Of a DNA stretch of 64,000 nucleotides, positions 1-64,000 are shown in pieces. Under the pieces are notes generated by a model. It had not been told where the DNA came from. It did not search any database and was given only the letters and a program-made list of their open reading frames with translations. Source of the stretch: Chthonomonas sp. UBA2387. Lineage in GTDB: Bacteria; Armatimonadota; Fimbriimonadia; Fimbriimonadales; Fimbriimonadaceae. The position numbers and the translations under genes were made by a program. How positions within the stretch are numbered: position 1 is the stretch's first letter; each line of letters begins with the position of its first letter. The stretch covers positions 300 through 64,299 of the forward strand of contig DDSP01000049.1 of the NCBI GenBank assembly GCA_002343445.1. The letters are read 5' to 3'.

Positions 1-834
1 GATGGCCAGTTCGCCAGGAATCGAAACGCCTTCCTTGATGCAGTGCGACAGCAACGCATTGGCGCTGGGGTCGCCCCAGCAGACCGCAGCGGTGATGCCC
101 AGTTCCCTACGCCTCCGCATCAAGTCGAGTTCCGCCTCGCCAAGGCTGCCCTTCCAATCCGTCGTCGTGGCCGGATAGACCTTCATCCCGAGTTCTTCGG
201 CACGGGCTTCGAACGCGGCGTAGCGCCGTCCAGCCGAGTCGGATTCGCCAGGGCACGTCCGGTAGAAGATGGCCTGGTGGCCCTTTTCGTGCAGGTGGTT
301 GGCGATCAGCCGCGAACCGTGCGCATCGTCGGCGATCACGGATGGCATCCCCTGAATCGCATCGGTCATCGCCACGACGGGGAGTCGCGCGTCGATCAGG
401 CGTCGGATGAGCGGGTCGCTCGGCGCAGCCAAGGCGATCAAGCCGTCGATCTTGCCGCCGACGAGTTCGCGGTACACCTCGTCGAGCCCGCGCCGATAGA
501 ACGAGTAGTGGATGATCAGGTCGCGCTGCGTTTCGCCGCATCCGTTCTGCAATCCCGTCAACACCTCGGCGTGGAACGGGTCGTGGGGTTCCAGATGGCC
601 GTAGCCGAAGTAGAACCCAACGATGTTCGTGGAGCGTTGGACGAGGGCGCGGGCGATCGCGTTCGGACGGTAGCCCAGGTCCTTGGCGATGCTCGCAACC
701 CGCTCGCGCGTCTCCGGCGAGACGCGGGTGTTGGATCGGCTTCCGTTCAGGATCGAGGACACGGTGGCCGAACTCACGCCCGCCGCCTCGGCGACGTCTT
801 TGAGCGTGGTGGTCCGGCGTCGGTTCCGCGTCAT
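1..834 (-). CDS. LacI-family transcriptional regulator (C-terminus runs off the window start)
   Basis: Absent from the ORF track because it has no in-window stop. My minus-strand translation from the ATG (complement of 832-834) gives MTRNRRRTTTLKDVAEAAGVSSATVSSILNGSRSNTRVSPETRERVASIAKDLGYRPNAIARALV... This is a classic LacI HTH, followed by a sugar-binding-type fold (NIVGFYFGY, LPVVAMTD, VIADDAHGS, ITAAVCWGD). Confidence 0.8.
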   Translation of the reverse strand, partial: MTRNRRRTTTLKDVAEAAGVSSATVSSILNGSRSNTRVSPETRERVASIAKDLGYRPNAIARALVQRSTNIVGFYFGYGHLEPHDPFHAEVLTGLQNGCGETQRDLIIHYSFYRRGLDEVYRELVGGKIDGLIALAAPSDPLIRRLIDARLPVVAMTDAIQGMPSVIADDAHGSRLIANHLHEKGHQAIFYRTCPGESDSAGRRYAAFEARAEELGMKVYPATTTDWKGSLGEAELDLMRRRRELGITAAVCWGDPSANALLSHCIKEGVSIPGELAI

Positions 835-847
835 TGCGAGTCCTCAC

Positions 848-865
848 TGACTGATCGTTTAGTCA
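848..865. promoter_or_regulatory. Candidate LacI-type operator (18-bp imperfect palindrome with central CG)
   Basis: TGACTGAT-CG-TTTAGTCA lies 14 nt upstream of the LacI start. The arms match 6/8 as inverted repeats, and the layout resembles LacI-family operators. No binding data. Confidence 0.35.
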
Positions 866-982
866 CTCGCTTCAGTCAAAGCGCGCGAGTTGATGAAACG
901 ATTGGTCATGCATCATAGCACAGGTTTTCGGATTTCGCAAGGGGTTTGTGTGAATTCCAGATCCTGCTATCATTAGGGGCCG

Positions 983-1858
983 ATGTCAGCCTCTCCCGTC
1001 GCCTCTGCCGAGCCGGTCATGGGCGTCTTGGAGGCCATCGTCCTTGGCATCGCGCAAGGCCTCACCGAGTTCCTGCCGATCAGCAGCACGGCCCACATCC
1101 GCGTCATCCCCGCCTTCTTTGGCTGGGCAGACCCCGGCGCGGCGTTCACGGCCGTCATCCAACTGGGCACGCTGCTGGCCGTGCTGATCTACTTCCGTGG
1201 AGACATCGCACGCATCGCCAAGGCGTGGTTTCGCGGCCTGACGGACCCCGTCGCACGGCGCGAGCAAGACTCCAAAATGGGCTGGATCATCGCCTTGGGC
1301 ACCATCCCCATTCTCGTCCTTGGCCTGGCGTTCAAGAGCCAGATCGAAAAGGACTGGCGGTCGTTGGAGATCATCGGTTGGACGCTGATCGGCATGGGGT
1401 TGCTCATGGGCGCCGCCGAGCGGTTCGGCCCGCAACGCCGCGGTTTGGATGCCGTGACGTGGAAGGACGGCCTTTGGGTGGGCATCTGGCAGTCCATGGC
1501 CCTCATCCCCGGCGCGAGCCGCAGCGGTTCGACGATCACCGGGGGCCTGATCTTCGGCCTCGACCGTGCGGCCGCCGCGCGCTTCTCGTTCCTGCTGAGC
1601 ATTCCGAGCATCTTCGCCGCCGGGTTGCTGAGCATGAAGGAGCACGCCTCGGCCCTGTTCGGCGCACAAGCCGTCCCCGTGCTGGTCGCCACGGTCGCAG
1701 CCTTCGTCTCAGGCTACTGGGCGATCGACTTCCTGCTCAAGTTTTTGGCGCGGCGCAGCGTGTACGTCTTCGTGGTGTACAGAGTGGTTCTGGGTGTCGT
1801 CCTCTTGGCGCTCCTTCGCCAAGGCGTCCTCTCGCCCATGCAGGGCATGCTTCCCTAG
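983..1858 (+). CDS. uppP: Undecaprenyl-diphosphate phosphatase
   Basis: 291 aa. LGIAQGLTEFLPISSTAHIRV and the ALIPGASRSGSTITGGL motifs are typical of BacA/UppP. Polytopic membrane profile. Confidence 0.9.
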   Translation: MSASPVASAEPVMGVLEAIVLGIAQGLTEFLPISSTAHIRVIPAFFGWADPGAAFTAVIQLGTLLAVLIYFRGDIARIAKAWFRGLTDPVARREQDSKMGWIIALGTIPILVLGLAFKSQIEKDWRSLEIIGWTLIGMGLLMGAAERFGPQRRGLDAVTWKDGLWVGIWQSMALIPGASRSGSTITGGLIFGLDRAAAARFSFLLSIPSIFAAGLLSMKEHASALFGAQAVPVLVATVAAFVSGYWAIDFLLKFLARRSVYVFVVYRVVLGVVLLALLRQGVLSPMQGMLP

Positions 1859-1862
1859 CGGC

Positions 1863-1925
1863 TGGAGGGACACGCTCCGTCGTGTCCACCGAGGTCCCGT
1901 GGGCATGACGGAGCATGCCCCTCCA
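1863..1925. repeat. REP-like palindromic element, dimer of two inverted ~25-nt hairpin units
   Basis: tggagggacacgctccgtcgtgtcc, then a 13-nt spacer, then gggcatgacggagcatgcccctcca. Each unit is a 7-bp stem with a 6-nt loop. It lies in the convergent gap between uppP and the beta-helix gene. The right unit is identical to the one at 62416-62440. Confidence 0.8.
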
Positions 1926-1939
1926 CAGGGCATCGTTAG

Positions 1940-3274
1940 CTAGGGGCGCACGAGTACGGGGAAGTGGGGGGCGACGACCCGGTAGGGAAGGAACTCGCGA
2001 ACCCACGCAGGCGACGCAACACGCCGCAATCGGCCACTCGGCTCGACCCGCGCGCCAGCCCCCGTGCCGACCCTCAACCCGGGCCCGGAGTAGGCGACCA
2101 CCGTTCCGTACAGGCCCTCGTTCCGCAGTACCGTGGGCTCTCGGTCGGCAAAGTTGCCCTCGAAGCGTACATGGGCTTCGCGCCCGGTCGGCCACGCGAT
2201 CGCATAGGTCGGCGCGCCGACGATCCGGTTGTCCTTCACCACCACCTGAGTCGGCTTCGCGGAACGCAGATCGATCCCCCCGGTCGCCCCGGCCCAATGC
2301 TTGGGCTGACCCGTCTGGCGGAACGTATTGAACTCGAGCGTCACACCCTCCCGGGGGCCGTCGCCGCCCCACGTGCCGAAGAAGAACCCCGAGCCACGCG
2401 TCCGCTCCACCACGTTGTCCCGGAACGCGATGCGCCGCGCCACGGAGTCCTTGCCTTCGGCGCTCAACACCATGCCCCACTCGGCGTCTTGCACCAGGTT
2501 CGAAGCCATCTCGACATCCCGTAGTTCGCCAAACCAAGCGTCCACGTACAGCCCTTGCCGATCCACGTCGTGAACCCAGTTGTGGTGCACAATGCCCTCG
2601 CGGCTGATCTCCTTGACGTCGATGCCCTCCTTGGTGCAATGGTGGACGTGGTTGTACGCCACCTCGAAACCGGCGATGCCGGCCACGCTCAAGGCTTCGT
2701 GCGGCGCTTCCCGAAGGTGGTCCCCGAACAGCCGCCGGTCCTGCGTGTTGGCCCTAGTGATCGTGTTGCCCAAGACCCGAACGTTCGAGGAGTTCCACAA
2801 TGCGATGCCCGGTCCGAACGTCGTGTCGACCGTGTTCCCCACCAGATCAACGCGGTCGCAGCCCTCTTGCACCTTGATGCCCGCCGCAGCCGACCGGTAA
2901 ACCGACAGCCCTTCGACCCTCACCCAAGAGACGCCCCGCAGGTCCAGTACGGCCGACTCGAGCCACGCGCCCGGTTCGGAGGGCTCGAAGTGGGTGCCAT
3001 CCAGCACGGGCTTCTGACCCGGCTTCGCGACGATGACCAGCCAGGCACCCGCCGCACCGGAACGCCTGACTACGACGGGTTCCGAAACGGGATAGGTGGC
3101 TCCGGCCAGTTCGATGCGCACCCCCGGCCCTGCGTGTTCGAGAGCAGCACTCAGGCTGGCGAACGGCTTGCCCGGCGATCCGTCGCCGTTCGGTGCAGCG
3201 TTGGGGTCCACGTGAAGCGTCATCGCCGGAATCCCGACAGCCAGCAGGACGAGAGATGCGACCGTCATACCCAC
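1940..3274 (-). CDS. Secreted right-handed parallel beta-helix repeat protein (pectate-lyase-fold, polysaccharide-active)
   Basis: 444 aa with an N-terminal signal-like segment (MGMTVASLVLLAVGIPAMT). The start reads DPNAAPNGDGSPGKPFASLSAALEHAGPG. Repeated G-N/VxDN strands follow (LVGNTV, VLGNTI, FRDNVV, VKDNRI). It neighbours a GH53 gene. Confidence 0.7.
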   Translation of the reverse strand: MGMTVASLVLLAVGIPAMTLHVDPNAAPNGDGSPGKPFASLSAALEHAGPGVRIELAGATYPVSEPVVVRRSGAAGAWLVIVAKPGQKPVLDGTHFEPSEPGAWLESAVLDLRGVSWVRVEGLSVYRSAAAGIKVQEGCDRVDLVGNTVDTTFGPGIALWNSSNVRVLGNTITRANTQDRRLFGDHLREAPHEALSVAGIAGFEVAYNHVHHCTKEGIDVKEISREGIVHHNWVHDVDRQGLYVDAWFGELRDVEMASNLVQDAEWGMVLSAEGKDSVARRIAFRDNVVERTRGSGFFFGTWGGDGPREGVTLEFNTFRQTGQPKHWAGATGGIDLRSAKPTQVVVKDNRIVGAPTYAIAWPTGREAHVRFEGNFADREPTVLRNEGLYGTVVAYSGPGLRVGTGAGARVEPSGRLRRVASPAWVREFLPYRVVAPHFPVLVRP

Positions 3275-3324
3275 CCATTCGCGATCGTGCCCGGCGTTTC
3301 CTACCTCCGGGTAGCATCCCGGCC

Positions 3325-4395
3325 ATGCTCCTCACCATGCTCGCCTTTGGAGCGATGTCCCTGCAAAACCCGAAGACGTTCTATTGGGGCGGCGACCCTT
3401 CGGAGATTCCCGAGGTCGAGGCCTCCGGCGCTGTCTACAAGGTCGCGGGCAAACAGGTGGACCCGCTCGTCGCGATGAAGGAAGCGGGTTGGAACGCCGT
3501 GCGGCTCCGCATCTGGAACGACCCGAAGGACAAGTTCTGCGACCTGAACCACACGCTCGCGATGGCCAAGCGCATCAAGGCCGCGGGCCTCACGCTGATG
3601 CTCGACTTCCACTACTCGGACTGGTGGGCCGATCCGGGCAAGCAGAACAAGCCCGCCGCCTGGAAGGACATGGGCATGGACGAACTCAAGGTCGCCGTGC
3701 GCGAGTACAGCCGCGACGTGGTCAAGGCGTTGGTGGATCAGGGCACGCCTCCCGCAGTCGTCCAGCCGGGCAACGAGGTGGTCGCGGGCATGCTGTGGCC
3801 CGAAGGTCGCATCCACGGCCAGCCCAACGGGTGGGACAAGTTCATGGACCTGACCAAAGCCGCGATCCAAGGCATTCGCGAAGGCGCGGGCAAGCACCCC
3901 GTCAAGATCATGGCCCACATCGACAAGGGAGGCAAAATGGAGGTCAGCAAGTACTGGTTCGAGAACTACTTCTCTCGAGGCGGCGAAGCCGACATCCTCG
4001 GCCTAAGCTACTACCCCATGTGGCACGGCAACCTGGACGAACTCAAGGAGAACCTGGCGTATCTGGCCAAGACCTACAAGCAAGACATCCTGATCGCAGA
4101 GACCGCATACCCCTACCGGGGGTGGAACGAGCAGACCCGACAGTATGACGACGTGACCGCGCCCCTCCCGCAATTCAAACCCAACCCCGAAGGGCAGGCG
4201 GCATTCCTTCGCGAGTTGGTGTCCATCGTCAATAACGTCCCCGACCAGCGAGGTGTCGGAATTCTGTGGTGGGCGCCAGCGTGGGTCGGGCCGACGGGCT
4301 TGCGCGGCGGCTGGGACAGATTGACCATGTTCGACAACCAAACCGGCGAAGCGCTGCCGTCGTTTTACGAGTTCAAGGCGCAAACGCGAGGTTAG
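3325..4395 (+). CDS. Arabinogalactan endo-beta-1,4-galactanase (GH53)
   Basis: GWNAVRLRIWNDP, LMLDFHYSDWWADPGKQNKP, VQPGNEV and SYYPMWHG..ILIAETAYPY are GH53 hallmarks. I moved the start to the ATG at 3325 (MLLTMLAFGAMS, signal-like) because the track's 3193 start overlaps the upstream divergent gene. Confidence 0.85.
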   Translation: MLLTMLAFGAMSLQNPKTFYWGGDPSEIPEVEASGAVYKVAGKQVDPLVAMKEAGWNAVRLRIWNDPKDKFCDLNHTLAMAKRIKAAGLTLMLDFHYSDWWADPGKQNKPAAWKDMGMDELKVAVREYSRDVVKALVDQGTPPAVVQPGNEVVAGMLWPEGRIHGQPNGWDKFMDLTKAAIQGIREGAGKHPVKIMAHIDKGGKMEVSKYWFENYFSRGGEADILGLSYYPMWHGNLDELKENLAYLAKTYKQDILIAETAYPYRGWNEQTRQYDDVTAPLPQFKPNPEGQAAFLRELVSIVNNVPDQRGVGILWWAPAWVGPTGLRGGWDRLTMFDNQTGEALPSFYEFKAQTRG

Positions 4396-5222
4396 GACGC
4401 GCCGTTTCTGGCCTTCCGCCGCAGCAACGGCACCAGTCCCAGGGCCAAAACCGACAGCGTCGCTGGCTCGGGGACGAGATAGTTGGCGCCGCTCGCGGCA
4501 GTGAACGTCGTGTTCGGGTCGTCGGGCACGATGTGGAAGAAGCCCGTGTTGGTCAAGTCCAGCGAGCCCGTGGTCGACCCGCCACCGATACGGTTGACTT
4601 GCATGAACCCGCCCATGTACGCGAAGAGGCTCATGGTCGAACCATCGGTCGCCGAGACCTCGGCAAAGCCGGTGTCGCCAAACGCGCTCGACTCCGTTCC
4701 CCCGCGGAACAGCGTCTGCGGCGTGTTGAGCACCGAGACCCCAAGACCCATGATCTGCACGTCGAGGTCGGCGCTCCAAGTCATGGTTCCCGGGCCAGTG
4801 AGGCCCGCCGAGCCGCTGAGTTCGTAGTAGACGCGGAACGTATGGGGTCCCGGGCCGCCGCCGATGGTGATGAGATCGCCGAAGTGGGCCACGGTATCGG
4901 GGTTGCCGCCGAGGTCGAAACCGACCCGCCCGCCCGCATCCGTCGAACCGGTGTCGAGCGTGATCGTCCCCATCGCGCGCAGTGTGGTGTATTGGGACCA
5001 AGACTCGAACCGGGCCTCGGCCGTGTCGCCTCCCACGGTCATCGTCGAGGTGCTCACGGCGTTGGTGGGTCGGTTGGCGGGTCCGTCTTCGACGTGGTTG
5101 CCGGTCGGCGTGGACCCGATCCAGGCGCCCGTGTCGGCGAACGACCACGTGTAGGGCATGACCTGAGCCGCGCCCGAGGCGGCGAGGATGACGGGCAGTA
5201 CGAACGCGGCGAAGCGCTTCAC
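4392..5222 (-). CDS. PEP-CTERM sorting-domain secreted protein
   Basis: The C-terminus VPEPATLSVLALGLVPLLRRKARN is a PEP-CTERM anchor. Starting at the GTG at complement 5220-5222 gives a signal peptide (VKRFAAFVLPVILAASGAAQV). The start codon is uncertain. Confidence 0.7.
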   Translation of the reverse strand: MKRFAAFVLPVILAASGAAQVMPYTWSFADTGAWIGSTPTGNHVEDGPANRPTNAVSTSTMTVGGDTAEARFESWSQYTTLRAMGTITLDTGSTDAGGRVGFDLGGNPDTVAHFGDLITIGGGPGPHTFRVYYELSGSAGLTGPGTMTWSADLDVQIMGLGVSVLNTPQTLFRGGTESSAFGDTGFAEVSATDGSTMSLFAYMGGFMQVNRIGGGSTTGSLDLTNTGFFHIVPDDPNTTFTAASGANYLVPEPATLSVLALGLVPLLRRKARNGAS

Positions 5223-5426
5223 GGCGTCAGTATAAGGCCAAGGGGCGGGTTGTGACACTCTTTCTTTGTCGGCTTCTCGGCCCGCAATGTTCTCCGCCTT
5301 TTTTCGAGGGCCGAGCAACGGCGGTATCCGAGGTTGTGACCGGCGACGAGCGTGACTGCTTTCTTTTTGCAGATCCGATCCCGAACTCCTCACGCCGAAC
5401 AATTTCAAATGCCCATAATCAGGCAC

Positions 5427-5561
5427 ATGGCGAAACGGCCGGGCATGATGGGCGCGAAAGGCAAGGTTTCCGAGGACGACGGCTCCTTCGACCGTGCGTT
5501 CTGGGCCGCCGCCACGCCCGAACAGAAGGTCCGCGCGATCTTCGAACTCCGAGAACTCTAA
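5427..5561 (+). CDS. Small hypothetical protein, possibly a truncated remnant
   Basis: MAKRPGMMGAKGKVSEDDGSFDRAFWAAATPEQKVRAIFELREL. A protein-like continuation (YEVMHPGTGAERLDR...) appears in another frame just after the stop, so it may be frameshifted. Confidence 0.3.
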   Translation: MAKRPGMMGAKGKVSEDDGSFDRAFWAAATPEQKVRAIFELREL

Positions 5562-5664
5562 TTACGAGGTGATGCACCCTGGCACCGGGGCTGAGCGGCT
5601 GGATCGAACTGTTGGCGGCACTCGACGACTCGGCGAGCCAGCGCCCGATCACGAGCGGTAAGGA

Positions 5665-6708
5665 TCAGGTCAACTGGAGACGCTCGCGCAGGTTCCGGCG
5701 CAAGTTCTCGAGGTACACCGGGTCGCCCTCGGACGCGGCGTCCCAGTCGTAGAACCAGATCGGCTTGGTCCGCAGTTCGTCCGGCTCGTGGGCGTACCGC
5801 GGGAAAAGGTGGGCGTGCAGGGCCGGCTCCAGGTTGCCCAGCATCTCGTAGTTGATCCGCACCGCGCCCGTTTCGACCAGCAACGCATCGCCCGCCCGAG
5901 CCATGTCGGCGAGAAAGGCCTGTTGCTCGGAGGGGAGCATCGCGTTCAGGTGCGGAGGAACGGGGTCGGGGAGCAACAGGCAATAGCCCGGCACCACTTG
6001 CTTCGCGCCAAACACCAGCCAACCCGTCGGCATGCGCCCGATCAGGCCAGGATGCTTGCCTTCGCGGGCGGCTTGCACCTGACGATGGATGGCGGTTGGC
6101 ATGTCCAAGTTTGACACAGGCCCAACCTGAGTGCGAGCGAGAATGGTGTACCGCGACCCGCCTGGCCCCAAGTAGCTCTCGTAGAGCGCGGCGTGGTCCA
6201 GCGTGAACGCGACGTCGGGGCCTTGCGTGGGCATCGGCGGAGGCGTCTTGGCTCGTGCGAGCGTGACATGGAGTTCGAGGTCTTGCCCGCGGCGGAGTCG
6301 GCGACGCACTCGCTCAGACTCTGCTTGCCCGACTTCATCCGACAGATGGAAGAGACACTCCCAGCCCGGTGGATACCAGGTCCTCGTTCCACGCCACAGC
6401 GCTGTATTCAGCCGACCAATCCCGTATCCTTCGACCCGCAACACCGTTGCCAACGCGGTCCGGCCCATGACCTGCAAGCGCCCTGCTTGAACAACAAGAG
6501 TTGGGAATTCGGCTCGAGTGGTGAGGTCAACGATTCCGGCCACCCGCTCCTCGGGCACGTCGCCAAAGAACAGGATCGTGGCGTGCAAGTCCTCTGGCGC
6601 GAGCACGCGCACACCGGGCAGGTCGCCCCACTGCGCGACCGTCCACCGGTGCAACGCTTCGGCTGCAACCGTGGGGACCGGGCACGCCAGGAAGAGACGG
6701 CGGCTCAC
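5665..6708 (-). CDS. Fusion protein: 2H phosphoesterase (2',5' RNA ligase/ThpR-like) N-terminal domain plus HIT-family hydrolase C-terminal domain
   Basis: Two HxTx motifs (LHATILFFG at about residue 42 and LHVTLARA at about residue 147 from the GTG start) define the 2H fold. The C-terminal part (VPGYCLLLPDP...INYEMLGNLEPALHAHLFPRY) is HIT-like. No stop separates the two parts. The GTG start (6706-6708) overlaps the upstream stop as GTGA. Confidence 0.75.
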   Translation of the reverse strand: MSRRLFLACPVPTVAAEALHRWTVAQWGDLPGVRVLAPEDLHATILFFGDVPEERVAGIVDLTTRAEFPTLVVQAGRLQVMGRTALATVLRVEGYGIGRLNTALWRGTRTWYPPGWECLFHLSDEVGQAESERVRRRLRRGQDLELHVTLARAKTPPPMPTQGPDVAFTLDHAALYESYLGPGGSRYTILARTQVGPVSNLDMPTAIHRQVQAAREGKHPGLIGRMPTGWLVFGAKQVVPGYCLLLPDPVPPHLNAMLPSEQQAFLADMARAGDALLVETGAVRINYEMLGNLEPALHAHLFPRYAHEPDELRTKPIWFYDWDAASEGDPVYLENLRRNLRERLQLT

Positions 6709-6926
6709 CCCGCAATGTGCCTCGCCTGCGCCCGGGGCCTGGGGATTGCGACATTGCCGCCCCTCGCTTCTTCCAGCCAGAGCGAAATGCTGACCTCGAC
6801 GTCTCTCAACGCTTCCTCGGCCGTTGCGCCGCCTGCGGTGCAACCTGGCAAATCCGGCACATAGGCGCTCCAAGAACCGTCTTGGGCGTCCTCCGCGATC
6901 GCTAGGTACAAGACCTCGGTCGGCAT
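6705..6926 (-). CDS. HicB-like (UPF0150) antitoxin-family protein, N-terminal domain only
   Basis: 73 aa. YLAIAEDAQDGSWSAYVPDLPGCTAGGATAEEALRDVEVSISLWLEEARGGNVAIPRP matches the HicB N-domain pattern (vPdlPGc.t.G.T.eEal...). It has no C-terminal DNA-binding domain and there is no hicA nearby. Confidence 0.75.
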   Translation of the reverse strand: MPTEVLYLAIAEDAQDGSWSAYVPDLPGCTAGGATAEEALRDVEVSISLWLEEARGGNVAIPRPRAQARHIAG

Positions 6927-6939
6927 GACACCTCCACCA

Positions 6940-7611
6940 TCACTCGATGCCGCCGAAGTCCGCGTTCACCTCGTTCCGCTTGCCCGATTTGCCCATCAGC
7001 GACGTCTCGCCGTCTGCGGTCAGCTCCAGCCAGCCGCGATTGTCCGCTTCTGAATTCGGCGCCTTGAGCAGGGGCGACTCGGCGAACGGCTGCGCCACAT
7101 AGGCCATGTGCGCGTTCATCGCGGGCTCCTTGATCTCGAACACCAAGACGGTTTCAGCCTTGTCCGGCAGGTCGGCGAGCACCTTGCCCGCCACGTCCGA
7201 GTTGTATGCGATCCCCGAGATCAGCTTGCCGCCTTGCACGCAGCCCCACGGCTCGTCCGCCTTGGCCACGGCGATCTCGAAAAGCGGGTTCTCCATCTTC
7301 TCGGCCTTGGCCGTGACGTACTTCTCGTAGTACGGCTTCAACTCCACCTGCCATGTGTCGGCGGGCGGCAGCTTGCCGTCATGCTCCTTGGCATAGTCTT
7401 CGAGCCCCTGGTAGATGCCCTCGTAGGCGAGCAGGCAGCCGGTCATGGCCCCCACGCCTCCCGAGTTGAACATGTTTCGAACCGCGTTGGCGAAGTAGGC
7501 GAAGCCGCCGCAACAGATCACGACGACGCCGAGGATGACCCAGAGCCAAATCTTGGGCCCTTTCTTTCGCGGCTCGTCCGGCAACGGCTCGAAGGGAGGT
7601 GGCGTACTCAT
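6940..7611 (-). CDS. Membrane-anchored hypothetical protein
   Basis: 223 aa with a single N-terminal TM (IWLWVILGVVVICCGGFAYF). Ordinary, non-shadow composition. It ends 13 nt upstream of the hicB-like gene. Confidence 0.6.
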   Translation of the reverse strand: MSTPPPFEPLPDEPRKKGPKIWLWVILGVVVICCGGFAYFANAVRNMFNSGGVGAMTGCLLAYEGIYQGLEDYAKEHDGKLPPADTWQVELKPYYEKYVTAKAEKMENPLFEIAVAKADEPWGCVQGGKLISGIAYNSDVAGKVLADLPDKAETVLVFEIKEPAMNAHMAYVAQPFAESPLLKAPNSEADNRGWLELTADGETSLMGKSGKRNEVNADFGGIE

Positions 7612-7660
7612 TGGTGCTATTGTAACCAGAGAGGGCCTCGTTCGGGGCCATAAGTCCGGT

Positions 7661-9019
7661 ATGCCCGATCCGATGCTCGACCACCCGCGCGATCTGCCGC
7701 AGGTCTCGGCGCTTGCCCAAGACCCATGTTTGGCCGCCTATTCGGCCCGCGTGCGAACGGAAGCCGCCCGTTGCGCCATCGCCCGTGGGCGGGACGCATT
7801 GCTGTCTGGCAACCCCTTGTCGCGAGATGCGTTGCCCCAATGGGCCGCCGCAGAAGCCCGGCGCTTGGCCACCCCCTCGCTTCGGCCCGCGATCAACATG
7901 AGCGGCGTCGTGCTGCACACCGGCCTGGGTCGGGCTCGCCTCGCCACCGAGGCCGCAACGGCCGTCGCCGAGGTCGCCGCGAACCATTCCACTCTAGAAT
8001 TCGACCTAAAGGCCGGGGGCCGGGGCGACCGGCAGGCCCACGTCCGCGAATCGCTGTGCCGGCTGACGGACGCGGAAGACGCTTTGGTGGTCAACAACGC
8101 CGCCGCAGGCGTGGTGCTGGCCTTGGCGGCTCTGGCAGGAGGCAAGGACGTCGTGCTCTCCCGGGGAGAAATGGTCGAGATCGGCGGCAGCTTCCGCATG
8201 CCCGACATCGTCGGCGAGAGCGGAGCGGGCCTAAGCGAGGTGGGCTGCACCAACAAGACGCGTCTCAGCGATTACGCCTGCGCCATCACTCCTAACACGG
8301 CCGCGATTCTGCTTTGCCACCCGAGCAACTTCCACCTCGCGGGGTTCGTCGAGAAGCCGCCCATCGAAAAGGTCGCCGAACTCTGCCGCGAACGCGGCCT
8401 TTGGCTTGTGGACGACTTGGGTTCGGGATGCCTGTTCGACGCCGCCGAACTCGGCATCCGCCGGCAACCGACGATGGGGCAACGCGTGGCGTCGGGCGCG
8501 CACGTGGTCATCGGGAGCGGCGACAAACTGCTCGGTGGCCCGCAGGCGGGCCTGATGGTCGGCAGCAAGGAAGCCATCGAAACGTGCCGCAACCATCCGC
8601 TGGCCCGCGCGTTCCGCGTGGACAAACTGACGTTGGCTGCCCTCTCGGCGACGTTGCGGCTCTGGCTGGACGGACGGCGGGAGGCGATCCCCACCCTTCG
8701 GTATCTGGCTCGCCCCTTGCCCGAAGTTCGCCGCATGGCGACGAAGATCGCCAAGGCCTATCGTGGCGCGGCTGTGGTCGAGCGCGGCGAAACCGAGGTC
8801 GGCGGAGGTTCGTCTCCGGGCGAAGGCGTGCCGACGTTTCGGGCGGGGTTGACGACGGCTCGCGCCGATGCGTTGGCCGCATGGCTTCGGCAACGGACCC
8901 CTCCGGTCGTCGGGCGGATCGAGCGCGGGACCTTCTGGCTGGACCCCCGGACCGCCGAGCCCGACGAAGTGCGGGCCGTATGCCGTATCCTTTCCGAGGT
9001 GCCGAATGAGTATCTATGA
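7661..9019 (+). CDS. selA: L-seryl-tRNA(Sec) selenium transferase
   Basis: VNNAAAGVVLALAALAGGKDVVLSRGEMVEIGGSFRMPDIV...GCTNKTRLSDY...LLCHPSNF...GSGDKLLGGPQAGL is the SelA core, including the PLP-lysine region. The start is set at the ATG at 7661 because the track's 7535 start overlaps the divergent upstream gene. Confidence 0.85.
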   Translation: MPDPMLDHPRDLPQVSALAQDPCLAAYSARVRTEAARCAIARGRDALLSGNPLSRDALPQWAAAEARRLATPSLRPAINMSGVVLHTGLGRARLATEAATAVAEVAANHSTLEFDLKAGGRGDRQAHVRESLCRLTDAEDALVVNNAAAGVVLALAALAGGKDVVLSRGEMVEIGGSFRMPDIVGESGAGLSEVGCTNKTRLSDYACAITPNTAAILLCHPSNFHLAGFVEKPPIEKVAELCRERGLWLVDDLGSGCLFDAAELGIRRQPTMGQRVASGAHVVIGSGDKLLGGPQAGLMVGSKEAIETCRNHPLARAFRVDKLTLAALSATLRLWLDGRREAIPTLRYLARPLPEVRRMATKIAKAYRGAAVVERGETEVGGGSSPGEGVPTFRAGLTTARADALAAWLRQRTPPVVGRIERGTFWLDPRTAEPDEVRAVCRILSEVPNEYL

Positions 9020-9332
9020 TTGGTCGGGTGCGCGTCAGCGGCTCGCGGAGCTTGAAGCCGAGTCGCCCGGTTGGGCGTCTTTGGCCTCGATGACGATCGT
9101 GCTGGCCGTGGCGATGGCCGAGAGGCTGGGCGAAGACCTGGTCGCGGTTCGCGACGATGCGGCCCGCGCTTGCCTCGACGGCGGAGTGCCCGACACCGAG
9201 ACCGCCGCGTTCGCCTGCTCGATGGCGCAGGACGGCCTGCCGATGGAGTTTGCGGGTCAGGGCCGCTTGGCCGACGCCTACCGCGCCGTGCGGCCGCTGC
9301 TATCTCCCATACGGCACCCGCGCCATCTCTAG
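9006..9332 (+). CDS. Hypothetical protein overlapping the selA 3' end
   Basis: MSIYDWSGARQRLAELEAESPGW... (108 aa). The ATG at 9006 overlaps the selA stop region by 14 nt. No recognisable domain. Confidence 0.4.
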   Translation: MSIYDWSGARQRLAELEAESPGWASLASMTIVLAVAMAERLGEDLVAVRDDAARACLDGGVPDTETAAFACSMAQDGLPMEFAGQGRLADAYRAVRPLLSPIRHPRHL

Positions 9333-10303
9333 CCCCAGCGCTCGACCAACGCGTCCTGCAAGGCATCGGCGCGTTCGTCCACGCGTTGCCGGGCGGGGTC
9401 GGCGTCGTACCACGCCATGATCTCCCGCGCGCCTTGGCAGAAAGGAATGGACGCCCGCCAACCCGGAACCGCGCGCTTCACCTTCGTATTGTCGAACACC
9501 ATGCTGTTCGCCTTGTCCCCCAAGAGTCCCGGACCCCAGCCCGGATCGGCCTTGGCCAACGCGTCGGAGGGGACATGGACCTTGATGGCTTTCGTCCCAG
9601 CAGCGTCGGCGACGAGGTCGTAGATCTGGTTCCACGTCAGCCATTCGTCGGAGGTGATGTGGAACGCCTCGCCGATGGCGTGGCTGTTCCCCAACAACGG
9701 CACAAACGCCCGAGCGAAATCGGCGTGGTGGGTGAGCACCCAAAGCGACGTGCCGTCGCCATGCACCACCACAGGCTTGCCCCGACGCATGCGGTCCACC
9801 ACGGTCCAACCGTGATCGAACGGCAGGAGCGTCTGATCGTAGGTGTGCGACGGTCGGACGATCGTGTACGGGAAGCCGAATTCGCGGTAGGCGCGAACCA
9901 ACGCCTCTTCGCACGCGATCTTGTTGCGCGAATACTCCCAGTAAGGGTTTTGGAGCACGGTGGACTCGGTCACGGGCAGGCTCGAGGGCGGCGTCTGGTA
10001 GGCGCTCGCGCTGGAGATGAACACGAACTGCCGCGTGCGGTTGCGGAACACCTCGATGTCTTGGGCGATGTGGTCGGTGCCGAATGCGATCCAATCCACC
10101 ACGGCATCGAATTCCAAGTCGCCCAACGCCCGCTCGACGTCGGCCCGGTCGCGGATATCCGCCTGCAGCACCTGCGCGCCGGGCGGCACGGGCCGGTGCG
10201 AACGGCCCCGGTTGAGGAGATACAGGTCCATCCCCGATTCCAAAGCCAACGGAGAGCAAGCCGAGCTGATGATCCCGGTTCCGCCGATGAAGAGCACGCG
10301 CAT
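9329..10303 (-). CDS. NAD-dependent epimerase/dehydratase family (extended SDR) protein
   Basis: MRVLFIGGTGIISSACS is the Rossmann GxxGxxG motif. 324 aa with typical SDR length and layout. Confidence 0.85.
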   Translation of the reverse strand: MRVLFIGGTGIISSACSPLALESGMDLYLLNRGRSHRPVPPGAQVLQADIRDRADVERALGDLEFDAVVDWIAFGTDHIAQDIEVFRNRTRQFVFISSASAYQTPPSSLPVTESTVLQNPYWEYSRNKIACEEALVRAYREFGFPYTIVRPSHTYDQTLLPFDHGWTVVDRMRRGKPVVVHGDGTSLWVLTHHADFARAFVPLLGNSHAIGEAFHITSDEWLTWNQIYDLVADAAGTKAIKVHVPSDALAKADPGWGPGLLGDKANSMVFDNTKVKRAVPGWRASIPFCQGAREIMAWYDADPARQRVDERADALQDALVERWG

Positions 10304-10308
10304 GACCC

Positions 10309-11031
10309 GTGTTTACCCGCTGGTACGCTCTGACCATTGTGCCAAGCACCCCATCGCTGCGCATCGCAGAGGTTTTCGCCAGCATCCAGGGCGAGGGCCA
10401 ATGGGTCGGCGTGCCGTCCACGTTCATCCGCGTGAGCGGCTGCAACCTGCGTTGCGTCTGGTGCGATACGCCCTACGCGAGTTGGCGACCCGAGGGCCCC
10501 GTGGTCGACGTGACCGCGCTGGCCGACCGAGTGACGACCGATCACGTCGTCCTGACCGGCGGCGAACCGATGCTCTTCGATGCCATCGAACCGTTGGCGG
10601 GGCTGCTGCGCGAGCGGGGCAAGACGATCACCATCGAGACGGCGGGCACCATCCACCGCTCACTGCCCTGCGACTTGATGAGCATCTCGCCCAAACTGGC
10701 ACACTCCACACCCGGCCCCGAGGCGGGCGATTGGAGCGCGAGGCACGAGCGCGACCGACTCAACCTGGAGGCGTTGCGCCAGCTGACCCGCGATTACCAC
10801 CATCAACTCAAGTTCGTCGTGCGTGAGCCAGGCGACTTCGACGAGATCGAGGCGTTGTTGGAACAGATCGGCGGCATCACGCCGGGGAACGTGATGGTGA
10901 TGGCCGAGGGCACCGATGCCGACTCGGTGCGCGTGGCGATGCGTGAACTCGTCGAACCGTGTATGGCCCGAGGCTGGAGACTGACCCCCCGGTTGCACCT
11001 CGACCTGTTCGGCAACACCCGCGGCACTTAG
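10309..11031 (+). CDS. queE: 7-carboxy-7-deazaguanine synthase (radical SAM)
   Basis: IAEVFASIQGEGQWVGVPSTFIRVSGCNLRCVWCDTPYASW is the QueE signature, including the CxxxCxxC-type cluster motif. Confidence 0.85.
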   Translation: MFTRWYALTIVPSTPSLRIAEVFASIQGEGQWVGVPSTFIRVSGCNLRCVWCDTPYASWRPEGPVVDVTALADRVTTDHVVLTGGEPMLFDAIEPLAGLLRERGKTITIETAGTIHRSLPCDLMSISPKLAHSTPGPEAGDWSARHERDRLNLEALRQLTRDYHHQLKFVVREPGDFDEIEALLEQIGGITPGNVMVMAEGTDADSVRVAMRELVEPCMARGWRLTPRLHLDLFGNTRGT

Positions 11032-11060
11032 CCGGGACAGAAGGAGCGTGCCCGACGGGC

Positions 11061-11255
11061 TTACTCTGCCGAGTCGGCCTTCGTGGTCTTCTTCTTCGCG
11101 GGAGCCTTCTTGGCGGTCTCGGCCTTCTTTGGCGCGGCCTTCGGCTTGGAGGCCTTGGCTTCGGCGCTGGCGGCGATGGCCGTTCGCTTCAGGGCCTTGA
11201 TGGCTTGCTCTTTGCGATGGCGGCGCGTTCTCAGTTCTTTGTTGCGGATTCTCAC
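11061..11255 (-). CDS. Small Lys/Ala-rich basic protein (histone-H1-like tail)
   Basis: MRIRNKELRTRRHRKEQAIKALKRTAIAASAEAKASKPKAAPKKAETAKKAPAKKKTTKADSAE. Composition only, no family assignment. Confidence 0.45.
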   Translation of the reverse strand: MRIRNKELRTRRHRKEQAIKALKRTAIAASAEAKASKPKAAPKKAETAKKAPAKKKTTKADSAE

Positions 11256-11307
11256 AGTGGTGCGTCCTGTCGAAATGAAGAAGCCTTCCTTCTGGAAGGC
11301 GTATGCC

Positions 11308-12318
11308 CTAATGTACCCGCTCGTGAACGCGGGGAGCGTGCTCGGAAGCGAGTGCGCTCAGGTCGGCGCTCACGGGCAAGCGTGCTCCGAGGTGCGCCAC
11401 CACGCGCGCCGCACTCGCGACGGCCAACTTCGCCGCCTGATCGGGGTGCCAATCGCGCGCCAAGCCGTAGATCAAACCGGCCGAGAACATATCGCCCGCA
11501 CCCGTTCGATCCACTGCTCGAACCCTCGCAGCCGGGATTGATGCGACCGAACCCGCTGCGCCGACCAACGCCCCTTGGGAGCCGAGCGTCACTGCGGCGA
11601 TACGCCCACCTTCGGACAGCAGCGTGGCCGCCTCGTCCGCCGTCCCACACTCCGTGAGCAAGCAGGCTTCCTGCTCGTTCGCGATGACCACGTGGGCGTG
11701 CAGGGCGCAAAACTCGGCCAGCGGCTCGCGAAGGCGCTCGACCACCCCTGCATCGCAGAGCGACAATGCGATCCGCACCCCATTGGCCTGGGCATGCCGA
11801 ACCGCCGCGCGCGTCGCCGCATTCGGGCCGTTCTCGTCGAACAGGTAAGACGTCAGATACAGGAATCGGCTCTCAGCAAGATGGTTCAAATCGAGGTCCC
11901 GCTCGCCGAGGAGTGTGCTCGCGCCAAGATAGGTGACCATCGTGCGCTGGGCGTCGGGCGTGACCAGGACGATGCAGATGCCCGTCTCGGTGGGACTGGT
12001 TGGGAGGTTTGCGGTCACGCGGCGCGTCCGAAGACCTTCGGCGTACAAGCGCCCATGCTCGTCTTCGCCCACCCGTCCAGCGAACGCCGCCTTGCCGCCG
12101 AGTTGGACGATGCCGATCGCCGTGTTGGCACCCGAGCCACCCGACTCGGCGTTCACGATGTGCTCGTAAATGCGCGGCACCAAGGTGCGTTGAACCTCGT
12201 GGTCCACCATGTGCGCGCCACCCTTGGAAAAGCCGAGCGAGTGGAGAAGGTCGTCTCCCACCTCCGCCTGAATGTCATACAGCGGATTGCAGATCGAATA
12301 GAGATCGTAGGAGCCCAT
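11308..12318 (-). CDS. PfkB-family carbohydrate/adenosine kinase
   Basis: This is the real gene inside the composite 771-aa track ORF. The start is MGSYDLYSICNPLYDIQ (ATG at complement 12316-12318). The ESGGSGANTA and DRTGAGDMFSAGLIYGL (DTxGAGD) motifs are present. It neighbours metF and ahcY. Confidence 0.8.
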   Translation of the reverse strand: MGSYDLYSICNPLYDIQAEVGDDLLHSLGFSKGGAHMVDHEVQRTLVPRIYEHIVNAESGGSGANTAIGIVQLGGKAAFAGRVGEDEHGRLYAEGLRTRRVTANLPTSPTETGICIVLVTPDAQRTMVTYLGASTLLGERDLDLNHLAESRFLYLTSYLFDENGPNAATRAAVRHAQANGVRIALSLCDAGVVERLREPLAEFCALHAHVVIANEQEACLLTECGTADEAATLLSEGGRIAAVTLGSQGALVGAAGSVASIPAARVRAVDRTGAGDMFSAGLIYGLARDWHPDQAAKLAVASAARVVAHLGARLPVSADLSALASEHAPRVHERVH

Positions 12319-12419
12319 GGCACACGGACGGAACCACAAGAATTGCGGTTCTGAGGTCAATATTATGGCCGAGATCAGGACAATTCCAACGCCCCAAAGC
12401 TGAATAATGCGGATTCCCG

Positions 12420-14569
<2,150 letters not shown>

Positions 14570-14586
14570 TCTAGCCAGACTGTTGC

Positions 14587-14611
14587 TTGGAGGGCACGCT
14601 GTGTCGTGCCC
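14587..14611. repeat. REP-like hairpin unit (single, variant copy)
   Basis: ttggagggcacgctgtgtcgtgccc has the same architecture (GGAGGG, a 7-bp stem GGGCACG/CGTGCCC, and a loop) as the units at 1863, 28121 and 62381. It lies in the intergenic region after ahcY. Confidence 0.6.
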
Positions 14612-14666
14612 ACTGGCGTTGCCATAGCGGGACAGCAACCGACCAAGGCGTCTTGCAGTAATGTAA

Positions 14667-15983
14667 GTGATCATGGTCGCACTTGTGGCCCTCGTTCTGC
14701 TGGTTCAGACGCACGATGTCGTCGGTTCCTACCGAGCCGACATTGCCTCGGCTCCCAAGAAGTCGCGAGGCGTCTTTGAGGCGATCTACGGCAGCACGAT
14801 CCTGCGCATCGCACCCGACGGGACTTTTCAGAACTACATTGGTCACGAGTCTTGGGGCGGCTTCTGGCGACACGAAGGCGACCGCGTGATCCTGATCAAC
14901 CAGGGCTTCCTCACTATTCCCTTCCCAATCCCGGACGACGTGTTGCGGGCATCGACGCCCAAGAACCACGGGGAAGGTCTGCTATTGAGGGTGGGCGCAG
15001 GAGGCACACTGGTGCTCTCGGAATTCGGCGCAGTCACAGGTCCCTTGGTCTTCAGGATACTGCCCCGGCGCAGCACGCTCGAACTGCTGCGTCTCGCAAG
15101 TTCCGACGAGGTTACAGGCGAGAGCAGCGACGCTTACGAGACGCTCGTTGCGGATGCCTCGCGCGTGGACGAACTCCTAGGTTTCGTGAACGACGGGCGT
15201 CAATCGTTTGACATTCGCTTCTGGGCGGCGGCTGCAATGGACAGCGTGCGCGACGCTGCACAAATGCCCCGCTTGATGCCCTTCCTCCGAGATCTGAAGC
15301 AAGGGCGTCTTACCGAACGAGAACACACCTCGCTACGGAGATACATCTGGAATTGCCTTTGCAGACGCGCGACCGTTCCTATTGCCAGGGCCCTTCGGAG
15401 CGCCTCGACGGGGGCCCCGTACGAGCGTGCCAATCTAGCGCGGGCCTATGGCCGAGCACGGTTAGATGAAGGGCTGGCGGAGTTGACGGAGTGGCTGGGC
15501 GACGAGACCCCTTCGGTGCGCCGGGAGTCGTGCAACGCGCTACGCCTGCTGGCCGCTCGCGATCGTCTGCCCGAGTTGCGTCGGGTGCGCTCCGACCCGG
15601 ACGTCTCGGTGGCGGTCGCAGCGCACCACGCGGTCATCGCCCTTTCGCCCGACCCGGAGGAACGGGCTCATGCCGTTGCGGACGTGGCCAAGTTGCTCCG
15701 CGCCGACGCCTACCTTGAGCGCAGCGTGGTCGAGGCGATTGCCAGCGACCCGGTGGCAGGCGTTCCGCATCTGGCCAACCTGCTTGAGAACGACCCGGAT
15801 CTGGAGGTTCGTCGCTACGCGGTCGATCACCTTGGCGAAATCAGTTCTCCGGCCGCCATCCACGCCTTGATGATGGCAAATCCTGGCTCCTCGCCAGCGA
15901 CACGGAGCCGTACGAATTCGATCCGGACCCAGGGTTGCCCCGACGCCTCTGGGATGAGGGGCACAGGGAGTATGCCGAGTTGA
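14667..15983 (+). pseudogene. HEAT-repeat protein with N-terminal TM; probable frameshift near 15868
   Basis: HEAT-like repeats are present (PSVRRESCNALRLLA, DVSVAVAAHHAVIAL, DLEVRRYAVDHLGEISSPAAIHAL). After ...AIHALMM the frame reads as junk. The +1 frame continues protein-like (DDGKSWLLASDTEPYEFDPDPGLPRRLWDEGHREYAELRKALVEALWSLSKKRR*) to 16033. The switch point sits in the repeat tgatgatgg. Confidence 0.55.
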
Positions 15984-16087
15984 GGAAGGCGCTGGTCGAA
16001 GCGCTCTGGTCGCTCTCGAAGAAGCGCCGTTGACCCGAGCCCGAGTCAACTCACTTGACCGTCTAGGAGGGCGGTATCGTCAGGTAC

Positions 16088-16333
16088 ATGGTCACCATCT
16101 ATGTTGCCGAGCGTAGGGCCAACCTCCCTAAGTACTTGGAGATGGTGGCGCGCGGGGAGCGGGTGGTCATCTACGGCGGCAAGGTTCCGATCGCCGAGCT
16201 ACGCGCGACACAGCATTCGACGCACACCCAGCCACGCCAGTTCGGCTTTGCCGAAGGGTGGATATTGTCCGGGCTCGAGTCCTTGGACGAGCCCTGGACA
16301 GAGGAGGACCTGGGCTTGGAGATAGGGCTCTGA
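16088..16333 (+). CDS. Phd/YefM-like type II antitoxin-family protein (orphan)
   Basis: 81 aa. MVTIYVAERRANLPKYLEMVARGERVVIYGGKVPIAELR resembles the prevent-host-death antitoxin N-terminus. No toxin ORF follows, because the next gene is the convergent atpG. Confidence 0.5.
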   Translation: MVTIYVAERRANLPKYLEMVARGERVVIYGGKVPIAELRATQHSTHTQPRQFGFAEGWILSGLESLDEPWTEEDLGLEIGL

Positions 16334-16350
16334 ACAGCGGGCGTCTAGCC

Positions 16351-17211
16351 TCAGCCCTTGAGGGCTTCGGCGCCGCCGACCACTTCCAGGATTTCCTTGG
16401 TGATCGAGGCTTGCCGTTCGCGGTTCGCGCGCAACGTGAGCGAGTGGATCATCTTGCCCGCGTTGTCGGTCGCGCTGGTCATGGCCGTCATCCGCGAGCC
16501 ATGCTCCGAGGCCGTGGCCTCCAGCATCGCTTGCCAGACCACCGTGAGCAGGTAGCGGGGCAACAGTGCGCCCAGAATGGAAGCTGCTTCCGGCTCGAAC
16601 ACATAGTCCGAGGTACCCGAGACGCCTTCTTCCGCGGGCGGGGGCGTGATGGGCAGCAACTGCACCACCTGCGGCGTCTGCCGAATGGCAGAATAGAACT
16701 TGGAGTAAGCGACGTAGACCGCGTCCACCTCGCCCGACAGGAACATCTGCTTGCAGTGCTCGGCCACGGCCACGGCATCTTCCAGCCGAGCACCGGACGA
16801 AGGCACGGTCACGTTGAGCGACACAGCGTAGCCACGCTTCGAAAGGAACTGGTTCCCCTTCTTGCCCACGGTCACCAGGGTGGCGGCCTCGTTCTTGGAA
16901 CGAAGGAAGTCCCACGCCTTGCGGATGATGTTCGTGTTGTACGAACCCGCAAGGCCTCGATCGGAAGACAGGACGATGAGGGCGTACTTCTGAACGGGGC
17001 GGACCTGCATCAGCGGATCGCTCGGCAGCTCTCCGGCACGCGAGAGCGACGACATCAGGTCGTAAAGTTTCTCGCTGTAGGGACGTGCCTCCAAAACGCG
17101 GTCGGTCGCCTTCTTCAGGCGCGCCGCAGCCACCAGCTTCATCGCTTTCGTGATCTGCTGGATGTTCTTGGCGCTTCGGATGCGCGCGCGGATCTGCTTC
17201 AGTGAGGCCAT
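16351..17211 (-). CDS. atpG: F-type ATP synthase gamma subunit
   Basis: MASLKQIRARIRSAKNIQQITKAMKLVAAARL... and a C-terminal ITKEILEVVGGAEAL. Confidence 0.95.
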   Translation of the reverse strand: MASLKQIRARIRSAKNIQQITKAMKLVAAARLKKATDRVLEARPYSEKLYDLMSSLSRAGELPSDPLMQVRPVQKYALIVLSSDRGLAGSYNTNIIRKAWDFLRSKNEAATLVTVGKKGNQFLSKRGYAVSLNVTVPSSGARLEDAVAVAEHCKQMFLSGEVDAVYVAYSKFYSAIRQTPQVVQLLPITPPPAEEGVSGTSDYVFEPEAASILGALLPRYLLTVVWQAMLEATASEHGSRMTAMTSATDNAGKMIHSLTLRANRERQASITKEILEVVGGAEALKG

Positions 17212-17214
17212 GGC

Positions 17215-18738
<1,524 letters not shown>

Positions 18739-18756
18739 GGGTGAAACCTAGGGATT

Positions 18757-19305
18757 CTATGCGGATCGCAATTCGGACTTGAGCTTGTCGCGCAATCGCG
18801 CCAGCCGTCCGCGTACCGTCCCATCCAGGACGAAATTGTCGTAGGCGACGCGAATGCCGCCGATCATGTTGGGGTCGAGTTCGTACTCGGCCTCGATGCG
18901 CTTGCCGGTCTGGGCGCCGAGCTTCTCCAAGAGCTTGCTCCGGACATCGTCTGGGACATCGGCCCGCGAAGAGACCTTGACGTGCAACACGTTGTCGTGC
19001 TCGCGTCGCAGGTCTTGGAACTTGGCGTACATCGGGCGCATCTCGGCCTCTCGGCGCTTGTCCACCATCAGGCGCAGGGCCTGAAGGACGAGCGGCGAAA
19101 CGCTGCCGCCGAAAACCAAAGCCAGCAGCTCCGACTTCTTGCGACGATCCGAGACCGGACTCATCAGAAAGGCATGCAAGGCAGGATGCCCCTCGATGGA
19201 GGCGAGCACCTCGCCCAGATCGTTTTCGACCTGGCCGATCGCTCCCGCCTTCTCAGCCGCGTTGAACAGGGCTTGGGCGTACCGTCCGGCGACGCGCTGG
19301 TCCAT
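18757..19305 (-). CDS. atpH: F-type ATP synthase delta (OSCP) subunit
   Basis: VAGRYAQALFNAAEK... and a C-terminal IGGIRVAYDNFVLDGTVRGRL. Operon position also fits. Confidence 0.9.
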   Translation of the reverse strand: MDQRVAGRYAQALFNAAEKAGAIGQVENDLGEVLASIEGHPALHAFLMSPVSDRRKKSELLALVFGGSVSPLVLQALRLMVDKRREAEMRPMYAKFQDLRREHDNVLHVKVSSRADVPDDVRSKLLEKLGAQTGKRIEAEYELDPNMIGGIRVAYDNFVLDGTVRGRLARLRDKLKSELRSA

Positions 19306-19308
19306 GGT

Positions 19309-19929
19309 TTAGCGCGGGGCCTCCACGGTTTCCAGAAAGTCGGCGACCAGCTTCCGGTTGCGCTCTTCGTCCACGTTGGCTTCGACGAGCTTCTCCGTGG
19401 CCTGCAGCGCCAACTCGACGACGTAGTGGCGCAATTCGGCGATCGCCTGTTGCTTCTGGGCCTCGATCTCGCGGGCCGCGCTGGCTTTGAGTTCCTCGGC
19501 CTTGACGCCGGCTTCCGCCATCATCTGCTGGCGAAGGCTCTGCGCCTCTTTGATCTGGCCTTGGATCTGTTCCCGCGCGTCGGCCTCGGTCTGAACCAGT
19601 CGCCGTTCGTAGTCCTGCTTCATCTGCGTCATTTCTGCGCGCAGATTCTCCGCCTCGCCGAACGTGCGTTCCAGTTCCGTCGTGCGGTTCTGGATGGCTT
19701 CCGCGAGCGGAGCGATGAAGAAGAACTTGATGACGGGGAACAGGATCAGCAGAACGCCGATGATGGAGATCGTCTTGCCCGGATCGAGGGGGATGCCCTG
19801 CGCTTCGAGCGTCTTGATGAACTCCAGCTTGACGTTCTTCGAGAACCAGAAGCCTCCGAACATCAGAACGGCGCCGACGATGATGCCGACGATGGCTGGA
19901 GGTCCTGACGATTGCTTCGCGTTGCTCAT
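19309..19929 (-). CDS. atpF: F-type ATP synthase b subunit
   Basis: N-terminal TM followed by a long charged coiled coil, in the expected operon position. The start is set at the ATG at complement 19927-19929 (MSNAKQSS...). Confidence 0.8.
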   Translation of the reverse strand: MSNAKQSSGPPAIVGIIVGAVLMFGGFWFSKNVKLEFIKTLEAQGIPLDPGKTISIIGVLLILFPVIKFFFIAPLAEAIQNRTTELERTFGEAENLRAEMTQMKQDYERRLVQTEADAREQIQGQIKEAQSLRQQMMAEAGVKAEELKASAAREIEAQKQQAIAELRHYVVELALQATEKLVEANVDEERNRKLVADFLETVEAPR

Positions 19930-19987
19930 GGTGATTGGCGCGCTTCCGGCGGCTCGACGCCCCGGAAGCGCGGACTCCAAGGGGGAA

Positions 19988-20200
19988 CTAGATCTTCAGC
20001 GAGCCGGGCACGATGAAGACGGTCAGCAGGAAGACCAACTCGACAAAGGCCAGGGCGATGAGCATCGCGACCTGAATCTTGCCGATGGCTTCGGGCTGCC
20101 GGGACATACCCTGCATCGCGCCGTTGCCGATCATGCCGAGACCGATGCCGACGCCCAGCGCGGCGAGTCCGATTCCGAGACCAAAAATGTGACCAGTCAT
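19988..20200 (-). CDS. atpE: F-type ATP synthase c subunit
   Basis: [38 protein letters not shown]...[11 protein letters not shown] has the Gly-rich helix 1, the RQPE loop and the carboxylate helix. An AGGAGG sequence lies upstream of the ATG at complement 20198-20200. Confidence 0.9.
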
Positions 20201-20264
20201 TGTCTTTGCTTGTTTCCTCCTGATCGGGCCGGGGCCGAGCCCAGACACCGCCAGTCATTCATTG

Positions 20265-21083
20265 TCAGTGGGCCGGCGCGACCTCCGCGTGACCCGCTTC
20301 CGCCTCATGGCCGTGACCGTGGTCGTCGTCGTGGTGGGTCACCAGCGACAGATACACGGCGGTCAGGAGACAGAAAATCATGGCTTGCACCACCACCGTG
20401 AGGAGCTTGATGGGCAAGAGGAACGCGCCGAACGGGACGTAGATCCCCGCTCCAAGCGTGTTCATGGCTTCGGCGGCGCGGTGGCCACCGTCGATGTTTC
20501 CAAAGAGTCGCAACGAGAGCGACACGTTCTTCATCAGTTCGCTGACGATCTCGATGACGAAGATGATGGGCGAGATCAGCAACGCCAGGAAGCCGCCGAG
20601 CTTCGGCCCGGCGAAGTGGCCCAGGTGGCCGAACAGACCGTTCGCCCGGATGCCCTCGTACTGGACGTAGGCGACCGAGACGAGGGCCAGCCCGAGATTG
20701 AAACTGAGGTCGGCGGTCGGCGATGTGGGGAAGAAGAGCGCAAGGAGGTTGCCGCTGAACACCAACATCCACATCGTCATGATCATCGGCACGTAACGGC
20801 GCCCGTGAGCTCCGATCGTCCCGACGCACATGTTCTCGATGAACAAATAGACCTGCTCGAAGAGCTGAGTGAGCTTGTTCGTGAAGAACCGGTTGTTCAG
20901 CCCCTTCTTGGCCTGGGCCATCAGAACGAACAGCGTCCCCACGACGATCGCCACATAGACCAGCAACCCCTCCCAACTCACCCACGCATGGCCATCGCCG
21001 TGATCGCCGCCGTGGCTTTCGGCCCCGTGAGGCTCCTCCACAGACGCGATGAGTTGGCTTGATTGTGTGATCCAGTCGCCCAT
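20265..21083 (-). CDS. atpB: F-type ATP synthase a subunit
   Basis: 272 aa polytopic protein. LSLRLFGNI contains the conserved Arg region of subunit a. Confidence 0.9.
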   Translation of the reverse strand: MGDWITQSSQLIASVEEPHGAESHGGDHGDGHAWVSWEGLLVYVAIVVGTLFVLMAQAKKGLNNRFFTNKLTQLFEQVYLFIENMCVGTIGAHGRRYVPMIMTMWMLVFSGNLLALFFPTSPTADLSFNLGLALVSVAYVQYEGIRANGLFGHLGHFAGPKLGGFLALLISPIIFVIEIVSELMKNVSLSLRLFGNIDGGHRAAEAMNTLGAGIYVPFGAFLLPIKLLTVVVQAMIFCLLTAVYLSLVTHHDDDHGHGHEAEAGHAEVAPAH

Positions 21084-21104
21084 AGACGCAGAAAAAGCGG
21101 GGGA

Positions 21105-21494
21105 CTAGCTTTGCGCCAGCACCCACCCGACCAGCGCCGAGTATACCAGCCCAAGCCCCATCAAAAAGCAACACGGGGCCATGCCCCCGATTCGCCCCGC
21201 CACCAGCCATGCCACCCAGAGCAGGGGGATCTTGAACAAGAACGCCCCGATCAGCACGAATTGCATCGCCGCCGAAGGCGGACGGTCCCGGCACCAGTCG
21301 CCCAAGAGCCGCACCACGCCCCACAGCGCCAGAATGCTGAACGTCGTGGCGAACAGCCCGAGCGCCATCCCGTATGCGCCCTGCGGGCCAGAAACGTAAC
21401 CCGACGCAACGCACGCAGAAACCGCCGAGGCGACCCACGTCCGCCAATCCAACAGCGCCGCCCGCCACCCGCGCCGCTCAACGTTGGTTGACAT
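21105..21494 (-). CDS. ATP synthase protein I-like small membrane protein
   Basis: 129 aa, four hydrophobic segments, directly upstream of atpB. Confidence 0.5.
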   Translation of the reverse strand: MSTNVERRGWRAALLDWRTWVASAVSACVASGYVSGPQGAYGMALGLFATTFSILALWGVVRLLGDWCRDRPPSAAMQFVLIGAFLFKIPLLWVAWLVAGRIGGMAPCCFLMGLGLVYSALVGWVLAQS

Positions 21495-21837
21495 ACTTCA
21501 CCGACTTCCAAGCCGCCAACGCGATCGCCAGAACGCACGCCACCAAGGTCAGGATGGGCGTCCACCCACGAATCCCGGCGTTCTCCAGGAGCCAACCCAC
21601 TCCATAACCGGCAAGCGGCAAACCAAGGATCGTGTACGCAAGGCTGAGACCGATACCCGCGCCTCGGACGGATTCCGCATCCGAGGCCCGCTCCGCTCGA
21701 ACCGCGGCCTGCTCGGTCTCGTGGACTTCCCTGCGTGCGCGCGTCTTGGCCTCGAACGCGGCGAGCCGCGCCTCCAGTTCGGGGTCCAGGTCGGGCATTT
21801 CCGGTTGCGGGGTCTTCGGAGCGTCGCCGTCCGTCAT
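21478..21837 (-). CDS. AtpZ/AtpI-family small membrane protein
   Basis: A charged N-terminus followed by two TM helices (GIGLSLAYTILGLPLAGYGVGWLL, ILTLVACVLAIALAAW). It is the first gene of the atp operon. The start is set at the ATG at complement 21835-21837. Confidence 0.5.
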   Translation of the reverse strand: MTDGDAPKTPQPEMPDLDPELEARLAAFEAKTRARREVHETEQAAVRAERASDAESVRGAGIGLSLAYTILGLPLAGYGVGWLLENAGIRGWTPILTLVACVLAIALAAWKSVKYVNQR

Positions 21838-21865
21838 ACTTCCTATAGGGTACACGAACCGACGC

Positions 21866-24031
21866 ATGTCTACGTCTCCGGCCAAGCAAAGCCCGAAGTC
21901 GTTGGACGATCCCATCCAATTCGTCAAGGGGGTCGGACCCAACAAGGCGATGAAGCTCCGCAAGCTGGGGTTGCACACCGTGCGCGACGTGCTCTATCAC
22001 ATCCCTTGGCGGTACGAAGACCGGCGCAACCTGCCCGCGATCGGCGACCTGCGCGTCGGCCAAGAAGTCACGGTGCGCGGGCACGTGCTCTCGGTGGACG
22101 GTCGCCCCACGCGCGGCGGCATGCATCTGGTCAAAGCCACGCTCACCGATGGCACGGGCCAGGTCACGCTGGTCTGGTTCAACAAGCGTTGGCTCCACCA
22201 GGCCCTACAACGGCACGAGGAGATTCTCGCGTTTGGAACCGTCAAAGCGGCCAACTGGGGCGTGGAGATCCACTCGCCCGAATGGGAGCCCGTGGACGAA
22301 GACGAGGACGCCGAGGCGTTCGCGCGGCTGCTCCCCGTCTACAAACTGACCGAAGGCGTGGACCAACGGCTCGTTCGCTCAGCCGCAGAGCGGGTCGTCG
22401 AATCCTATGTGGACCTGGTGCAGGAGCCCATTCCCAAGTCCCTTCGCGATGCCCACGGCTTTCTAGGTCTGAAGTCGGCGCTCCGCCAAGTCCATCGCCC
22501 CGAGAACGAACACGAAGCGAAAGCCGGCCGCGACCGCCTGGTGTTCGAAGAATTCCTCGTCTCGCAACTGGCGCTCGCCATGCGCCGGGCAGAGATTCAA
22601 GCCGAGGTCGGCATTGCCTTCCCCATCTCCCAACTGACGGGGCGGGAGCGCACGTCGGGCACGCTGTTCGAGGAAAGGCACGCCGAAGAACCCGGCGACG
22701 AGGGCCCGCTCTGGGCCGAAGTCCACAAGATGCTCCCGTTCGAGTTGACCAACGCCCAGCGGCGCGTGATCGGCGAGATCTGGGGCGACATGGAACAGCC
22801 CCATCCCATGAACCGGCTGCTGCAAGGCGACGTGGGCTCGGGCAAAACCGCCGTCGCCGCCGCCGCGATCCTGGCCGCCGTCCGCTGCGGCTATCAGGCG
22901 GCCATCATGGCCCCGACCGAAATCCTCGCCGAGCAACACATCGCCTGTTTTAGGCAGTACTTCAACCCCGTGGGGATCGAAGTCGCTCTGCTGGTGGGCA
23001 AGCAAACCGCCGCCCAGAAGCGCAAACAGCGCGACCGGGTGGCTTCGGGCGAAGCCCGAGTGGCCGTCGGCACCCATGCCCTGATCCAAGAGAGCGTCCA
23101 GTTCCAGAAGCTCGGCCTGATCGTGGTGGACGAGCAACACCGGTTCGGCGTGCTTCAGCGCGCCACGCTGCACGAGAAGGGCTACGGCAACCCCGACGTG
23201 CTCGTCATGACGGCCACACCCATCCCGCGCACGCTCTCGATGACGCTCTACGGCGACATGGACACTTCGATCCTCGACGAGAAGCCCAAGGGCCGAAGGG
23301 AAATCAAGACGCATTGGAAACAACCCGGCGAACGCGAGGCCGTCTACGAACTGGTCCGGGAGTTCCTAGAGGCCGGCAAGCAGGCCTACTTCGTTTGCCC
23401 CCTGGTCGGCGAGTCCGAAAAGCTGACCGTGCAAGCCGCCGAAGACCTTTACTATCGGCTGTCCAAGGTCACCTACCCCGACCTGCGCGTGGGGATGCTG
23501 CACGGCCAGATGAAAAACTCCGAGAAGGAGGAGACGATGGAGCGGTTCCGTCGCGGCGAACTCGACATCCTGGTCAGCACCACCGTCATCGAAGTCGGCG
23601 TGGACGTCCCGAACGCGACGGTGATGGTCATCGAAGACGCCAACCGATTCGGGCTGGCGCAGCTGCACCAGTTGCGCGGACGCGTGGGCCGCGACGCCCA
23701 CCAATCGTATTGCATCCTGATCGGCGAAGCCACGACCGAGGACGCCCGCGAACGACTGAACGTGATGGTTTCGACGAACGACGGCTTCGAAATCGCTCGG
23801 AAGGACATGGAGATTCGCGGCCCCGGCGAAATCGCGGGCACGAAGCAGAGCGGAAACCTGGGATTCGAAATCGCCGACCTGCGGCGGGACGCGCACCTGC
23901 TGACCATCGCGAGACAGGCCGCGCTCGGCGTGATCGAGTCGGACCCCCGGCTGGAGCGATTCGAGCACTCGCGCCTATTGCCCCGTGTGCTGGAGCGCCG
24001 CACCCGCACGGCCCTAGTGCCGCAGGCGTAA
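21866..24031 (+). CDS. recG: ATP-dependent DNA helicase RecG
   Basis: PIQFVKGVGPNKAMKLRKLGLHTVRDVLYHIPWRYEDR is the wedge domain. Helicase motifs GDVGSGKT, VVDEQHRFG, MTATPIPRT and QLHQLRGRVGR are present. The start is set at the ATG at 21866. Confidence 0.95.
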   Translation: MSTSPAKQSPKSLDDPIQFVKGVGPNKAMKLRKLGLHTVRDVLYHIPWRYEDRRNLPAIGDLRVGQEVTVRGHVLSVDGRPTRGGMHLVKATLTDGTGQVTLVWFNKRWLHQALQRHEEILAFGTVKAANWGVEIHSPEWEPVDEDEDAEAFARLLPVYKLTEGVDQRLVRSAAERVVESYVDLVQEPIPKSLRDAHGFLGLKSALRQVHRPENEHEAKAGRDRLVFEEFLVSQLALAMRRAEIQAEVGIAFPISQLTGRERTSGTLFEERHAEEPGDEGPLWAEVHKMLPFELTNAQRRVIGEIWGDMEQPHPMNRLLQGDVGSGKTAVAAAAILAAVRCGYQAAIMAPTEILAEQHIACFRQYFNPVGIEVALLVGKQTAAQKRKQRDRVASGEARVAVGTHALIQESVQFQKLGLIVVDEQHRFGVLQRATLHEKGYGNPDVLVMTATPIPRTLSMTLYGDMDTSILDEKPKGRREIKTHWKQPGEREAVYELVREFLEAGKQAYFVCPLVGESEKLTVQAAEDLYYRLSKVTYPDLRVGMLHGQMKNSEKEETMERFRRGELDILVSTTVIEVGVDVPNATVMVIEDANRFGLAQLHQLRGRVGRDAHQSYCILIGEATTEDARERLNVMVSTNDGFEIARKDMEIRGPGEIAGTKQSGNLGFEIADLRRDAHLLTIARQAALGVIESDPRLERFEHSRLLPRVLERRTRTALVPQA

Positions 24032-24082
24032 CCAGGACCCTGTCAAGCAATTTGGAGGTGGATCCATACGATTCCTTGCCTT

Positions 24083-24288
24083 TTGGCGAAGGTTCCGTTG
24101 TATGATGGACACGGGAACATGATCGCGACGCTGACGAAAGGCTCGGGCGGGACGTACCAGGTCTCGGCCCGAAGGTACACGGACCCTTGGGGGGTCACGC
24201 GCGTCGGCGCGTCCGCCGGCTCGCCGGACCAGCGCTACTGCGCCAACCTGGGGCCCCGGCAGGACGACGAGAGTGGCCTGACGTACTG
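24083..24288 (+). pseudogene. RHS/YD-repeat core fragment fused upstream of the hsdM remnant
   Basis: YDGHGNMIATL...YTDPWGVTRV...YCANLGPRQDDESGLTYW reads like the last YD repeats of an RHS core. It is only about 68 aa, has no N-terminal body and no toxin tip, and continues in frame straight into HsdM sequence. Confidence 0.55.
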
Positions 24289-24943
24289 GAAGTACGGCAC
24301 CCCGCCCGCCAACAACGCGAACTTCGCCTGGATGCAGCACATGCTCCACCACCTCGCCCCGACGGGCTCGATGGCCCTGCTGCTGGCGAACGGCTCCATG
24401 GCCAGCAACGCGGGCGGCGACGGGAGGATTCGGAAGGCGTTGGTCGAAGCTGACGTGGTCGAGGCATCGTCGCTTTGCCGGGCCAGGTCTTTACCAAACG
24501 CCGCCTTCCACGCTTGCATTTGGTTCCTGGCCAAGAAGAGCAAGGGGCATCGCGCCGGGCGGATCCTTTTCATGGACGCCAGAGAGATGGGCTAAATGAA
24601 GGACCGGGTGCTACGCGACTTCCCGGCAAAGGACTTCGCCCAGATCGCCGACACCTCCCACCGCTGGCAATCCCCCTCCCCTGTTTCTCCCGAAATGGGG
24701 GAGCCGGCAGACGAGGACGTGGCCGGTTTCTTCAAGTCGGCGATGCTAGAAGAGGTGCGGCGGCACGACTTCGTGTTGACGCCGGGGCGATACGTAGGCG
24801 CGGGAGCCGCTTCGGAAGGGGAAGAGCCGTTCGAGAAGAAGTTTGCTTGGCTGAGCAAGCAACTTGAGGAGCATCTCACCGAGTCGGACCGGCTTCAAGT
24901 GGTCATTCGGGGCAACCCGACTAGAGTGAGGAGCCGAGTATGA
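24286..24943 (+). pseudogene. hsdM: Type I restriction-modification methyltransferase (HsdM) remnant: 5'-truncated, with frameshifts and a nonsense codon
   Basis: WKYGTPPANNANFAWMQHMLHHLAPTGSMALLLANGSMASN..GDGRIRKALVEADVV matches the HsdM C-terminal half. VALPGQVFT is readable only in the +2 frame (about 24466-24497), and the frame then returns at AAFHACIWFLAKK...ILFMDAREMG. A TAA stop at 24593-24595 is followed by the HsdM tail (DFAQIADTSHRW...FVLTPGRYVG). The catalytic N-terminal half is absent. Confidence 0.75.
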
Positions 24944-25776
24944 GCAAGTCGGCAAATCCAGTCGCCTCTGTCGAGACCAACCTCGACCAATACCGTGCCG
25001 ACCTAAAGGCTCTCGTCGAAAGAGGTGAACTTCTCCTTCACTCGTTGTGCGCTAAATATGTCCCAGAGCAGTTTGATGCCGCCTACAAGAAGGCTGGAAC
25101 TGATGTCAAGGCATATCGAGCCCAGTTGCCCCCGTTCAAGACTGCGTACCAAGCCTGGTATTCGGAGGCACTCGCTCTCATTCGACAGTTGCTCCCTGAT
25201 AGGGTCGCTGACTTCGAGCAGCACTACAAGAAGCCAAAGACCCGCAAGGGCATCACCTTCGAGAACTATCGAATCGAAGATGCACTCCAAGGCCTGACCG
25301 TAACAAGGACAGCGCTTCAGGAGAAAGTGGTAGGGCCCGACGCTGCGATACCGCATGTCGAGCAGCAGTTGGCCATCCTAAGAGCGGTTGAGCGTCGATT
25401 TGAGAGTTCGCTCTTCGACATCCGTCAACTGGTGCAAGCAGACCTCTTCGACTCGGAACTCGATGCAGCTCGTGAACTGCTGAAGAGTGGCTTCGGACGA
25501 GCTGCTGGCGCAGTCTCTGGTGTTGTTCTGGAGAGACACCTGGGTCAGGTGGCACAGAATCATCAACTGGTCACTCGGAAGGCTCACCCGACCATCAGCG
25601 ACTTCAACGACCTCTTGAAGACTAGCAACGTGCTGGATGTGCCAGCCTGGCGACAGGTACAAAGGCTGGGGGACCTGCGCAACCTCTGCGACCACAACAA
25701 GCACCGGGACCCAACAAATGAGGAGGTCGAGGAGCTCATCTCTGGAATTGAAAAACTCACGAAGACGCTCTTCTAG
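24940..25776 (+). CDS. Uncharacterised protein with a C-terminal HEPN-like domain (RNxxxH motif)
   Basis: 278 aa and all-helical by eye. The C-terminal part reads AAGAVSGVVLERHLGQV...ISDFNDLLKTSNVLDVPAWRQVQRLGDLRNLCDHNKHRDPTNEEVEELISGIEKL. It contains R-N-L-C-D-H (nt 25678-25695), which fits the HEPN Rx4-6H signature. GAGGAG lies 6 nt before the ATG, and the ATG overlaps the hsdM-remnant stop (ATGA). Local GC is low. Confidence 0.7.
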   Translation: MSKSANPVASVETNLDQYRADLKALVERGELLLHSLCAKYVPEQFDAAYKKAGTDVKAYRAQLPPFKTAYQAWYSEALALIRQLLPDRVADFEQHYKKPKTRKGITFENYRIEDALQGLTVTRTALQEKVVGPDAAIPHVEQQLAILRAVERRFESSLFDIRQLVQADLFDSELDAARELLKSGFGRAAGAVSGVVLERHLGQVAQNHQLVTRKAHPTISDFNDLLKTSNVLDVPAWRQVQRLGDLRNLCDHNKHRDPTNEEVEELISGIEKLTKTLF

Positions 25777-25791
25777 TCAGAAGCAATCACT

Positions 25792-26061
25792 ATGAATACA
25801 TACAGAGCTATTGTTCGATTCAGCCTTGACGGAGATGACGGAACCTACACCACTAAGTTCCGAAGTCGTTTTCAGGTACTTGGCTTTCAGAAAATCGGCA
25901 CCTCGACTTGGAACAATGACACCTTGCCTGAAGCCAACCTGGCCCAACTCGCCGACCTGCTGCGCGACATAACCAACGTGTCCGGCATCTCCGCGGGCAA
26001 AGTAAAGCTCGACCATATCTGGAGCTACGTAGACATCCCACACTCTGGAGCGAAGATTTAG
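25792..26061 (+). CDS. Small (89 aa) uncharacterised protein, middle gene of the cassette
   Basis: MNTYRAIVRFSLDGDDGTYTTKFRSRFQVLGFQKIGTSTWNNDTLPEANLAQLADLLRDITNV...KLDHIWSYVD. It is co-directional with 15-nt and 9-nt gaps to its neighbours. I preferred it over the antisense 134-aa ORF (25777-26181), which would overlap the HNH gene start. Confidence 0.55.
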   Translation: MNTYRAIVRFSLDGDDGTYTTKFRSRFQVLGFQKIGTSTWNNDTLPEANLAQLADLLRDITNVSGISAGKVKLDHIWSYVDIPHSGAKI

Positions 26062-26070
26062 GCTGAACCA

Positions 26071-26964
26071 ATGGCAATCTCCCAGAGCATAAGGAATCGG
26101 CTCCTCGTTGAGGCGGGGCATCGGTGCACCGTCTGCTCCGAGAAGGCCTATGAGCTTCACCACATCGTGGAGCAGGCTCAAGGCGGCGATGACTCGGAGG
26201 AGAACCTGATTGTCCTATGCCCCAACTGTCACCAGCAGCGAGTCCACCGGAACAAGGAGTTCACGCCGGTCCAATTGCGCGCGTACAAGGCGAACCTTAA
26301 GGAGCGGAAGGAGTTCGAGCGAAGACTTGCACAGAACCTTGAGCATATCCGTCTGCTCTTGGACCAAGAGGGTCCACAGGCCGCGGAAGCTGCTCTACGC
26401 AAGGAGATGTCCGATGCCGCCTCGGTCGTGGACCCAGAACGGTCGCCAAGTGCCTACGAGGAGGTTTCCAAGACTGCCCGGTGGCTGGCGGAGCGACAGG
26501 AGTTTAAGGCAGGTGCACGCGAGGCGCTCGAAATCGAGTGCGACATCGACATCCAGCGTGAGCTTGCTAAATGGAAGTCCATCTCGATAGTGGCGGTAGA
26601 TGAAGACGGCTGGAAAAAGCACGACAAGTTCCCAGCCAGCTACACGTTCGTGGTCAAGCTCAGCGCTTCACCCTATACGGCATGGCGCGAAGTCTTCAAC
26701 AACCAGTGGCACAACTCATTCTATTCGATGAAGCGCGAAACTCATTTACAAGGGGACCGAATCGTCATGATTGTCGCCGACTCTGACAACCTCCAGAACC
26801 ACCTCGACCACCTGAAGCAACTCGTCGAGTGGACGAACCGACACATTGAGGAGCACGTTGAGCGAAGGGTCAAGCCCGACTTGGAGCGGCAGCGTCGTCA
26901 GGTGCTGCACGAGTTCGACACCATCGAGTCTCTCAAAGGCAAGGTCAAGGAGCTGAAACTCTGA
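26071..26964 (+). CDS. HNH endonuclease domain protein with a ~200-aa uncharacterised C-terminal domain
   Basis: The N-terminus GHRCTVCSEKAYELHHIVEQAQGGDDSEENLIVLCPNCHQQRVH is the full HNH/zinc-ribbon signature (CxxC...HH...N...CxxCH). The remainder (coiled-coil linker plus SISIVAVDEDGWKKHDKFPASYTFVVKLS...) has no motif I recognise. Confidence 0.8.
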   Translation: MAISQSIRNRLLVEAGHRCTVCSEKAYELHHIVEQAQGGDDSEENLIVLCPNCHQQRVHRNKEFTPVQLRAYKANLKERKEFERRLAQNLEHIRLLLDQEGPQAAEAALRKEMSDAASVVDPERSPSAYEEVSKTARWLAERQEFKAGAREALEIECDIDIQRELAKWKSISIVAVDEDGWKKHDKFPASYTFVVKLSASPYTAWREVFNNQWHNSFYSMKRETHLQGDRIVMIVADSDNLQNHLDHLKQLVEWTNRHIEEHVERRVKPDLERQRRQVLHEFDTIESLKGKVKELKL

Positions 26965-26980
26965 TCGATTGGCCGCTGTA

Positions 26981-27030
26981 TCCTCTTTCCTCTTTCCTCT
27001 TCCTTCGTCCCTTTTCCAACTTCCTTTCCC
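26981..27030. repeat. Polypyrimidine (CT-rich) low-complexity tract at the island's right edge
   Basis: tcctctttcctctttcctcttccttcgtcccttttccaacttcctttccc lies between the HNH gene stop and the rlmN stop. It reads as GGAAG-type polypurine on the rlmN strand. Confidence 0.7.
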
Positions 27031-28095
27031 TCAGCGCACCCCGACCGGCACGCCGCGCTTGGCAAAGCGGCCGACATGCTCGCCCGCCAACTGGCCACAA
27101 GCCGCCGCGATGTCGTGGCCGCGCTCGACCCGCTGCGTCACCGTGACCCCCGCCGATTCCAACACGCCTCGAAAGGCCCGAATCCGGTTGGCGCTCGGGC
27201 GGCTGAAGCCTTGCTCGGTGTCCACATAGTTGAACGGGATCAGGTTGACGATGCACGGAAAGCCGCGCACCAGCCGGGACATCGCTGCGGCGTCTTCGGT
27301 CGAGTCGTTCACGTCGGCGATCAGGAGCACTTCGAACGTCACCTTGCGGCCCGTGGCCTTCTGGTGGGCGCGCATCGCCGCAACCACTTCGGCCACCGGC
27401 CACTTCTTGTTGACCGGCATCAGCCGCTCGCGCACCTCGTCCCGCGCGGCGTGCAGCGATAGGGCCAGGTGGATCGGCAGCCCCGTCTGCGAGAGCCTGC
27501 GGATCTGAGGGACCAACCCAACGGTGGAAACCGTGATGTGCCGCAAGCTCAAGCCGACCTCGTCGTGGAGCAATCCGATGGCCTTCAGCACATTGTCCAG
27601 GTTCAGCAGCGGCTCGCCCATGCCCATGAACACCACGTGGCCGATGCGGCGGGTCGTCAGGCGCTGGAGCAGCAGGTACTGCCCCACGATCTCGGCGGCC
27701 GAGAGGTTGCGGTCGAAGCCGCCCAGGCCCGTCGCGCAAAACGTGCAACCCATCGGGCAACCGACCTGGGAACTCAGGCAGCAGCTCACGCGGTCCTCGT
27801 AGGGCAACAACACGCACTCGTACACTTGGCCGTCGCCCCGATGCACGAGCAGCTTCTCGACCCCGTCGCTGGACTTGGCATGGCGGGCCACGGTCAGCGG
27901 ATCCACGGTGAACGCTTCGGCAAGTTCGGCCCGAAGGGTGGCCGGCAGGTCGCGCATGGCGTCGAAGTCGGCGACGGCTTTGCCGTACACCCACTTGGCG
28001 ATCTGCTTGGCGCGCCAACGGGCGTCTTCGCGCGGGGCGAGACGTTCGGCGATCTCTTGGGCGGTCAGCCCGACCAGCGGGACGCGGGAGTCCAC
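27031..28095 (-). CDS. rlmN: 23S rRNA/tRNA (adenine-C2)-methyltransferase, radical SAM
   Basis: This is the real gene inside the composite 596-aa track ORF. Motifs: SSQVGCPMGCTFCATG, VVFMGMGEPLLN, LALSLHA, NLIPFN and AACGQL. The start is assigned to the GTG at complement 28093-28095 (VDSRVPLVGLTAQEI...) and is uncertain. Confidence 0.9.
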   Translation of the reverse strand: MDSRVPLVGLTAQEIAERLAPREDARWRAKQIAKWVYGKAVADFDAMRDLPATLRAELAEAFTVDPLTVARHAKSSDGVEKLLVHRGDGQVYECVLLPYEDRVSCCLSSQVGCPMGCTFCATGLGGFDRNLSAAEIVGQYLLLQRLTTRRIGHVVFMGMGEPLLNLDNVLKAIGLLHDEVGLSLRHITVSTVGLVPQIRRLSQTGLPIHLALSLHAARDEVRERLMPVNKKWPVAEVVAAMRAHQKATGRKVTFEVLLIADVNDSTEDAAAMSRLVRGFPCIVNLIPFNYVDTEQGFSRPSANRIRAFRGVLESAGVTVTQRVERGHDIAAACGQLAGEHVGRFAKRGVPVGVR

Positions 28096-28120
28096 TCCCT
28101 CAAGGTACCACTCCCGGCCC

Positions 28121-28145
28121 TGGAGGGGCACGCTCCGTCGTGCCC
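28121..28145. repeat. REP-like hairpin unit (single copy)
   Basis: tggaggggcacgctccgtcgtgccc lies between the ABC permease stop and the rlmN start. It belongs to the same family as the units at 1863, 14587 and 62381. Confidence 0.7.
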
Positions 28146-28157
28146 GACGGTCGAGTC

Positions 28158-28967
28158 CTAGCGCCCCTTCGGGTCGAGGGCGGCGCGGATGCCGTCGCCC
28201 ACGAAGTTCAGGGCGAAGATGGTCATGCTCAACACGACGCACGGCCAGAACAGCAGCGACGGGTACGAGTTCATCTGCAGCCGCGCGTTGTTGATCATGC
28301 TGCCCCAACTGGGGTCGGGCGCCTGAACGCCGATGCCGAGGAAGCTCAAGGTGCTCTCGGCCAGAATCGTGCCCGCAAGGCTGATCATGGTCACGGCCAT
28401 CAGCACGCCGTACAACTGCGGCACGACGTGGCGCGTCACCGTGTAGAACGTCGAAGCGCCCAGCGCCTTCGAAGCGACCACGAACTCGCGATCCTTGAGC
28501 GAGGCCACTTGGGTGAACACCAGGCGCGCAGTCCCCGGCCATCCCGTGATGCTCAAAGCCACGATCACGGGGATGATCCCGGCCTTCCACACGCCGATGA
28601 TGAGGATGGCAAGCAGGATGTCCGGGAACGCGAACATGCCGTCCGTGAACCGCATGAGCGGCATGGCCACCCAGCGGGGAGCATAGACGCCCGTCACGCC
28701 CACGAACACGCCGATGAACAGCGCGATGGCCTGAACGGTGAGGCCGATGAGCAGCGACAGCCGCGCGCCATAGGCGATGCGGGCGAACACGTCGCGCCCG
28801 ATCTCGTCCGTCCCCAGCCAAAACGTCGCCGACGAGGGCTGCAAAGGCTGGCCCACCTGCTCCAGATAGTGGTGGCGGAACGTCGGGCCGAACATCGCGA
28901 ACAGGGCCAGCAACACGAGGTACGTCACCCCGCCCCAGAACAGGAAGTCGAACTTGCGCTTCCTCAT
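28158..28967 (-). CDS. ABC transporter permease, Opp/Dpp C-type
   Basis: MRKRKFDFLFWGG...WLGTDEIGRDVFARIAYGARLSL...FTDGMFAFPDILLAILI...SKALGAS.. has the BPD_transp_1/OppC features. The start is set at the ATG at complement 28965-28967. Confidence 0.85.
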   Translation of the reverse strand: MRKRKFDFLFWGGVTYLVLLALFAMFGPTFRHHYLEQVGQPLQPSSATFWLGTDEIGRDVFARIAYGARLSLLIGLTVQAIALFIGVFVGVTGVYAPRWVAMPLMRFTDGMFAFPDILLAILIIGVWKAGIIPVIVALSITGWPGTARLVFTQVASLKDREFVVASKALGASTFYTVTRHVVPQLYGVLMAVTMISLAGTILAESTLSFLGIGVQAPDPSWGSMINNARLQMNSYPSLLFWPCVVLSMTIFALNFVGDGIRAALDPKGR

Positions 28968-29914
28968 ACCTGCGACTCCCGGATGCGCGGATCGAGCAAG
29001 GGCAGCAGCAGGTCCACCAGCAGGTTCACGCAGATGAACATCATGCCGGTGAGCAGGATGCACGCCTGCATCACGGGCGTGTTGCCCTGTTGGATGGCCT
29101 CGATGGCCAGGAAGCCGATGCCCGGCAACACGAAGAACCGCTCGACGACGAACGAGCCCGTGAGCAAGAAGCCGAAGCTCGTGCCCATGGCCGTGAGCAC
29201 GGGCAGGATGGCGTTGCGGAGCGCGTGCCGCAGGATCATCCGCCAAAACGGGACGCCCTTGGCCACAGCCGTGCGGATGAACTCCTGCTCCAGCGTGTCC
29301 ACCATGCTGGCCCGCGTGAGACGCGTGAGCATCGCCCCGGGGCGCGCCGCCAGAATCAGCACGGGAAGGATCAAGTAGTAAAGCTCGGGCGCGACGAGTT
29401 CGGTGCTCCACGTCTGGGGCAAGACGTCCCATTTGAGGCTGAAAAAGTAGACCAGGATCGGAGCCAACACAAAATTGGGCACAGTGACCCCCAGCGTGCT
29501 GAACACGAGCACGCTCCGATCGATTCCCCGGTTCTCCCAGACGGCCGCGATGGTCCCCAGCGTGACGCCGAACAGAGCGGCGGCCACGATGGCGAACATC
29601 GCGATCTTCACGGTCATGGGCAGGTTGCGCTTGAGGATCGTCCAGACCTCCTCTTTGGTCCCGTAGTAGCTCGTGCCGAAGTCGAGTCGTACCGCGTTGC
29701 CCAGGAACTCGCCGTACCGCACGGGCCAGGGCCGGTCGAGCCCGTACAGCTTCCGCAGCCGCGCGATGGTCTCGGGGGAGGCCTTTTCGCCGGCTTCGAC
29801 GGTCGCCCGGTCGCCGGGCGCGATCTCGTCCGCCACGAACGTGACGAACGAAATGAAGATCAGGCTGAGCAACCCGAAGGCGAAGCGCAACAGGATGGCT
29901 TTGGCTAGGCGCAC
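28964..29914 (-). CDS. ABC transporter permease, Opp/Dpp B-type
   Basis: 316 aa. MRLAKAILLRFAFGLLSLIFISFVTF...LDRPWPVRYGEFL...EFIRTAVAKG is typical of OppB/DppB. It has a 4-nt overlap with the downstream permease gene. Confidence 0.85.
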   Translation of the reverse strand: MRLAKAILLRFAFGLLSLIFISFVTFVADEIAPGDRATVEAGEKASPETIARLRKLYGLDRPWPVRYGEFLGNAVRLDFGTSYYGTKEEVWTILKRNLPMTVKIAMFAIVAAALFGVTLGTIAAVWENRGIDRSVLVFSTLGVTVPNFVLAPILVYFFSLKWDVLPQTWSTELVAPELYYLILPVLILAARPGAMLTRLTRASMVDTLEQEFIRTAVAKGVPFWRMILRHALRNAILPVLTAMGTSFGFLLTGSFVVERFFVLPGIGFLAIEAIQQGNTPVMQACILLTGMMFICVNLLVDLLLPLLDPRIRESQV

Positions 29915-29951
29915 CGAGGGCTGATTATACGTGAGTTCCGCGTCCGCGAAG

Positions 29952-30833
29952 TCAGCACGTCGCGCCGTGGGCGCCCGCGCCGAAAATCTCCATGCGATCT
30001 TCGGTCGTGGTCCGAGGAGTTCCCTTCGGGATGTAGTGGAACTGCAACGCTCGGCGACGCGTCGGCGAATGGTTCGTCGGCGTGCCGTGCGGGGTCAGCC
30101 CATCGAACACCAAGGCGCCCCCGCAAGGCAACGGTGCGGCGATCACCACGTCGTCGCCCTCCATGTCGGCATCGCAAAGCTGCCAATCGCGCACGCTGAA
30201 GTGCGGCAACGGACCCTCGCGGTGCCGCCCAGGCTTGAAGTGCATGCAGCCGTTGTCGAGCGTGGCGTCGTCCAAAGCGATCCAAATGCCCAACACCGGC
30301 GTGCCCTTCGGGACGTTGAAGTAAGCATGGTCTTGGTGCCAAGGCTTCTCCCGCCCGATGTGCGGCGGCTTGAGCAAGGCCATGTCTTGGAACAGTTCGG
30401 GCTCGGCGTCGAGGCAGGCCCGTGCGAACTCGAGGATCTTGGGGTGCTGCGCCAACGCCATCATGCGCGGCTCCCAGCGGACGAACGTCATCAGCTTGCG
30501 CACGTGGTCCTGACGCTCTTCGGGTGGCAGACTGGTCAGGTTCCGGTCGGCCAAATGCTCGAACTGGAGGCAGAAGTGCTCGGGAATCTCCTCGGGGTGC
30601 TCCGAGCCTTTGACGACCCAATCGAGGATGGCTTGCCGCGCGCTGGCGACCTCCTCGGGGGTGAGCCACTCGGCGAACCCCACCACGCCATAGGTGCGGT
30701 AGTCCTCGATCTGGGAGGCGTCGTCGGGGTTCGGCGTCTCGCGAAGAGGCAACACGCCCGTGGGTCGGTACAGCGATTCGCCGTACTCGACGGGGGCGAT
30801 GCCGTCGAAATCATGCGTCTTGGCCATGGCCAA
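29952..30833 (-). CDS. Phytanoyl-CoA dioxygenase (PhyH) family Fe(II)/2-oxoglutarate oxygenase
   Basis: KPWHQDHAYF...IWIALDDATLDNGCMHFKPG...HGTPTNHS.. carries the HxD...H facial triad in a PhyH-like layout. Confidence 0.75.
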   Translation of the reverse strand: MAMAKTHDFDGIAPVEYGESLYRPTGVLPLRETPNPDDASQIEDYRTYGVVGFAEWLTPEEVASARQAILDWVVKGSEHPEEIPEHFCLQFEHLADRNLTSLPPEERQDHVRKLMTFVRWEPRMMALAQHPKILEFARACLDAEPELFQDMALLKPPHIGREKPWHQDHAYFNVPKGTPVLGIWIALDDATLDNGCMHFKPGRHREGPLPHFSVRDWQLCDADMEGDDVVIAAPLPCGGALVFDGLTPHGTPTNHSPTRRRALQFHYIPKGTPRTTTEDRMEIFGAGAHGATC

Positions 30834-30874
30834 GTCGTTACTTCTGCTCGCGGCGCAAGCAATCCTGCAAAGCG

Positions 30875-32140
30875 CTAGGCGGCCTCGGCGAAGTACCGCT
30901 GCTCGTCGCGATGGAAGAAGAGAATCCCCTCGGCCTCTTCGATGTGGTCGAGCAACGTGTCCAGAACGATCGGATCGAACTGCGTCCCACGACCCATCTT
31001 CATGATCTGCTGCGACTCGCTCATGGAGAACCTCTTCTTGTAGGGGCGGTCAGACCGGAGTGCTTCGTAGACGTCGGCGACGGCCACGATGCGCGCCTCG
31101 ATCGGGATGTCCTCGCCCGAGAGACCGTTCGGGTAACCGGCGCCATCCCAGCGTTCGTGGTGGTTCAAGGCGATGAGGGCGGCTGTCTCGAGCAACTCGC
31201 AACCTTGGCTGACGTCGGCGGCGTCGCGGGCAAAGGCGGGATGGACCTCTTGCGTCAGCAACCGGTAACCAACCAGGGCATGGCTCTGCATCGTGCTGCG
31301 CTCGGCCTCGGTCAACGTCCCGGTCTTCAGGAGGATGTCGTCGTGCATGCCGATCTTGCCCACGTCGTGCAGCGCGCTGGCGAGCAGAATGCGGTCTTGA
31401 TCGGCTTCGTCGAATCCGAGCTTCTCGGCCAAGAGTTTGGAGAGCAGCGAAACGCGCACGATGTGCTGTCCGGTGACCGTATCGCGAAGTTCTGCGGCGC
31501 GCGCCAGCCGGAGCAGGGTTTCACGGCGCGAGACTTCGAGTTCCCGCGTCCGCATGGCGACCTCGGTTTCGATGCGCTCGTTGGTGGTCTCCAACAGGGC
31601 CTGCCGGTCCGCCAGTTCGGCGATCAGACTGTTGCCCTTGACGCAGGCGAACACCAGCACCAGATCCTCGAACAGCACCCAGCCCGTATGCTCCAAGAAG
31701 CGCCACTCGGCCCCGGAAGCCACACCGTACACCGAGATCGGAAAGTAAAGCCCGCGCACGTAGTGGTCCACCACCACGATGATCGAAGCGGGCACCAAGA
31801 TGCTCCAATCCAGATAGAACGCCAAAAACGCCAGCGAGACAAAGACATGAAAGTGGGTCTCGATGCGCCCGCCCGTCACGTGGATGAGCAGACAACCCAT
31901 CAGCATCTGGCAGCACGCGACGACGTAGCGGGTCGCTCGACGTCCGGGGTACTTGCGGACGGCCACCCATACCGGCGTGCCGATCAAGAGGCCCAACAGG
32001 ACAGCGGTCTCGACATGCGGATGGATTTCCGACTCGGCGCCCGAGTAGCTCAGAGGGCTCAGTACCAGCGACGTGACGATCGCGCCGATCACCTGGACCA
32101 GCATCACCCAGCCGAACAAGCGATCCACCCAGGACCGCAT
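30875..32140 (-). CDS. Membrane-bound HD-GYP domain phosphodiesterase
   Basis: An N-terminal multi-TM sensor region is followed by ALHDVGKIGMHDDILLK...HHERWDGAGYPNGL (the HD and GYP motifs). The start is set at the ATG at complement 32138-32140. Confidence 0.85.
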   Translation of the reverse strand: MRSWVDRLFGWVMLVQVIGAIVTSLVLSPLSYSGAESEIHPHVETAVLLGLLIGTPVWVAVRKYPGRRATRYVVACCQMLMGCLLIHVTGGRIETHFHVFVSLAFLAFYLDWSILVPASIIVVVDHYVRGLYFPISVYGVASGAEWRFLEHTGWVLFEDLVLVFACVKGNSLIAELADRQALLETTNERIETEVAMRTRELEVSRRETLLRLARAAELRDTVTGQHIVRVSLLSKLLAEKLGFDEADQDRILLASALHDVGKIGMHDDILLKTGTLTEAERSTMQSHALVGYRLLTQEVHPAFARDAADVSQGCELLETAALIALNHHERWDGAGYPNGLSGEDIPIEARIVAVADVYEALRSDRPYKKRFSMSESQQIMKMGRGTQFDPIVLDTLLDHIEEAEGILFFHRDEQRYFAEAA

Positions 32141-32181
32141 CGCGAACAGGCTCTCCTCGTGCAGGCGGAGGGCGCGAGAGG

Positions 32182-32787
32182 TCAACCTTGCCGTTCTCCG
32201 GTTGCTGAACGCAACGAACAGCCGAAGGTCGGTGCGATCGAGGCCACCTCCCCCTGCTGGGCGAGCGCCTTGAACCACCTGATGGACGACATCGCATCCT
32301 CGGCTCCCCGAGCCGGGGTCAGCCCGCCGGAGTACACCAGCCGACGATCCGGATCGTAGACGAAGAGGTGCCCCGAAGTGCGGGCGCCATAGCGTCTGAC
32401 GGCCCGAACCTCGTCAAGGACGGTCAACTCGCTCTTGGGAATGCCCCGGGCGAACGCGAGGTTCTTTCTCGGGCCATCGTATTCCGCCGGGACGGCAGCC
32501 ACGATTTCGGCGCGGATCGGCAAACGTGTCGCGTCGAGAATTGCCTCGAGATTCCGCAGACTCGCCTTCGTGCACGGGCAATCGGGGTGAACGACCATGA
32601 TCAGGGTCCAACGTCCGGGGTCGGCTTCGCGAATGCCCGGCACTTGAAGCGGACCTGCACCAGGCTTGGTGTCGTATTGCATGGCCCCGGCCATCACCCA
32701 GACGACAGCCGCGGCCCATGCCACTCCCCCAAGTGCAACGGCCACAGTCCGCCACAAAGGCGTGCGGCCGAGTTTTCGATCATCCAC
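32182..32787 (-). CDS. Membrane-anchored thioredoxin-fold-like protein
   Basis: An N-terminal TM is followed by LIMVVHPDCPCTKASL (a Cys pair in the position of a redox motif). No firm family assignment. Confidence 0.5.
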   Translation of the reverse strand: MDDRKLGRTPLWRTVAVALGGVAWAAAVVWVMAGAMQYDTKPGAGPLQVPGIREADPGRWTLIMVVHPDCPCTKASLRNLEAILDATRLPIRAEIVAAVPAEYDGPRKNLAFARGIPKSELTVLDEVRAVRRYGARTSGHLFVYDPDRRLVYSGGLTPARGAEDAMSSIRWFKALAQQGEVASIAPTFGCSLRSATGERQG

Positions 32788-32844
32788 ACTTTGTTGTCGG
32801 GATTGAGAGGGCGAATCATCGGCAGTTCGTTGCTTCGTTTGCCG

Positions 32845-33669
32845 CTATTCGTCCAACCAGACGCCCTCAAACACCACACTCGCCGCTCCAGCCGCCCGCA
32901 ACGGCCCATTCCAGCCGTCCATGTCGAATACCAACTCTCCGCCTGGGTTGAGGATGCGAACCGGGCCCTTGAACCCAGTCAGACGCGCGTAAGCGCTCGC
33001 CGTCGCCGCCGATCCCGTGCCGCACGCCAACGTCTCTCCGACGCCTCGTTCCCATACGCGCAGCCGCAAGGTCCCCGGGCTCGGGCTTTCGGCCCACATG
33101 ACGCTCACCCGCTCCGGGAACGCCTCGTGGTTCTCCAGTTGCGGGCTCACCGCTTCGAACACCGCATCGCGGGGCAACCGATCCACAAACGCAACGAGGT
33201 GTGCGCTGCCCGTCGAGAGCACGCTGACCGGTCCGGCCCAGCCGTCCACCTCGATGGGCAGGTCGAACCAAGGCCGATCCAAAGTCGTGGGCACGCCTTC
33301 CGGCGACCAAACGGCGGGAGGCAACGTGGTCTCGATACGCCCGTCCGGCAGACTTCGGGCCGGGATCACGCGCCCCAAGTGCTCGAACTCGAAGGCCTCG
33401 TCCACCTCGCCGAGATCGAGCGCGCGACGGGCCGTGCAGCGAAGGCCGTTGCCGCAGAAGTCCTCCGTGCCGTCCGGGTTGAACATGCGCTGACGGATCA
33501 ACCTGCGACTCGCGACCTCGTAGACCAGCAGCCCATCCGAACCCACACCAAACCGCCTCTCGCAAAGGCGGAGGGCAAGCGCAGGAACGTCGAGGCCCGC
33601 CACCTCCTCGGCGCGAACGAGCACGAAGTCGTTCCCCAGACTCTGGACTTTGACAAAGCGCAGGCTCAA
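32845..33669 (-). CDS. dapF: Diaminopimelate epimerase
   Basis: This is the real gene inside the composite 584-aa ORF. Motifs: FVKVQSLGNDFVLV, MFNPDGTEDFCGNGLRC and ERGVGETLACGTGSAA (both catalytic Cys motifs). The TTG start (complement 33667-33669) overlaps the upstream stop as TTGA. Confidence 0.9.
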   Translation of the reverse strand: MSLRFVKVQSLGNDFVLVRAEEVAGLDVPALALRLCERRFGVGSDGLLVYEVASRRLIRQRMFNPDGTEDFCGNGLRCTARRALDLGEVDEAFEFEHLGRVIPARSLPDGRIETTLPPAVWSPEGVPTTLDRPWFDLPIEVDGWAGPVSVLSTGSAHLVAFVDRLPRDAVFEAVSPQLENHEAFPERVSVMWAESPSPGTLRLRVWERGVGETLACGTGSAATASAYARLTGFKGPVRILNPGGELVFDMDGWNGPLRAAGAASVVFEGVWLDE

Positions 33670-35630
33670 GAGACCAGACGCTCCAGCGTGCACTCGGCGG
33701 TCCGCACGGTTTCGGCGAACCACGACCCGTCTCCCGCGACCAACGGGAACCACCAGCCGCTCGGCCTGCGATTGGCGGCGCTCAACCCGTCGCGGACGAT
33801 CACGCCGTGACGCGCCAACCGCAACCGCTTCAGTTCGGCTTCCAGTTCGATTTCGCGACGTCGCGCATGCATCGCCTGCAGTTCTGGTCGGCCCACGAAC
33901 TCCGATTGGCGGCGATACGAGTCGTGCAGGGCATGTTCCACTTCGCCCAAGCGATGCACGACGCGATCCACTTCGCGCGTCAACGCCTCCCGCCGGCCAA
34001 GCTCGTCCGAAGAAGGCTGCTTCTCGAAGATCGCCTCGCGGAAGTGCAAGCCCTTGGCTCGTTCGGCGGCGACCCGGACGCGCCTGAGTGCGCGCCGCTC
34101 GTCGAAGAGCGCCCGGCGCTCGGCACGAAAGGTCTCGATGCCAGCCCACAGCCCCTGCAAGCCTTGGTGGAGCGATTCGTACTCGGCGGCGAGGCTCGCC
34201 CACGTGCCGCCCGAATACTCGGCCAGGAAGCGGATCAGGTCGTACGGCCGGCGCAGACCACCCAACTGCTGCAACAGCGCATCCTGATCCCGACCCACTG
34301 CCGCCCACTTGGCCGCGAACGTCGAAGCGCACACGTCGTCCGCGCCGAACGCCCGCCGAAACGGGCCGGGCAGGTTGAACCACGCGCACGTCGTGCGCAG
34401 CGCATCCCACGTCCGGTAGCGAACGCGAAGGATGGGATGGAACTCGAGCCCAGGAGAAAGGGGCCGCAAAGCGTCGTGCAGGGCCCGCGACCGCCAGACG
34501 TAGCCGCTCGCCCCCTCGTGGAACACAAAACCGAACTCGGCAGAGAGCATCCCGATGAGCGTGATCGCCTTGCCCACCAGCACGCAGTCCGGTCCCCACT
34601 TCCGCTCGACCACGCCCGCCAAGTCCGCCACGCCCTCAAGCGGTTCGTCCAAGGAGGCGAACAGCGGCCTGCGCGTCATCACGATCAGCCCTTCCCTCCC
34701 AATGCGCAGCGTGCCGCGTCCGTGGCCGGGGACGATCAGATCGAAAGGCAATGCGCCCGTCCCGAAGCGATCCAGAGGATACGTCTCGCTCCCGGCGACG
34801 ACTTGGTTGTACGCCTCGCGAGCAGCGTCTCTCGAATCGGGGTTCAGGAACAGGTCCACCAACGCGAACCGAGGCAGCGCAGCGGTTTCTCGGTTGAACC
34901 GCAGCAACGCGGTCGTGGTCGTCGTCTCGATGGGCACGGGCCGACCGGCCGCTGCGGCATAGAGGCGAGGCAGCAGAGCCAGATAGAAGTCCTTGAGCCG
35001 CGCATTCGGCGCAAGGTCGTCGCGAACGTCGCAGAGCATCTGGCGCATGGCGTCGGCCCGTTCGGCGGCTTCGCGGCGCGCATCCGGCGCCAAACACGCC
35101 AACGACTCCTGCAGCGCCCAATCGAACGCCCCGCGAACCTCGCCGAACACCTCGGCCAAGCGGACGTCGGCGGCCAACGGCGGCTCGTCGCCCAACGAAA
35201 CCAGCCCGCGCCAACCCCACGCTTCGGTGGCTTCGTCCACGATGCCGGGCCGGACGCGCGCGATCCGCTCCAAATCCACCCCGGCGGCGGCCAACAAGTC
35301 GCGGCGCACGACCGCCTCCGAACCCAACAACGCGGAAAACTCGGCGACAGCGCTCCACAGCCCGCGTGTCGAACCGTCGTTGTGCGGGAACGCCCGAAAG
35401 CCCCGGGCATCGCCGCCGCCCGGAAGTTTGGCGAAGTAGTCGGTGTCGTGGACTCCCGCCAGCAGTCGCGGGTGGCCCCCTCGCTCCAGCGCCAACGCAA
35501 CTCCTGCCTTGGTCGTTTCGTCCCAGAACACGGTCTGCCCCAGGGCGAGCAGCCGCACCCCGGGCGCCTGACGACAGAACTCGTCAACCGCCTCATCGAG
35601 ACTCATGGTTCCAAGTGTGGCCAACGCCAT
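33666..35630 (-). CDS. Large (654 aa) conserved-looking hypothetical protein, no recognisable domain
   Basis: A long ORF with ordinary, non-shadow composition, including Trp/Phe/Tyr-rich stretches. It starts 10 nt after the thioesterase stop and its stop overlaps the dapF start. The C-terminal third is coiled-coil-like (RRREIELEAELKRLRLAR). Confidence 0.7.
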   Translation of the reverse strand: MALATLGTMSLDEAVDEFCRQAPGVRLLALGQTVFWDETTKAGVALALERGGHPRLLAGVHDTDYFAKLPGGGDARGFRAFPHNDGSTRGLWSAVAEFSALLGSEAVVRRDLLAAAGVDLERIARVRPGIVDEATEAWGWRGLVSLGDEPPLAADVRLAEVFGEVRGAFDWALQESLACLAPDARREAAERADAMRQMLCDVRDDLAPNARLKDFYLALLPRLYAAAAGRPVPIETTTTTALLRFNRETAALPRFALVDLFLNPDSRDAAREAYNQVVAGSETYPLDRFGTGALPFDLIVPGHGRGTLRIGREGLIVMTRRPLFASLDEPLEGVADLAGVVERKWGPDCVLVGKAITLIGMLSAEFGFVFHEGASGYVWRSRALHDALRPLSPGLEFHPILRVRYRTWDALRTTCAWFNLPGPFRRAFGADDVCASTFAAKWAAVGRDQDALLQQLGGLRRPYDLIRFLAEYSGGTWASLAAEYESLHQGLQGLWAGIETFRAERRALFDERRALRRVRVAAERAKGLHFREAIFEKQPSSDELGRREALTREVDRVVHRLGEVEHALHDSYRRQSEFVGRPELQAMHARRREIELEAELKRLRLARHGVIVRDGLSAANRRPSGWWFPLVAGDGSWFAETVRTAECTLERLVS

Positions 35631-35640
35631 CGAAGTGATT

Positions 35641-36072
35641 CTACGCCAACGGCTCGCAATCAGCCGGGTTCCGCCGCAGCATCTCGCCGACGGTCTCCGG
35701 AACGCTCACCGCCTTGCGCTCCGTTCCCATGAGCACGTGCCACGTGTGGCCCTCGGTCAACACCTTCGGATGGCCGGTCTTGACGATCTCGTACTCGAAG
35801 CGCATCGAGGCCCGGCGGACTTCGCCCATCCGCACGCGCACCACGATGTCGTCGTCGTACTTGATCTCGCCGTGGTACTTGAGGAAGACCTCGACCACGG
35901 GAAGGAAGTAGCCCATCTCCTCAAGGCTGCGGTAGGTGAACCCGCGAGCGCGGCACCACGCGCCTCGTGCCTGCTCCAGCCAATAGAGGTAGTTCGCGTA
36001 GTAGGCGTGGCCCATCTGATCGGTCTCGCCATAGCGGACCCGGACGGGCGTCTCCGACCACGCCCCGATCAA
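35641..36072 (-). CDS. YbgC/4HBT-family acyl-CoA thioesterase
   Basis: VRVRYGETDQMGHAYYANYLYWLEQARGAWCRARG is the hot-dog fold 4HBT signature. The TTG start (complement 36070-36072) overlaps the pagL-like stop as TTGA. Confidence 0.8.
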   Translation of the reverse strand: MIGAWSETPVRVRYGETDQMGHAYYANYLYWLEQARGAWCRARGFTYRSLEEMGYFLPVVEVFLKYHGEIKYDDDIVVRVRMGEVRRASMRFEYEIVKTGHPKVLTEGHTWHVLMGTERKAVSVPETVGEMLRRNPADCEPLA

Positions 36073-36620
36073 AGCTTGACCCCGCAGACCACCCAAATCT
36101 GGTTCCAGCCGGGGTTGTTGCCCTTCGTGCCGGCGTTCGACGAGTGGAACCACCGGGCCAGCACGTAGCCGTCCTTGGGTCCCCAATCCACCTCGGTGCC
36201 GAGCCCCAGCGACGGGGTCGAGTTCCACTGGCTGGGCTGGTCGCTCGTGGCTTGGGTCGAGTACTGGATGCCCCAACCGAGGTCGAGGAACGTCCGCGCG
36301 CCCTTCCACGGTGTGAAGCGGTACCGAGCGATGGCGAGAACGCCCATGCTGGTCGTACGATCGGGCGCGATGTCCACGTAGCCGCGACTGGACGAGGGCA
36401 GGATGGTCGCCTCGAACACGAGTTCGGGCTGGTACTTGCCCAGCCGCAAACGGGGTTCGGGGCGGCCGTAGGCGATGGAGAAGACCTTGCCGATCCGGGG
36501 GTCTTCCGACCCGAGCGTCCGGACCGAGAACATCGTGCCGAGCTGAACGGACCAGTGGGAGGAGTCGGGATCGGAGGCTTGCAGCGCAAGCAAGAGGCCG
36601 AGGGGAATCACGGACGCCAT
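36069..36620 (-). CDS. PagL-like lipid A deacylase / acyloxyacyl hydrolase (outer-membrane beta-barrel)
   Basis: 183 aa with a signal peptide and alternating beta-strand pattern. The C-terminal RWFHSSNAG resembles the His-x-Ser catalytic motif of the PagL family. Confidence 0.55.
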   Translation of the reverse strand: MASVIPLGLLLALQASDPDSSHWSVQLGTMFSVRTLGSEDPRIGKVFSIAYGRPEPRLRLGKYQPELVFEATILPSSSRGYVDIAPDRTTSMGVLAIARYRFTPWKGARTFLDLGWGIQYSTQATSDQPSQWNSTPSLGLGTEVDWGPKDGYVLARWFHSSNAGTKGNNPGWNQIWVVCGVKL

Positions 36621-36653
36621 TGTGTCACGCCCGAGGGGTCTCCAGAAATGGTG

Positions 36654-36676
36654 AGGGGCGCGACTTGCGCGCCCCT
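36654..36676 (-). terminator. GC-rich hairpin in the perM-pagL intergenic region (possible terminator or attenuator)
   Basis: A 9-bp stem AGGGGCGCG/CGCGCCCCT with the loop ACTTG. On the minus strand it is followed by CACCATTTCTGG, which is only weakly U-rich. Confidence 0.3.
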
Positions 36677-36841
36677 ACTCCTCCTCACAACTAGCCTGAC
36701 TGACTCTCGTTGTGCGTTTTCTGGTTGTTGGTTGCTATTTGGTCTTTTCGCGAGGCTCTCGCCCCGGCGACCCTCGTTGGAGTCGGACCTGTCGATATCT
36801 TAGCCCTTTTGACGACGAAATGGGGACCGAAGGTCGAACAT

Positions 36842-37936
36842 TTATGGATCGTTCATCTGAATTTGCGGACTTTCAAGCCGCGCCCGGTCCAAAGCCAGTC
36901 GCTGACGCACGACCTCGAGGAGGGCCAAGAGTCCCGTCAAGAGCAGCGGACCCACCATGAGACCCACCGGGCCGAATGTGAACAGACCCCCCAGCAGGCT
37001 GAAAAAAATGGCCATGGGATGCAGCGGCACACGCAGCCCGATGAAGAACGGCCGCAATAGGTTGTCGATCTGGCTGACCACGATCAGCCCCCACAAGAGC
37101 AGAAAAACCCCTTGCCACGTGTGCCCCGTCACGAGCAGCGAGACCGCCAGCGGCCCGTACACGAGCGGCGATCCCAGCAGAGGAACCAGACACAACAGCA
37201 CCGTCACCACATACCAGAGGAAGGCGTTCGGCACCCCGGCGATCCAGTAGCCGAGTCCGGCCAGGGTGGCCTGAATCACGCCGACCAGCATCACACCCAC
37301 GAACACGGCAAAGATCGTGTCCCGCATCCGAATCAGGATCGTCTCCGATTGGGCCGCAGGGAGCGGAATGATCTCCAGCGCGGGTTCGCGCAGCTTGTGA
37401 CCGTCGCGAAGCAAAAAGAACAACGTCAGGAACGCCACAACCACCAGAACCGCCGACTCGGCGAACTTGACGGCCAGCGGCCCCGAAGCCCGCGCCAGGT
37501 TGTTGGCGATGGTCTCGCGGTTTTCCTCGAACCGCTGCACCAGGTTCAAGTCGCCCGCGCCAAGGCTCTTGAGAATCGGCGCGAGACTGGCGTCGGCAGA
37601 CTTGATCAAGGCGTCGATCGTCAGCGCATCGCCGTCGGGCTGGCTCTCGCGAACCTGTTTCAGCATCGCGTTGGCCTGCGCGTAGACGACCACACCGGCC
37701 ACGGTGACGGGAATCAGGATCACGATGATCGCGACGAGGGTAGTCGCCAGGGCGCTGACCGTCGCGTTGAGCTTGCGCTGGAACCGCAGGTGCAGGGGGT
37801 ACAGCAACACAGCCAGAACGGTCGCCCAAAGGAGAGCGGGCAGGAACGGAAGCAGGACCATCGCGCCCAACCACAACATGAGGAGGGCAAGCAAGATGGC
37901 GACCAACGCGCGGTACTTGCGTCCGAAATCGTCCAT
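36842..37936 (-). CDS. AI-2E family transporter (PerM/UPF0118)
   Basis: 364 aa polytopic protein. The C-terminal region IDNLLRPFFIG....HPMAIFFSLLGG is typical of the family. Confidence 0.8.
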   Translation of the reverse strand: MDDFGRKYRALVAILLALLMLWLGAMVLLPFLPALLWATVLAVLLYPLHLRFQRKLNATVSALATTLVAIIVILIPVTVAGVVVYAQANAMLKQVRESQPDGDALTIDALIKSADASLAPILKSLGAGDLNLVQRFEENRETIANNLARASGPLAVKFAESAVLVVVAFLTLFFLLRDGHKLREPALEIIPLPAAQSETILIRMRDTIFAVFVGVMLVGVIQATLAGLGYWIAGVPNAFLWYVVTVLLCLVPLLGSPLVYGPLAVSLLVTGHTWQGVFLLLWGLIVVSQIDNLLRPFFIGLRVPLHPMAIFFSLLGGLFTFGPVGLMVGPLLLTGLLALLEVVRQRLALDRARLESPQIQMNDP

Positions 37937-37981
37937 GGCTTGCGTTTCGCTACGCCGAACCGGCGTCTGAGGTTGCGCTGG

Positions 37982-38056
37982 TGGTGAGCCGGCTGGGATT
38001 CGAACCCAGGGCCCACGCCTTAAAAGGGCGTTGCTCTACCGCTGAGCTACCGGCTC
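37982..38056 (-). tRNA. tRNA-Lys (anticodon UUU), CCA encoded
   Basis: The minus strand reads gagccgg-ta-gctc-agcggta-gagc-a-acgcc-cttttaa-ggcgt-gggcc-ctggg-ttcgaat-cccag-ccggctc-a-cca. All four stems pair perfectly. The anticodon loop is CUUUUAA. Confidence 0.95.
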
Positions 38057-38181
38057 GTCCCGCAGGATCGTACCAGAAGGCGGCTCGGCGCCATCGGGTC
38101 GGGGGTTGGGTTGGGCCGCGCATCGCTGGTTCGAAAAACCTCTAAAGGAGGTGTCGGATCATCCGGCGAAAACCAACAGCA

Positions 38182-39510
38182 ATGGACAACGAAGTACGCG
38201 AAGTCTCCCGGCGCACGCTCATTCGCGGCGCTGCTGCCGGCATTTCGATGGCGACCCTCCCCAACTGGTTCGTGCGCGAAGCGCGAGCCGCCGAGGCCGA
38301 GGCCGAACTCCTCCGGCCGCGCCGCATCGGCCAGAACGACACCATCAACATCGGCGTCATCGGTCCGGGTGGTCCCAAGGGCGGGTTCCAGCAAGGACTC
38401 GGTGTCACGCGCTGGCTCGCGAGCAAGCAGGGCGTCAAGATCGTCGCCGTCTGCGACGTGGACGAAGCCCACCGCCAGAACGCCGCGCGCGTGCTGAACG
38501 TCCCGGCCGACGGTGTCTATCGCGACTACCGCAAGATGCTGCGGCACAAGGACCTCGATGCCGTGGTCATCGGTACCCCGGACCACTGGCACGCCCAAAT
38601 CTCCGTGGACGCAATGGTCGCGGGCAAAGACGTCTACTGTGAAAAGCCGCTGACCCTCGGTGTCGCCGAGGGGCGCGAGATCGCCGACACGGCCAAGCGG
38701 CTCGGGCGCATCTTCCAGACAGGAAGCCAACAGCGCTCGGACGGACGCTTCCGATTGGCCGTGCAAGTCGCGCGCAGCGGAAGGCTCGGACGGCTGACCA
38801 AGATCATCACCCACCTGCCGACCGGCCCCACGGGCGGACCCTTCGCCTCGAAACCCATTCCCGAAGGCCTCGATTGGAACATGTGGCTCGGCCCGGCACC
38901 CGTCACCGAATACGTCCAGGAGCGGTGCCACGGCAACTTCCGCTGGTGGCTCGAGTACTCCGGTGGCATGCTCACGGACTGGGGCGCGCACCACAACGAC
39001 ATCGCGCAATGGGCGATGGACATGGACGGCAGCGGTCCCATCTCGGTTCAGGGCACGGGCAAAGTCCCCTCCGGCACGGGCTCGGGCTACTACAGCACGT
39101 TCCCCGAGTTCGACGTCGAGTACCTGTATCCCAACGGGGTGGTGCTGCACTGCACCAACCAAGGCGAAAACGGACTCGAAATCCACGGCGAGGAAGGTTG
39201 GGTGTTCGTGAGCCGGGGCCGCATCGGCGCCTCGGATCCGAAGCTGCTCGAAACGCCCGTCCCGGATTCCGACAAGGTCTACGCCTCGAACGACCACGCC
39301 CAAAACTTCATCGACGGCATCCGGACGCGCAAGGCCTGCATCTGCAACGCCGAAGTCGGCCATCGGTCGGTGAGCGTCTGCCATCTGGCCAACATTTCGC
39401 TTCGCCTCGGCGGCCGCAAGCTCCGCTGGGATCCGGTGGACGAGAAGTTTGTCGGCGACCCCGAAGCCAACCTGATGCTCCTCCGCCCGCATCGCGATTG
39501 GGAGCGATAG
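38182..39510 (+). CDS. Gfo/Idh/MocA-family oxidoreductase with twin-arginine signal
   Basis: SRRTLIRGAAAG is the TAT motif. INIGVIGPGG is the Rossmann motif. The family-typical C-terminal domain is present. Confidence 0.85.
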   Translation: MDNEVREVSRRTLIRGAAAGISMATLPNWFVREARAAEAEAELLRPRRIGQNDTINIGVIGPGGPKGGFQQGLGVTRWLASKQGVKIVAVCDVDEAHRQNAARVLNVPADGVYRDYRKMLRHKDLDAVVIGTPDHWHAQISVDAMVAGKDVYCEKPLTLGVAEGREIADTAKRLGRIFQTGSQQRSDGRFRLAVQVARSGRLGRLTKIITHLPTGPTGGPFASKPIPEGLDWNMWLGPAPVTEYVQERCHGNFRWWLEYSGGMLTDWGAHHNDIAQWAMDMDGSGPISVQGTGKVPSGTGSGYYSTFPEFDVEYLYPNGVVLHCTNQGENGLEIHGEEGWVFVSRGRIGASDPKLLETPVPDSDKVYASNDHAQNFIDGIRTRKACICNAEVGHRSVSVCHLANISLRLGGRKLRWDPVDEKFVGDPEANLMLLRPHRDWER

Positions 39511-39701
39511 GTTCGGATTGGGCTTCGCTCGGCTGACGCTTGACTGAAGTCTTGTCCGAGCATCTCCCCCGCTGGTGTCCAGCGGGGGAGATCTGGCGTC
39601 GGAGGCTTCCGCCAACCGTCGTGCGACAGCCTAGCGGCCGGCGATTCGGGGCGGGTACCCTCTCGGCCTGTGACGGGTCAACGGCGACCGCGCACCAGGG
39701 C

Positions 39702-40592
39702 ATGACGGCGTATCTAGGTTTGGACTGCGGGGGTTCCTCGTGTCGAGCGATGATGCTCGACCCGGTCGGCAACACGCTCTTCGAGGGCCAAGCGGGTCCG
39801 GCCAACTGGGCCAGCACGCCGCACAAAACGCTCGTTGGCAGCCTCCAGCAAGCCACGGCAGGCGCCCCCAAAGCCGATGCGGTGTGCGCGTGCTTCGCCG
39901 GGTTGCTCACCCCCGACGACAAGAAGCGCGCCGAAATCGAGCTTTCCGTCCTCTACCCCGGCGCCAAGGTCGAGGCTCGGCCCGATTATCACGCCGCGCT
40001 CGCCGCGTGTCCGGATGGAACCGACTGCTGCGTCATTGCCGGCACGGGTTCGACCGTGTTCTCCTGGCAGGGCGACGACGTCGTAAAGTCCGGTGGCGGC
40101 GGGTACCTGCTGGGCGATCGGGGCTCGGCGTTCCGGTACGGCCGCGCGGTCGTTCAGAGGTTCTTCGAACAGCCGACCGAGGTCTCCGAGCGGATCCTGT
40201 CCGCGATCGAAGCCAACTTTGGGACGCGAGACGTCTCGGCCGTAGTGGCCGAGGTCTACCGCCGTTCGTCCCCGCCCGCGTTCTTGGCCACTTTTGCGAC
40301 CACGCTCGCCGAGGAGGCCGAGGCGGGCGAAGCCTACGCCAAGTCACTCATCGCCGAAGAGTCGCGGGAACTCGCAGCCATCGTGGCTCGCCACATCGCT
40401 TCGTTCGCCTCCGACTCCGACCACCCGTGCATCGTGTTGGCCGGGGGCTTGTGGCAGAGCCACCCAACCTACCGGCCGGCGTTCGAATCCGCACTCTCTC
40501 AAGCGCTCGAACCCCGAAGCTCACGCATTTCCTTGCTAGAAACCCCAGCCGTCGTCGGCGCGGCACGCCTCGCACGACGTCTAATCCCCTGA
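39702..40592 (+). CDS. BadF/BadG/BcrA/BcrD-type ATPase, likely N-acetylglucosamine/N-acetylmuramate kinase
   Basis: MTAYLGLDCGGSSCRAMM, VIAGTGS and GGGGYLLGDRGSAF motifs. It lies directly upstream of murQ. The start is set at the ATG at 39702. Confidence 0.75.
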   Translation: MTAYLGLDCGGSSCRAMMLDPVGNTLFEGQAGPANWASTPHKTLVGSLQQATAGAPKADAVCACFAGLLTPDDKKRAEIELSVLYPGAKVEARPDYHAALAACPDGTDCCVIAGTGSTVFSWQGDDVVKSGGGGYLLGDRGSAFRYGRAVVQRFFEQPTEVSERILSAIEANFGTRDVSAVVAEVYRRSSPPAFLATFATTLAEEAEAGEAYAKSLIAEESRELAAIVARHIASFASDSDHPCIVLAGGLWQSHPTYRPAFESALSQALEPRSSRISLLETPAVVGAARLARRLIP

Positions 40593-40598
40593 ACTCCC

Positions 40599-41429
40599 AT
40601 GTCCACCGAAGTCCGCCACCCCCGCTCCTATGGCCTCGACAAGATGTCCGCACGCGAGATCGTGCGCCTCATGAACGAAGAGGAGTATGTGGTCATTCGC
40701 GCCCTGCAAAACGCTGAGGAAGCGTTGGCCACAGCCATCGAGCGAGTCGCCACGGCTTACCAGGAAGGGGGCCGCACCATCTATGTCGGCTCGGGCACCA
40801 GCGGACGCATCGCAACGATGGACGCCGCCGAAATGCCACCCACGTTCGGCATCGCGGACGATCGGTTCATGGCGATCATTTCCGGCGGAGCCGACGCGCA
40901 AGGAAAGGCCCAAGAGGACGCCGAAGACGACGAGCACGCCGCCATCACCGTGATCAACGAACTCATGCTCACGCGCCGGGACGTGGTCATCGGCGTCGCC
41001 GCCAGCGGGCGCACCCCCTTCGTCCTCGCCGCCGTCAAGCACGCGCGTCAGAAGGGCATTTGGACCGCCGGCATCGCCAACAACAAGGGCGCACCCTTGT
41101 TGAGCGCCGTAGACTTGGGCATCCTGCTCGACACCGGCCCCGAGGTGTTGACGGGCTCGACCCGATTGAAGGCCGGCACGGCCCAGAAACTCGCCCTCAA
41201 CCGCATCAGCACCGGCGCGATGGTGCTCAGCGGCAAGGTCATCGAGAACCTGATGGTGGACGTCAAGGCCAAGAACCTGAAACTCAAAGAACGCTGCGCG
41301 CGCATCGTCAAAGACCTGACCACGGCCACGCAAGACGAGGCGTACCGCTACCTGGAGGGCAACGGTTGGAACGTTCGAGACGCGGTCCAGCACTTCCGCG
41401 AGTCGAGCCGCGTCAAAGTCGCGCCCTGA
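40599..41429 (+). CDS. murQ: N-acetylmuramic acid 6-phosphate etherase
   Basis: SGTSGRIATMDAAEMPPTFG, GVAASGRTPFV, TGSTRLKAGTAQKLALNRIST and NLMVDVKAKNLKL form the SIS-domain MurQ signature. Confidence 0.9.
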   Translation: MSTEVRHPRSYGLDKMSAREIVRLMNEEEYVVIRALQNAEEALATAIERVATAYQEGGRTIYVGSGTSGRIATMDAAEMPPTFGIADDRFMAIISGGADAQGKAQEDAEDDEHAAITVINELMLTRRDVVIGVAASGRTPFVLAAVKHARQKGIWTAGIANNKGAPLLSAVDLGILLDTGPEVLTGSTRLKAGTAQKLALNRISTGAMVLSGKVIENLMVDVKAKNLKLKERCARIVKDLTTATQDEAYRYLEGNGWNVRDAVQHFRESSRVKVAP

Positions 41430-41492
41430 ACGGCCGGCCCTCGCGAAGGTAACCTAACACACAACCGATACCGCATCGGAGGACGACAAGAT

Positions 41493-41732
41493 TTGGCCAA
41501 CGTAGACATCACCATTACGGCTGGAAAGACCCACGTGGGCGAACCCTGGATTTGGCGGCTTTCGCGCGAGTTCAACGTCAAAGTCAGCATCAAAAAGGCG
41601 ACCATCGACAGCGACTTCGCCTTCGCCCAAGTCGAGTTGGAAGGTCCCGTCGAGGAGATCCAACGCGCCACTGCTTGGCTGATGACGACCGGGATGCATA
41701 TTGAAGCTCAGCAGCGCGCCGTCGGCGCATGA
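41493..41732 (+). CDS. NIL-domain protein
   Basis: 79 aa. GEPWIWRLSREFNVKVSIKKATID...AQVELEGPVEEIQRATAWL fits the NIL domain pattern. It has a TTG start with GGAGG 8 nt upstream, and an ATGA overlap with the next gene. Confidence 0.65.
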   Translation: MANVDITITAGKTHVGEPWIWRLSREFNVKVSIKKATIDSDFAFAQVELEGPVEEIQRATAWLMTTGMHIEAQQRAVGA

Positions 41733-42634
41733 CCCTGTTCGACCCGTACGTTCCCGACGATTTTCAGGCCTTTTGGGACGAGGCCGTCCACGAAGCCGCG
41801 TCCGTCCCACTGCGCTTTGTGAGGACCCGGGTCGAATCCCAAGGAGACGAGTTCTCTCCCTCGCACCGTGTGGACCGGATCGAGTTCGACGGCGCGGACG
41901 GGCAACCACTTGAAGGCTGGATCGCCACCCACGACGCCGCTCGGCGGCTCCCCAGTTTCCTCTGGATTCCGCCCTACGGCCGCGAATCGCTGCTGCCCAA
42001 CGCCTATGGCACGCGCGAGGGCATGACCTCGATGAGCCTGAACCTGCACGGGCACGATGCGTTTCACCAGGAGAAGTACACGCCGAGCCGAGGCTACTTC
42101 GCCGAAGGTGTCGAAGAGCCCGAGACGTGGGTGTTTCGACGCTTGGCGATCCATTGCATGGTGGCCTTGCGGGTGCTGCAGGCGCAGCCCGAGGCCGACG
42201 AGGACCGGATCGGAGCGATGGGCATGTCGCAGGGCGCGGGTCTGGCGATCTGGTCGGCGGTTCTCTCGCCCATCGTGCGGGCCGTAGCGGCCGACATGCC
42301 GTTTCTGTGCGCCATGCGCGCCACGCTGAACGCCCCCATCCATCGGTATCCGCTCAAGGAACTGCCCGACTTCTACGAAGAACTGCCGCTGGGCAAAGAG
42401 CGGGTGCTGAACACGCTGTCGTACTTCGACACCGTGAACATGGCAAGCCGATGCGGCAAGCCGGTCCAAGTGTCGCTCGGGCTAAAGGATCCCGCCGCCC
42501 GCCCCGACCACGTCCGCGCGTGCTACGAAGCGCTGCGCGGCCCGAAACAACTCATCGAATACGACTGGGGCCACGACTGGCACCCCGAGATGATCGCCAA
42601 CAACCGCCAATGGCTCCTGGCTCGACTCGGTTAG
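41729..42634 (+). CDS. Acetyl xylan esterase / cephalosporin-C deacetylase family (CE7, AXE1)
   Basis: DFQAFWDEAV.. N-terminus, GAMGMSQGAG (GxSxG), and a C-terminal DxxxxP...GHD region in the CE7 layout. Confidence 0.75.
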   Translation: MTLFDPYVPDDFQAFWDEAVHEAASVPLRFVRTRVESQGDEFSPSHRVDRIEFDGADGQPLEGWIATHDAARRLPSFLWIPPYGRESLLPNAYGTREGMTSMSLNLHGHDAFHQEKYTPSRGYFAEGVEEPETWVFRRLAIHCMVALRVLQAQPEADEDRIGAMGMSQGAGLAIWSAVLSPIVRAVAADMPFLCAMRATLNAPIHRYPLKELPDFYEELPLGKERVLNTLSYFDTVNMASRCGKPVQVSLGLKDPAARPDHVRACYEALRGPKQLIEYDWGHDWHPEMIANNRQWLLARLG

Positions 42635-43164
42635 CGAAAACCTCCACCTCCGAGCACTTTCTCCACACTCTGCTCCGGCGTCTGCCGGGTCGTGTCAAGC
42701 ACCAGAAACCCGGCCCTCTCGAAACGAGCAGGCAACGACTCCCACAGGTCGTGGACGAAGAACTCGATGTCGCGAGGATCGAAGCTCTTGTGCGTCCGAG
42801 TGTTGTTCCGCGAGACGTTGACGTCCAACTCGGCCCGCAGGCAAACGACCCGCGCGTGGGGGCACGCCTCCAGGAACAGCGCCACCATCTCGGGATTCGA
42901 GCAGTGGGCGACGACCACGGCAAAGCCCGCCTCCGAGTACAGGCTGGCGATCTGGCCCGCCGCACGGTGCGCGAGGTCGAACTGACGCGTGGTCTCCTCG
43001 CTCCAGCCTGCGCTGGGCTGAGACAGGCCCTTCACGACCAGCGTCCGGAACGCGTCGAGGTCCAGGAAGAACGCCCGCTCGAATCGGTCGGCGAGCATCC
43101 GGCCGACGGTGGATTTGCCCACGCCCGGGGCACCGGTGAGGAACACGACGGGGCCGGCGGACAT
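42631..43164 (-). CDS. P-loop kinase-like ATP-binding protein
   Basis: VVFLTGAPGVGKSTVGRMLA is a Walker A motif. 177 aa, the size and layout of small-molecule or nucleotide kinases. The substrate cannot be inferred. Confidence 0.6.
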   Translation of the reverse strand: MSAGPVVFLTGAPGVGKSTVGRMLADRFERAFFLDLDAFRTLVVKGLSQPSAGWSEETTRQFDLAHRAAGQIASLYSEAGFAVVVAHCSNPEMVALFLEACPHARVVCLRAELDVNVSRNNTRTHKSFDPRDIEFFVHDLWESLPARFERAGFLVLDTTRQTPEQSVEKVLGGGGFR

Positions 43165-43239
43165 GCGTCCACGTTACCCAAGCCGACCCACGGTCGAGGA
43201 CCCGGCGCATGAGCCCTGCATCCGTGCCACAATGCCCGC

Positions 43240-44007
43240 ATGTTGCTCGCCGGAAAAAAAGGGCTGGTCTTCAGCGTGACCAACAAACACAGCATTGGCT
43301 GGGCCATCGCCAAAGCCGCCGCAGACCACGGCGCACACGTCGGCATTGGCGCGCAAAACGATCGGATGCTTGAGTCGGTTGAGAAACTGATCGCCGGAGA
43401 CCCCCGGTTCACCCCGATCGTCGTGGACTTCACCAACGACGAGCAGATGGAGGCGTTGCCCCAGCAGGTCGAATCCAAAATCGGCAAGGTGGACTTTCTC
43501 GTCCACTCCGCCGCCTATGCGCCCAAGGCCGATCTGGAGGGCCGTTTCATCGAGACGAGCAAGGAAGGCTTCCAAATCGCGCTCGAGGTCAGCGCGTACT
43601 CGTTGGTCCACTTGTGCCGCGTGCTCGAGCCCCTGCTCAAGGACGATTCCAGCGTGATGTGCCTCAGCTATCTGGGCAGCACGCGCGCCGCGGGCACCTA
43701 CCGCGTGATGGGCGTGGCCAAGGCCGCTCTAGAATCCTGTGTCCGCTATCTTGCCGCCGATCTTGGCCCGCGCGGCATCCGCGTCAACACGATTTCTCCC
43801 GGCCCCATCAACACCGTCGCGGCGCGAGGGGTGAAGAACTTCTTGCCCATGATCGAGACGGTCAAGGCCAACGCCCCGCTCAAAAGGCCGTTCGAACAAG
43901 AGCAAGTCGCCACAACGGCCGTCTATCTGATGAGCGACCTGAGCTATGCGGTGACGGGGCAGATCATCTTCGTGGACTCGGGCTTCAACATCGTCGGCGT
44001 CGGATAG
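43240..44007 (+). CDS. fabI: Enoyl-[acyl-carrier-protein] reductase (NADH)
   Basis: GKKGLVFSVTNKHSIGWAIAK, YRVMGVAKAALE (the Y-x6-K motif) and VNTISPGPI. Confidence 0.9.
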   Translation: MLLAGKKGLVFSVTNKHSIGWAIAKAAADHGAHVGIGAQNDRMLESVEKLIAGDPRFTPIVVDFTNDEQMEALPQQVESKIGKVDFLVHSAAYAPKADLEGRFIETSKEGFQIALEVSAYSLVHLCRVLEPLLKDDSSVMCLSYLGSTRAAGTYRVMGVAKAALESCVRYLAADLGPRGIRVNTISPGPINTVAARGVKNFLPMIETVKANAPLKRPFEQEQVATTAVYLMSDLSYAVTGQIIFVDSGFNIVGVG

Positions 44008-44008
44008 G

Positions 44009-44902
44009 ATGCGGCTGCTCACGGTCCCCAACTGGTCGTTCGGAAGGGACGTCGGGCTCTCGCGATTGTTTGCCGAGACGTTGGAGTTCCGCCCGCTCCG
44101 CGTGCATTATCTCAAGAGCGACGTGGACCACAACCGCGCCGTCACGGCCTTTTCGGGCCACCCGGACGTGGTGTTCGAAACCGTCCTGACCCTCGCTGAA
44201 TTCGCGTTCGACCGCATCGACCTGAATCGTCACGTGGGCGTGCATCCCCGCATCGGGGCCTTGGACGTGTGTCCTTTCGTCGCCCTCCCCGGCTGGAACG
44301 GTCCCCCCGAAACCGGACGGCTGCTCTCCGAGATCGAAGCGTTCGGCGACACGCTGGCCCACCGCTACCACCTGCCCGTGTTTCTCTACGAGAAGTCCGA
44401 GCGGGGCCGCCACGAGGCCGACTTGCCTTCCCTGCGCAAGGGCGGGTTCGGGGGGCTCCTCGATCGCGACCTGCGCCCCGACTTCGGACCGACGCGCGCC
44501 CATCCCCGGCTCGGCGTAACGGTCGTGGGGCTGCGCGAATTCCTCATCGCTCTGAACGTCAACCTGCAAGGCACCGACGCCCGTGTGGCTCAACAGATCG
44601 CGCGCGAGATCCGTACCGCACGCAGCGAGGGAGACCTTAGGTTCGTCGGAGTCCGAGCCCTCGGCTTCTACCTCTCGACCGCCGAAGTCGCCCAAGTCTC
44701 GATGAACCTGACCCTGCCCGACCTGACCGCGGTGGACGCGATCGTGGAGTGGGTCGGCAAGCGCGCGTTCGAACTCGGAACCCGCGCCGTCGGCAACGAA
44801 CTCATCGGCGTGATCCGTTCACGCGACCTGCCCCATGCGGAATCGCTGGAGATCAACCCGCACCAAATCGTAGATGGAGCGTTTGGCGATGCCCCTGTTT
44901 GA
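44009..44902 (+). CDS. Glutamate formimidoyltransferase (FtcD N-terminal type)
   Basis: VPNWSFGR...DVDHNRAVTAF..HVGVHPRIGALDVCPF are formiminotransferase motifs. Confidence 0.8.
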   Translation: MRLLTVPNWSFGRDVGLSRLFAETLEFRPLRVHYLKSDVDHNRAVTAFSGHPDVVFETVLTLAEFAFDRIDLNRHVGVHPRIGALDVCPFVALPGWNGPPETGRLLSEIEAFGDTLAHRYHLPVFLYEKSERGRHEADLPSLRKGGFGGLLDRDLRPDFGPTRAHPRLGVTVVGLREFLIALNVNLQGTDARVAQQIAREIRTARSEGDLRFVGVRALGFYLSTAEVAQVSMNLTLPDLTAVDAIVEWVGKRAFELGTRAVGNELIGVIRSRDLPHAESLEINPHQIVDGAFGDAPV

Positions 44903-45989
44903 CCTCGGCGTTCTTGGCGGCGGGCAATTGGCCCGCATGTCCATCCAAGCCGCCCAGCGGATGGGTCTGCGGTGCTTGGCCCTCGACCCCGACCCCGAGT
45001 GCTGCACGGCGCAACTCGCTCCCGTGATCGCCGGGCGTCTGGACGACCCGGAGGCGATCGCCCGCCTCGTCGGCCAGAGCGACCGCATCACACTCGAAAA
45101 CGAGTTCATCCCCGCTTGGGCGATCGCCGAGGCGTTTGCGCTTGCCGGCGCCGAACCGCAGCGGCTGATGCCGGGTTGGGACGTGCTCGCGACGGTCCAG
45201 GACAAGCTGCTGCAGCGCCAAGCCTATGCCCGATACGGTGCGCCGACGCCGCGCGCGGTCCCGCTGGAAGGAGACGGGAGCGAGGCGATCGAGGCCATAG
45301 GCTTTCCGATGGTGCTCAAGGCGCGCTTTGGCGGCTACGACGGCAAGGGCACGCGGTATGCCCGAACGCCCGTGGAATTCGAGGCCCTGCGCCCGCAATG
45401 GCAGGATGGCTGGTTGGCCGAGGCGTTCGTGCCCTTCCGCCGCGAGTTGGCGGCTATGGTCTACCGCAGTCCGCACGTGTGCGGCGCGTTCCCGACCATG
45501 GAGACCGTTCAGACCAACCATGTGTGCGATTTGGTCTATCCGTCGGGGGTGGATGCCTCCGAGGTCGCCATCGCCGCCGTCGAAGCCGTGGGCGGCTATG
45601 GCCTGTTCGGGGTCGAGATGTTCGAGCTGGAGGACGGCTCGGTGCTCATCAACGAGATCGCGCCGCGCCCGCACAACACGGGCCATTACACGCTGGATTG
45701 GGGCGGCGTCAGCCAGTTCGAAATGCACGTGCGGTTGGCGATGGGTCTGCCCTTGACCGAGCCTGTCGGCGGCGACACGTGCATGGCGAACCTGCTCGGC
45801 CCGCCCGGCGACGGCGACTTGCGCTCGGCCCTGACGGGGGCGCTGGAGGTGCCCGGCTCGCATGTCCACTGGTACGGGAAGGCCTACCGCGCAGGGCGCA
45901 AACTGGGGCACATCAACGCCGTGGGCGCGGGTTGCGTGGATCGCGCGGTCGCCGCCCGCTCACGTTTCTGGGACGCCTGGGCACGGTAG
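44889..45989 (+). CDS. purK: N5-carboxyaminoimidazole ribonucleotide synthase
   Basis: LGVLGGGQLARM and an ATP-grasp body (MVLKARFGGYDGKG, INEIAPRPHNTGH) with a C-terminal LGHINAVG. The ATG at 44889 is preferred, but the GTG at 44874 is also possible. Confidence 0.9.
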   Translation: MPLFDLGVLGGGQLARMSIQAAQRMGLRCLALDPDPECCTAQLAPVIAGRLDDPEAIARLVGQSDRITLENEFIPAWAIAEAFALAGAEPQRLMPGWDVLATVQDKLLQRQAYARYGAPTPRAVPLEGDGSEAIEAIGFPMVLKARFGGYDGKGTRYARTPVEFEALRPQWQDGWLAEAFVPFRRELAAMVYRSPHVCGAFPTMETVQTNHVCDLVYPSGVDASEVAIAAVEAVGGYGLFGVEMFELEDGSVLINEIAPRPHNTGHYTLDWGGVSQFEMHVRLAMGLPLTEPVGGDTCMANLLGPPGDGDLRSALTGALEVPGSHVHWYGKAYRAGRKLGHINAVGAGCVDRAVAARSRFWDAWAR

Positions 45990-46037
45990 CCCTGGTCGGC
46001 ACGTGGCTGGCAAGTGGTTGGCAAGTTCTCGTTGCAC

Positions 46038-46111
46038 TCACGATTCACGATTCACATTCACATCCCCTCAGGTTCTTGGGAAGATGGAAGGAGGAAGGCG
46101 GAAGGCGGAGG
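46038..46111. repeat. Short tandem repeats in a 340-bp convergent intergenic region
   Basis: (TCACGAT)x2 and (TCACAT)x2 at 46038-46063, then a GGAAG-type polypurine run ggaaggaggaaggcggaaggcggagg at 46086-46111. Confidence 0.7.
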
Positions 46112-46330
46112 TCGGGACAACCTGCGGACAACTGCCGACGCTTTCTTGCTTGCGCGGGCCGGAAAGGTCAACCGTTGGCCCGCCCCTCGGGTGCCACGAC
46201 GTTCCCGACCCCTTGAGCGGTTCCGTCGCGCGCAGGCTCTGGCGGGGTCGGAACTCGTGAAGGGTCGGCGTTCTTCCGTCGAGAGGAGCACGGTCTGGCG
46301 GCAACCCATCCACACGAGGGAATCCTGTGG

Positions 46331-47701
46331 TTAGCAGAACCAGCCCGGTTTGGCCCGTGCGGCCAGCCGGGCCAGCCAGAACGCCAATGGTCCGCTCGCC
46401 AAGGCAACCGCCGACGACCACTGCGCTTCCCAACCCTCCTCGACGATCGAGACGCCCACCATCACGCACGCCACCGAGACGGGCAGCACGGCCACCAGCC
46501 CCACGCCCCACAGCCCCCCAGGCACCTTGAACGGCCGATGCAGCCCCGGCTCCTTCACGCGCAGCACGAACAGCGTCAGGCTCTCCAAGAACAGCGCCGC
46601 AGAGTACATGATCACGTTCAGTTCGATCAGTTCCAAGAACGACTTGTGGGCCAGAAGCGCATAGATGACCCCGTGCAGCAGAATGGCCCGCCAAGGCGTG
46701 CCGAACACGGGGTGGATCGCCACCAATCCCTTGGGCAGGAAGCCGTCCTCGGCCATCACGAAGGGCACGCGCGAAGACGCCAGCAGGCTCGCCGTGAACA
46801 AGGCGATCGGCGAGATCAGGCCGGCCACGTTCAGCGCCACCCCCAGCCCCGGCCCGCCCACGGCTTGCCCGATCGCGGGCCATGCGCCCTCGGCCCAATC
46901 CTCGGTGTTGGGGAAGTACGCCAAGCCCACCAAGGTGGGAAAGAAGTAGACCGCGAACACGAGCGGCACGCCGATCAGCAAGGCGCGTGGATAGGCTTTC
47001 GCGGGCTCTTCGACCTCCTCGGCGATGGTCGAGAGCGCATCCCAACCCAGGTAGTTCCACATGACGATGGCCATGCCCGAGGCCAATCCGGCTTGCAAGG
47101 TCTGGCCGCCGCTGGTGAACTCGCGCACGATGGGTTGCGGGTCGAACGCCATGCGCGCCAGACCGATCAACACCAGCGCGAGGAACGGAACGATGAGAGC
47201 GAACGCGAACGCGGTCGAGGTCTTGCCCACGAGCCGCGTGCCTCGGATGTTCAGCCACGTGAACGCGGCGATCACGGCCATCGTGGTCGCCCACCGCGCG
47301 GCGGGCTGCTCCAGGCCATCGAATCCGAAGAACAGGCTCAGGAACGACGACAGGTACGTGGTGAACAGGACGGGATAGAGCGCGGCATCCACCAACGTGT
47401 AGATCCAGGTCCACCACGCGTTGAGGAACCCGGCGAACGGGCCAAGGGCGCGCTTGACCCACACGATGTAGCCGCCCTCGACGGGCAGGGCGGGGGCCAG
47501 TTCGCACGTGGTGAGCGCGTCCGGGAGAGCCCAGACGATGGGCATGAGCGCGATGAGCAGGAGGGCGAGCCCCGGTCCCGCTTCGCCGACCAGCGGCTCC
47601 AACCCATAGGGTCCGCCGCTCACGCAGCAGAATACGGCGAACACCAGCATCAGCGGGGTCATGGCCCGTTTGTGGAGCTTTCGGTGTTCTGCGGCGATCA
47701 C
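46331..47701 (-). CDS. APC-family amino acid permease
   Basis: 456 aa with about 12 TM. FCCVSGGPYGLEPLV and GGYIVWVKRALGPFAGFL are typical of the N-terminal region of APC transporters. Confidence 0.85.
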   Translation of the reverse strand: MIAAEHRKLHKRAMTPLMLVFAVFCCVSGGPYGLEPLVGEAGPGLALLLIALMPIVWALPDALTTCELAPALPVEGGYIVWVKRALGPFAGFLNAWWTWIYTLVDAALYPVLFTTYLSSFLSLFFGFDGLEQPAARWATTMAVIAAFTWLNIRGTRLVGKTSTAFAFALIVPFLALVLIGLARMAFDPQPIVREFTSGGQTLQAGLASGMAIVMWNYLGWDALSTIAEEVEEPAKAYPRALLIGVPLVFAVYFFPTLVGLAYFPNTEDWAEGAWPAIGQAVGGPGLGVALNVAGLISPIALFTASLLASSRVPFVMAEDGFLPKGLVAIHPVFGTPWRAILLHGVIYALLAHKSFLELIELNVIMYSAALFLESLTLFVLRVKEPGLHRPFKVPGGLWGVGLVAVLPVSVACVMVGVSIVEEGWEAQWSSAVALASGPLAFWLARLAARAKPGWFC

Positions 47702-47815
47702 GCGTCGCTATTGAACCACGCTGGCGGGTGGCGGGACGCTGGGCCGTTGGGTGTCAGGGCTTGGAAGCGCCCGCTCCTGTTCCATAGATGGTTGCTGGAG
47801 GGCCACCACCCAAGG

Positions 47816-50440
47816 CTACACGAGCAACTGACGCAACACGTACTGCAGGATGCCGCCGTGCCGGAAGTACTCGCGTTCCTGCGGCGTATCAATGCGCACC
47901 GTGGCGGCAAAACGCTTGGTCTGGTCGCCGAGCGTCGCCTCGACCTGCACCTCCTTGCCCGAGGCGAAGCCGCCGGCCATCCCCGCCGCAAAGCCCGAAA
48001 CCCGGAACGTCTCGCGGCCCGTCAGGCCCAGGCTCTCCGCTGTGTCGCCGGGCAGGAACTGGAGCGGCAGGATGCCCATCCCCACCAAATTGGACCGGTG
48101 GATGCGCTCGAAGCTCTCGGCCAGCACCACCTTGACGCCCAACAGGTTCGGCCCCTTGGCGGCCCAGTCGCGGCTGGAACCCGAGCCATACTCCTTGCCC
48201 GCCAAGATCATCAAAGGCGTGCCCGCTTCCCGATAGCGTTGCGAGGCTTCGAAGATATCCACCACCTCGCCCGTGGGCAGGTGGGTGGCGAACCCGCCCT
48301 CGGTGCCCGGCGCAAGCTTGTTGCGCAATCGGACGTTGGCGAACGTGCCGCGCACCATGACTTCGTGGTTGCCCCGGCGCGAGCCGTAAGAGTTGAACAG
48401 GTGCGGCCGCACGCCCCGCTCGGTCAGATACGCGCCAGCCGGGGACTTGGCCTTGATCGAGCCGGCGGGCGAAATGTGGTCGGTGGTCACGCTGTCGCCC
48501 AGGATCGCCAGCACGGCCAGGCCCTCGGGATCCGAGACGCTCTCGGGCGCATGACGGGGCATGCCGTCGAAGTAGGGCGCCTGCTTGATGTACGTCGAAG
48601 CGTCGTCCCAGGCGTAGCGGTCGCCCTCCGGGACGGCGATGGCGTTCCATTTTTCGTCTCCCTTGAACACGTCGCGGTAGGACTTGGCGAACATCTCGGC
48701 GCGCACGTTCTCGGCGACGACTTCGGCGATCTCGGTTTGGCTCGGCCAGATGTCGCGAAGGTAGACGTTCATGCCGTCCGGGGTTTGGCCCACAGGATCG
48801 TTCTGTAGATCGATGTCGATGGTGCCCGCGATGGCGAATGCCACGACCAACGGGGGCGACATCAGGTAGTTCGCCTTGACCTCGGGGTTCACGCGCCCTT
48901 CGAAGTTGCGGTTGCCGGAGAGCACCGAGACGACCGTCAGGTCGCCTCCCGCGATGGCGCTGGAGACCTCTTCGGGCAGCGGTCCCGAATTGCCGATGCA
49001 TGTGGTGCACCCATAGCCCACCGTGTTGAAGCCGAGGGCATCGAGGTCTTTGTCGAGCCCCGCGCGCTCCAGGTAGTCGGTGACCACGCGCGAGCCGGGA
49101 GCGAGCGACGTCTTGACCCACTCCTTGCTCTTCAGGCCGAACTTGAGCGCCTTGCGCGCCACGAGGCCCGCCGCGACCATCACCGAGGGGTTGGACGTGT
49201 TCGTGCAACTCGTGATGGCCGCGATGACCACCGAGCCGTGCGTCAGTCCTTCACCCTCTTGCGGCCTGGCGCCGGGGAACTCCTTGAAGAACGTGTCGCG
49301 CGCCTTGGACAACGCCACGCGGTCTTGGGGCCGCTTGGGACCAGCCACGCTGGGCTCGACCGTCGAAAGGTCCAGGTGCAACACGTCCGAGTACTCCGCT
49401 TCGGGGGCGTCGGCGGTGTGGAACACGCCTTGGGCGAGGCAGTAGTCCTTCACCCGCTGGACGACGTCTTCGGGTCGCCCCGTGAGCCGCAAGTAGTTCA
49501 GCGTCTCCTCGTCCACCGGGAAGATGCCGCATGTCGCGCCGTACTCGGGGGCCATGTTGCTGATCGTCGCGCGGTCGGCAAGGGGCATGGTGGAAAGCCC
49601 TGGGCCGAAGAACTCGACGAACTTGCCCACGACACCCTTCTTGCGGAGCATCTCGGTCACGGTGAGCACGAGGTCGGTCGCGGTCGAACCTTCGGGGAGC
49701 TTGCCCGTCAAGCGGAAACCGACGACCTGCGGGATGAGCATGCTCACCGGCTGGCCGAGCATCGCGGCCTCGGCTTCGATGCCGCCGACGCCCCAGCCCA
49801 GCACGCCCAGGCCGTTGACCATCGTGGTGTGCGAATCGGTGCCCACCAGCGTGTCGAAGTACGCCACGCCATCCTGGAGGCAGACCACGCGCGCCAGGTG
49901 TTCCAGGTTGACTTGGTGGACGATGCCCGTGTTGGGCGGCACCACCTTGAAGTTGTCGAACGCCTTCTGACCCCACTTGAGGAACTCGTAGCGCTCTTGG
50001 TTGCGCTCGAATTCGAGGTCGCGGTTGATGAGCAGTGCGGCTTCGGTGCCGTAGGCGTCCACCTGAACCGAGTGATCGATCACGAGCTCGACGGGCTGGA
50101 GCGGGTTGATCTTGGTGGGGTCGCCGCCGAGTGCGGCCATGGCGTCGCGCATCGAGGCCAGGTCCACCACGCACGGAACGCCCGTGAAGTCTTGGAGCAG
50201 CACACGGGCCGGGGTGAACGCGATCTCGTCGCTCGGCGCGGCCTTGTGGTCCCACTTGGCGAGCGCCTCGATGTGGGCTCGCGTGACGTTCACGCCGTCT
50301 TCGTTGCGGAGCAGGTTTTCCAGCAGCACCTTCAGCGAGAAGGGGAGCCTCTGGAGGTCCGCGCCGACGGCATCGAGCCGGAAGTAGCCGAGGTTGTCTT
50401 TGCCCGAAGAGAAGGTTGCGCGCGCGTTGTAGCTGGACAT
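47816..50440 (-). CDS. acnA: Aconitate hydratase A
   Basis: 874 aa. [41 protein letters not shown] (cluster cysteines) and [21 protein letters not shown]. Confidence 0.97.
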
Positions 50441-50629
50441 GATTCGCCTAATCCAAGTTCCCGCCCGAGCACAAACTCAAAGAGGCGGAGCCTCGCGCCG
50501 TGGCGCGCGTTCGAAGGTCGGGCGAATGTTTGGCCCAGTGTACCGGGAGACAGACCGGCGGGCGCGAGCCCCGTCGGCTGGGGTTCTCCATGGCTCGCAC
50601 CACCAGCGTGCCTCACGGCTCCGAGTCAC

Positions 50630-50681
50630 GCTTCAAGAAATGCAAAGACCCCCCGGGCGGCAGGGCCGCTCGGAGGGTCTT
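50630..50681 (-). terminator. Rho-independent terminator candidate downstream of the Do/HtrA protease gene
   Basis: A long GC-rich hairpin, AAGACCC-CCGGGCGGC/GCCGCTCGG-GGGTCTT, about 16 bp with one mismatch and one G-U pair, and the loop AGG. On the minus strand it is followed by TTTGCATTTCTT. Confidence 0.55.
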
Positions 50682-50693
50682 CGGGGCGTTGGC

Positions 50694-52274
50694 TTACTTC
50701 ATTTCGATGGAGAAGGTCTTGCTGACCTTGGCCCCATCTTCAAAGGCGAGCGCCTTGACCGTGAGGCCGTCGCCCCACTTCTTCTCGCCCATCGCCTTGC
50801 GCAGGTCGTCCACGGAACCGATCTTCGTCCCGTCGATGCTCTCGATCACATCGCCGACCTTCAGACCGTTGGCCTCGGCGATCGAGCCCGACTCGACGAC
50901 CTTGACCACGACGCCCTTGGCATCGGCGGGGATGTTGAACTGCTTGCGCAGGCTGTCGCTCAGGTTCTCGGCGGTGACGCCCAGTCGGGGACGACCCTCG
51001 CGAAGCGGCGGAACGAAGTCGTCGCCACGCTCCGGCGTGTTGAACCTCTCCAAGAACTTGCGCATCTCGTCCGGAGTCCCGAACTGGAACGGCTGACCGT
51101 TGCGCTGCGTCTGCGGGGCTTGAGCCTCGGGCTGGCCAAGCGGTTGGCTCTTGCCGAGCGAGACTTGGAACGTCTTTCGCTGGCCATCGCGAACGACCTC
51201 GATGGGCACCTTGTTGCCCGCCGAGTACTTCAGCATCGCGTTGCGCAGGTCTTGCTCCGCGTTCACGGTCAGGTCGCCGATCCGTACGACGACGTCGCCC
51301 TTGCGGATGCCCGCCTCGTAGGCGGGGCCCTCGTTGGGGACTTCCTCAAGAATCGCGCCGCCGTTCAGCTTCAGCTCTTCCTTCTGGTACGGCTTCAGGC
51401 TCTGCGGGAACACGCCGAGGTAGGCCCGGTCGAGCTTGCCCTTCTCGATGAGGATGTCGGCGATGAGCGCGGCTTGATTCGACGGAATGGCGAAGCCGAT
51501 GCCCGTGCTGCCGCCCCCGAAGTTGGCGACGATGGTCGAGTTGATGCCGATGACTTCGCCTTCGATGTTGACCAGCGGTCCACCCGAGTTGCCCTGATTG
51601 ATGGGCGCGTCGGTCTGGATCAGGTCGGAGTAGCCTCGCTGATCGCGCATCGTGGGGTCGCCGGCAACGCTGTTGCGGCCGAGGGCGCTGACGTGGCCCA
51701 CGGTCACCGAGTGCTCCAAGCCGAACGGCGAACCGACGGCGATGGCGAACTGGCCGACGCGGACGGCGCTGCTGTTGGCGAACTTGGCGGCCGGAAGGTT
51801 GGTGGCGTCCACCTTGATCACGGCGATGTCGGCTTGGCGGTCGTTCGAGCCGATCACCTTGCCCTTGTACTGCTTGCCGTTGGTGAGCGTCACCGTGACT
51901 TCCTTCTGCCCCGAGACGACGTGGTCGTTCGTGAGGATGTACCCGTCGGCGCGGTAGATGACGCCGGAGCCTTCGGGAGCGGCTCGCATGAACCGTCCGC
52001 TCGACTCGTCGCGGCTGATCCCGCCATCGGCGCGGATGTGGACGACCGAGGGGTTGACGGTGTCCGCGATGCTGGCGAACGACTCGTCGAGCTCGCGGAG
52101 AAGGCTGATGTTCTCCTTGGTCAGCTCGCGGGCCGGCATGGTCACCACTGGGCCGGAGCTGAAGTTGAGCGCCGGCCGTCCCGAATCGGTGCGCAGGGCG
52201 GCCGCAATGGAAAGAGCGCCGACGGCGATGCCTGCGGCGATCCAAACGGCTGGCTTCGTGAATACGGATTTCAT
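50694..52274 (-). CDS. Do/DegP/HtrA-family periplasmic serine protease with two PDZ domains
   Basis: A signal/TM segment is followed by ILTNDHVV, DIAVIKV and GNSGGPLVNIEGEVIGIN (the catalytic triad contexts), then two PDZ-like regions. Confidence 0.9.
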   Translation of the reverse strand: MKSVFTKPAVWIAAGIAVGALSIAAALRTDSGRPALNFSSGPVVTMPARELTKENISLLRELDESFASIADTVNPSVVHIRADGGISRDESSGRFMRAAPEGSGVIYRADGYILTNDHVVSGQKEVTVTLTNGKQYKGKVIGSNDRQADIAVIKVDATNLPAAKFANSSAVRVGQFAIAVGSPFGLEHSVTVGHVSALGRNSVAGDPTMRDQRGYSDLIQTDAPINQGNSGGPLVNIEGEVIGINSTIVANFGGGSTGIGFAIPSNQAALIADILIEKGKLDRAYLGVFPQSLKPYQKEELKLNGGAILEEVPNEGPAYEAGIRKGDVVVRIGDLTVNAEQDLRNAMLKYSAGNKVPIEVVRDGQRKTFQVSLGKSQPLGQPEAQAPQTQRNGQPFQFGTPDEMRKFLERFNTPERGDDFVPPLREGRPRLGVTAENLSDSLRKQFNIPADAKGVVVKVVESGSIAEANGLKVGDVIESIDGTKIGSVDDLRKAMGEKKWGDGLTVKALAFEDGAKVSKTFSIEMK

Positions 52275-52310
52275 GGCTGTCTTCTTTCGAGCTTGCGCTT
52301 GAAGCGGCGG

Positions 52311-53423
52311 TTAGTGGCCGCCACCGGTGAGATCGAACTGGATCGTCACTTCGATTGGACGAATGACGGGGCCGTTCGGCAACACTCCGGCGGCCTTGGC
52401 TGCCGCGTATGCATTAGCCAACGCCGTTGGTTCGATTTTCGGTTCCCGATGGAGGAAAGAGTCCCAGGCCTTGGCCGAGAACGCCTGCAACAGCCGCTCC
52501 TTGGCCGCCGTGGGAACGTCGCCGATCACGCGAACCATCATGCCGTCCACCTGTCGCTCGAGCGAGCCCGGCGTGTTGAGCACGTTGACCCGCTCCTTGG
52601 GGTCCCACAGGTAGATGGTGCCCGTGGTCAGGCCATCGGTGATGCGCAACGCGACCAGGTTCTGGCCTTTCTCGCGGATGATGTCCACGCCCTCGATCTG
52701 GAATCCCAGCGCCAGCCGCGAAGGGATATGGGGCTGGAAGTCCACCTTGTTCCCGACTTGCGCGGCCGTGGTGCGCATCGGCACGCCGACCGGCTCCGGC
52801 TTGATGCTCTCGGGAAGAGCGCGGAAGGCGACACGGGAGACCTCTTCGGGATACTCCACGCTGCGCGTGTCCATGACGCGGGCCACTTGCCCGGCCCGGT
52901 CGACCGTCTCGATGCGCAGGATGACCGGCGTTTCGCGGTCGATGAAATAGTGGCGCGTGGGCAGTTCGCGGTTCTTGGGTTTGGCGACCACGAGGCGGAT
53001 GCGGCGGCCGGCCACGGTCTGGTCGGTGCGTTCTTCGACAAAGGCGTAATTGCGTTGAGCGATCGCCAACCGGTAATCGGTGTCCGGTTGGTGGGCGCGC
53101 GGCGATTCCTGATGCCACACCTTCTTCTGGTCGGGGCAATAGCTCTTGAGCACCTTGCCGTCGTCCATCGTCTTCAAGCCCTGCATGCTCAAGGGCTGGA
53201 CGACCGTGGTGAGCACCTCGCCCGAGCGGGCTTGCAGAACGCTCACCGAGAGCGTCCCGTTCTCGTACGTGTCGGACGTGTAGACGACGATCTTGCGCGC
53301 GTTGACGCGGTAGGTGGCGTCGAGGGCGCGCCGCAACAGGTTCAGAGCGTCGTCGCCAGCGGCAGCGACGGCGGTGAGGCCCACGGACAGGCCAAGGCAC
53401 GCGATTCGAAACCAGGTCTTCAT
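52311..53423 (-). CDS. Periplasmic MucB/RseB-like (LolA-fold) protein of the ECF sigma operon
   Basis: This is the real gene inside the composite 437-aa ORF. It starts MKTWFRIACLGLSVGLTAVAAAG (signal peptide). It sits between the anti-sigma and htrA genes. The assignment rests mainly on operon position and size. Confidence 0.45.
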   Translation of the reverse strand: MKTWFRIACLGLSVGLTAVAAAGDDALNLLRRALDATYRVNARKIVVYTSDTYENGTLSVSVLQARSGEVLTTVVQPLSMQGLKTMDDGKVLKSYCPDQKKVWHQESPRAHQPDTDYRLAIAQRNYAFVEERTDQTVAGRRIRLVVAKPKNRELPTRHYFIDRETPVILRIETVDRAGQVARVMDTRSVEYPEEVSRVAFRALPESIKPEPVGVPMRTTAAQVGNKVDFQPHIPSRLALGFQIEGVDIIREKGQNLVALRITDGLTTGTIYLWDPKERVNVLNTPGSLERQVDGMMVRVIGDVPTAAKERLLQAFSAKAWDSFLHREPKIEPTALANAYAAAKAAGVLPNGPVIRPIEVTIQFDLTGGGH

Positions 53424-53428
53424 AGCGG

Positions 53429-53875
53429 TCAGCGGCTCACAGGAACGACCATCGGCGCTCCGGCAAACGGATCGCCGCCCACAGCGTAGGCGCGATCTTG
53501 CCGCAGGTCGATCGTCGGCTCGATCCGGTCCACGGTCTGCATGGGATCGGCGGTCGTTCGATAGACCGTGGCGATGGCGTAGCCGGCTGCGATCGCGGCG
53601 ACTCCGCCGGCAAGGACGGTCCACCGGACTTGCAGTCTGGGGTGAACCACGTGATCGCTCGCCCGAACCGAGGCCATGATCTTCTCGGCCATGAACTCGG
53701 AAGGCTCGGGAGGCGGCATTTCGGAGAGCAGCCGCTTGAGTCGGGCCATCTCTTCGAGTTCGTGGCCGCAGTTGCGGCAGGAGTATGCGTGCGATCGGAC
53801 TTCCATCATTTCCACCCCGGTGAGTTCCTCGTCCACATAGGCGGACATCATCGTTCGGATCTTGCGGCAGCTCAC
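53429..53875 (-). CDS. Anti-sigma factor, zf-HC2 type with single TM
   Basis: CRKIRTMMSAYVDEELTGVEMMEVRSHAYSCRNCGHE is the H-x3-C-x2-C zinc motif. A central TM follows (WTVLAGGVAAIAAGYAIA). It has a 4-nt overlap with the sigma gene. Confidence 0.8.
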   Translation of the reverse strand: MSCRKIRTMMSAYVDEELTGVEMMEVRSHAYSCRNCGHELEEMARLKRLLSEMPPPEPSEFMAEKIMASVRASDHVVHPRLQVRWTVLAGGVAAIAAGYAIATVYRTTADPMQTVDRIEPTIDLRQDRAYAVGGDPFAGAPMVVPVSR

Positions 53876-54531
53876 GACATCATCTCCGCGTACTTGTTGG
53901 GGTTCTTCTTCACGAGGTACTCGCGCAAGCGCTGGCGGCCACGATGGATGCGGGATCGAACGGTGCCGATGGACGTCTGCATGATCTCGGAGATTTCTTC
54001 GTAAGCGAGCCCCTCGACGTCGGCAAGGAGCACGGCCAATCGGAACTCCACGGGCAGAGAAAGCAATCCGGCCTGGACCGTGTCGTCCAGCGCGTTGCGC
54101 ATCAGTGCGTATTCCGGCGACGCCTCGGGGTCGGCGAAATCGAACCCGGCGGGCGCCTCGTGGGTGCTTTGGCTGAAGCTGAGCATGCGGAGTCGGTTCT
54201 TCTTACGCACGCTGTCGATGTACGCGTTCGTCATGATTCGGTACAGCCAGCTCGCGAACGGCAGAGAGCGGTCGTAGCGGTCGAAAAACCGATACGCGCG
54301 CACATAGGCCTCCTGAAGGAGGTCTTCGGCCTCGCTGCAGTTGCCGGTCATGCGGCAAGCGAGCCCGAAAGCCTGCTTGTGCGACTCCTTGAAGAGCTTC
54401 TCGAACAGGGCGATGTCCCTCTCCGAGATTGCGGTTTTCTGTCTGACGATGGCTCCGATCATGGTTGCCAATTCCACCCGGTCCCCGGTTCCTATGGATT
54501 CCGTACCAGTGTTACGCGAATGCGCTGACAT
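53872..54531 (-). CDS. ECF-family RNA polymerase sigma-70 factor (RpoE-like)
   Basis: Region 2 (EDLLQEAYVRAYRFFDRY....FASWLYRIMTNAYID) and region 4 (LAYEEISEIMQTSIGTVRSRIHRGRQRL) are present. The start could instead be the downstream ATG at complement 54460-54462. Confidence 0.85.
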   Translation of the reverse strand: MSAHSRNTGTESIGTGDRVELATMIGAIVRQKTAISERDIALFEKLFKESHKQAFGLACRMTGNCSEAEDLLQEAYVRAYRFFDRYDRSLPFASWLYRIMTNAYIDSVRKKNRLRMLSFSQSTHEAPAGFDFADPEASPEYALMRNALDDTVQAGLLSLPVEFRLAVLLADVEGLAYEEISEIMQTSIGTVRSRIHRGRQRLREYLVKKNPNKYAEMMS

Positions 54532-54600
54532 TATGTTCCCGGTTCCGTGTTTCTGGGGAAAACGGGTCCATGGGCCCGTCCGACGGGACGGACCAAGCCC

Positions 54601-55146
54601 TCACGATTTACCTTGGAGCCACTCGCCCCACTCATCGCTCGAACCCTTGCCGACCCACTCGGTCTCGATCCCCTTGGCCATGAGGAGTTCGGAGAGCTGA
54701 CCCACGTGGCCTTGCAGATGCCGCAGGTTCATTAGGACGTGGGACAGCTTGCCGAAGTCCCGATACCACCGGTAGCCGGAGTCGCGATCGAAGTCGAGAC
54801 CGTTGATCGTCGGCTCGACGATGCTGGTCAGGTAAGCGACGAAGGCAAGTGTCTCGCCGCGAGTCAGCGGCTCGGCATCCACGGGTAGCTCGTAGGGCTC
54901 CAAATTGGCTGGGTCGGGCCAGAGGTCCTCGTGCTTGCCGGATGGACGATTGGGCCAGGGCTTGTAGGCCGCCTCGTCCTGCACCAGATAGACATGGGTG
55001 AAAAACGCGGCGTGGAACGCGATCCGCCACATTTCCCGTTGTGGTGCTCCCATCAACCAAAGGTCTTCCGGGCACTTCTCGACACAGTCCGCCAGCATGG
55101 CCAATCCGGCCCGGAACTGCTCGACCAATGCTGGGCGGATGTCCAT
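54601..55146 (-). CDS. DinB-family (four-helix bundle) protein
   Basis: MDIRPALVEQFRAGLAMLADCVEKCPEDLW...AFHAAFFTHVYL...NLRHLQGHVGQLSELL has the DinB-like His pattern. The start is set at the ATG at complement 55144-55146. Confidence 0.65.
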   Translation of the reverse strand: MDIRPALVEQFRAGLAMLADCVEKCPEDLWLMGAPQREMWRIAFHAAFFTHVYLVQDEAAYKPWPNRPSGKHEDLWPDPANLEPYELPVDAEPLTRGETLAFVAYLTSIVEPTINGLDFDRDSGYRWYRDFGKLSHVLMNLRHLQGHVGQLSELLMAKGIETEWVGKGSSDEWGEWLQGKS

Positions 55147-55209
55147 TCTGTTGGGGCAATCTTGGGGCGAGGCTCGGCTGGCCCCGCCCCTCACAGGGTT
55201 CGGAGCAGG

Positions 55210-56499
55210 CTAACCCAGCAGCTTCTCGATTTCCTCGCGGAACTTCTTGAACGTCGCCGGGCTATAGCCGATCTTCACCGAGTGAACCGTACCGTCGCGG
55301 CCGATCACGGTCACGTGGGGGATGCCGGTCACACCGTAGGCGTCGAAGTTCGACCGCTCGCCGTACACGACCGGCCACGGCAATTGGTGGTCGGCGATGA
55401 AGTCCTTCATCTTGGCGTACTCGGCGTCCTTCTCCAAGTTCCGCTCGGTCTTGTAATAGCCGTAGTACGTGGTGAACCCGACGATCTCGAGGCCCTTGGG
55501 CTTCAGGTCGGCGTACATCTGCTTCATGTCCGGGAACGAGTTGATGCACGGGCCGCACCAGTGGGCGAAGAAGTCGAGCAGGACGACCTTGCCCTTCAGG
55601 CTCTCCAGCCCTTCGAACTTGCCATAGCCGCGCTCCACGGTCAGGGCCGGGGCTGCCGCGCCCACCATGCTCATGCGCGTCAGACTGCCCTTCGCGCGGC
55701 GATAGGTGGCGTCGGCGGGGTCGGTCTTGGCCACAAAGGCCTCCAGGATCGCCTTGCCTTCGGCACTCCTTCCGGCATCGGACAACAGTTCGGCGCGCCG
55801 TTCGGCGATGGCGAATTCAAGGCTGCCGCGTTGCGTCTTGGCCGTGGCCAAGTATTGGGCCTTCAGCTTCTCGGCGTCGCCGTCGGGAGTCCGCTTGAGC
55901 TGCGCTTCCACCATGCGCTTGGCGAACGCCTCGGGGTCTTCGTACTTCATGTTCCGCTCGGCGCTGGCGAGCATCTTGAGCGCTTCGTCCACCGACATCT
56001 GCTTGGCCACCGTCTCGGTGAACTCGTAGACCACGGAACTCAGGAACTGCTGGCTCGCCATGGGCGTGGGCGGCTCGACCGTCGGCACCATCATCGTAAG
56101 CATGTGACCCTCTTCGAGCGCGTTGCACGAGTTGAGCATCAGCATCTTCGCGTCGAAGGTCTTCTGCGGGTCGGGGTTGGTGGTAAGGAACTTGGCGCAC
56201 AGGTCGCAGGTCTCCTTGTGCTTGCCCGCCATGCTGAACACCTCGGCCCACGCGTAGGCGTCCTTGGCCGGGATGGTGGCGGGGTCCATGCCCGCGATCG
56301 CCGCAAGAGCCTTCTCTTGGATGAGCTTGTTCAGCGCGTCCACGTCGAGCGAACCCGACGCCCGAGCGTCGTTGACGGCCTTGGTGCGGGCCGCTTGGAT
56401 CTCCTTGAGCACCTGTTGCGGGTCGGTTTGGGCCCACGCCGCGCAAGCGACGGTCGCCATCAAGGCCAGAGAAAGCAGAGATCGGGTCCAGTTCTTCAT
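55210..56499 (-). CDS. Secreted TlpA/ResA-like thiol:disulfide oxidoreductase with a large helical N-terminal domain
   Basis: This is the real gene inside the composite 654-aa ORF. It has the signal peptide MKNWTRSLLSLALMATVACAAWA and a C-terminal thioredoxin fold (VVLLDFFAHWCGPCINSFP...GVTGIPHVTVIGRDG). Confidence 0.8.
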   Translation of the reverse strand: MKNWTRSLLSLALMATVACAAWAQTDPQQVLKEIQAARTKAVNDARASGSLDVDALNKLIQEKALAAIAGMDPATIPAKDAYAWAEVFSMAGKHKETCDLCAKFLTTNPDPQKTFDAKMLMLNSCNALEEGHMLTMMVPTVEPPTPMASQQFLSSVVYEFTETVAKQMSVDEALKMLASAERNMKYEDPEAFAKRMVEAQLKRTPDGDAEKLKAQYLATAKTQRGSLEFAIAERRAELLSDAGRSAEGKAILEAFVAKTDPADATYRRAKGSLTRMSMVGAAAPALTVERGYGKFEGLESLKGKVVLLDFFAHWCGPCINSFPDMKQMYADLKPKGLEIVGFTTYYGYYKTERNLEKDAEYAKMKDFIADHQLPWPVVYGERSNFDAYGVTGIPHVTVIGRDGTVHSVKIGYSPATFKKFREEIEKLLG

Positions 56500-56589
56500 G
56501 AAGTCGGCTCCAGAGTTGCGACCATCATAACACGGATCGAAGGTCCGTGGTTCGCCAAGCTGGTCGCAGGGCTCGGGTAACTTCGGCGC

Positions 56590-57348
56590 GTGCCTCCTCC
56601 TCTTTCGATCCAGCTTTACACTCTCCGCAACGAGATGGCCAACGGCAACCATCTCCCCATCCTGCAAAAGCTCGCCGACATCGGTTACAAGGGCGTGGAG
56701 GGCTACGGCTACGGCATGACGCCCGCCGAGTTCCGCAAGGTCGTCGAAGACATGGGCATGGTCGTCTCCTCCTACTTCGGCCCCACGCCGACCCCGGAGA
56801 CCGTCCAGGAGTTCATCGACACCGCTGGCGAACTCGGCACAAACCTGACCGTCTCGGGCTTTTGGATTCCCGAATTCGAGACCGTGGACGCCATCCGCGC
56901 CACCGCGGACCGGCTGAACGCCGTTCTGCCGACGTTGCACGCCGCGGGCCTGACGTTCGCCCTGCACAACCACTGGATGGAGTTCGAGCAGCGCGAAGGC
57001 CGCCTGGCCATCGAGCACCTCCTGGAGTTCTGCCCGGCCCTCGAACTCGAACTGGACGTCTACTGGTGTTCCGCGTTCGGCGCAAACGATCCCGCCGAGA
57101 TGATGGCCCGATTCGCCGACAAGGTCCCGCTGATGCACATGAAGGACGGCCCGTTCGTCAAGGGCGAGCCCCACGTGGCCGTCGGCTCGGGCAAGCTCGA
57201 TGTAGGCGCGGTGATGAAAGCGCGCAATCGAGACGTGCTGAGGTGGGTCGTGGTCGAACTCGACGAGTGCGCCACCGACATGGTCCAGGCCGTCGAAGAC
57301 AGCTACCGCTACTTGGTCGGTAACGGCTACACGGGCGGCAACCGCTGA
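56590..57348 (+). CDS. Sugar phosphate isomerase/epimerase (xylose-isomerase-like TIM barrel)
   Basis: LSIQLYTLRNEM...GYKGVEGYG....ALHNHWMEF...LELDVYW...MHMKD has the family-typical pattern. GTG start. Confidence 0.75.
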   Translation: MPPPLSIQLYTLRNEMANGNHLPILQKLADIGYKGVEGYGYGMTPAEFRKVVEDMGMVVSSYFGPTPTPETVQEFIDTAGELGTNLTVSGFWIPEFETVDAIRATADRLNAVLPTLHAAGLTFALHNHWMEFEQREGRLAIEHLLEFCPALELELDVYWCSAFGANDPAEMMARFADKVPLMHMKDGPFVKGEPHVAVGSGKLDVGAVMKARNRDVLRWVVVELDECATDMVQAVEDSYRYLVGNGYTGGNR

Positions 57349-57381
57349 AGGAATCCGAGCCTCGGGTGCGAACCTGAACGT

Positions 57382-60303
57382 GTGGATCCCCTGATCGCCC
57401 CGCGCGTGTTGCGCGCTGTCTCGGATGCGCCCGCCCTCGAAGCCAAACGCCTGCTCAGGCGTCTGCGATGCCAGTTGGCGTGCGCCGAAGGCTTGGTTCC
57501 TCTGTTGGACGATCGGGGCGAAGGTCGCCGGCTACTGGAAGAAGCCAAGGGCTTGGCGAACGGGTTCGACGGCGGCCTTGGCGAACTGGCCGACCTGGTG
57601 ACCCGCGTGGAGAGGGTGCTGGCCCCGCTCGGCGAGGCGGCGAAGCGCTACACCGTGATTTGCGTAGGGCATGGCCACATCGACATGAACTGGATGTGGT
57701 CGTGGCAGGAGACCGTCTCCGCGACGCACGACACGTTCGCGTCGGTGCTCTCGTTCATGGACCAGGTCCCCGAGTTCACCTACAGCCAGAGCCAGGCCAG
57801 CGTCTACGCCCTGATGGAGCGCTACCACCCCACGATGTTCGAGGCCATCCGGCAACGCGTTCGCGAGGGGCGCTGGGAGATCACTGCCTGCCACTGGGTG
57901 GAAGGCGACAAGAATCTCGCCAGCGGCGAGTCGCTGGCCCACCACATGCTCTACACCCGAAAGTACTTCCAAGAGCGGTTCGGTCTGGGCCCCGAAGACC
58001 TCCCCGTGGACTGGGAGCCCGACACCTTTGGCCATGCCGACAGCATCCCGAACGTGTTGGCGCAGGGCGGCGCGAAGTACTACTACTCGTGCCGCACCGG
58101 AGGCGGGCACGGCCACTTGCGGACGGGCGAGCCTCGCCCCCCTGTGTTCTGGTGGCAGGGGACGGATGGCTCTCGGGTGCTGGTCCACCACGAAACCACT
58201 TGGTACAACAGCGACGTCAACATCGGCGACGACGTCTCGGCCCCGCTGTTCGCGTTCGCCTCGGCCACGGGCCTGAGCACTTGGCTGAACGTGTATGGAG
58301 TGGGCAACCACGGGGGCGGCCCGACGCGCGCCGAAATCGAGCGCTACATCGAGATGCGCGACTGGCCCATCTACCCGAACGTGCGGTTCGGAACCTCCAA
58401 GGAGTACTTCGAAGCGATCGAGGCGCAGATTGCCTCGGGGGTCGAGGTGCCGACGGTCCAAGGCGAACTGAACTACGAGTTCACGGGCTGCTACACGTCG
58501 CAAAGCGCGATCAAGCGGGCCAACCGCTTCGGAGAGAACTTCATGGTCGAAGCGCAAACCCTGACCGCTTTGGCGCACCGAACCAAGGGCGGCCCCCATC
58601 GCGGCGACCTGCTGCGCGAAGGGTGGCTGAACGTGCTCTTCAACCAGTTCCACGACATCCTTCCGGGCTCGGGCATCGCGGCTACGCGGGAGCACGCTAT
58701 GGGCCTCTATCAAGAAACGGCGGCGATCGCGGGCTCGGCCAAGCGCGAAGCGACCAAGACCCTGGCTTCGCGAGTGAACACGGCGCGGCTGTTGCCCGAT
58801 ACGCCCGAGGGTCGCGCAGAACGCGCCGCGATCGTCAACACGCCGTTTGTGGCCGGAGCGGGTATGGGCGCGCGCGAGACGGGCTTTTCGAACGCCTCGG
58901 GCGGAGGCAAGCGCTTCAGGCCGTACGTCGTCTTCAACCCCTGTGCCTGGACGCGGTCCGAGCCCGTGACGGTCCACCTCTACGACACCGACTTCGACCC
59001 GTCGCTGATCGTCGCCCGGGACGAAGAGGGCGTCGAGCATCCCACAATGTTCCTCGGTCGCGAACACGATTGGGGACACGACAAGCTCACCGTGCTCTTC
59101 CTGGCCGCCGACGTGCCGCCGATGGGCTACAAGACCTTCCTGCTGTGCGAAGGGAAGGCCGCTCCTGTCGCCGAACCCGTGGTGCGCCTCGACGACGTCA
59201 CCGTGCAAACGCCTCACTTGCGAGTCCAGTTCAACCGAGCCTACGGGTCGGTGGCCCTGATCGAAACCGCCGAAGGCATGCTCGGCAACGGGGGGTTCAT
59301 GCCCGCGATCGGGCTCGTCGCCCATACCGAAGCGCCACGCGGGATGACGGCATGGGTGTTGGGCGACCGGCTCGGGCCCGACGACGAGCCCATCGCCGAG
59401 AGCTTCCACATCGCGGCGGGACCCCGAAACCAGGGCACCTCGGCTCCCCTGGGCACGCCGCAGGTCGCTGCACTGGCCGAGGCCCGCTTGCGCTTGCCCG
59501 GCGGATCGAGCACGATGCGGACGCGGACGTGGGTCCACGGCTTGGGACGACGGCTGGACGGCGAGATCGAGATGGACTGGCGCGAGATCGGCGACCAAGA
59601 GCGGGGCATTCCCGGCCTGTCGCTGGCGATCCACGCCGACGTCAACGACCTCGACCCCGAGAGCGAGGCCGTCTACGAAACGCCCTACGGCGTGATCGAG
59701 CGGGCCATGCCCGACGACCACGAGTACCCGCAAGACGTCCCCTCGCTCCGGTTCGCCACGTTCCGAGCCGGGCGGCTTTGGGTGACGCTGGTTCAGGATT
59801 CGAAGTACGGCCACCGACGGACGAGCGGCGATCTGCGGCTGCGGCTGATGCGATCGTCGTTCGACCCCGATCACGCGCCCGAGGTCGGCATCTCGAAGGT
59901 CAGCTACTCGGTGTATCTGGACGAACACAAGCCAGACCATGCGGAACTCGTGCGGCGCGGCGCGGGCCACAACCATCCGTTCCTGGTGTTTCCGACCGAT
60001 TTGCGCGAAGGCGACGAGCCAACCACGCGTTCGTTCGTGTCGGTTTCGGGCGAGAGCGTCGTGCTGGCGCACCTGAAGCTGGCCGAGGAAGGCGGGGGAC
60101 TCCTGGTTCGATTGGTGAACTACGGTGATGAGCCCTCGTGCGCCACATTGGAGTTCGACCCCGCGGTGGTCGAAGGGTTGACGCGATTCGTGGCGACCGA
60201 CCTGATGGAGCGACCGACCGGAGACTTCCAGCCGATGTCGGGGAGCGGGCTTCGTGCCACGGTGCCGGGGCGTTCGTTCGTTTCGTTGCGGCTGGAACCC
60301 TAG
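57382..60303 (+). CDS. GH38 alpha-mannosidase
   Basis: CVGHGHIDMNWMWSWQET, YSQSQASVY, CHWVEGDKNL and WEPDTFGHA are the GH38 N-terminal catalytic-domain motifs. 973 aa is the typical size. The exact start (GTG at 57382) is uncertain. Confidence 0.9.
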   Translation: MDPLIAPRVLRAVSDAPALEAKRLLRRLRCQLACAEGLVPLLDDRGEGRRLLEEAKGLANGFDGGLGELADLVTRVERVLAPLGEAAKRYTVICVGHGHIDMNWMWSWQETVSATHDTFASVLSFMDQVPEFTYSQSQASVYALMERYHPTMFEAIRQRVREGRWEITACHWVEGDKNLASGESLAHHMLYTRKYFQERFGLGPEDLPVDWEPDTFGHADSIPNVLAQGGAKYYYSCRTGGGHGHLRTGEPRPPVFWWQGTDGSRVLVHHETTWYNSDVNIGDDVSAPLFAFASATGLSTWLNVYGVGNHGGGPTRAEIERYIEMRDWPIYPNVRFGTSKEYFEAIEAQIASGVEVPTVQGELNYEFTGCYTSQSAIKRANRFGENFMVEAQTLTALAHRTKGGPHRGDLLREGWLNVLFNQFHDILPGSGIAATREHAMGLYQETAAIAGSAKREATKTLASRVNTARLLPDTPEGRAERAAIVNTPFVAGAGMGARETGFSNASGGGKRFRPYVVFNPCAWTRSEPVTVHLYDTDFDPSLIVARDEEGVEHPTMFLGREHDWGHDKLTVLFLAADVPPMGYKTFLLCEGKAAPVAEPVVRLDDVTVQTPHLRVQFNRAYGSVALIETAEGMLGNGGFMPAIGLVAHTEAPRGMTAWVLGDRLGPDDEPIAESFHIAAGPRNQGTSAPLGTPQVAALAEARLRLPGGSSTMRTRTWVHGLGRRLDGEIEMDWREIGDQERGIPGLSLAIHADVNDLDPESEAVYETPYGVIERAMPDDHEYPQDVPSLRFATFRAGRLWVTLVQDSKYGHRRTSGDLRLRLMRSSFDPDHAPEVGISKVSYSVYLDEHKPDHAELVRRGAGHNHPFLVFPTDLREGDEPTTRSFVSVSGESVVLAHLKLAEEGGGLLVRLVNYGDEPSCATLEFDPAVVEGLTRFVATDLMERPTGDFQPMSGSGLRATVPGRSFVSLRLEP

Positions 60304-60350
60304 CGGCCAACAAACGGTTCGAACTGAGGTCGGGACGGTGTGTGACAACC

Positions 60351-61016
60351 ATGGCTCCCCGCCCGTTTTCTATTCCTATGGAACCCCACGCTTCGCCGCT
60401 CTCCGTTCAGATTCGCCAAGCCTTCGACCGCGAAGCGGGCGAGATCACGTTCGGGGAGTTTCTCGAACGCATCGAGGAACGCAGTTTTGGGTTCCTGCTG
60501 GTGCTGCTCTCCATCCCTTCGGCGTTGCCGCTGCCGGCGCCGGGCTATTCGGTGCCGTTCGGCATCGTGCTTTCGCTGCTGGCCGTTCAGATGATCCGCC
60601 GCCGCTCGCAGCCGTGGTTTCCGGAACGCGTGCTGCAGCGGAAGATCAAGTCGAGCGGCGACTCCAAAGTGGTGAGGGGCATGACGCGGTTTATCGCCTT
60701 CTTCGAGCGGATGCTCAAGCCACGCGGCGCCAGCCTGTTCCGCACCGGCGTGTTTCCCAGCTTGCTGGGCGGCGTCATCCTGCTCTGCTCGATGTCTATG
60801 ATCTTGCCGATCCCGCTGACCAACACCCTTCCGGCGCTCGGGATCTTCTTGATGGGCCTGGCCGTGTTGGAGGAGGATCTCGCATTCGGCTTGGTCGGCA
60901 TGGTGGTCGGTCTGCTCGGCCTCGCGCTCACGACGGCGATTCTGGTCGCCATCGCCATGTTCGGCGCCGAGGGTGTGGACGTGGTCAAGAACTGGATCAA
61001 GCCTGGTGCCGACTGA
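60351..61016 (+). CDS. ExoD-family exopolysaccharide synthesis membrane protein
   Basis: ITFGEFLERIEERSFGFLLVLLSIPSALPLPAPGYSVPFGIVL... and C-terminal TM helices fit the ExoD pattern. The start is set at the ATG at 60351. Confidence 0.7.
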   Translation: MAPRPFSIPMEPHASPLSVQIRQAFDREAGEITFGEFLERIEERSFGFLLVLLSIPSALPLPAPGYSVPFGIVLSLLAVQMIRRRSQPWFPERVLQRKIKSSGDSKVVRGMTRFIAFFERMLKPRGASLFRTGVFPSLLGGVILLCSMSMILPIPLTNTLPALGIFLMGLAVLEEDLAFGLVGMVVGLLGLALTTAILVAIAMFGAEGVDVVKNWIKPGAD

Positions 61017-61053
61017 GGCCGTTCGGAACGCGACGGGTACCCTACATCCCTTC

Positions 61054-62634
61054 ATGTCCGTACGAGTCCGCTACGCTCCCAGCCCCACCGGCAGCCCGCA
61101 CGTGGGCAACATCCGCGACGCGCTGTTCAAGCACTACTTCGCCAAGCACCACGGCGGCGTGAACATCCTGCGCATCGAGGACACCGACCGCACACGCTAC
61201 ATCCCGGGCGTCGAGGAAGAGATCGTGGACAGCCTGAACTGGCTCGGCATCGAGTTTCAAGAGGGCTTCGGCGTGGGCGGCGACCACGGCCCCTATCGCC
61301 AGAGCGAGCGCAAAGAAGCGGGCATCTACGCGCGCGAGATCCAGAAGCTGCTGGAATCCGGCCACGCGTACAAGGCGTTCGACACCTCGGAAGAACTCGC
61401 CGAGATGCGCGAGTTCCAGCAGATCAACAAGCAGCCCATCGGCTACTACGGCGGCGTTTGGCGCGACGCCACGCCCGCGATGGTCGAGCAGGCCGAACGC
61501 GAGGGCAAGCCCATGGTGATCCGGCTGCGCATCCCGCGCAACGACACCATCGTCATCCACGACGCCATCCGAGGCCGCATCGAATGGGATTCGAACACCG
61601 TGGACGACCCTGTCCTCATCAAGTCGGACGGCATGCCGACCTACCACTTCGCCGCGATGGTGGACGACCACCTGATGGGCATCACGCACATCATGCGCGG
61701 CGAAGAGTGGATCAGCAGCGCGCCCAAGCACGCCGTCCTCTTCGATGCGTTCGGCTGGGAGCGGCCCGTGTTCGTCCACTGCCCCGTGATCAACGGCAAG
61801 GACGGCAAGAAGCTCAGCAAGCGGCACGGCGACACCAAGTGCCTCGACTACCGAGCGGCGGGCTACCTGCCTCGGGCGCTCAAGAACTTCATCGCCCTCA
61901 TCGGCTGGGCGCCCGGCGGCGACCGCGAACTGATGACCGACGCCGAGATCGCCGAGGCGTTCGACCTCGACGGCCTGCAGCCCGCTCCTGGCGTGTTCGA
62001 CCTGGAGAAGCTGCGCTGGATGAACGGCTGGTACATCCGGTCTCTGGAGCTGGAGAGCCTTCGGAGCGAGGTCGCTGCCTTCGTCGAGCGCGGCGAGTGG
62101 CGGGAGTACTTCGGTCGCCCGACCGACGACCCCGAACTGCTCAAGAAGAACCAGGCGACCCTTGCCGGGCTGGAGACGCTGGCCCTAGGGCTCTCGGGAG
62201 ACCGGGAGTACGCGGGTGCGGCCATCGCCCTGGAGCAGGAGCGGGTAGCCACCCTCGCCGATTTCGGCGAGGCCACGGCGTTCTTCTTCCAAGACGAGCC
62301 CCCTATGGACGAGAAGGCTGTCGCCAAGTGGCTCACCGTGCCTCATGCCCGCGACCTGTTCGAATCCCTCATCTCCTTTCTGGAGGGACCCGCTCCGTCG
62401 GGTCCAGGCGCTGACGGGCATGACGGAGCATGCCCCTCCAGGGGGGTCAAGGTCGAGGAATGCGAGGCGTTCATCCGAGGCTACGGCGAGAAGATGGGCT
62501 TGGAGAAGATGGGCCCGGTGGTGCATCCCGTTCGCGTCGCGCTCACGGGCAAGACGGTCGGCCCAGGCCTGTTCGAACTCATGAGCCTCCTCGGCCCTTC
62601 GCGCATGGTGCGGCGCCTGCGACGCCTTTTGTGA
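61054..62634 (+). CDS. gltX: Glutamate--tRNA ligase (carries an in-frame palindromic-element insertion)
   Basis: VRVRYAPSPTGSPHVGNIR is the HIGH region, KLSKRHG the KMSKS region, and PVRVALTG the C-terminal motif. The start is set at the ATG at 61054. Confidence 0.93.
   Translation: MSVRVRYAPSPTGSPHVGNIRDALFKHYFAKHHGGVNILRIEDTDRTRYIPGVEEEIVDSLNWLGIEFQEGFGVGGDHGPYRQSERKEAGIYAREIQKLLESGHAYKAFDTSEELAEMREFQQINKQPIGYYGGVWRDATPAMVEQAEREGKPMVIRLRIPRNDTIVIHDAIRGRIEWDSNTVDDPVLIKSDGMPTYHFAAMVDDHLMGITHIMRGEEWISSAPKHAVLFDAFGWERPVFVHCPVINGKDGKKLSKRHGDTKCLDYRAAGYLPRALKNFIALIGWAPGGDRELMTDAEIAEAFDLDGLQPAPGVFDLEKLRWMNGWYIRSLELESLRSEVAAFVERGEWREYFGRPTDDPELLKKNQATLAGLETLALGLSGDREYAGAAIALEQERVATLADFGEATAFFFQDEPPMDEKAVAKWLTVPHARDLFESLISFLEGPAPSGPGADGHDGACPSRGVKVEECEAFIRGYGEKMGLEKMGPVVHPVRVALTGKTVGPGLFELMSLLGPSRMVRRLRRLL
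62381..62440. repeat. REP-like palindromic element dimer located inside the gltX coding sequence (60 nt, in frame)
   Basis: tggagggacccgctccgtcgggtcc, then a 10-nt spacer, then gggcatgacggagcatgcccctcca. The architecture matches 1863-1925 and the right unit is identical. It encodes ...L-EGPAPSGPGADGHDGACPSR-G... Confidence 0.8.
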
Positions 62635-62737
62635 ACGACTGGATAGAGCCTCGGAAGCGGGCATCGTTGCCAGCGTTCCCAGTCCATTGTCTAGGCTCCA
62701 AGTTTTACCGGCTAGCTCTCGATGCTTCCATACCGGG

Positions 62738-63958
62738 TCAGTTTCGGATGCGGAGGACGACGTGCTTGCCGTCGCGCAGGTCCTTGGCAAACCACGTGCC
62801 CGACTCGACACCTGGAGAGTGCAGGTCAAAAGGAAAAAAGCCGCCATAGTCCGTCTCGCTCGACCCGGGCCTCAGCAAGTACGTCACTGGCACCAGCGTG
62901 CCCATCCCGTTATGCGCCGCATGTCTCAGCTGGAGGTAGAGGTTGCGGCCTGACCGGAACAGAACCGGCGTGTGGGTGGCCAGCGGCGGGCCTTCGAGCA
63001 TCGTGTTTTGGCGAGGGTTCACGAGGCGTGCTGGCCCGTCGCCGCTGGCGTTGGCGAGGTACAAATGCCCTCTTCCGGCTACTGCCACCCAGTCGCGGTC
63101 GGCAAACGCGAAGTAAGGCACTTGCTTGTCAGGAAAGAGATCGAAGTTGCTGCTGACTGCGACGCCCGCCCCTCGGATCCGCGCACCCGCGAAGGGGTCC
63201 TCCAACGCGGTCAACTCGCGCACCTCGCGACCGTCGAAGCGGTAGGCACGGATGAGGATGTCCTTGTCTTCGGGCATCACCGTGTTGCTGGGGGTGTACG
63301 TTCGGATAAGGAAAGACCTTGCCTCCGGAAGAATCGCCGCGATGCGCTCCCTTTGGGAAAGTCGCGTGGTAACGGTCGGTGTGGAAACGTATCCTCGTTG
63401 GGGGTCGAATGGGCATGCGGCCAAACAGAGTTTGCGCGGGCCCTCGCTTGGACCGAGGTAACGCAACAGGCGCCCTTCGCCGTCGATCGGCCCAACTCCA
63501 AGCGTCGAGCCGTCCACGAGGAGGATCCAGCCCATCTTCGAGTGTTGCGGAAGCCACTGGTCCTCGTGCTGATTGAAGGACCCGACTTCGTCTCGCCGCT
63601 CTTCGCCCCGCCGGTCGGAGAGTGGCATGCCGAGGACCTCGACTTCGTGGGTCGCCCTGGCTTCTCCGGTGATCGTCCAGGTGAGTGTGCCACCTCGCAA
63701 TTGTCCCGTAACGAGGTCAGCGACGTTGGGCAGTCCGTAGAACCTTCCGCGGCCGGCAACGTCCGCCACCGCAACTCCGCGCTTGGACCGCAAATCCCAA
63801 CCCAAAACGAGTGGGGCGAACTTGTCACCGATGACCACGCGGAGCGTGTCGGGAAGACTCACCGCGATCGGTGCGAGCTCGACGCTATGCAGAATGTCCA
63901 CTGCAGGAGTCGTCTGTGCAGTCAGGGGAAGCAGGGCCAAAGGCAACGCGAAGAGCAT
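62738..63958 (-). CDS. Secreted hypothetical protein
   Basis: 406 aa with the signal-like start MLFALPLALLPLTAQT and beta-rich composition. No recognisable motif. Confidence 0.55.
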   Translation of the reverse strand: MLFALPLALLPLTAQTTPAVDILHSVELAPIAVSLPDTLRVVIGDKFAPLVLGWDLRSKRGVAVADVAGRGRFYGLPNVADLVTGQLRGGTLTWTITGEARATHEVEVLGMPLSDRRGEERRDEVGSFNQHEDQWLPQHSKMGWILLVDGSTLGVGPIDGEGRLLRYLGPSEGPRKLCLAACPFDPQRGYVSTPTVTTRLSQRERIAAILPEARSFLIRTYTPSNTVMPEDKDILIRAYRFDGREVRELTALEDPFAGARIRGAGVAVSSNFDLFPDKQVPYFAFADRDWVAVAGRGHLYLANASGDGPARLVNPRQNTMLEGPPLATHTPVLFRSGRNLYLQLRHAAHNGMGTLVPVTYLLRPGSSETDYGGFFPFDLHSPGVESGTWFAKDLRDGKHVVLRIRN

Positions 63959-63959
63959 C

Positions 63960-64000
63960 TCAATCCTCCTCTTCCTCGTCGACCTCTTGAAGATCGAAGT
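63960..64000 (-). CDS. 3' end of an unidentified gene (acidic C-terminus ...FDLQEVDEEEED*)
   Basis: The minus-strand reading frame ends with a TGA at complement 63960-63962, 1 nt before the next gene's ATG. Only 13 codons are visible. Confidence 0.25.
   Translation of the reverse strand, partial: FDLQEVDEEEED

Follow-up and report, generated by a model that had tools for sequence, protein, structure and literature searches.

The three closely packed genes at positions 24940-26964 of the window, the 64,000-nucleotide stretch of DNA analysed here, probably do not constitute a three-gene system. The locus is better read as the remnant of a type I restriction-modification (R-M) defence island, on a Fimbriimonadaceae-like (Armatimonadota) chromosome between recG and rlmN, in which three genes were grouped by chance. 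A chance grouping of separate mobile genes is favoured because their relatives almost never occur together. The features of the locus are as follows.

24083-24289, plus strand: N-terminal part of the first pseudo-ORF, RHS/YD-like by eye only
24287-24943, plus strand: decayed hsdM, about the C-terminal 40% left, frameshift at 24595/24596
24940-25776, plus strand: gene 1, intact ORF of 278 aa
25678-25695, plus strand: R-N-L-C-D-H, the Rx4H catalytic signature of HEPN RNases (gene 1 R247-H252)
25792-26061, plus strand: gene 2, intact ORF of 89 aa
26071-26964, plus strand: gene 3, intact ORF of 297 aa
26125-26241, plus strand: HNH beta-beta-alpha-metal core (gene 3 aa 19-57: CxxC, HH, N, CxxCH)
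26965-27030, no strand: right-hand end of the island, the position of hsdS in sister islands; here the 3' end of rlmN adjoins

The coordinates and the spacing of the three co-directional ORFs, with gaps of 15 nt and 9 nt, were reproduced exactly. All three genes are full length relative to their families and under purifying selection (dN/dS of 0.076 for gene 1, 0.19 for gene 2 and 0.05-0.06 for gene 3). No internal terminator or promoter-like sites were found between them, and a scan of 23900-27200, which covered the sigma-70 consensus only and may not suit Armatimonadota, revealed no promoter-like site. The flanking genes recG and rlmN, as named in an earlier sequence-only reading of this DNA, were seen in the ORF translations; recG is co-directional with the patch and ends 52 nt upstream of it, and rlmN lies on the minus strand from 27031. 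A joint transcript of the three genes is probable here, and read-through from recG might supply it. The low-GC patch described in the same reading is real, but its depth, taken from counts of single lines, had been overstated. In 500-nt windows the GC content is 0.54-0.58 in the patch versus 0.63-0.68 in the flanks, and per gene it amounts to 0.55, 0.51 and 0.57 for genes 1, 2 and 3, respectively, and to 0.65 for recG and 0.68 for rlmN.

The sequence-only reading had regarded genes 1-3 as one candidate defence system and had itself named a lack of co-occurrence among the homologues as evidence against this. Such a lack was found. Among 82 non-redundant gene-1 loci, drawn from over 15 phyla, a gene-3 relative was present at a single one (L001), where four genes lie between the two. 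The ORFs of the census were clustered from crude gene calls, and many of the gene-3 contigs were short. No conserved neighbour was common to the 82 loci. Gene 1 was absent from about 40 further gene-3 loci (the L001 contig aside), and gene 2 occurred beside neither gene 1 nor gene 3 outside the window, L001 included. In L001 and L076 gene 1 immediately follows hsdM, and in L028 hsdM lies 2 kb downstream of it; hsdM adjoins gene 3 in three of about 28 loci with usable flanks. Consequently, the "one operon" of the earlier reading holds as a description of tight co-directional packing and is not supported as a co-evolved unit, the relatives almost never being neighbours. HEPN and HNH genes may nevertheless have a loose functional affinity, since genes 1 and 3 share an island both in the window and in L001, and at locus L024 gene 1 is immediately preceded by a frameshifted HNH gene other than gene 3.

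The decayed type I R-M methylase gene upstream of the three genes was borne out as a truncated and frameshifted hsdM. Only positions 149-248 and 253-309 of the Pfam profile N6_Mtase are matched, split across two ORFs, and the two halves match PADLOC MTase_I at 4e-27 and 2e-16. The remnant aligns to approximately residues 331-538 of the intact 546-aa HsdM of L001 with 48-57% amino acid identity; thus about 330 N-terminal residues are missing in the window. A functional type I R-M system is absent from the window: hsdM is broken, and neither hsdS nor hsdR follows gene 3. The stop codon of the pseudo-hsdM overlaps the start of gene 1 as ATGA, an overlap shared with L001. The RHS fragment proposed further upstream did not fare as well. 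Its YD-like motifs are discernible by eye, yet the segment 24083-24289 gave no Pfam or NCBIfam match even at E<=10 and shows no DNA homology to the sister islands, as homology to L001 begins only at 24287.

Islands carrying close gene-3 homologues had the following gene orders.

L001: hsdM-gene 1-333-126-79-RhuM-gene 3-hsdS; gene 3 94% and gene 1 84% identical to the window copies
L122, L127, L128: hsdM-334-106-(DUF1508)-gene 3-hsdS; gene 3 91-92% identical to the window copy
L129-131, L161: TIR-225-ThsB_TIR-gene 3-hsdS; gene 3 86-92% identical to the window copy

In L001, L122, L127-L131 and L161 hsdS lies directly 3' of the gene-3 homologue, and a relative of only 47% identity in L100 again adjoins hsdS-hsdM. 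The cargo in the interval from hsdM to gene 3 differs by island and comprises gene 1, RhuM, TIR/ThsB or DUF1508. At the DNA level the window is homologous to L001 in two segments only, 24287-25774 and 26071-26965. Homology is lost where gene 1 ends, returns where gene 3 begins (87.5% identity over 26071-26965) and ends one base past the gene-3 stop codon. The defence-island setting postulated earlier is upheld, the basis of the island being a type I R-M locus in decay.

Gene 1 was said to end in a HEPN domain, and four lines of evidence agree with this. All six residues R247, N248, L249, C250, D251 and H252 are invariant in an alignment of 27 diverse homologues from many phyla, so the Rx4H motif is not a chance match; the extended invariant motif of the family is D-x-R-N-L-C-D-H. 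The protein from the window itself has no match to a Pfam family of the HEPN clan, and 22 of its 27 relatives match PF05168 (HEPN; best E 6.7e-5), with five matching DUF4145 (PF13643) and five RiboL-PSP-HEPN. A tblastn search found annotated DUF4145/HEPN proteins on plasmids (E 7e-11 to 3e-10). The AF2 model (pLDDT 83.7) exhibits an N-terminal helical/beta-hairpin domain of approximately aa 1-170 and a C-terminal HEPN domain of approximately aa 173-278, the latter a four-helix bundle (helices 186-207, 219-228, 234-252 and 260-276) with the motif at the end of helix 234-252. The best Foldseek matches were the HEPN proteins 2hsb, 5yep, 7bxo/6m6u, 1o3u and 1wol, with probabilities of 0.92-1.0 and target TM-scores of 0.5-0.69, at E-values of only 0.3-1.2. 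By sequence and structural model, gene 1 thus encodes a HEPN-fold, RNase-like protein with predicted RNase activity. Its N-terminal domain is entirely new and specific to the family.

The gene-1 family is large, with more than 4,493 clusters at 90% identity. It is also well conserved: identity across phyla is 62-70%, and mean column identity in the 27-sequence alignment is 73%. Such high conservation is unusual among fast-evolving immune genes. Neither Pfam nor PADLOC holds a model for the family, and no PADLOC match was obtained at E<=1. The distribution is patchy, with at least 209 confirmed matches among 185,579 species genomes in a pattern-limited search, and a comparison with the sequenced phages in INPHARED gave no match for either the gene-1 or the gene-3 family. 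The neighbours of gene 1 are mostly housekeeping rather than defence genes; R-M loci, integrases or viral contigs are linked to it now and then. A role in defence therefore rests on the fold, the patchy distribution and these occasional links.

Gene 2 is cargo and has no conserved partnership with either of the other two genes. It was not found elsewhere in 1.6 Mb of retrieved loci, and a single close homologue exists among 5.8e9 proteins. An exhaustive search produced a family of 68 representatives (E<=1e-3), proteins of about 80 aa with the conserved motifs RAIxRFSLDGD, GFxxIGT and LDHLWxYxD. The closest homologue elsewhere lies beside lgt and an 84-aa gene. Judged from the sequence, the fold is probably ferredoxin-like alpha/beta. 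Hints of a Cas2-like protein are weak (2 of 39 relatives match PF09827 at E 0.01), a profile match to PDB 3exc reached E 0.028, and PADLOC gave no match. Some gene callers assign gene 2 a length of just 45 aa.

For gene 3 the complete N-terminal HNH motif was corroborated. Residues 19-57 match Pfam HNH PF01844 with E 5.9e-10 and 39.6 bits (cutoff 21.4), and C19, C22, H30, H31, N45, C50, N52, C53 and H54 are invariant in the family, which comprises about 110 clusters, nearly all of exactly 297 aa. A C-terminal part of about 230 aa follows. In the AF2 model (pLDDT 81.5) the HNH domain (aa 1-60) is succeeded by long coiled helices (66-166), a small alpha/beta domain (173-236) and a long helix (241-293). 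The Foldseek matches to McrA, IscB and Cap5 were restricted to the HNH part (2.7-3.5 A across approximately 75-109 residues); the coiled coil and the alpha/beta unit of about 60 aa had no significant match. At the domain level the HNH part resembles group II intron maturases and IscB.

Several assignments of gene 3 were rejected. The best-scoring chains of Cap5 (HNH-SAVED) superpose over the first 104-109 residues only, and other Cap5 chains gave longer alignments, but at an rmsd of about 17 A. The PADLOC SAVED_HNH models match weakly and only at residues 37-95, in the HNH-proximal N-terminal third, and no CBASS cyclase is present in the window or the sister islands. NCBIfam guided_IscB scored 48 bits versus a cutoff of 175, in the HNH segment only, and TIGR-TasH matched at E 0.042; tandem arrays beside gene 3 were absent from the window and found at none of 37 loci consistently. 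Elsewhere the neighbours of gene 3 include R-M, Gabija, TIR, toxin-antitoxin, GmrSD and a Ymh HEPN protein as well as housekeeping genes. Most likely, gene 3 encodes a stand-alone HNH protein of defence islands with predicted DNase activity.

Comparison with the sister islands shows how the locus probably arose. Where these islands are intact, the stretch from hsdM to hsdS serves as a slot in which recombination exchanges the cargo, with gene 3 always directly 5' of hsdS and gene 1, if present, directly 3' of hsdM with overlap. In the window, deletions took away the 5' 60% of hsdM as well as hsdS and all that followed it, and the middle of the slot is filled by other cargo, gene 2. The tight packing of genes 1-3 is therefore an accident of decay and cargo exchange and not that of a co-evolved operon. 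Gene 1 would most likely act as a single-protein RNase of the abortive-infection or toxin type, its HEPN domains dimerising to form a composite Rx4H site and its N-terminal domain keeping the RNase inactive until a phage or another mobile element is sensed as the trigger. Gene 3 would be an independent single-gene HNH DNase whose coiled coil and small alpha/beta C-terminal module probably serve oligomerisation and/or sensing. Gene 2 would be a small protein unrelated to both, so that the three genes would be mutually independent in function.

Four other explanations were weighed against this history. That genes 1-3 make up one defence system of their own, with a small adaptor as the link between a HEPN RNase and an HNH DNase, is very improbable. 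The close co-directional spacing uninterrupted by terminator or promoter-like sites, the three intact ORFs under purifying selection and the sharing of one island by genes 1 and 3 in L001 are all consistent with it, but gene 2 is missing from L001 and from all other loci with gene 1 or gene 3, four unrelated genes intervene between genes 1 and 3 in L001, and near-identical gene-3 copies have TIR/ThsB or DUF1508 upstream instead. Moreover, 81 of the 82 gene-1 loci are without gene 3 and the other gene-3 loci are all without gene 1. Alternatively, genes 1 and 3 could be guards of the R-M system, silenced by HsdMS, freed by a phage anti-restriction protein and orphaned here. PrrC-EcoPrrI (PMC3710099) and Ronin (bioRxiv 10.1101/2023.04.06.535777) are precedents, the ATGA at which hsdM and gene 1 overlap in the window and in L001 suggests translational coupling, and gene 3 immediately precedes hsdS in four island variants and adjoins hsdS-hsdM in L100. 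We nevertheless consider such guards unlikely. In both families an R-M neighbour is lacking for most members (of about 82 gene-1 loci, 2 have HsdM immediately upstream), neither protein carries an ATPase or membrane module like those of PrrC or RonA, and the intactness of genes 1 and 3 beside a dead hsdM and a lost hsdS is hard to square with HsdMS-dependent silencing.

There is a rather small chance that gene 1 and/or gene 3 are not immune genes at all and represent selfish or addiction elements (a solitary toxin, a homing-type HNH) or hitch-hiking RNA/DNA-processing enzymes. The unusual conservation of gene 1 between phyla, its mostly housekeeping neighbours, the lack of PADLOC matches for genes 1 and 2 and the likeness of the gene-3 HNH domain to those of maturases and IscB point in this direction. 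The patchy distribution, the R-M loci, integrases and viral contigs sometimes found with gene 1 and the defence genes near gene 3 (R-M, Gabija, TIR, toxin-antitoxin, GmrSD) argue against it; furthermore, no intron, IS, RNA partner or repeat arrays were seen, and INPHARED held no phage match. Finally, the whole patch could be dying, with three ORFs no longer expressed or functional and retained only because the deletion is recent, as the truncated and frameshifted hsdM, the loss of hsdS and downstream genes and the missing promoter-like site might suggest. This is quite improbable: the ORFs are full length for their families, the low dN/dS argues for function until at least recently, the recG gene 52 nt upstream could supply transcription, and the promoter scan was limited to a consensus that may not suit Armatimonadota.

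Since the claim of a three-gene system fails, the locus should not seed a new system definition. Instead, genes 1 and 3 are new members of already known kinds, each of value on its own. Gene 1 stands for a large, highly conserved, solitary HEPN family that Pfam and PADLOC do not model and is worth considering as a candidate single-gene defence or toxin gene. Gene 3 defines a length-invariant 297-aa HNH family that is met repeatedly in defence islands and beside hsdS. It is doubtful, with only a slender chance of being true, that the gene-1 family is an unrecognised, widespread single-gene immune/Abi RNase with a new N-terminal sensor that here also acts as an R-M guard together with the hsdS-linked HNH protein. 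In that case RNA and DNA effectors would be released together upon an attack on HsdMS. The island series clearly shows that, in islands associated with Armatimonadota, defence cargo is swapped in and out of the hsdM-hsdS interval. For genome scans, close spacing and shared direction in a decaying island are poor evidence for one system.

Among known systems, the pairing of HEPN and HNH is not new in kind, because Anantharaman et al. had reported in 2013 (PMC3710099) both HEPN genes linked to R-M loci and HEPN domains fused to HNH or other DNase domains; the earlier reading had known of no named system that pairs two such effectors with a small adaptor-like protein. At least 16 HEPN clades are linked to R-M loci, with PrrC within the EcoPrrI hsdMSR locus as the prototype of a HEPN gene in an R-M operon (PMC3710099). 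Like these R-M-embedded genes, gene 1 encodes an Rx4H protein directly after hsdM, and RhuM and other toxin-like cargo occupy the same slot in L001. Unlike PrrC, gene 1 has no ABC-ATPase N-domain, its family is overwhelmingly R-M-independent and the R-M locus is decayed here. An assignment to PrrC/RloC was rejected for this 278-aa protein, in which Pfam and NCBIfam reveal no ATPase domain.

Precedents for defence by a single HEPN/DUF4145 gene are RAZR/PD-T7-4 (PMC13017515), Ishtar (bioRxiv 10.64898/2026.07.06.735840) and BxaP (PMC10799925). RAZR, Ishtar1/2 and BxaP share with gene 1 the combination of a family-specific non-catalytic domain and a DUF4145-like HEPN domain with conserved R and H, and with its family a patchy, horizontally spread distribution. 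In Ishtar and BxaP, however, the HEPN domain is N-terminal, whereas it is C-terminal in gene 1. Gene 1 was also rejected as RAZR/PD-T7-4, as its N-terminal domain is helical without a Cys4 zinc-finger and PADLOC gave no match.

Gene 3 resembles Cap5 and McrA-type type IV enzymes in its N-terminal HNH core, the helical linker that follows and its occurrence in defence islands. It differs in having no SAVED, SRA or other known sensor and no CD-NTase gene nearby. The island as a whole is comparable to the Ronin decoy HsdMS, in which accessory effectors are likewise linked to hsdM and hsdS, although a RonA-type membrane effector is absent and the HsdMS partners are lost in the window. It also resembles the cargo hot spots of type I R-M loci, in that otherwise near-identical islands differ in the genes that lie between hsdM and hsdS.

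The sequence-only reading had placed three tightly packed co-directional ORFs between recG and rlmN. This observation was confirmed, and the gaps of 15 nt and 9 nt as well as the coordinates were exactly as claimed.

Open reading frames of the locus
24940-25776, + strand, gene 1, 278 aa
25792-26061, + strand, gene 2, 89 aa
26071-26964, + strand, gene 3, 297 aa

Purifying selection acts on each of the genes, with dN/dS values of 0.076 for gene 1, 0.19 for gene 2 and 0.05-0.06 for gene 3. The genes had been described as lying in a low-GC patch on the basis of counts of single sequence lines. The dip is real and is weaker than these counts indicated: in 500-nt windows the GC content of the patch was 0.54-0.58 versus 0.63-0.68 for the flanks, and the per-gene values were 0.55 for gene 1, 0.51 for gene 2 and 0.57 for gene 3, compared with 0.65 for recG and 0.68 for rlmN. 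Upstream of gene 1 the proposed decayed hsdM was verified. The match of the region 24287-24943 to the N6_Mtase/HsdM profile is restricted to the distal half and is split between two reading frames at 24595/24596; in an intact HsdM of 546 aa the aligned part is approximately residues 331-538. Thus, this hsdM is 5'-truncated and frameshifted. Its stop codon overlaps the start of gene 1 (gtATGAgc), and a GAGGAG motif lies 6 nt upstream. The RHS fragment proposed for 24083-24289 found no profile support. This stretch of 69 codons is in frame with the hsdM remnant and contains YD-like motifs (YDGHGN, YTDPWG, DDESGLTYW); it gave no profile match and no homology to the sister islands, i.e., the related defence islands of other database loci. 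At the other end rlmN begins 66 nt after gene 3. The pyrimidine-rich 66-nt spacer from the gene 3 stop codon to the 3' end of rlmN holds a perfect threefold TCCTCTT repeat at 26981-27001. When the island boundaries were searched for direct repeats or att-like sites on the flanks, the repeats detected were all at chance level. The host is placed in the Armatimonadota near the Fimbriimonadaceae, as the 90% cluster of its AtpA has members named Fimbriimonadaceae or Chthonomonas.

Direct family scans of the gene 1 protein yielded no match in Pfam, NCBIfam, PADLOC or PHROGs. At 62-70% identity its family numbers more than 4,493 members (90% clusters), which come from Proteobacteria, Bacteroidota, Omnitrophota, Campylobacterota, Acidobacteriota, Chloroflexota, Cyanobacteriota, Patescibacteria and others. 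An alignment of 27 sequences revealed that D245, R247, N248, L249, C250, D251 and H252 are invariant, and so is E198, which lies in helix 1 of the C-terminal domain. When these 27 relatives were scanned singly, 22 matched the Pfam HEPN family PF05168 (best E-value 6.7e-5), five matched DUF4145 and five RiboL-PSP-HEPN. A tblastn search against plasmids retrieved proteins annotated in RefSeq as DUF4145/HEPN with 25-33% identity and E-values from 7e-11 to 3e-10. In the AlphaFold2 model (pLDDT 83.7) the C-terminal part forms a four-helix bundle, and the best Foldseek matches in the PDB were HEPN proteins (2hsb, 5yep, HepT 7bxo/6m6u, 1o3u and 1wol) with probabilities of 0.92-1.0. The E-values of these matches were only 0.3-1.2 because the full-length model served as query. 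Taken together, the invariant motif, the Pfam matches of the relatives, the plasmid homologues, the model and the fold matches support the proposed HEPN assignment of gene 1. The N-terminal ~170 residues, consisting of helices and a beta-hairpin, matched nothing in fold and profile searches. A PDB sequence search with gene 1 gave spurious matches only, such as ubiquitin, and a BFVD fold search returned nothing meaningful. Among the sequenced phage genomes of INPHARED no match to gene 1 was found. Relatives of 38-54% identity are present on 24 predicted viral contigs of IMG/VR (L132-L155), frequently less than 1 kb from the contig end, which suggests prophage-edge cargo or mis-set prophage boundaries.

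Among the three proteins, gene 3 alone gave matches in the direct family scans, and these were to HNH only; the Pfam HNH match had an E-value of 5.9e-10 and a score above the gathering threshold. Its family consists of ~110 clusters with 41-92% identity, almost all of exactly 297 aa. Besides the invariant metal and zinc ligands, the C-terminal two-thirds of the protein are conserved. The Pfam match and the invariant ligands bear out the HNH domain. The AlphaFold2 model (pLDDT 81.5) is divided into four parts.

Parts of the gene 3 model
residues 1-60, HNH domain
residues 66-166, long helices
residues 173-236, small alpha/beta unit
residues 241-293, long helix

Foldseek and PDB profile searches matched McrA, IscB, CBASS Cap5 and Cas-HNH fusions over the HNH part and the start of the linker only. 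No SAVED, RuvC or Nop domain was detected in gene 3, and no repeat arrays adjoin its homologues. Consequently, readings as a Cap5-like protein, as IscB or as TIGR-TasH were rejected; the weak TasH match and the NCBIfam guided_IscB match also scored below the cutoff. The INPHARED phage genomes contained no match to gene 3.

Gene 2 is a real but unrelated small gene. Direct scans gave no Pfam, PADLOC, NCBIfam or PHROGs match. A word-indexed search detected one homologue (55% identity), and an exhaustive search recovered 68 representatives of ~80 aa sharing the motifs RAIxRFSLDGD, GFxxIGT and LDHLWxYxD. Public gene callers disagree on its length: some begin at a TTG (codon 45) and report just the final 45 codons, others the full 89 aa, and the longer form is the one backed by the family alignment. 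Cas2-like signals in the family are weak (PF09827 in 2 of 39 members, PDB 3exc at an E-value of 0.028). No matches to gene 2 were found on plasmids, and among all ORFs of the fetched loci (1.6 Mb) a profile search detected no further relative. The closest homologue adjoins a membrane-protein gene in divergent orientation, read as lgt, and has no gene-1 or gene-3 relative nearby. Downstream of it (L125, 822-1076) lies a gene for a lysine/alanine-rich protein of 84 aa (GRKGGLKGGKARAEKLTPEQRSEIAKKAAAKRW), which has no counterpart in the window and may be a small nucleic-acid-binding partner.

The sequence-only reading had united the three genes in one candidate defence cassette. The surroundings of gene 1, up to 10 kb on either side, were surveyed in 80 genome loci, plus look-ups (82 loci in the ORF clustering). 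Using tblastn, a gene-3 relative was found near gene 1 in the sister island L001 only, gene 2 was never found, and an HsdM relative was found in L001, L076 and L028. An all-against-all comparison within 5 kb revealed no conserved partner or non-coding element of gene 1, no ORF family being common to more than 7 of the 82 loci. The 148 immediate neighbours were heterogeneous in Pfam and PADLOC scans and included oxidoreductases, a tRNA synthetase, a chaperonin, three integrases, two IS200 transposases and two HsdM proteins. The corresponding census of gene 3 covered 34 metagenome loci and eight look-ups. Gene 1 was again present on the L001 contig only, and the same clustering detected no conserved neighbour. 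Genes near gene 3 encode DNA methylases, GajA/GajB, PIN, MazF, a Ymh HEPN protein and transposases, and also housekeeping functions. Thus, the homologues of the three genes fail to co-occur, and a three-gene system is not supported.

The proposed defence-island context was corroborated by comparison with the sister islands. At least four island variants, the window among them, carry copies of gene 3 with 86-94% identity, and in the three variants detected outside the window gene 3 lies directly 5' of hsdS.

Gene orders of the island variants (g1 and g3, genes 1 and 3; numbers, ORFs by length in aa)
L001: hsdM-g1-333-126-79-RhuM-g3-hsdS-...TIR
L122, L127, L128: hsdM-334-106-(DUF1508)-g3-hsdS-TIR-...
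L129-131, L161: TIR-225-ThsB_TIR-g3-hsdS-TIR-AbiJ-SIR2...
Window: pseudo-hsdM-g1-g2-g3-end

DNA homology between the window and L001 is limited to 24287-25774 and 26071-26965. Therefore, what lies between gene 1 and gene 3 is exchangeable cargo. The homology stops one base past the gene 3 stop codon, and hsdS and all beyond it have been lost from the window. Type I R-M is the anchor of the sister islands (L001 1-20837; L122 1-16894; L127; L129), which are large mosaics. Their first genes, 5' of hsdM, encode integrase, HTH and resolvase proteins, and hsdS is followed by TIR_2, AbiJ (AbiJ_NTD3+Abi_C), SIR2_2, DUF6508, HamA with a DEAD helicase (Hachiman-like), DUF6009, DUF3644 and an AAA_13 protein; in L122 the TIR gene precedes AbiJ, SIR2 and HamA/helicase genes. 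No hsdR was found within 8-10 kb. A gene-3 relative of 47% identity occurs in the independent island hsdS-hsdM-421-g3-GajA-GajB (L100, 5689-15012), where GajA and GajB, a Gabija pair, were matched with E-values down to 1e-279 and 6e-258.

Both the window and L001 carry gene 1 together with gene 3. A Bacteroidales MAG (L024, 2491-4033) harbors a frameshifted HNH gene (2491-2691 + 2646-3167) 69 nt upstream of a gene-1 homologue. This HNH gene differs from gene 3, yet its N-terminus is gene-3-like (HHIxEQAxGG...CxNCH). At another locus (L123, 8001-9732) 80 nt separate a gene-3 homologue from a downstream gene for a Ymh-family protein of 252 aa (PF09509, a HEPN family); this is an independent HNH/HEPN adjacency, and its HEPN family is a different one. 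HEPN-HNH pairings amount to three or four sporadic cases among ~120 loci. HEPN and DNase genes generally tend to cluster in defence islands (PMC3710099); the sporadic pairings fit this tendency and show no sign of a dedicated system.

The catalytic signatures of genes 1 and 3 are complete and their folds are as expected; the families are mobile and patchy. In the intact islands the two proteins might guard HsdMS in the manner of PrrC or Ronin, and HEPN genes embedded in R-M loci have been described (PMC3710099). However, R-M neighbours are absent from most family members, and both genes persist in the window without HsdMS. Therefore, a guard role is possible and not favoured. We rather propose that the two proteins act separately. 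Gene 3 would act alone as a DNase, with its coiled-coil and alpha/beta module probably controlling oligomerisation or sensing. Gene 1 would act alone as a conditional RNase whose N-terminal domain may be a sensor or an auto-inhibitor. Its family, a large solitary HEPN family, is represented by no model in Pfam or PADLOC and merits testing. The proposed role of gene 1 follows the single-gene HEPN/DUF4145 immune proteins RAZR/PD-T7-4 (PMC13017515), Ishtar and BxaP (PMC10799925), and the R-M-embedded HEPN genes.

Follow-up and report, generated by a model that had tools for sequence, protein, structure and literature searches.

The glutamate--tRNA ligase gene (gltX) of an uncultured Armatimonadota bacterium of a Fimbriimonadaceae-like lineage harbours, in frame, a doublet of GGAG-tagged REP hairpins that was very probably copied into it, leaving a functional gene in which the repeat array later continued to evolve. 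The gene, which encodes glutamyl-tRNA synthetase (GluRS) and is essential, lies near the end of the stretch of DNA analysed here (64,000 nucleotides, hereafter the window), and the features that bear on this finding are the following:

61054-62634, + strand: gltX (glutamate--tRNA ligase), an unbroken ORF of 526 codons carrying the REP insertion.
62380-62442, + strand: REP doublet (REPIN/BIME-like), in frame, with the letters CTGGAGGGACCCGCTCCGTCGGGTCC-AGGCGCTGAC-GGGCATGACGGAGCATGCCCCTCCAGG and the predicted translation L-EGPAPSGPGADGHDGACPSR-G.
62380-62405, + strand: left REP unit, with tail CTGGAGG, stem GGACCCG/CGGGTCC and loop CTCCGT; repeat family D4.
62406-62415, + strand: spacer of 10 nt between the units, AGGCGCTGAC, as read from the sequence.
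62416-62441, - strand: right REP unit, inverted, with CTGGAGG tail, stem GGGCATG/CATGCCC and loop CTCCGT on the - strand.

Each unit spans 26 nt and consists of a 7-bp stem, a 6-nt loop CTCCGT and the CTGGAGG tail, and the short stem-loop palindromes are paired in inverted orientation, as in a BIME or REPIN. As single-stranded DNA the doublet is predicted to fold into one long hairpin on either strand (-19.4 kcal/mol, z -2.3, for the + strand and -20.1 kcal/mol, z -3.8, for the - strand), and five of its six frames are free of stop codons. In the protein it follows ...DLFESLISFL, precedes GVKVEECEAF and lies N-terminal to HPVRVALTG, the stretch of insert in the predicted translation reading FLEGPAPSGPGADGHDGACPSRGVK. 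The first-pass annotation of this DNA had thus correctly recognised a hairpin dimer lying in frame between these two segments of an intact ORF, but its extent requires adjustment. It had been placed at 62381-62440, whereas the 20 codons in question occupy 62383-62442 and the element proper 62380-62442. Similarly, rather than adding exactly 20 codons, the insertion amounts to a net gain of 16 codons (48 nt) relative to empty-site alleles and insert-free orthologues, because the outer arms cover positions already coding in the empty allele.

That the host gene has remained functional is indicated by several lines of evidence. Its product matches the Pfam families tRNA-synt_1c (PF00749, 6e-87) and Anticodon_2 (PF19269, 5e-24), has T. 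thermophilus GluRS as its best PDB match (1.7e-107), and displays the class I catalytic domain, alpha-helical anticodon-binding domain and signature motifs of a GluRS, namely the HIGH-type motif PHVGN and the KMSKS-type motif KLSKR. A comparison with the sister strain represented by locus L001 yielded a dN/dS of 0.056 (48.5 synonymous and 9.5 nonsynonymous differences), a substitution pattern indicating that gltX is under strong purifying selection and has retained its function. With 60 nt in the window allele and 96 nt in that of L001, the insert has a length divisible by three in either case. The possibility that this copy is a pseudogene standing beside an intact gltX also finds no support, since the sole second gltX-like piece found, in the sister strain, is a 3' fragment with a frameshift, and no intact second gene was found. 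The exact GltX protein of the window is present on seven contigs, and independent assemblies of the REP-bearing allele exist in data from ENA, JGI, NCBI and Logan. Taken together, the element lies whole within an ORF under selection, in frame and without stops, and insert-free homologues exist. An intron, an intein or translational bypass was rejected, as the insert comprises only 60-96 nt, matches no RNA family, and is in frame and stop-free in all alleles, as expected for its simple translation. Neither is it an intrinsic terminator, the T-run being absent after the hairpins. At the gathering threshold an Rfam search of the whole window returned one tRNA only, with just noise (E >=1) around the element.

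The window contains three sites and five units of the same family, two of the sites being intergenic:

1862-1926: intergenic REP doublet of the same family, with units at 1862-1887 (+ strand) and 1901-1926 (- strand), folding at -23.5 kcal/mol (z -3.5), located between the convergent stops of the genes for BacA (983-1858, + strand) and a beta-helix protein (1940-3274, - strand).
28120-28145, + strand: single intergenic REP unit with stem GGGCACG/CGTGCCC, located between the stop of an ABC permease gene (28158-29432, - strand) and the rlmN start region.

In all five units the 7-bp stem is perfect and the loop 6 nt long, and the stems vary between copies by compensating changes (GGACCCG, GGACACG, GGGCACG, GGGCATG), each perfectly paired. 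Both doublets are inverted pairs, with folding energies of -19 to -23.5 kcal/mol and z-scores of -2.3 to -3.8. With up to 3 mismatches allowed, each half-pattern occurs three times in the window, where shuffled sequences give expectations of 0.00 and 0.01, and the right unit within gltX is 25/25 identical to the intergenic copy at 1901-1925, as originally noted. A chance palindrome, an ordinary loop expansion or an assembly artefact with no mobile repeat involved would accord with the variable length of this GltX loop across Armatimonadota, but it is scarcely credible given the 25/25 match, for which about 0 would be expected, the occurrence of the family at no fewer than 118 loci elsewhere, and the independent assembly of the allele in four data sources.

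Outside the window the family proved to be widespread, with at least 118 loci distributed over 46 or more species-level MAGs from numerous phyla, including PVC, Armatimonadota, Latescibacterota and Desulfobacterota, and with more than 20 loci in one Smithellaceae MAG. Its commonest arrangement is the inverted doublet (among the >=118 loci, 59 clusters consist of a simple inverted pair and 58 of one unit), and two further in-frame cases were encountered in other genomes. Three other candidates for in-frame copies, L055 (dnaE), L039 and L061, are probably intergenic, being located ahead of the first protein domain. The CTGGAGG tag is conserved in the window units and in 139 exact matches elsewhere. 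Since the conserved tag is GGAG and not the canonical foot tetranucleotide GTAG or GT[AG]G (PMC3733652, PMC6006769), the family represents a tag variant and not a canonical GTAG REP. A search of the literature with five 14-mers taken from the unit gave 0 papers, and the supplements of PMC3733652 did not contain them either.

Further support for a REP identity came from the genes adjoining these units in other genomes. Locus L100 encodes a 153-aa ORF scoring 88.5 bits (cutoff 80) on the NCBIfam model NF047646, 'REP-associated tyrosine transposase' (RAYT), flanked by a unit 70 nt upstream and a doublet ~100 nt downstream. In three of four further homologue contexts (L122, L123, L125) hairpins occur within ~100 nt on both sides, the fourth (L124) showing a variant hairpin upstream only, and a unit is read through in the N-terminal extension of ~17 ORF calls among the 120 best homologues. 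Thus, the REPtron arrangement, a RAYT flanked by its own REPs, is found in other genomes, strengthening the 'REP-like' label of the first-pass annotation, while it is seen neither in the window nor in L001. A search for a RAYT gene in the 64-kb window and the 21.6-kb sister locus (by regex, and by tblastn with 120 homologues) found none, so that we infer the RAYT link for the source genome from these other genomes. The sole tblastn hit (28172-27969, E 3e-4) crosses stops and aligns a REP peptide, GHD(G/R)ACPS, with the over-extended N-terminus of homologue P0149. The genes between widely spaced inverted units in L103 and L116 included no transposase, and ORFs adjoining units in L017 and L024 were uninformative.

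Comparison of GltX alleles sheds light on the age of the insertion. A single 90%-identity cluster holds alleles with zero, two and three units, which encode 510, 526 and 538 aa respectively, every one in frame:

0 units: P0247, P0248.
2 units: the window allele (P0246), P0245.
3 units: P0001, P0249-P0251, P0253, P0254, P0241.

The empty-site proteins P0247 and P0248 are 98.0% and 97.8% identical to the window GltX over 507 shared columns and read FLQGRPSVSVAEC at the site, and empty-site DNA was found in L139. The next orthologue (77% identity) and most other Armatimonadota GltX also have no insert. Alignment with orthologues, suggested by the first-pass annotation as a check, therefore bears out a lineage-specific and recent insertion, given empty sites in such closely related proteins. 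Between filled and empty alleles about three codons on each side differ as well, and no target-site duplication is present, a difference that does not amount to a clean cut-and-paste and does not reveal the exact insertion chemistry. Correspondingly, the insertion point is only approximate when judged from the empty allele, and is not recoverable from the 77% orthologue. The element does not conform to a MITE either, for its arms CTGGAGG/CCTCCAG are inverted but the target is not duplicated. The loops of the units vary between alleles (PAPSGP versus PALSGP). A metagenome scan with the gltX flank for further alleles gave 0 matches.

Structural modelling places the insert in a position where it is likely to be tolerated. 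In the AF2 model of GltX (mean pLDDT 93.8, pTM 0.89) it takes the form of a coil that joins helix 432-444 to helix 467-480 in the C-terminal anticodon-binding domain and whose pLDDT drops under 50 at residues 454-462, matching the loop in this domain that had been anticipated. HMMER alignment to T. thermophilus GluRS puts the insert in a gap at ~E405-E409, and it lies upstream of the anticodon-contact residues named in PMC12088422. The REP peptide is thus probably a disordered, Gly/Pro/Ala/Ser-rich loop extension of 16 residues, according to the model. The earlier proposal of a mobile hairpin that inserted into gltX and formed a new loop is supported by the empty-site alleles, the AF2 coil and the repeat family alike.

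The sequence of events best fitting these data would begin with the copying of a doublet, in a recent ancestor, into codons of the short inter-helix loop of the GluRS anticodon-binding domain. A RAYT would have cleaved at the GGAG-tagged hairpin on single-stranded DNA, so copying the doublet. Owing to the stop-free frame and the net +48 nt the reading frame would have been kept and the essential gene left functional, with the element presumably translated as a neutral 16-residue loop extension. In some strains one 36-nt unit-plus-spacer would later have been duplicated in frame, possibly by slippage or unequal exchange. Only in-frame, stop-free and structurally harmless copies would persist in an essential gene, hence the location of the element in a permissive loop.

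The element may have reached this particular strain by another route. The segment 62380-64000 is 100.000% identical to L001 (0 mismatches in 1621 nt), compared with 96.2% for 51055-62405, the switch occurring at the REP or <=~60 nt upstream. Furthermore, the two C-terminal types, ..RR[LF]L* and ..RRVLSSAA*, are each seen with 0, 2 and 3 units. This identity switch, together with the shuffling of unit number and C-terminus, points to recombination having moved the segment between strains, and this strain may have received its REP by recombination rather than transposition, judging by these sequence patterns. Import by homologous recombination of a gltX 3' part bearing the REP, with a related strain as donor and the REP as junction, would also be in keeping with the unusually diverged codons just 3' of the REP when compared with the empty allele, and with the second, frameshifted copy in L001, located 2006 nt downstream and comprising a REP doublet plus the last 195 nt of gltX, whose left edge coincides with the REP edge. 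On the other hand, the step could reflect a strain-chimeric metagenome assembly breaking at the repeat, for contigs end at the duplication. The relic (L001 13370-13640) lies in a 1.26-kb segment of L001 (12972-14229) that L139 lacks and that, if the duplication is real, might derive from a type-B (..RRVLSSAA) gltX locus. Overall such an import is a possible but rather doubtful account. It is compatible with an ancestral transposition, and explains the distribution of the REP, not its origin within gltX.

A different alternative would have the REP loop, or its RNA or DNA hairpin, co-opted for a role, for instance in tRNA discrimination, mRNA stability or the tuning of gltX expression, and maintained by selection. 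The persistence of the insert across many strains and samples could be viewed in this light, as could the unrelated palindromes (L134, L136) and longer non-palindromic expansions borne by the same loop in other Armatimonadota. However, empty-site alleles exist in 98%-identical proteins, the number of units varies, their loops mutate freely, and the peptide, for which disorder is predicted, lies outside the named anticodon-contact residues; moreover, intragenic REPs are regarded as neutral in PMC3733652. Co-option thus appears improbable, and copying of a REP doublet into a tolerant loop remains the preferred interpretation.

The gltX insertion is a new example of an already described phenomenon, distinguished by its unusual GGAG tag. 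Intragenic REPs, mostly dimers that add 20-30 extra residues and carry GTAG or CGTC tags, were described in Opitutus terrae, Erythrobacter litoralis, Xanthomonas oryzae, Thioalkalivibrio and Rickettsia conorii, and were seen by the authors as decorations that the genes tolerate and that are probably neutral (Di Nocera et al. 2013, PMC3733652). The hosts included synthetase genes, namely glyS in X. oryzae and E. litoralis and ileS in E. litoralis (PMC3733652). The first-pass view that in-frame palindromes are known from Rickettsia and rare elsewhere is therefore too narrow, several phyla being represented in that study, and nothing is overturned by the present case, in-frame REP dimers in synthetase genes having been published in 2013. 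Like most of its predecessors, it consists of a short REP dimer whole within a real gene, and like some of them it has an aminoacyl-tRNA synthetase gene as its host. Unlike them it carries a GGAG tag, resides in gltX and belongs to the Armatimonadota, and among near-identical proteins there are natural alleles with 0, 2 and 3 units, which date the event and demonstrate in-frame expansion.

With the REP/BIME/REPIN-RAYT systems of Escherichia, Pseudomonas and Stenotrophomonas (PMC2817692, PMC3116915, PMC6006769) the family shares hairpins of 20-40 nt, a conserved 5' tetranucleotide and inverted doublets and, in other genomes, units on many separate contigs as well as a single-domain HUH-Y1 transposase gene between its own REPs. 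Only for the E. coli TnpA-REP have cleavage and rejoining of REPs been shown (PMC6006769). In contrast to classical REPs, the tag is GGAG, the loop CTCCGT, which complements the tag, keeps its sequence across phyla, and the stems consistently differ between the two units of a doublet; classical families are found mainly in Proteobacteria, whereas this one spans PVC, Armatimonadota, Latescibacterota, Desulfobacterota and others. The subterminal hairpins of IS200/IS605 elements, where a guide tetranucleotide lies 5' of the foot and a Y1 HUH transposase acts on single-stranded DNA (PMC6006769), offer a further parallel, as left and right hairpins of gltX-type doublets are similar yet distinct, like those of IS200/IS605 ends and PATEs. 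Unlike IS200/IS605, the gltX hairpins enclose neither a transposase nor TnpB, and the filled/empty comparison gave no target tetranucleotide.

A resemblance in behaviour links the element to the Rickettsia palindromic elements (RPE), reportedly described in frame in protein-coding genes by Ogata et al. in 2000. RPE-1 is ~100-150 bp long and confined to Rickettsia, and no dedicated transposase is known for it. In both cases a selfish palindrome sits in frame, essential genes included, and adds a surface peptide while sparing function; the gltX element differs from RPE-1, compared here by description only, in being a RAYT-linked 63-nt doublet of 26-nt units, and in its host phylum. RPE-1, RPE-4 and RPE-6 are mentioned in PMC3733652.

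Several consequences follow from these observations. The 0-, 2- and 3-unit alleles in proteins 97-100% identical constitute a clean natural series of selfish DNA remodelling an essential protein, in which one can test directly whether a loop encoded by a REP is neutral or costly to a tRNA synthetase, and REP/RAYT biology is extended to Armatimonadota and to a GGAG-tagged family of many poorly studied phyla. Intragenic repeats can also break metagenome assemblies, giving rise to strain-chimeric contigs, or else mark real recombination junctions. More speculatively, one may envisage an undescribed cross-phylum GGAG/CTCCGT REP superfamily with its own RAYT clade, whose doublets enter essential genes and expand there unit by unit. 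In this tentative scheme the inter-helix loop of GluRS domain V would serve as a recurrent landing or tolerance site for unrelated palindromes, and the intragenic REP as a junction for swapping or duplicating the gltX 3' end, a role that would explain both the identity step and the REP-bounded gltX-3' relic.

Two unrelated palindromes were observed in the same GltX loop of other Armatimonadota (L134, L136). No further copies of either were present in any fetched locus, so both are candidate repeats only, and a scan for the arms of the L136 palindrome retrieved only two unrelated chance palindromes. The loop insert of P0029/L135, tried as another such case, is not palindromic. The loop is length-variable across Armatimonadota, and some of its members carry longer, non-palindromic expansions.

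In the window, gltX contains a REP doublet, two inverted copies of a 26-nt unit lying within an unbroken reading frame, and the same unit recurs at two further positions:

REP units in the window and the gene that hosts one pair
61054-62634: gltX, unbroken ORF, standard bacterial GluRS (Pfam tRNA-synt_1c and Anticodon_2; T. thermophilus GluRS match 1.7e-107)
62380-62442: REP doublet inside gltX, two inverted copies of the 26-nt unit, read from the sequence
1862-1926: intergenic doublet of the same unit, flanked by the stop codons of a bacA-like gene and of a gene for a beta-helix protein
28120-28145: lone unit, between an ABC permease gene and rlmN

The gltX doublet reads CTGGAGG-GACCCG-CTCCGT-CGGGTC-C / AGGCGCTGAC / G-GCATG(A)-ACGGAG-CATGCC-CCTCCAGG, the tail of each unit being CTGGAGG, its stem 7 bp long and its loop CTCCGT. 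The first-pass annotation had recognized a REP-like palindromic pair in frame inside gltX, as is borne out by the inverted units and the intact ORF, and the 25/25 identity it reported between the right unit and positions 1901-1925 also holds. Each half-pattern of the doublet has 3 matches in the 64-kb window, against 0.00-0.01 expected. The stems of the five units in the window vary (GGACCCG, GGACACG, GGGCACG, GGGCATG) and each is perfectly self-complementary, indicating that the hairpin is maintained, and not the sequence alone. Folded as single-stranded DNA, the doublets form extended hairpins with energies of -19 to -23.5 kcal/mol and z values of -2.3 to -3.8, and the gltX doublet is free of stops in five of six reading frames. 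In all units the GGAG 5' tag is complementary to loop bases 1-4, CTCC (as at 62382-62398), so that an alternative small hairpin per unit, or pairing of a tag with the loop of another unit, is possible; tag and loop are kept across phyla, and the stem is variable. The only Rfam match in the window at the gathering threshold is a tRNA gene (37985-38056, minus strand).

To judge from its sequence, the gltX carrying the insertion is a working gene. Compared with L001, the gltX locus of a sister strain, it shows 48.5 synonymous and 9.5 nonsynonymous differences, a dN/dS of 0.056 that speaks against the pseudogene foreseen as an objection, and the exact 526-aa product is present on seven contigs from several sources. 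In an AlphaFold2 model built from 59 sequences (mean pLDDT 93.8, pTM 0.89), residues 445-466, which make up the insert, form a coil that separates helix 432-444 from helix 467-480 and has a pLDDT under 50 over 454-462. Alignment with T. thermophilus GluRS puts the insert in a gap around E405-E409. Coil and gap agree with the loop expected in the anticodon-binding domain, which would lie at the surface. It is located upstream of the domain-V residues reported to make up the anticodon pocket (L427, A431, a conserved Arg, L447 and F448; PMC12088422).

Comparison of alleles indicates that the REP insertion in gltX is recent and lineage-specific. By the names of its protein hits, the host is an Armatimonadota bacterium close to the Fimbriimonadaceae. 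Among 60 aligned GltX orthologues the segment is found in one protein only, the L001 product P0001, which is 96% identical and 12 residues longer there. A 5-residue loop occupies this site in most of the others, including the next relative (P0002, 77% identical). At the DNA level, L001 holds an additional 36-nt unit plus spacer in direct orientation, giving three units, in frame. An allelic series could be drawn from the 90%-identity protein cluster of P0001:

GltX alleles by number of REP units
Empty site, reading ...AFLQGRPSVSVAECEAF...: P0247 (510 aa), P0248 (514 aa)
Two units: the window protein P0246 (526 aa), P0245 (530 aa)
Three units: P0001, P0249, P0250, P0253 (538 aa); P0251, P0254 (542 aa); P0241 (558 aa)

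In the 507 columns shared with the window protein, the empty-site proteins P0247 and P0248 match it at 98.0% and 97.8% identity, which agrees with a lineage-specific insertion. In the empty-site strain L139 the DNA reads TTC TTG CAG GGT CGT CCA TCC GTT TCT GTT GCG GAG, and in the window TTT CTG GAG GGA .. TCC AGG GGG GTC AAG GTC GAG GAA. The window allele is longer by 48 nt net, or 16 codons, and not by exactly 20 codons as first claimed. No clean target-site duplication was found between these two alleles, about three codons differing on each side. Tandem unit arrays occur at L055 (7626-7819), L031, L036, L115, L116 and L001 (11327-11424), repeating every 30, 36 or 42 nt, each length divisible by three; that of L055, a Chthonomonas MAG, has 4-5 units just upstream of the dnaE PHP domain.

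Other in-frame copies were found in two other genomes, one at about 4389-4414 of L019, in an MmeI-type restriction-modification gene right after a TCFETFPFP motif and the target-recognition domain, and one, a doublet, at about 1694-1719 of L049, in the linker between Ser/Thr kinase and FGE-sulfatase domains. This kind of event is already known, since REPs tagged GTAG or CGTC occur within real ORFs of several species (Di Nocera et al. 2013, PMC3733652), more than half of them as dimers or groups encoding 20-30 residues, with hosts that include glyS of X. oryzae and E. litoralis and ileS of E. litoralis (PMC3733652); the earlier statement that in-frame insertions are known from Rickettsia and rare elsewhere was accordingly too narrow. 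New here are the host gene, gltX, the occurrence in Armatimonadota, a family with the GGAG tag and a series of alleles. The same inter-helix loop is expanded to some extent in about 15 of the 60 aligned orthologues, and in two other Armatimonadota gltX genes it holds strong, near-perfect palindromes, in frame and unrelated to the REP unit:

Other palindromes at the GltX inter-helix loop
L134, 4309-4366: reads CTCTCCTCTCCCCCCTCCCCAAG..CTTGGGGAGGGGGG..GGAGGAGAG
L136, 4324-4379: reads GGGCCAGTGGGAC..GTCCCACTGGCCC

Searches for further copies of these two gave no support for their being repeats.

A scan with a degenerate 26-mer, one genome per species, matched at least 118 stretches from at least 46 MAGs. 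Those listed come from Verrucomicrobiota, Planctomycetota, Kiritimatiellae, Lentisphaerae, Armatimonadota, Latescibacterota, Fermentibacteria, Smithellaceae/Syntrophus and others, and comprise 59 inverted pairs and 58 singletons besides some tandem arrays, the commonest form among them being a doublet of consistently different hairpins, GGACGCG-CTCCGT-CGCGTCC ... GGCCACG-ACGGAG-CGTGGCC. A motif search of all loci found two HUH-Y1 ORFs adjoining units. That of L100 (Latescibacterota) scores 88.5 bits on the NCBIfam model 'REP-associated tyrosine transposase' (cutoff 80); the nearest hairpins are a unit 70 nt ahead of it and a doublet some 100 nt past its end. Its protein has 452 homologues at E <= 1e-10, many named RayT by JGI, and in three of the four homologue contexts examined (L122, L123, L125) hairpins with a GGAG tail and a C(T/G)C(C/T)GT loop lie within about 100 nt on both sides, the fourth (L124) having a variant hairpin upstream only. 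In about 17 of the 120 best homologues the N-terminal extension of the ORF call reads through a unit, for example as GHDRACPS, the peptide type of the window's right unit. By their placement, these hairpins flanking RAYT homologues are a REPtron arrangement, which defines REP/RAYT systems (PMC6006769), with the tag GGAG in place of the canonical GT[AG]G. As a RAYT gene is absent from both the window and L001, we infer the REP-RAYT link for the Chthonomonas sp. UBA2387 genome.

In Smithellaceae, Verrucomicrobiota and one 'actinobacterium' MAG, the unit is singly embedded in conserved flanks, ..ATGTTTTGGAGA unit GCAGGAGTTTTGCAAGAAACTC.. (L007, L016-L018, L022-L024, L026, L027, L046, L060, L072, L078, L081, L088, L091, L096, L110, L117-L119). 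This composite, common to several phyla, suggests a larger mobile or structured element containing the REP unit. Kiritimatiellae loci L009, L041, L080 and L092 have conserved unit flanks of their own.

On the model of E. coli TnpA-REP and of IS200/IS605, the RAYT would recognize the tagged hairpin on single-stranded DNA and copy REP doublets to new sites. A copy in an essential gene would survive only if it kept the frame, brought no stop and fell in a structurally permissive place; later duplication of unit plus spacer would also be tolerated, because the 36-nt period is a multiple of three. The product would be a flexible Gly/Pro/Ala/Ser-rich loop in GluRS. Nothing suggests a function for this loop, given that near-identical proteins have empty alleles and that unit loops mutate among alleles (PAPSGP vs PALSGP). 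The interpretation of a mobile hairpin in gltX is, as corrected, supported.

The intragenic REP may also be a recombination junction. Window and L001 are 96.2% identical over 51055-62405 and then 100% identical (0 mismatches in 1621 nt) over 62380-64000, equivalent to L001 11363-12983, the switch falling at the REP or no more than about 60 nt ahead of it. Furthermore, L001 13370-13640 holds, in the same orientation, a second copy that takes in the doublet, the final 195 nt of gltX and the following 18 nt, with its left edge at the REP edge. This relic, 2006 nt downstream of the real copy and 89.7% identical over 272 nt, has a decayed left unit (loop CTACAT), an intact right unit, a frame shifted by a 1-nt deletion, and a C-terminal type (..RRVLSSAA) matching the functional gltX end in other strains; it would correspond to about 64387-64660, just past the window end. 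The 1.26-kb segment bearing it is missing from the empty-site strain. The identity step may instead reflect strain-chimeric assembly at the repeat, made possible by the end of the window's source contig (ENA ERZ761602 NODE_494) at ~64153 in window coordinates, 234 nt before the expected relic, and by short contigs from other runs that are bounded by the two REP-gltX copies. Taken together, the other loop palindromes, the identity step, the REP-edged relic, the absence of its segment and the contig ends suggest a recombination junction. Within the 100%-identical block and convergent to gltX lies a gene (62738-63958, minus strand) whose 406-aa product is predicted to be secreted and has no match in Pfam; two ORFs, of 265 and 133 aa, are called over the homologous region of L139.
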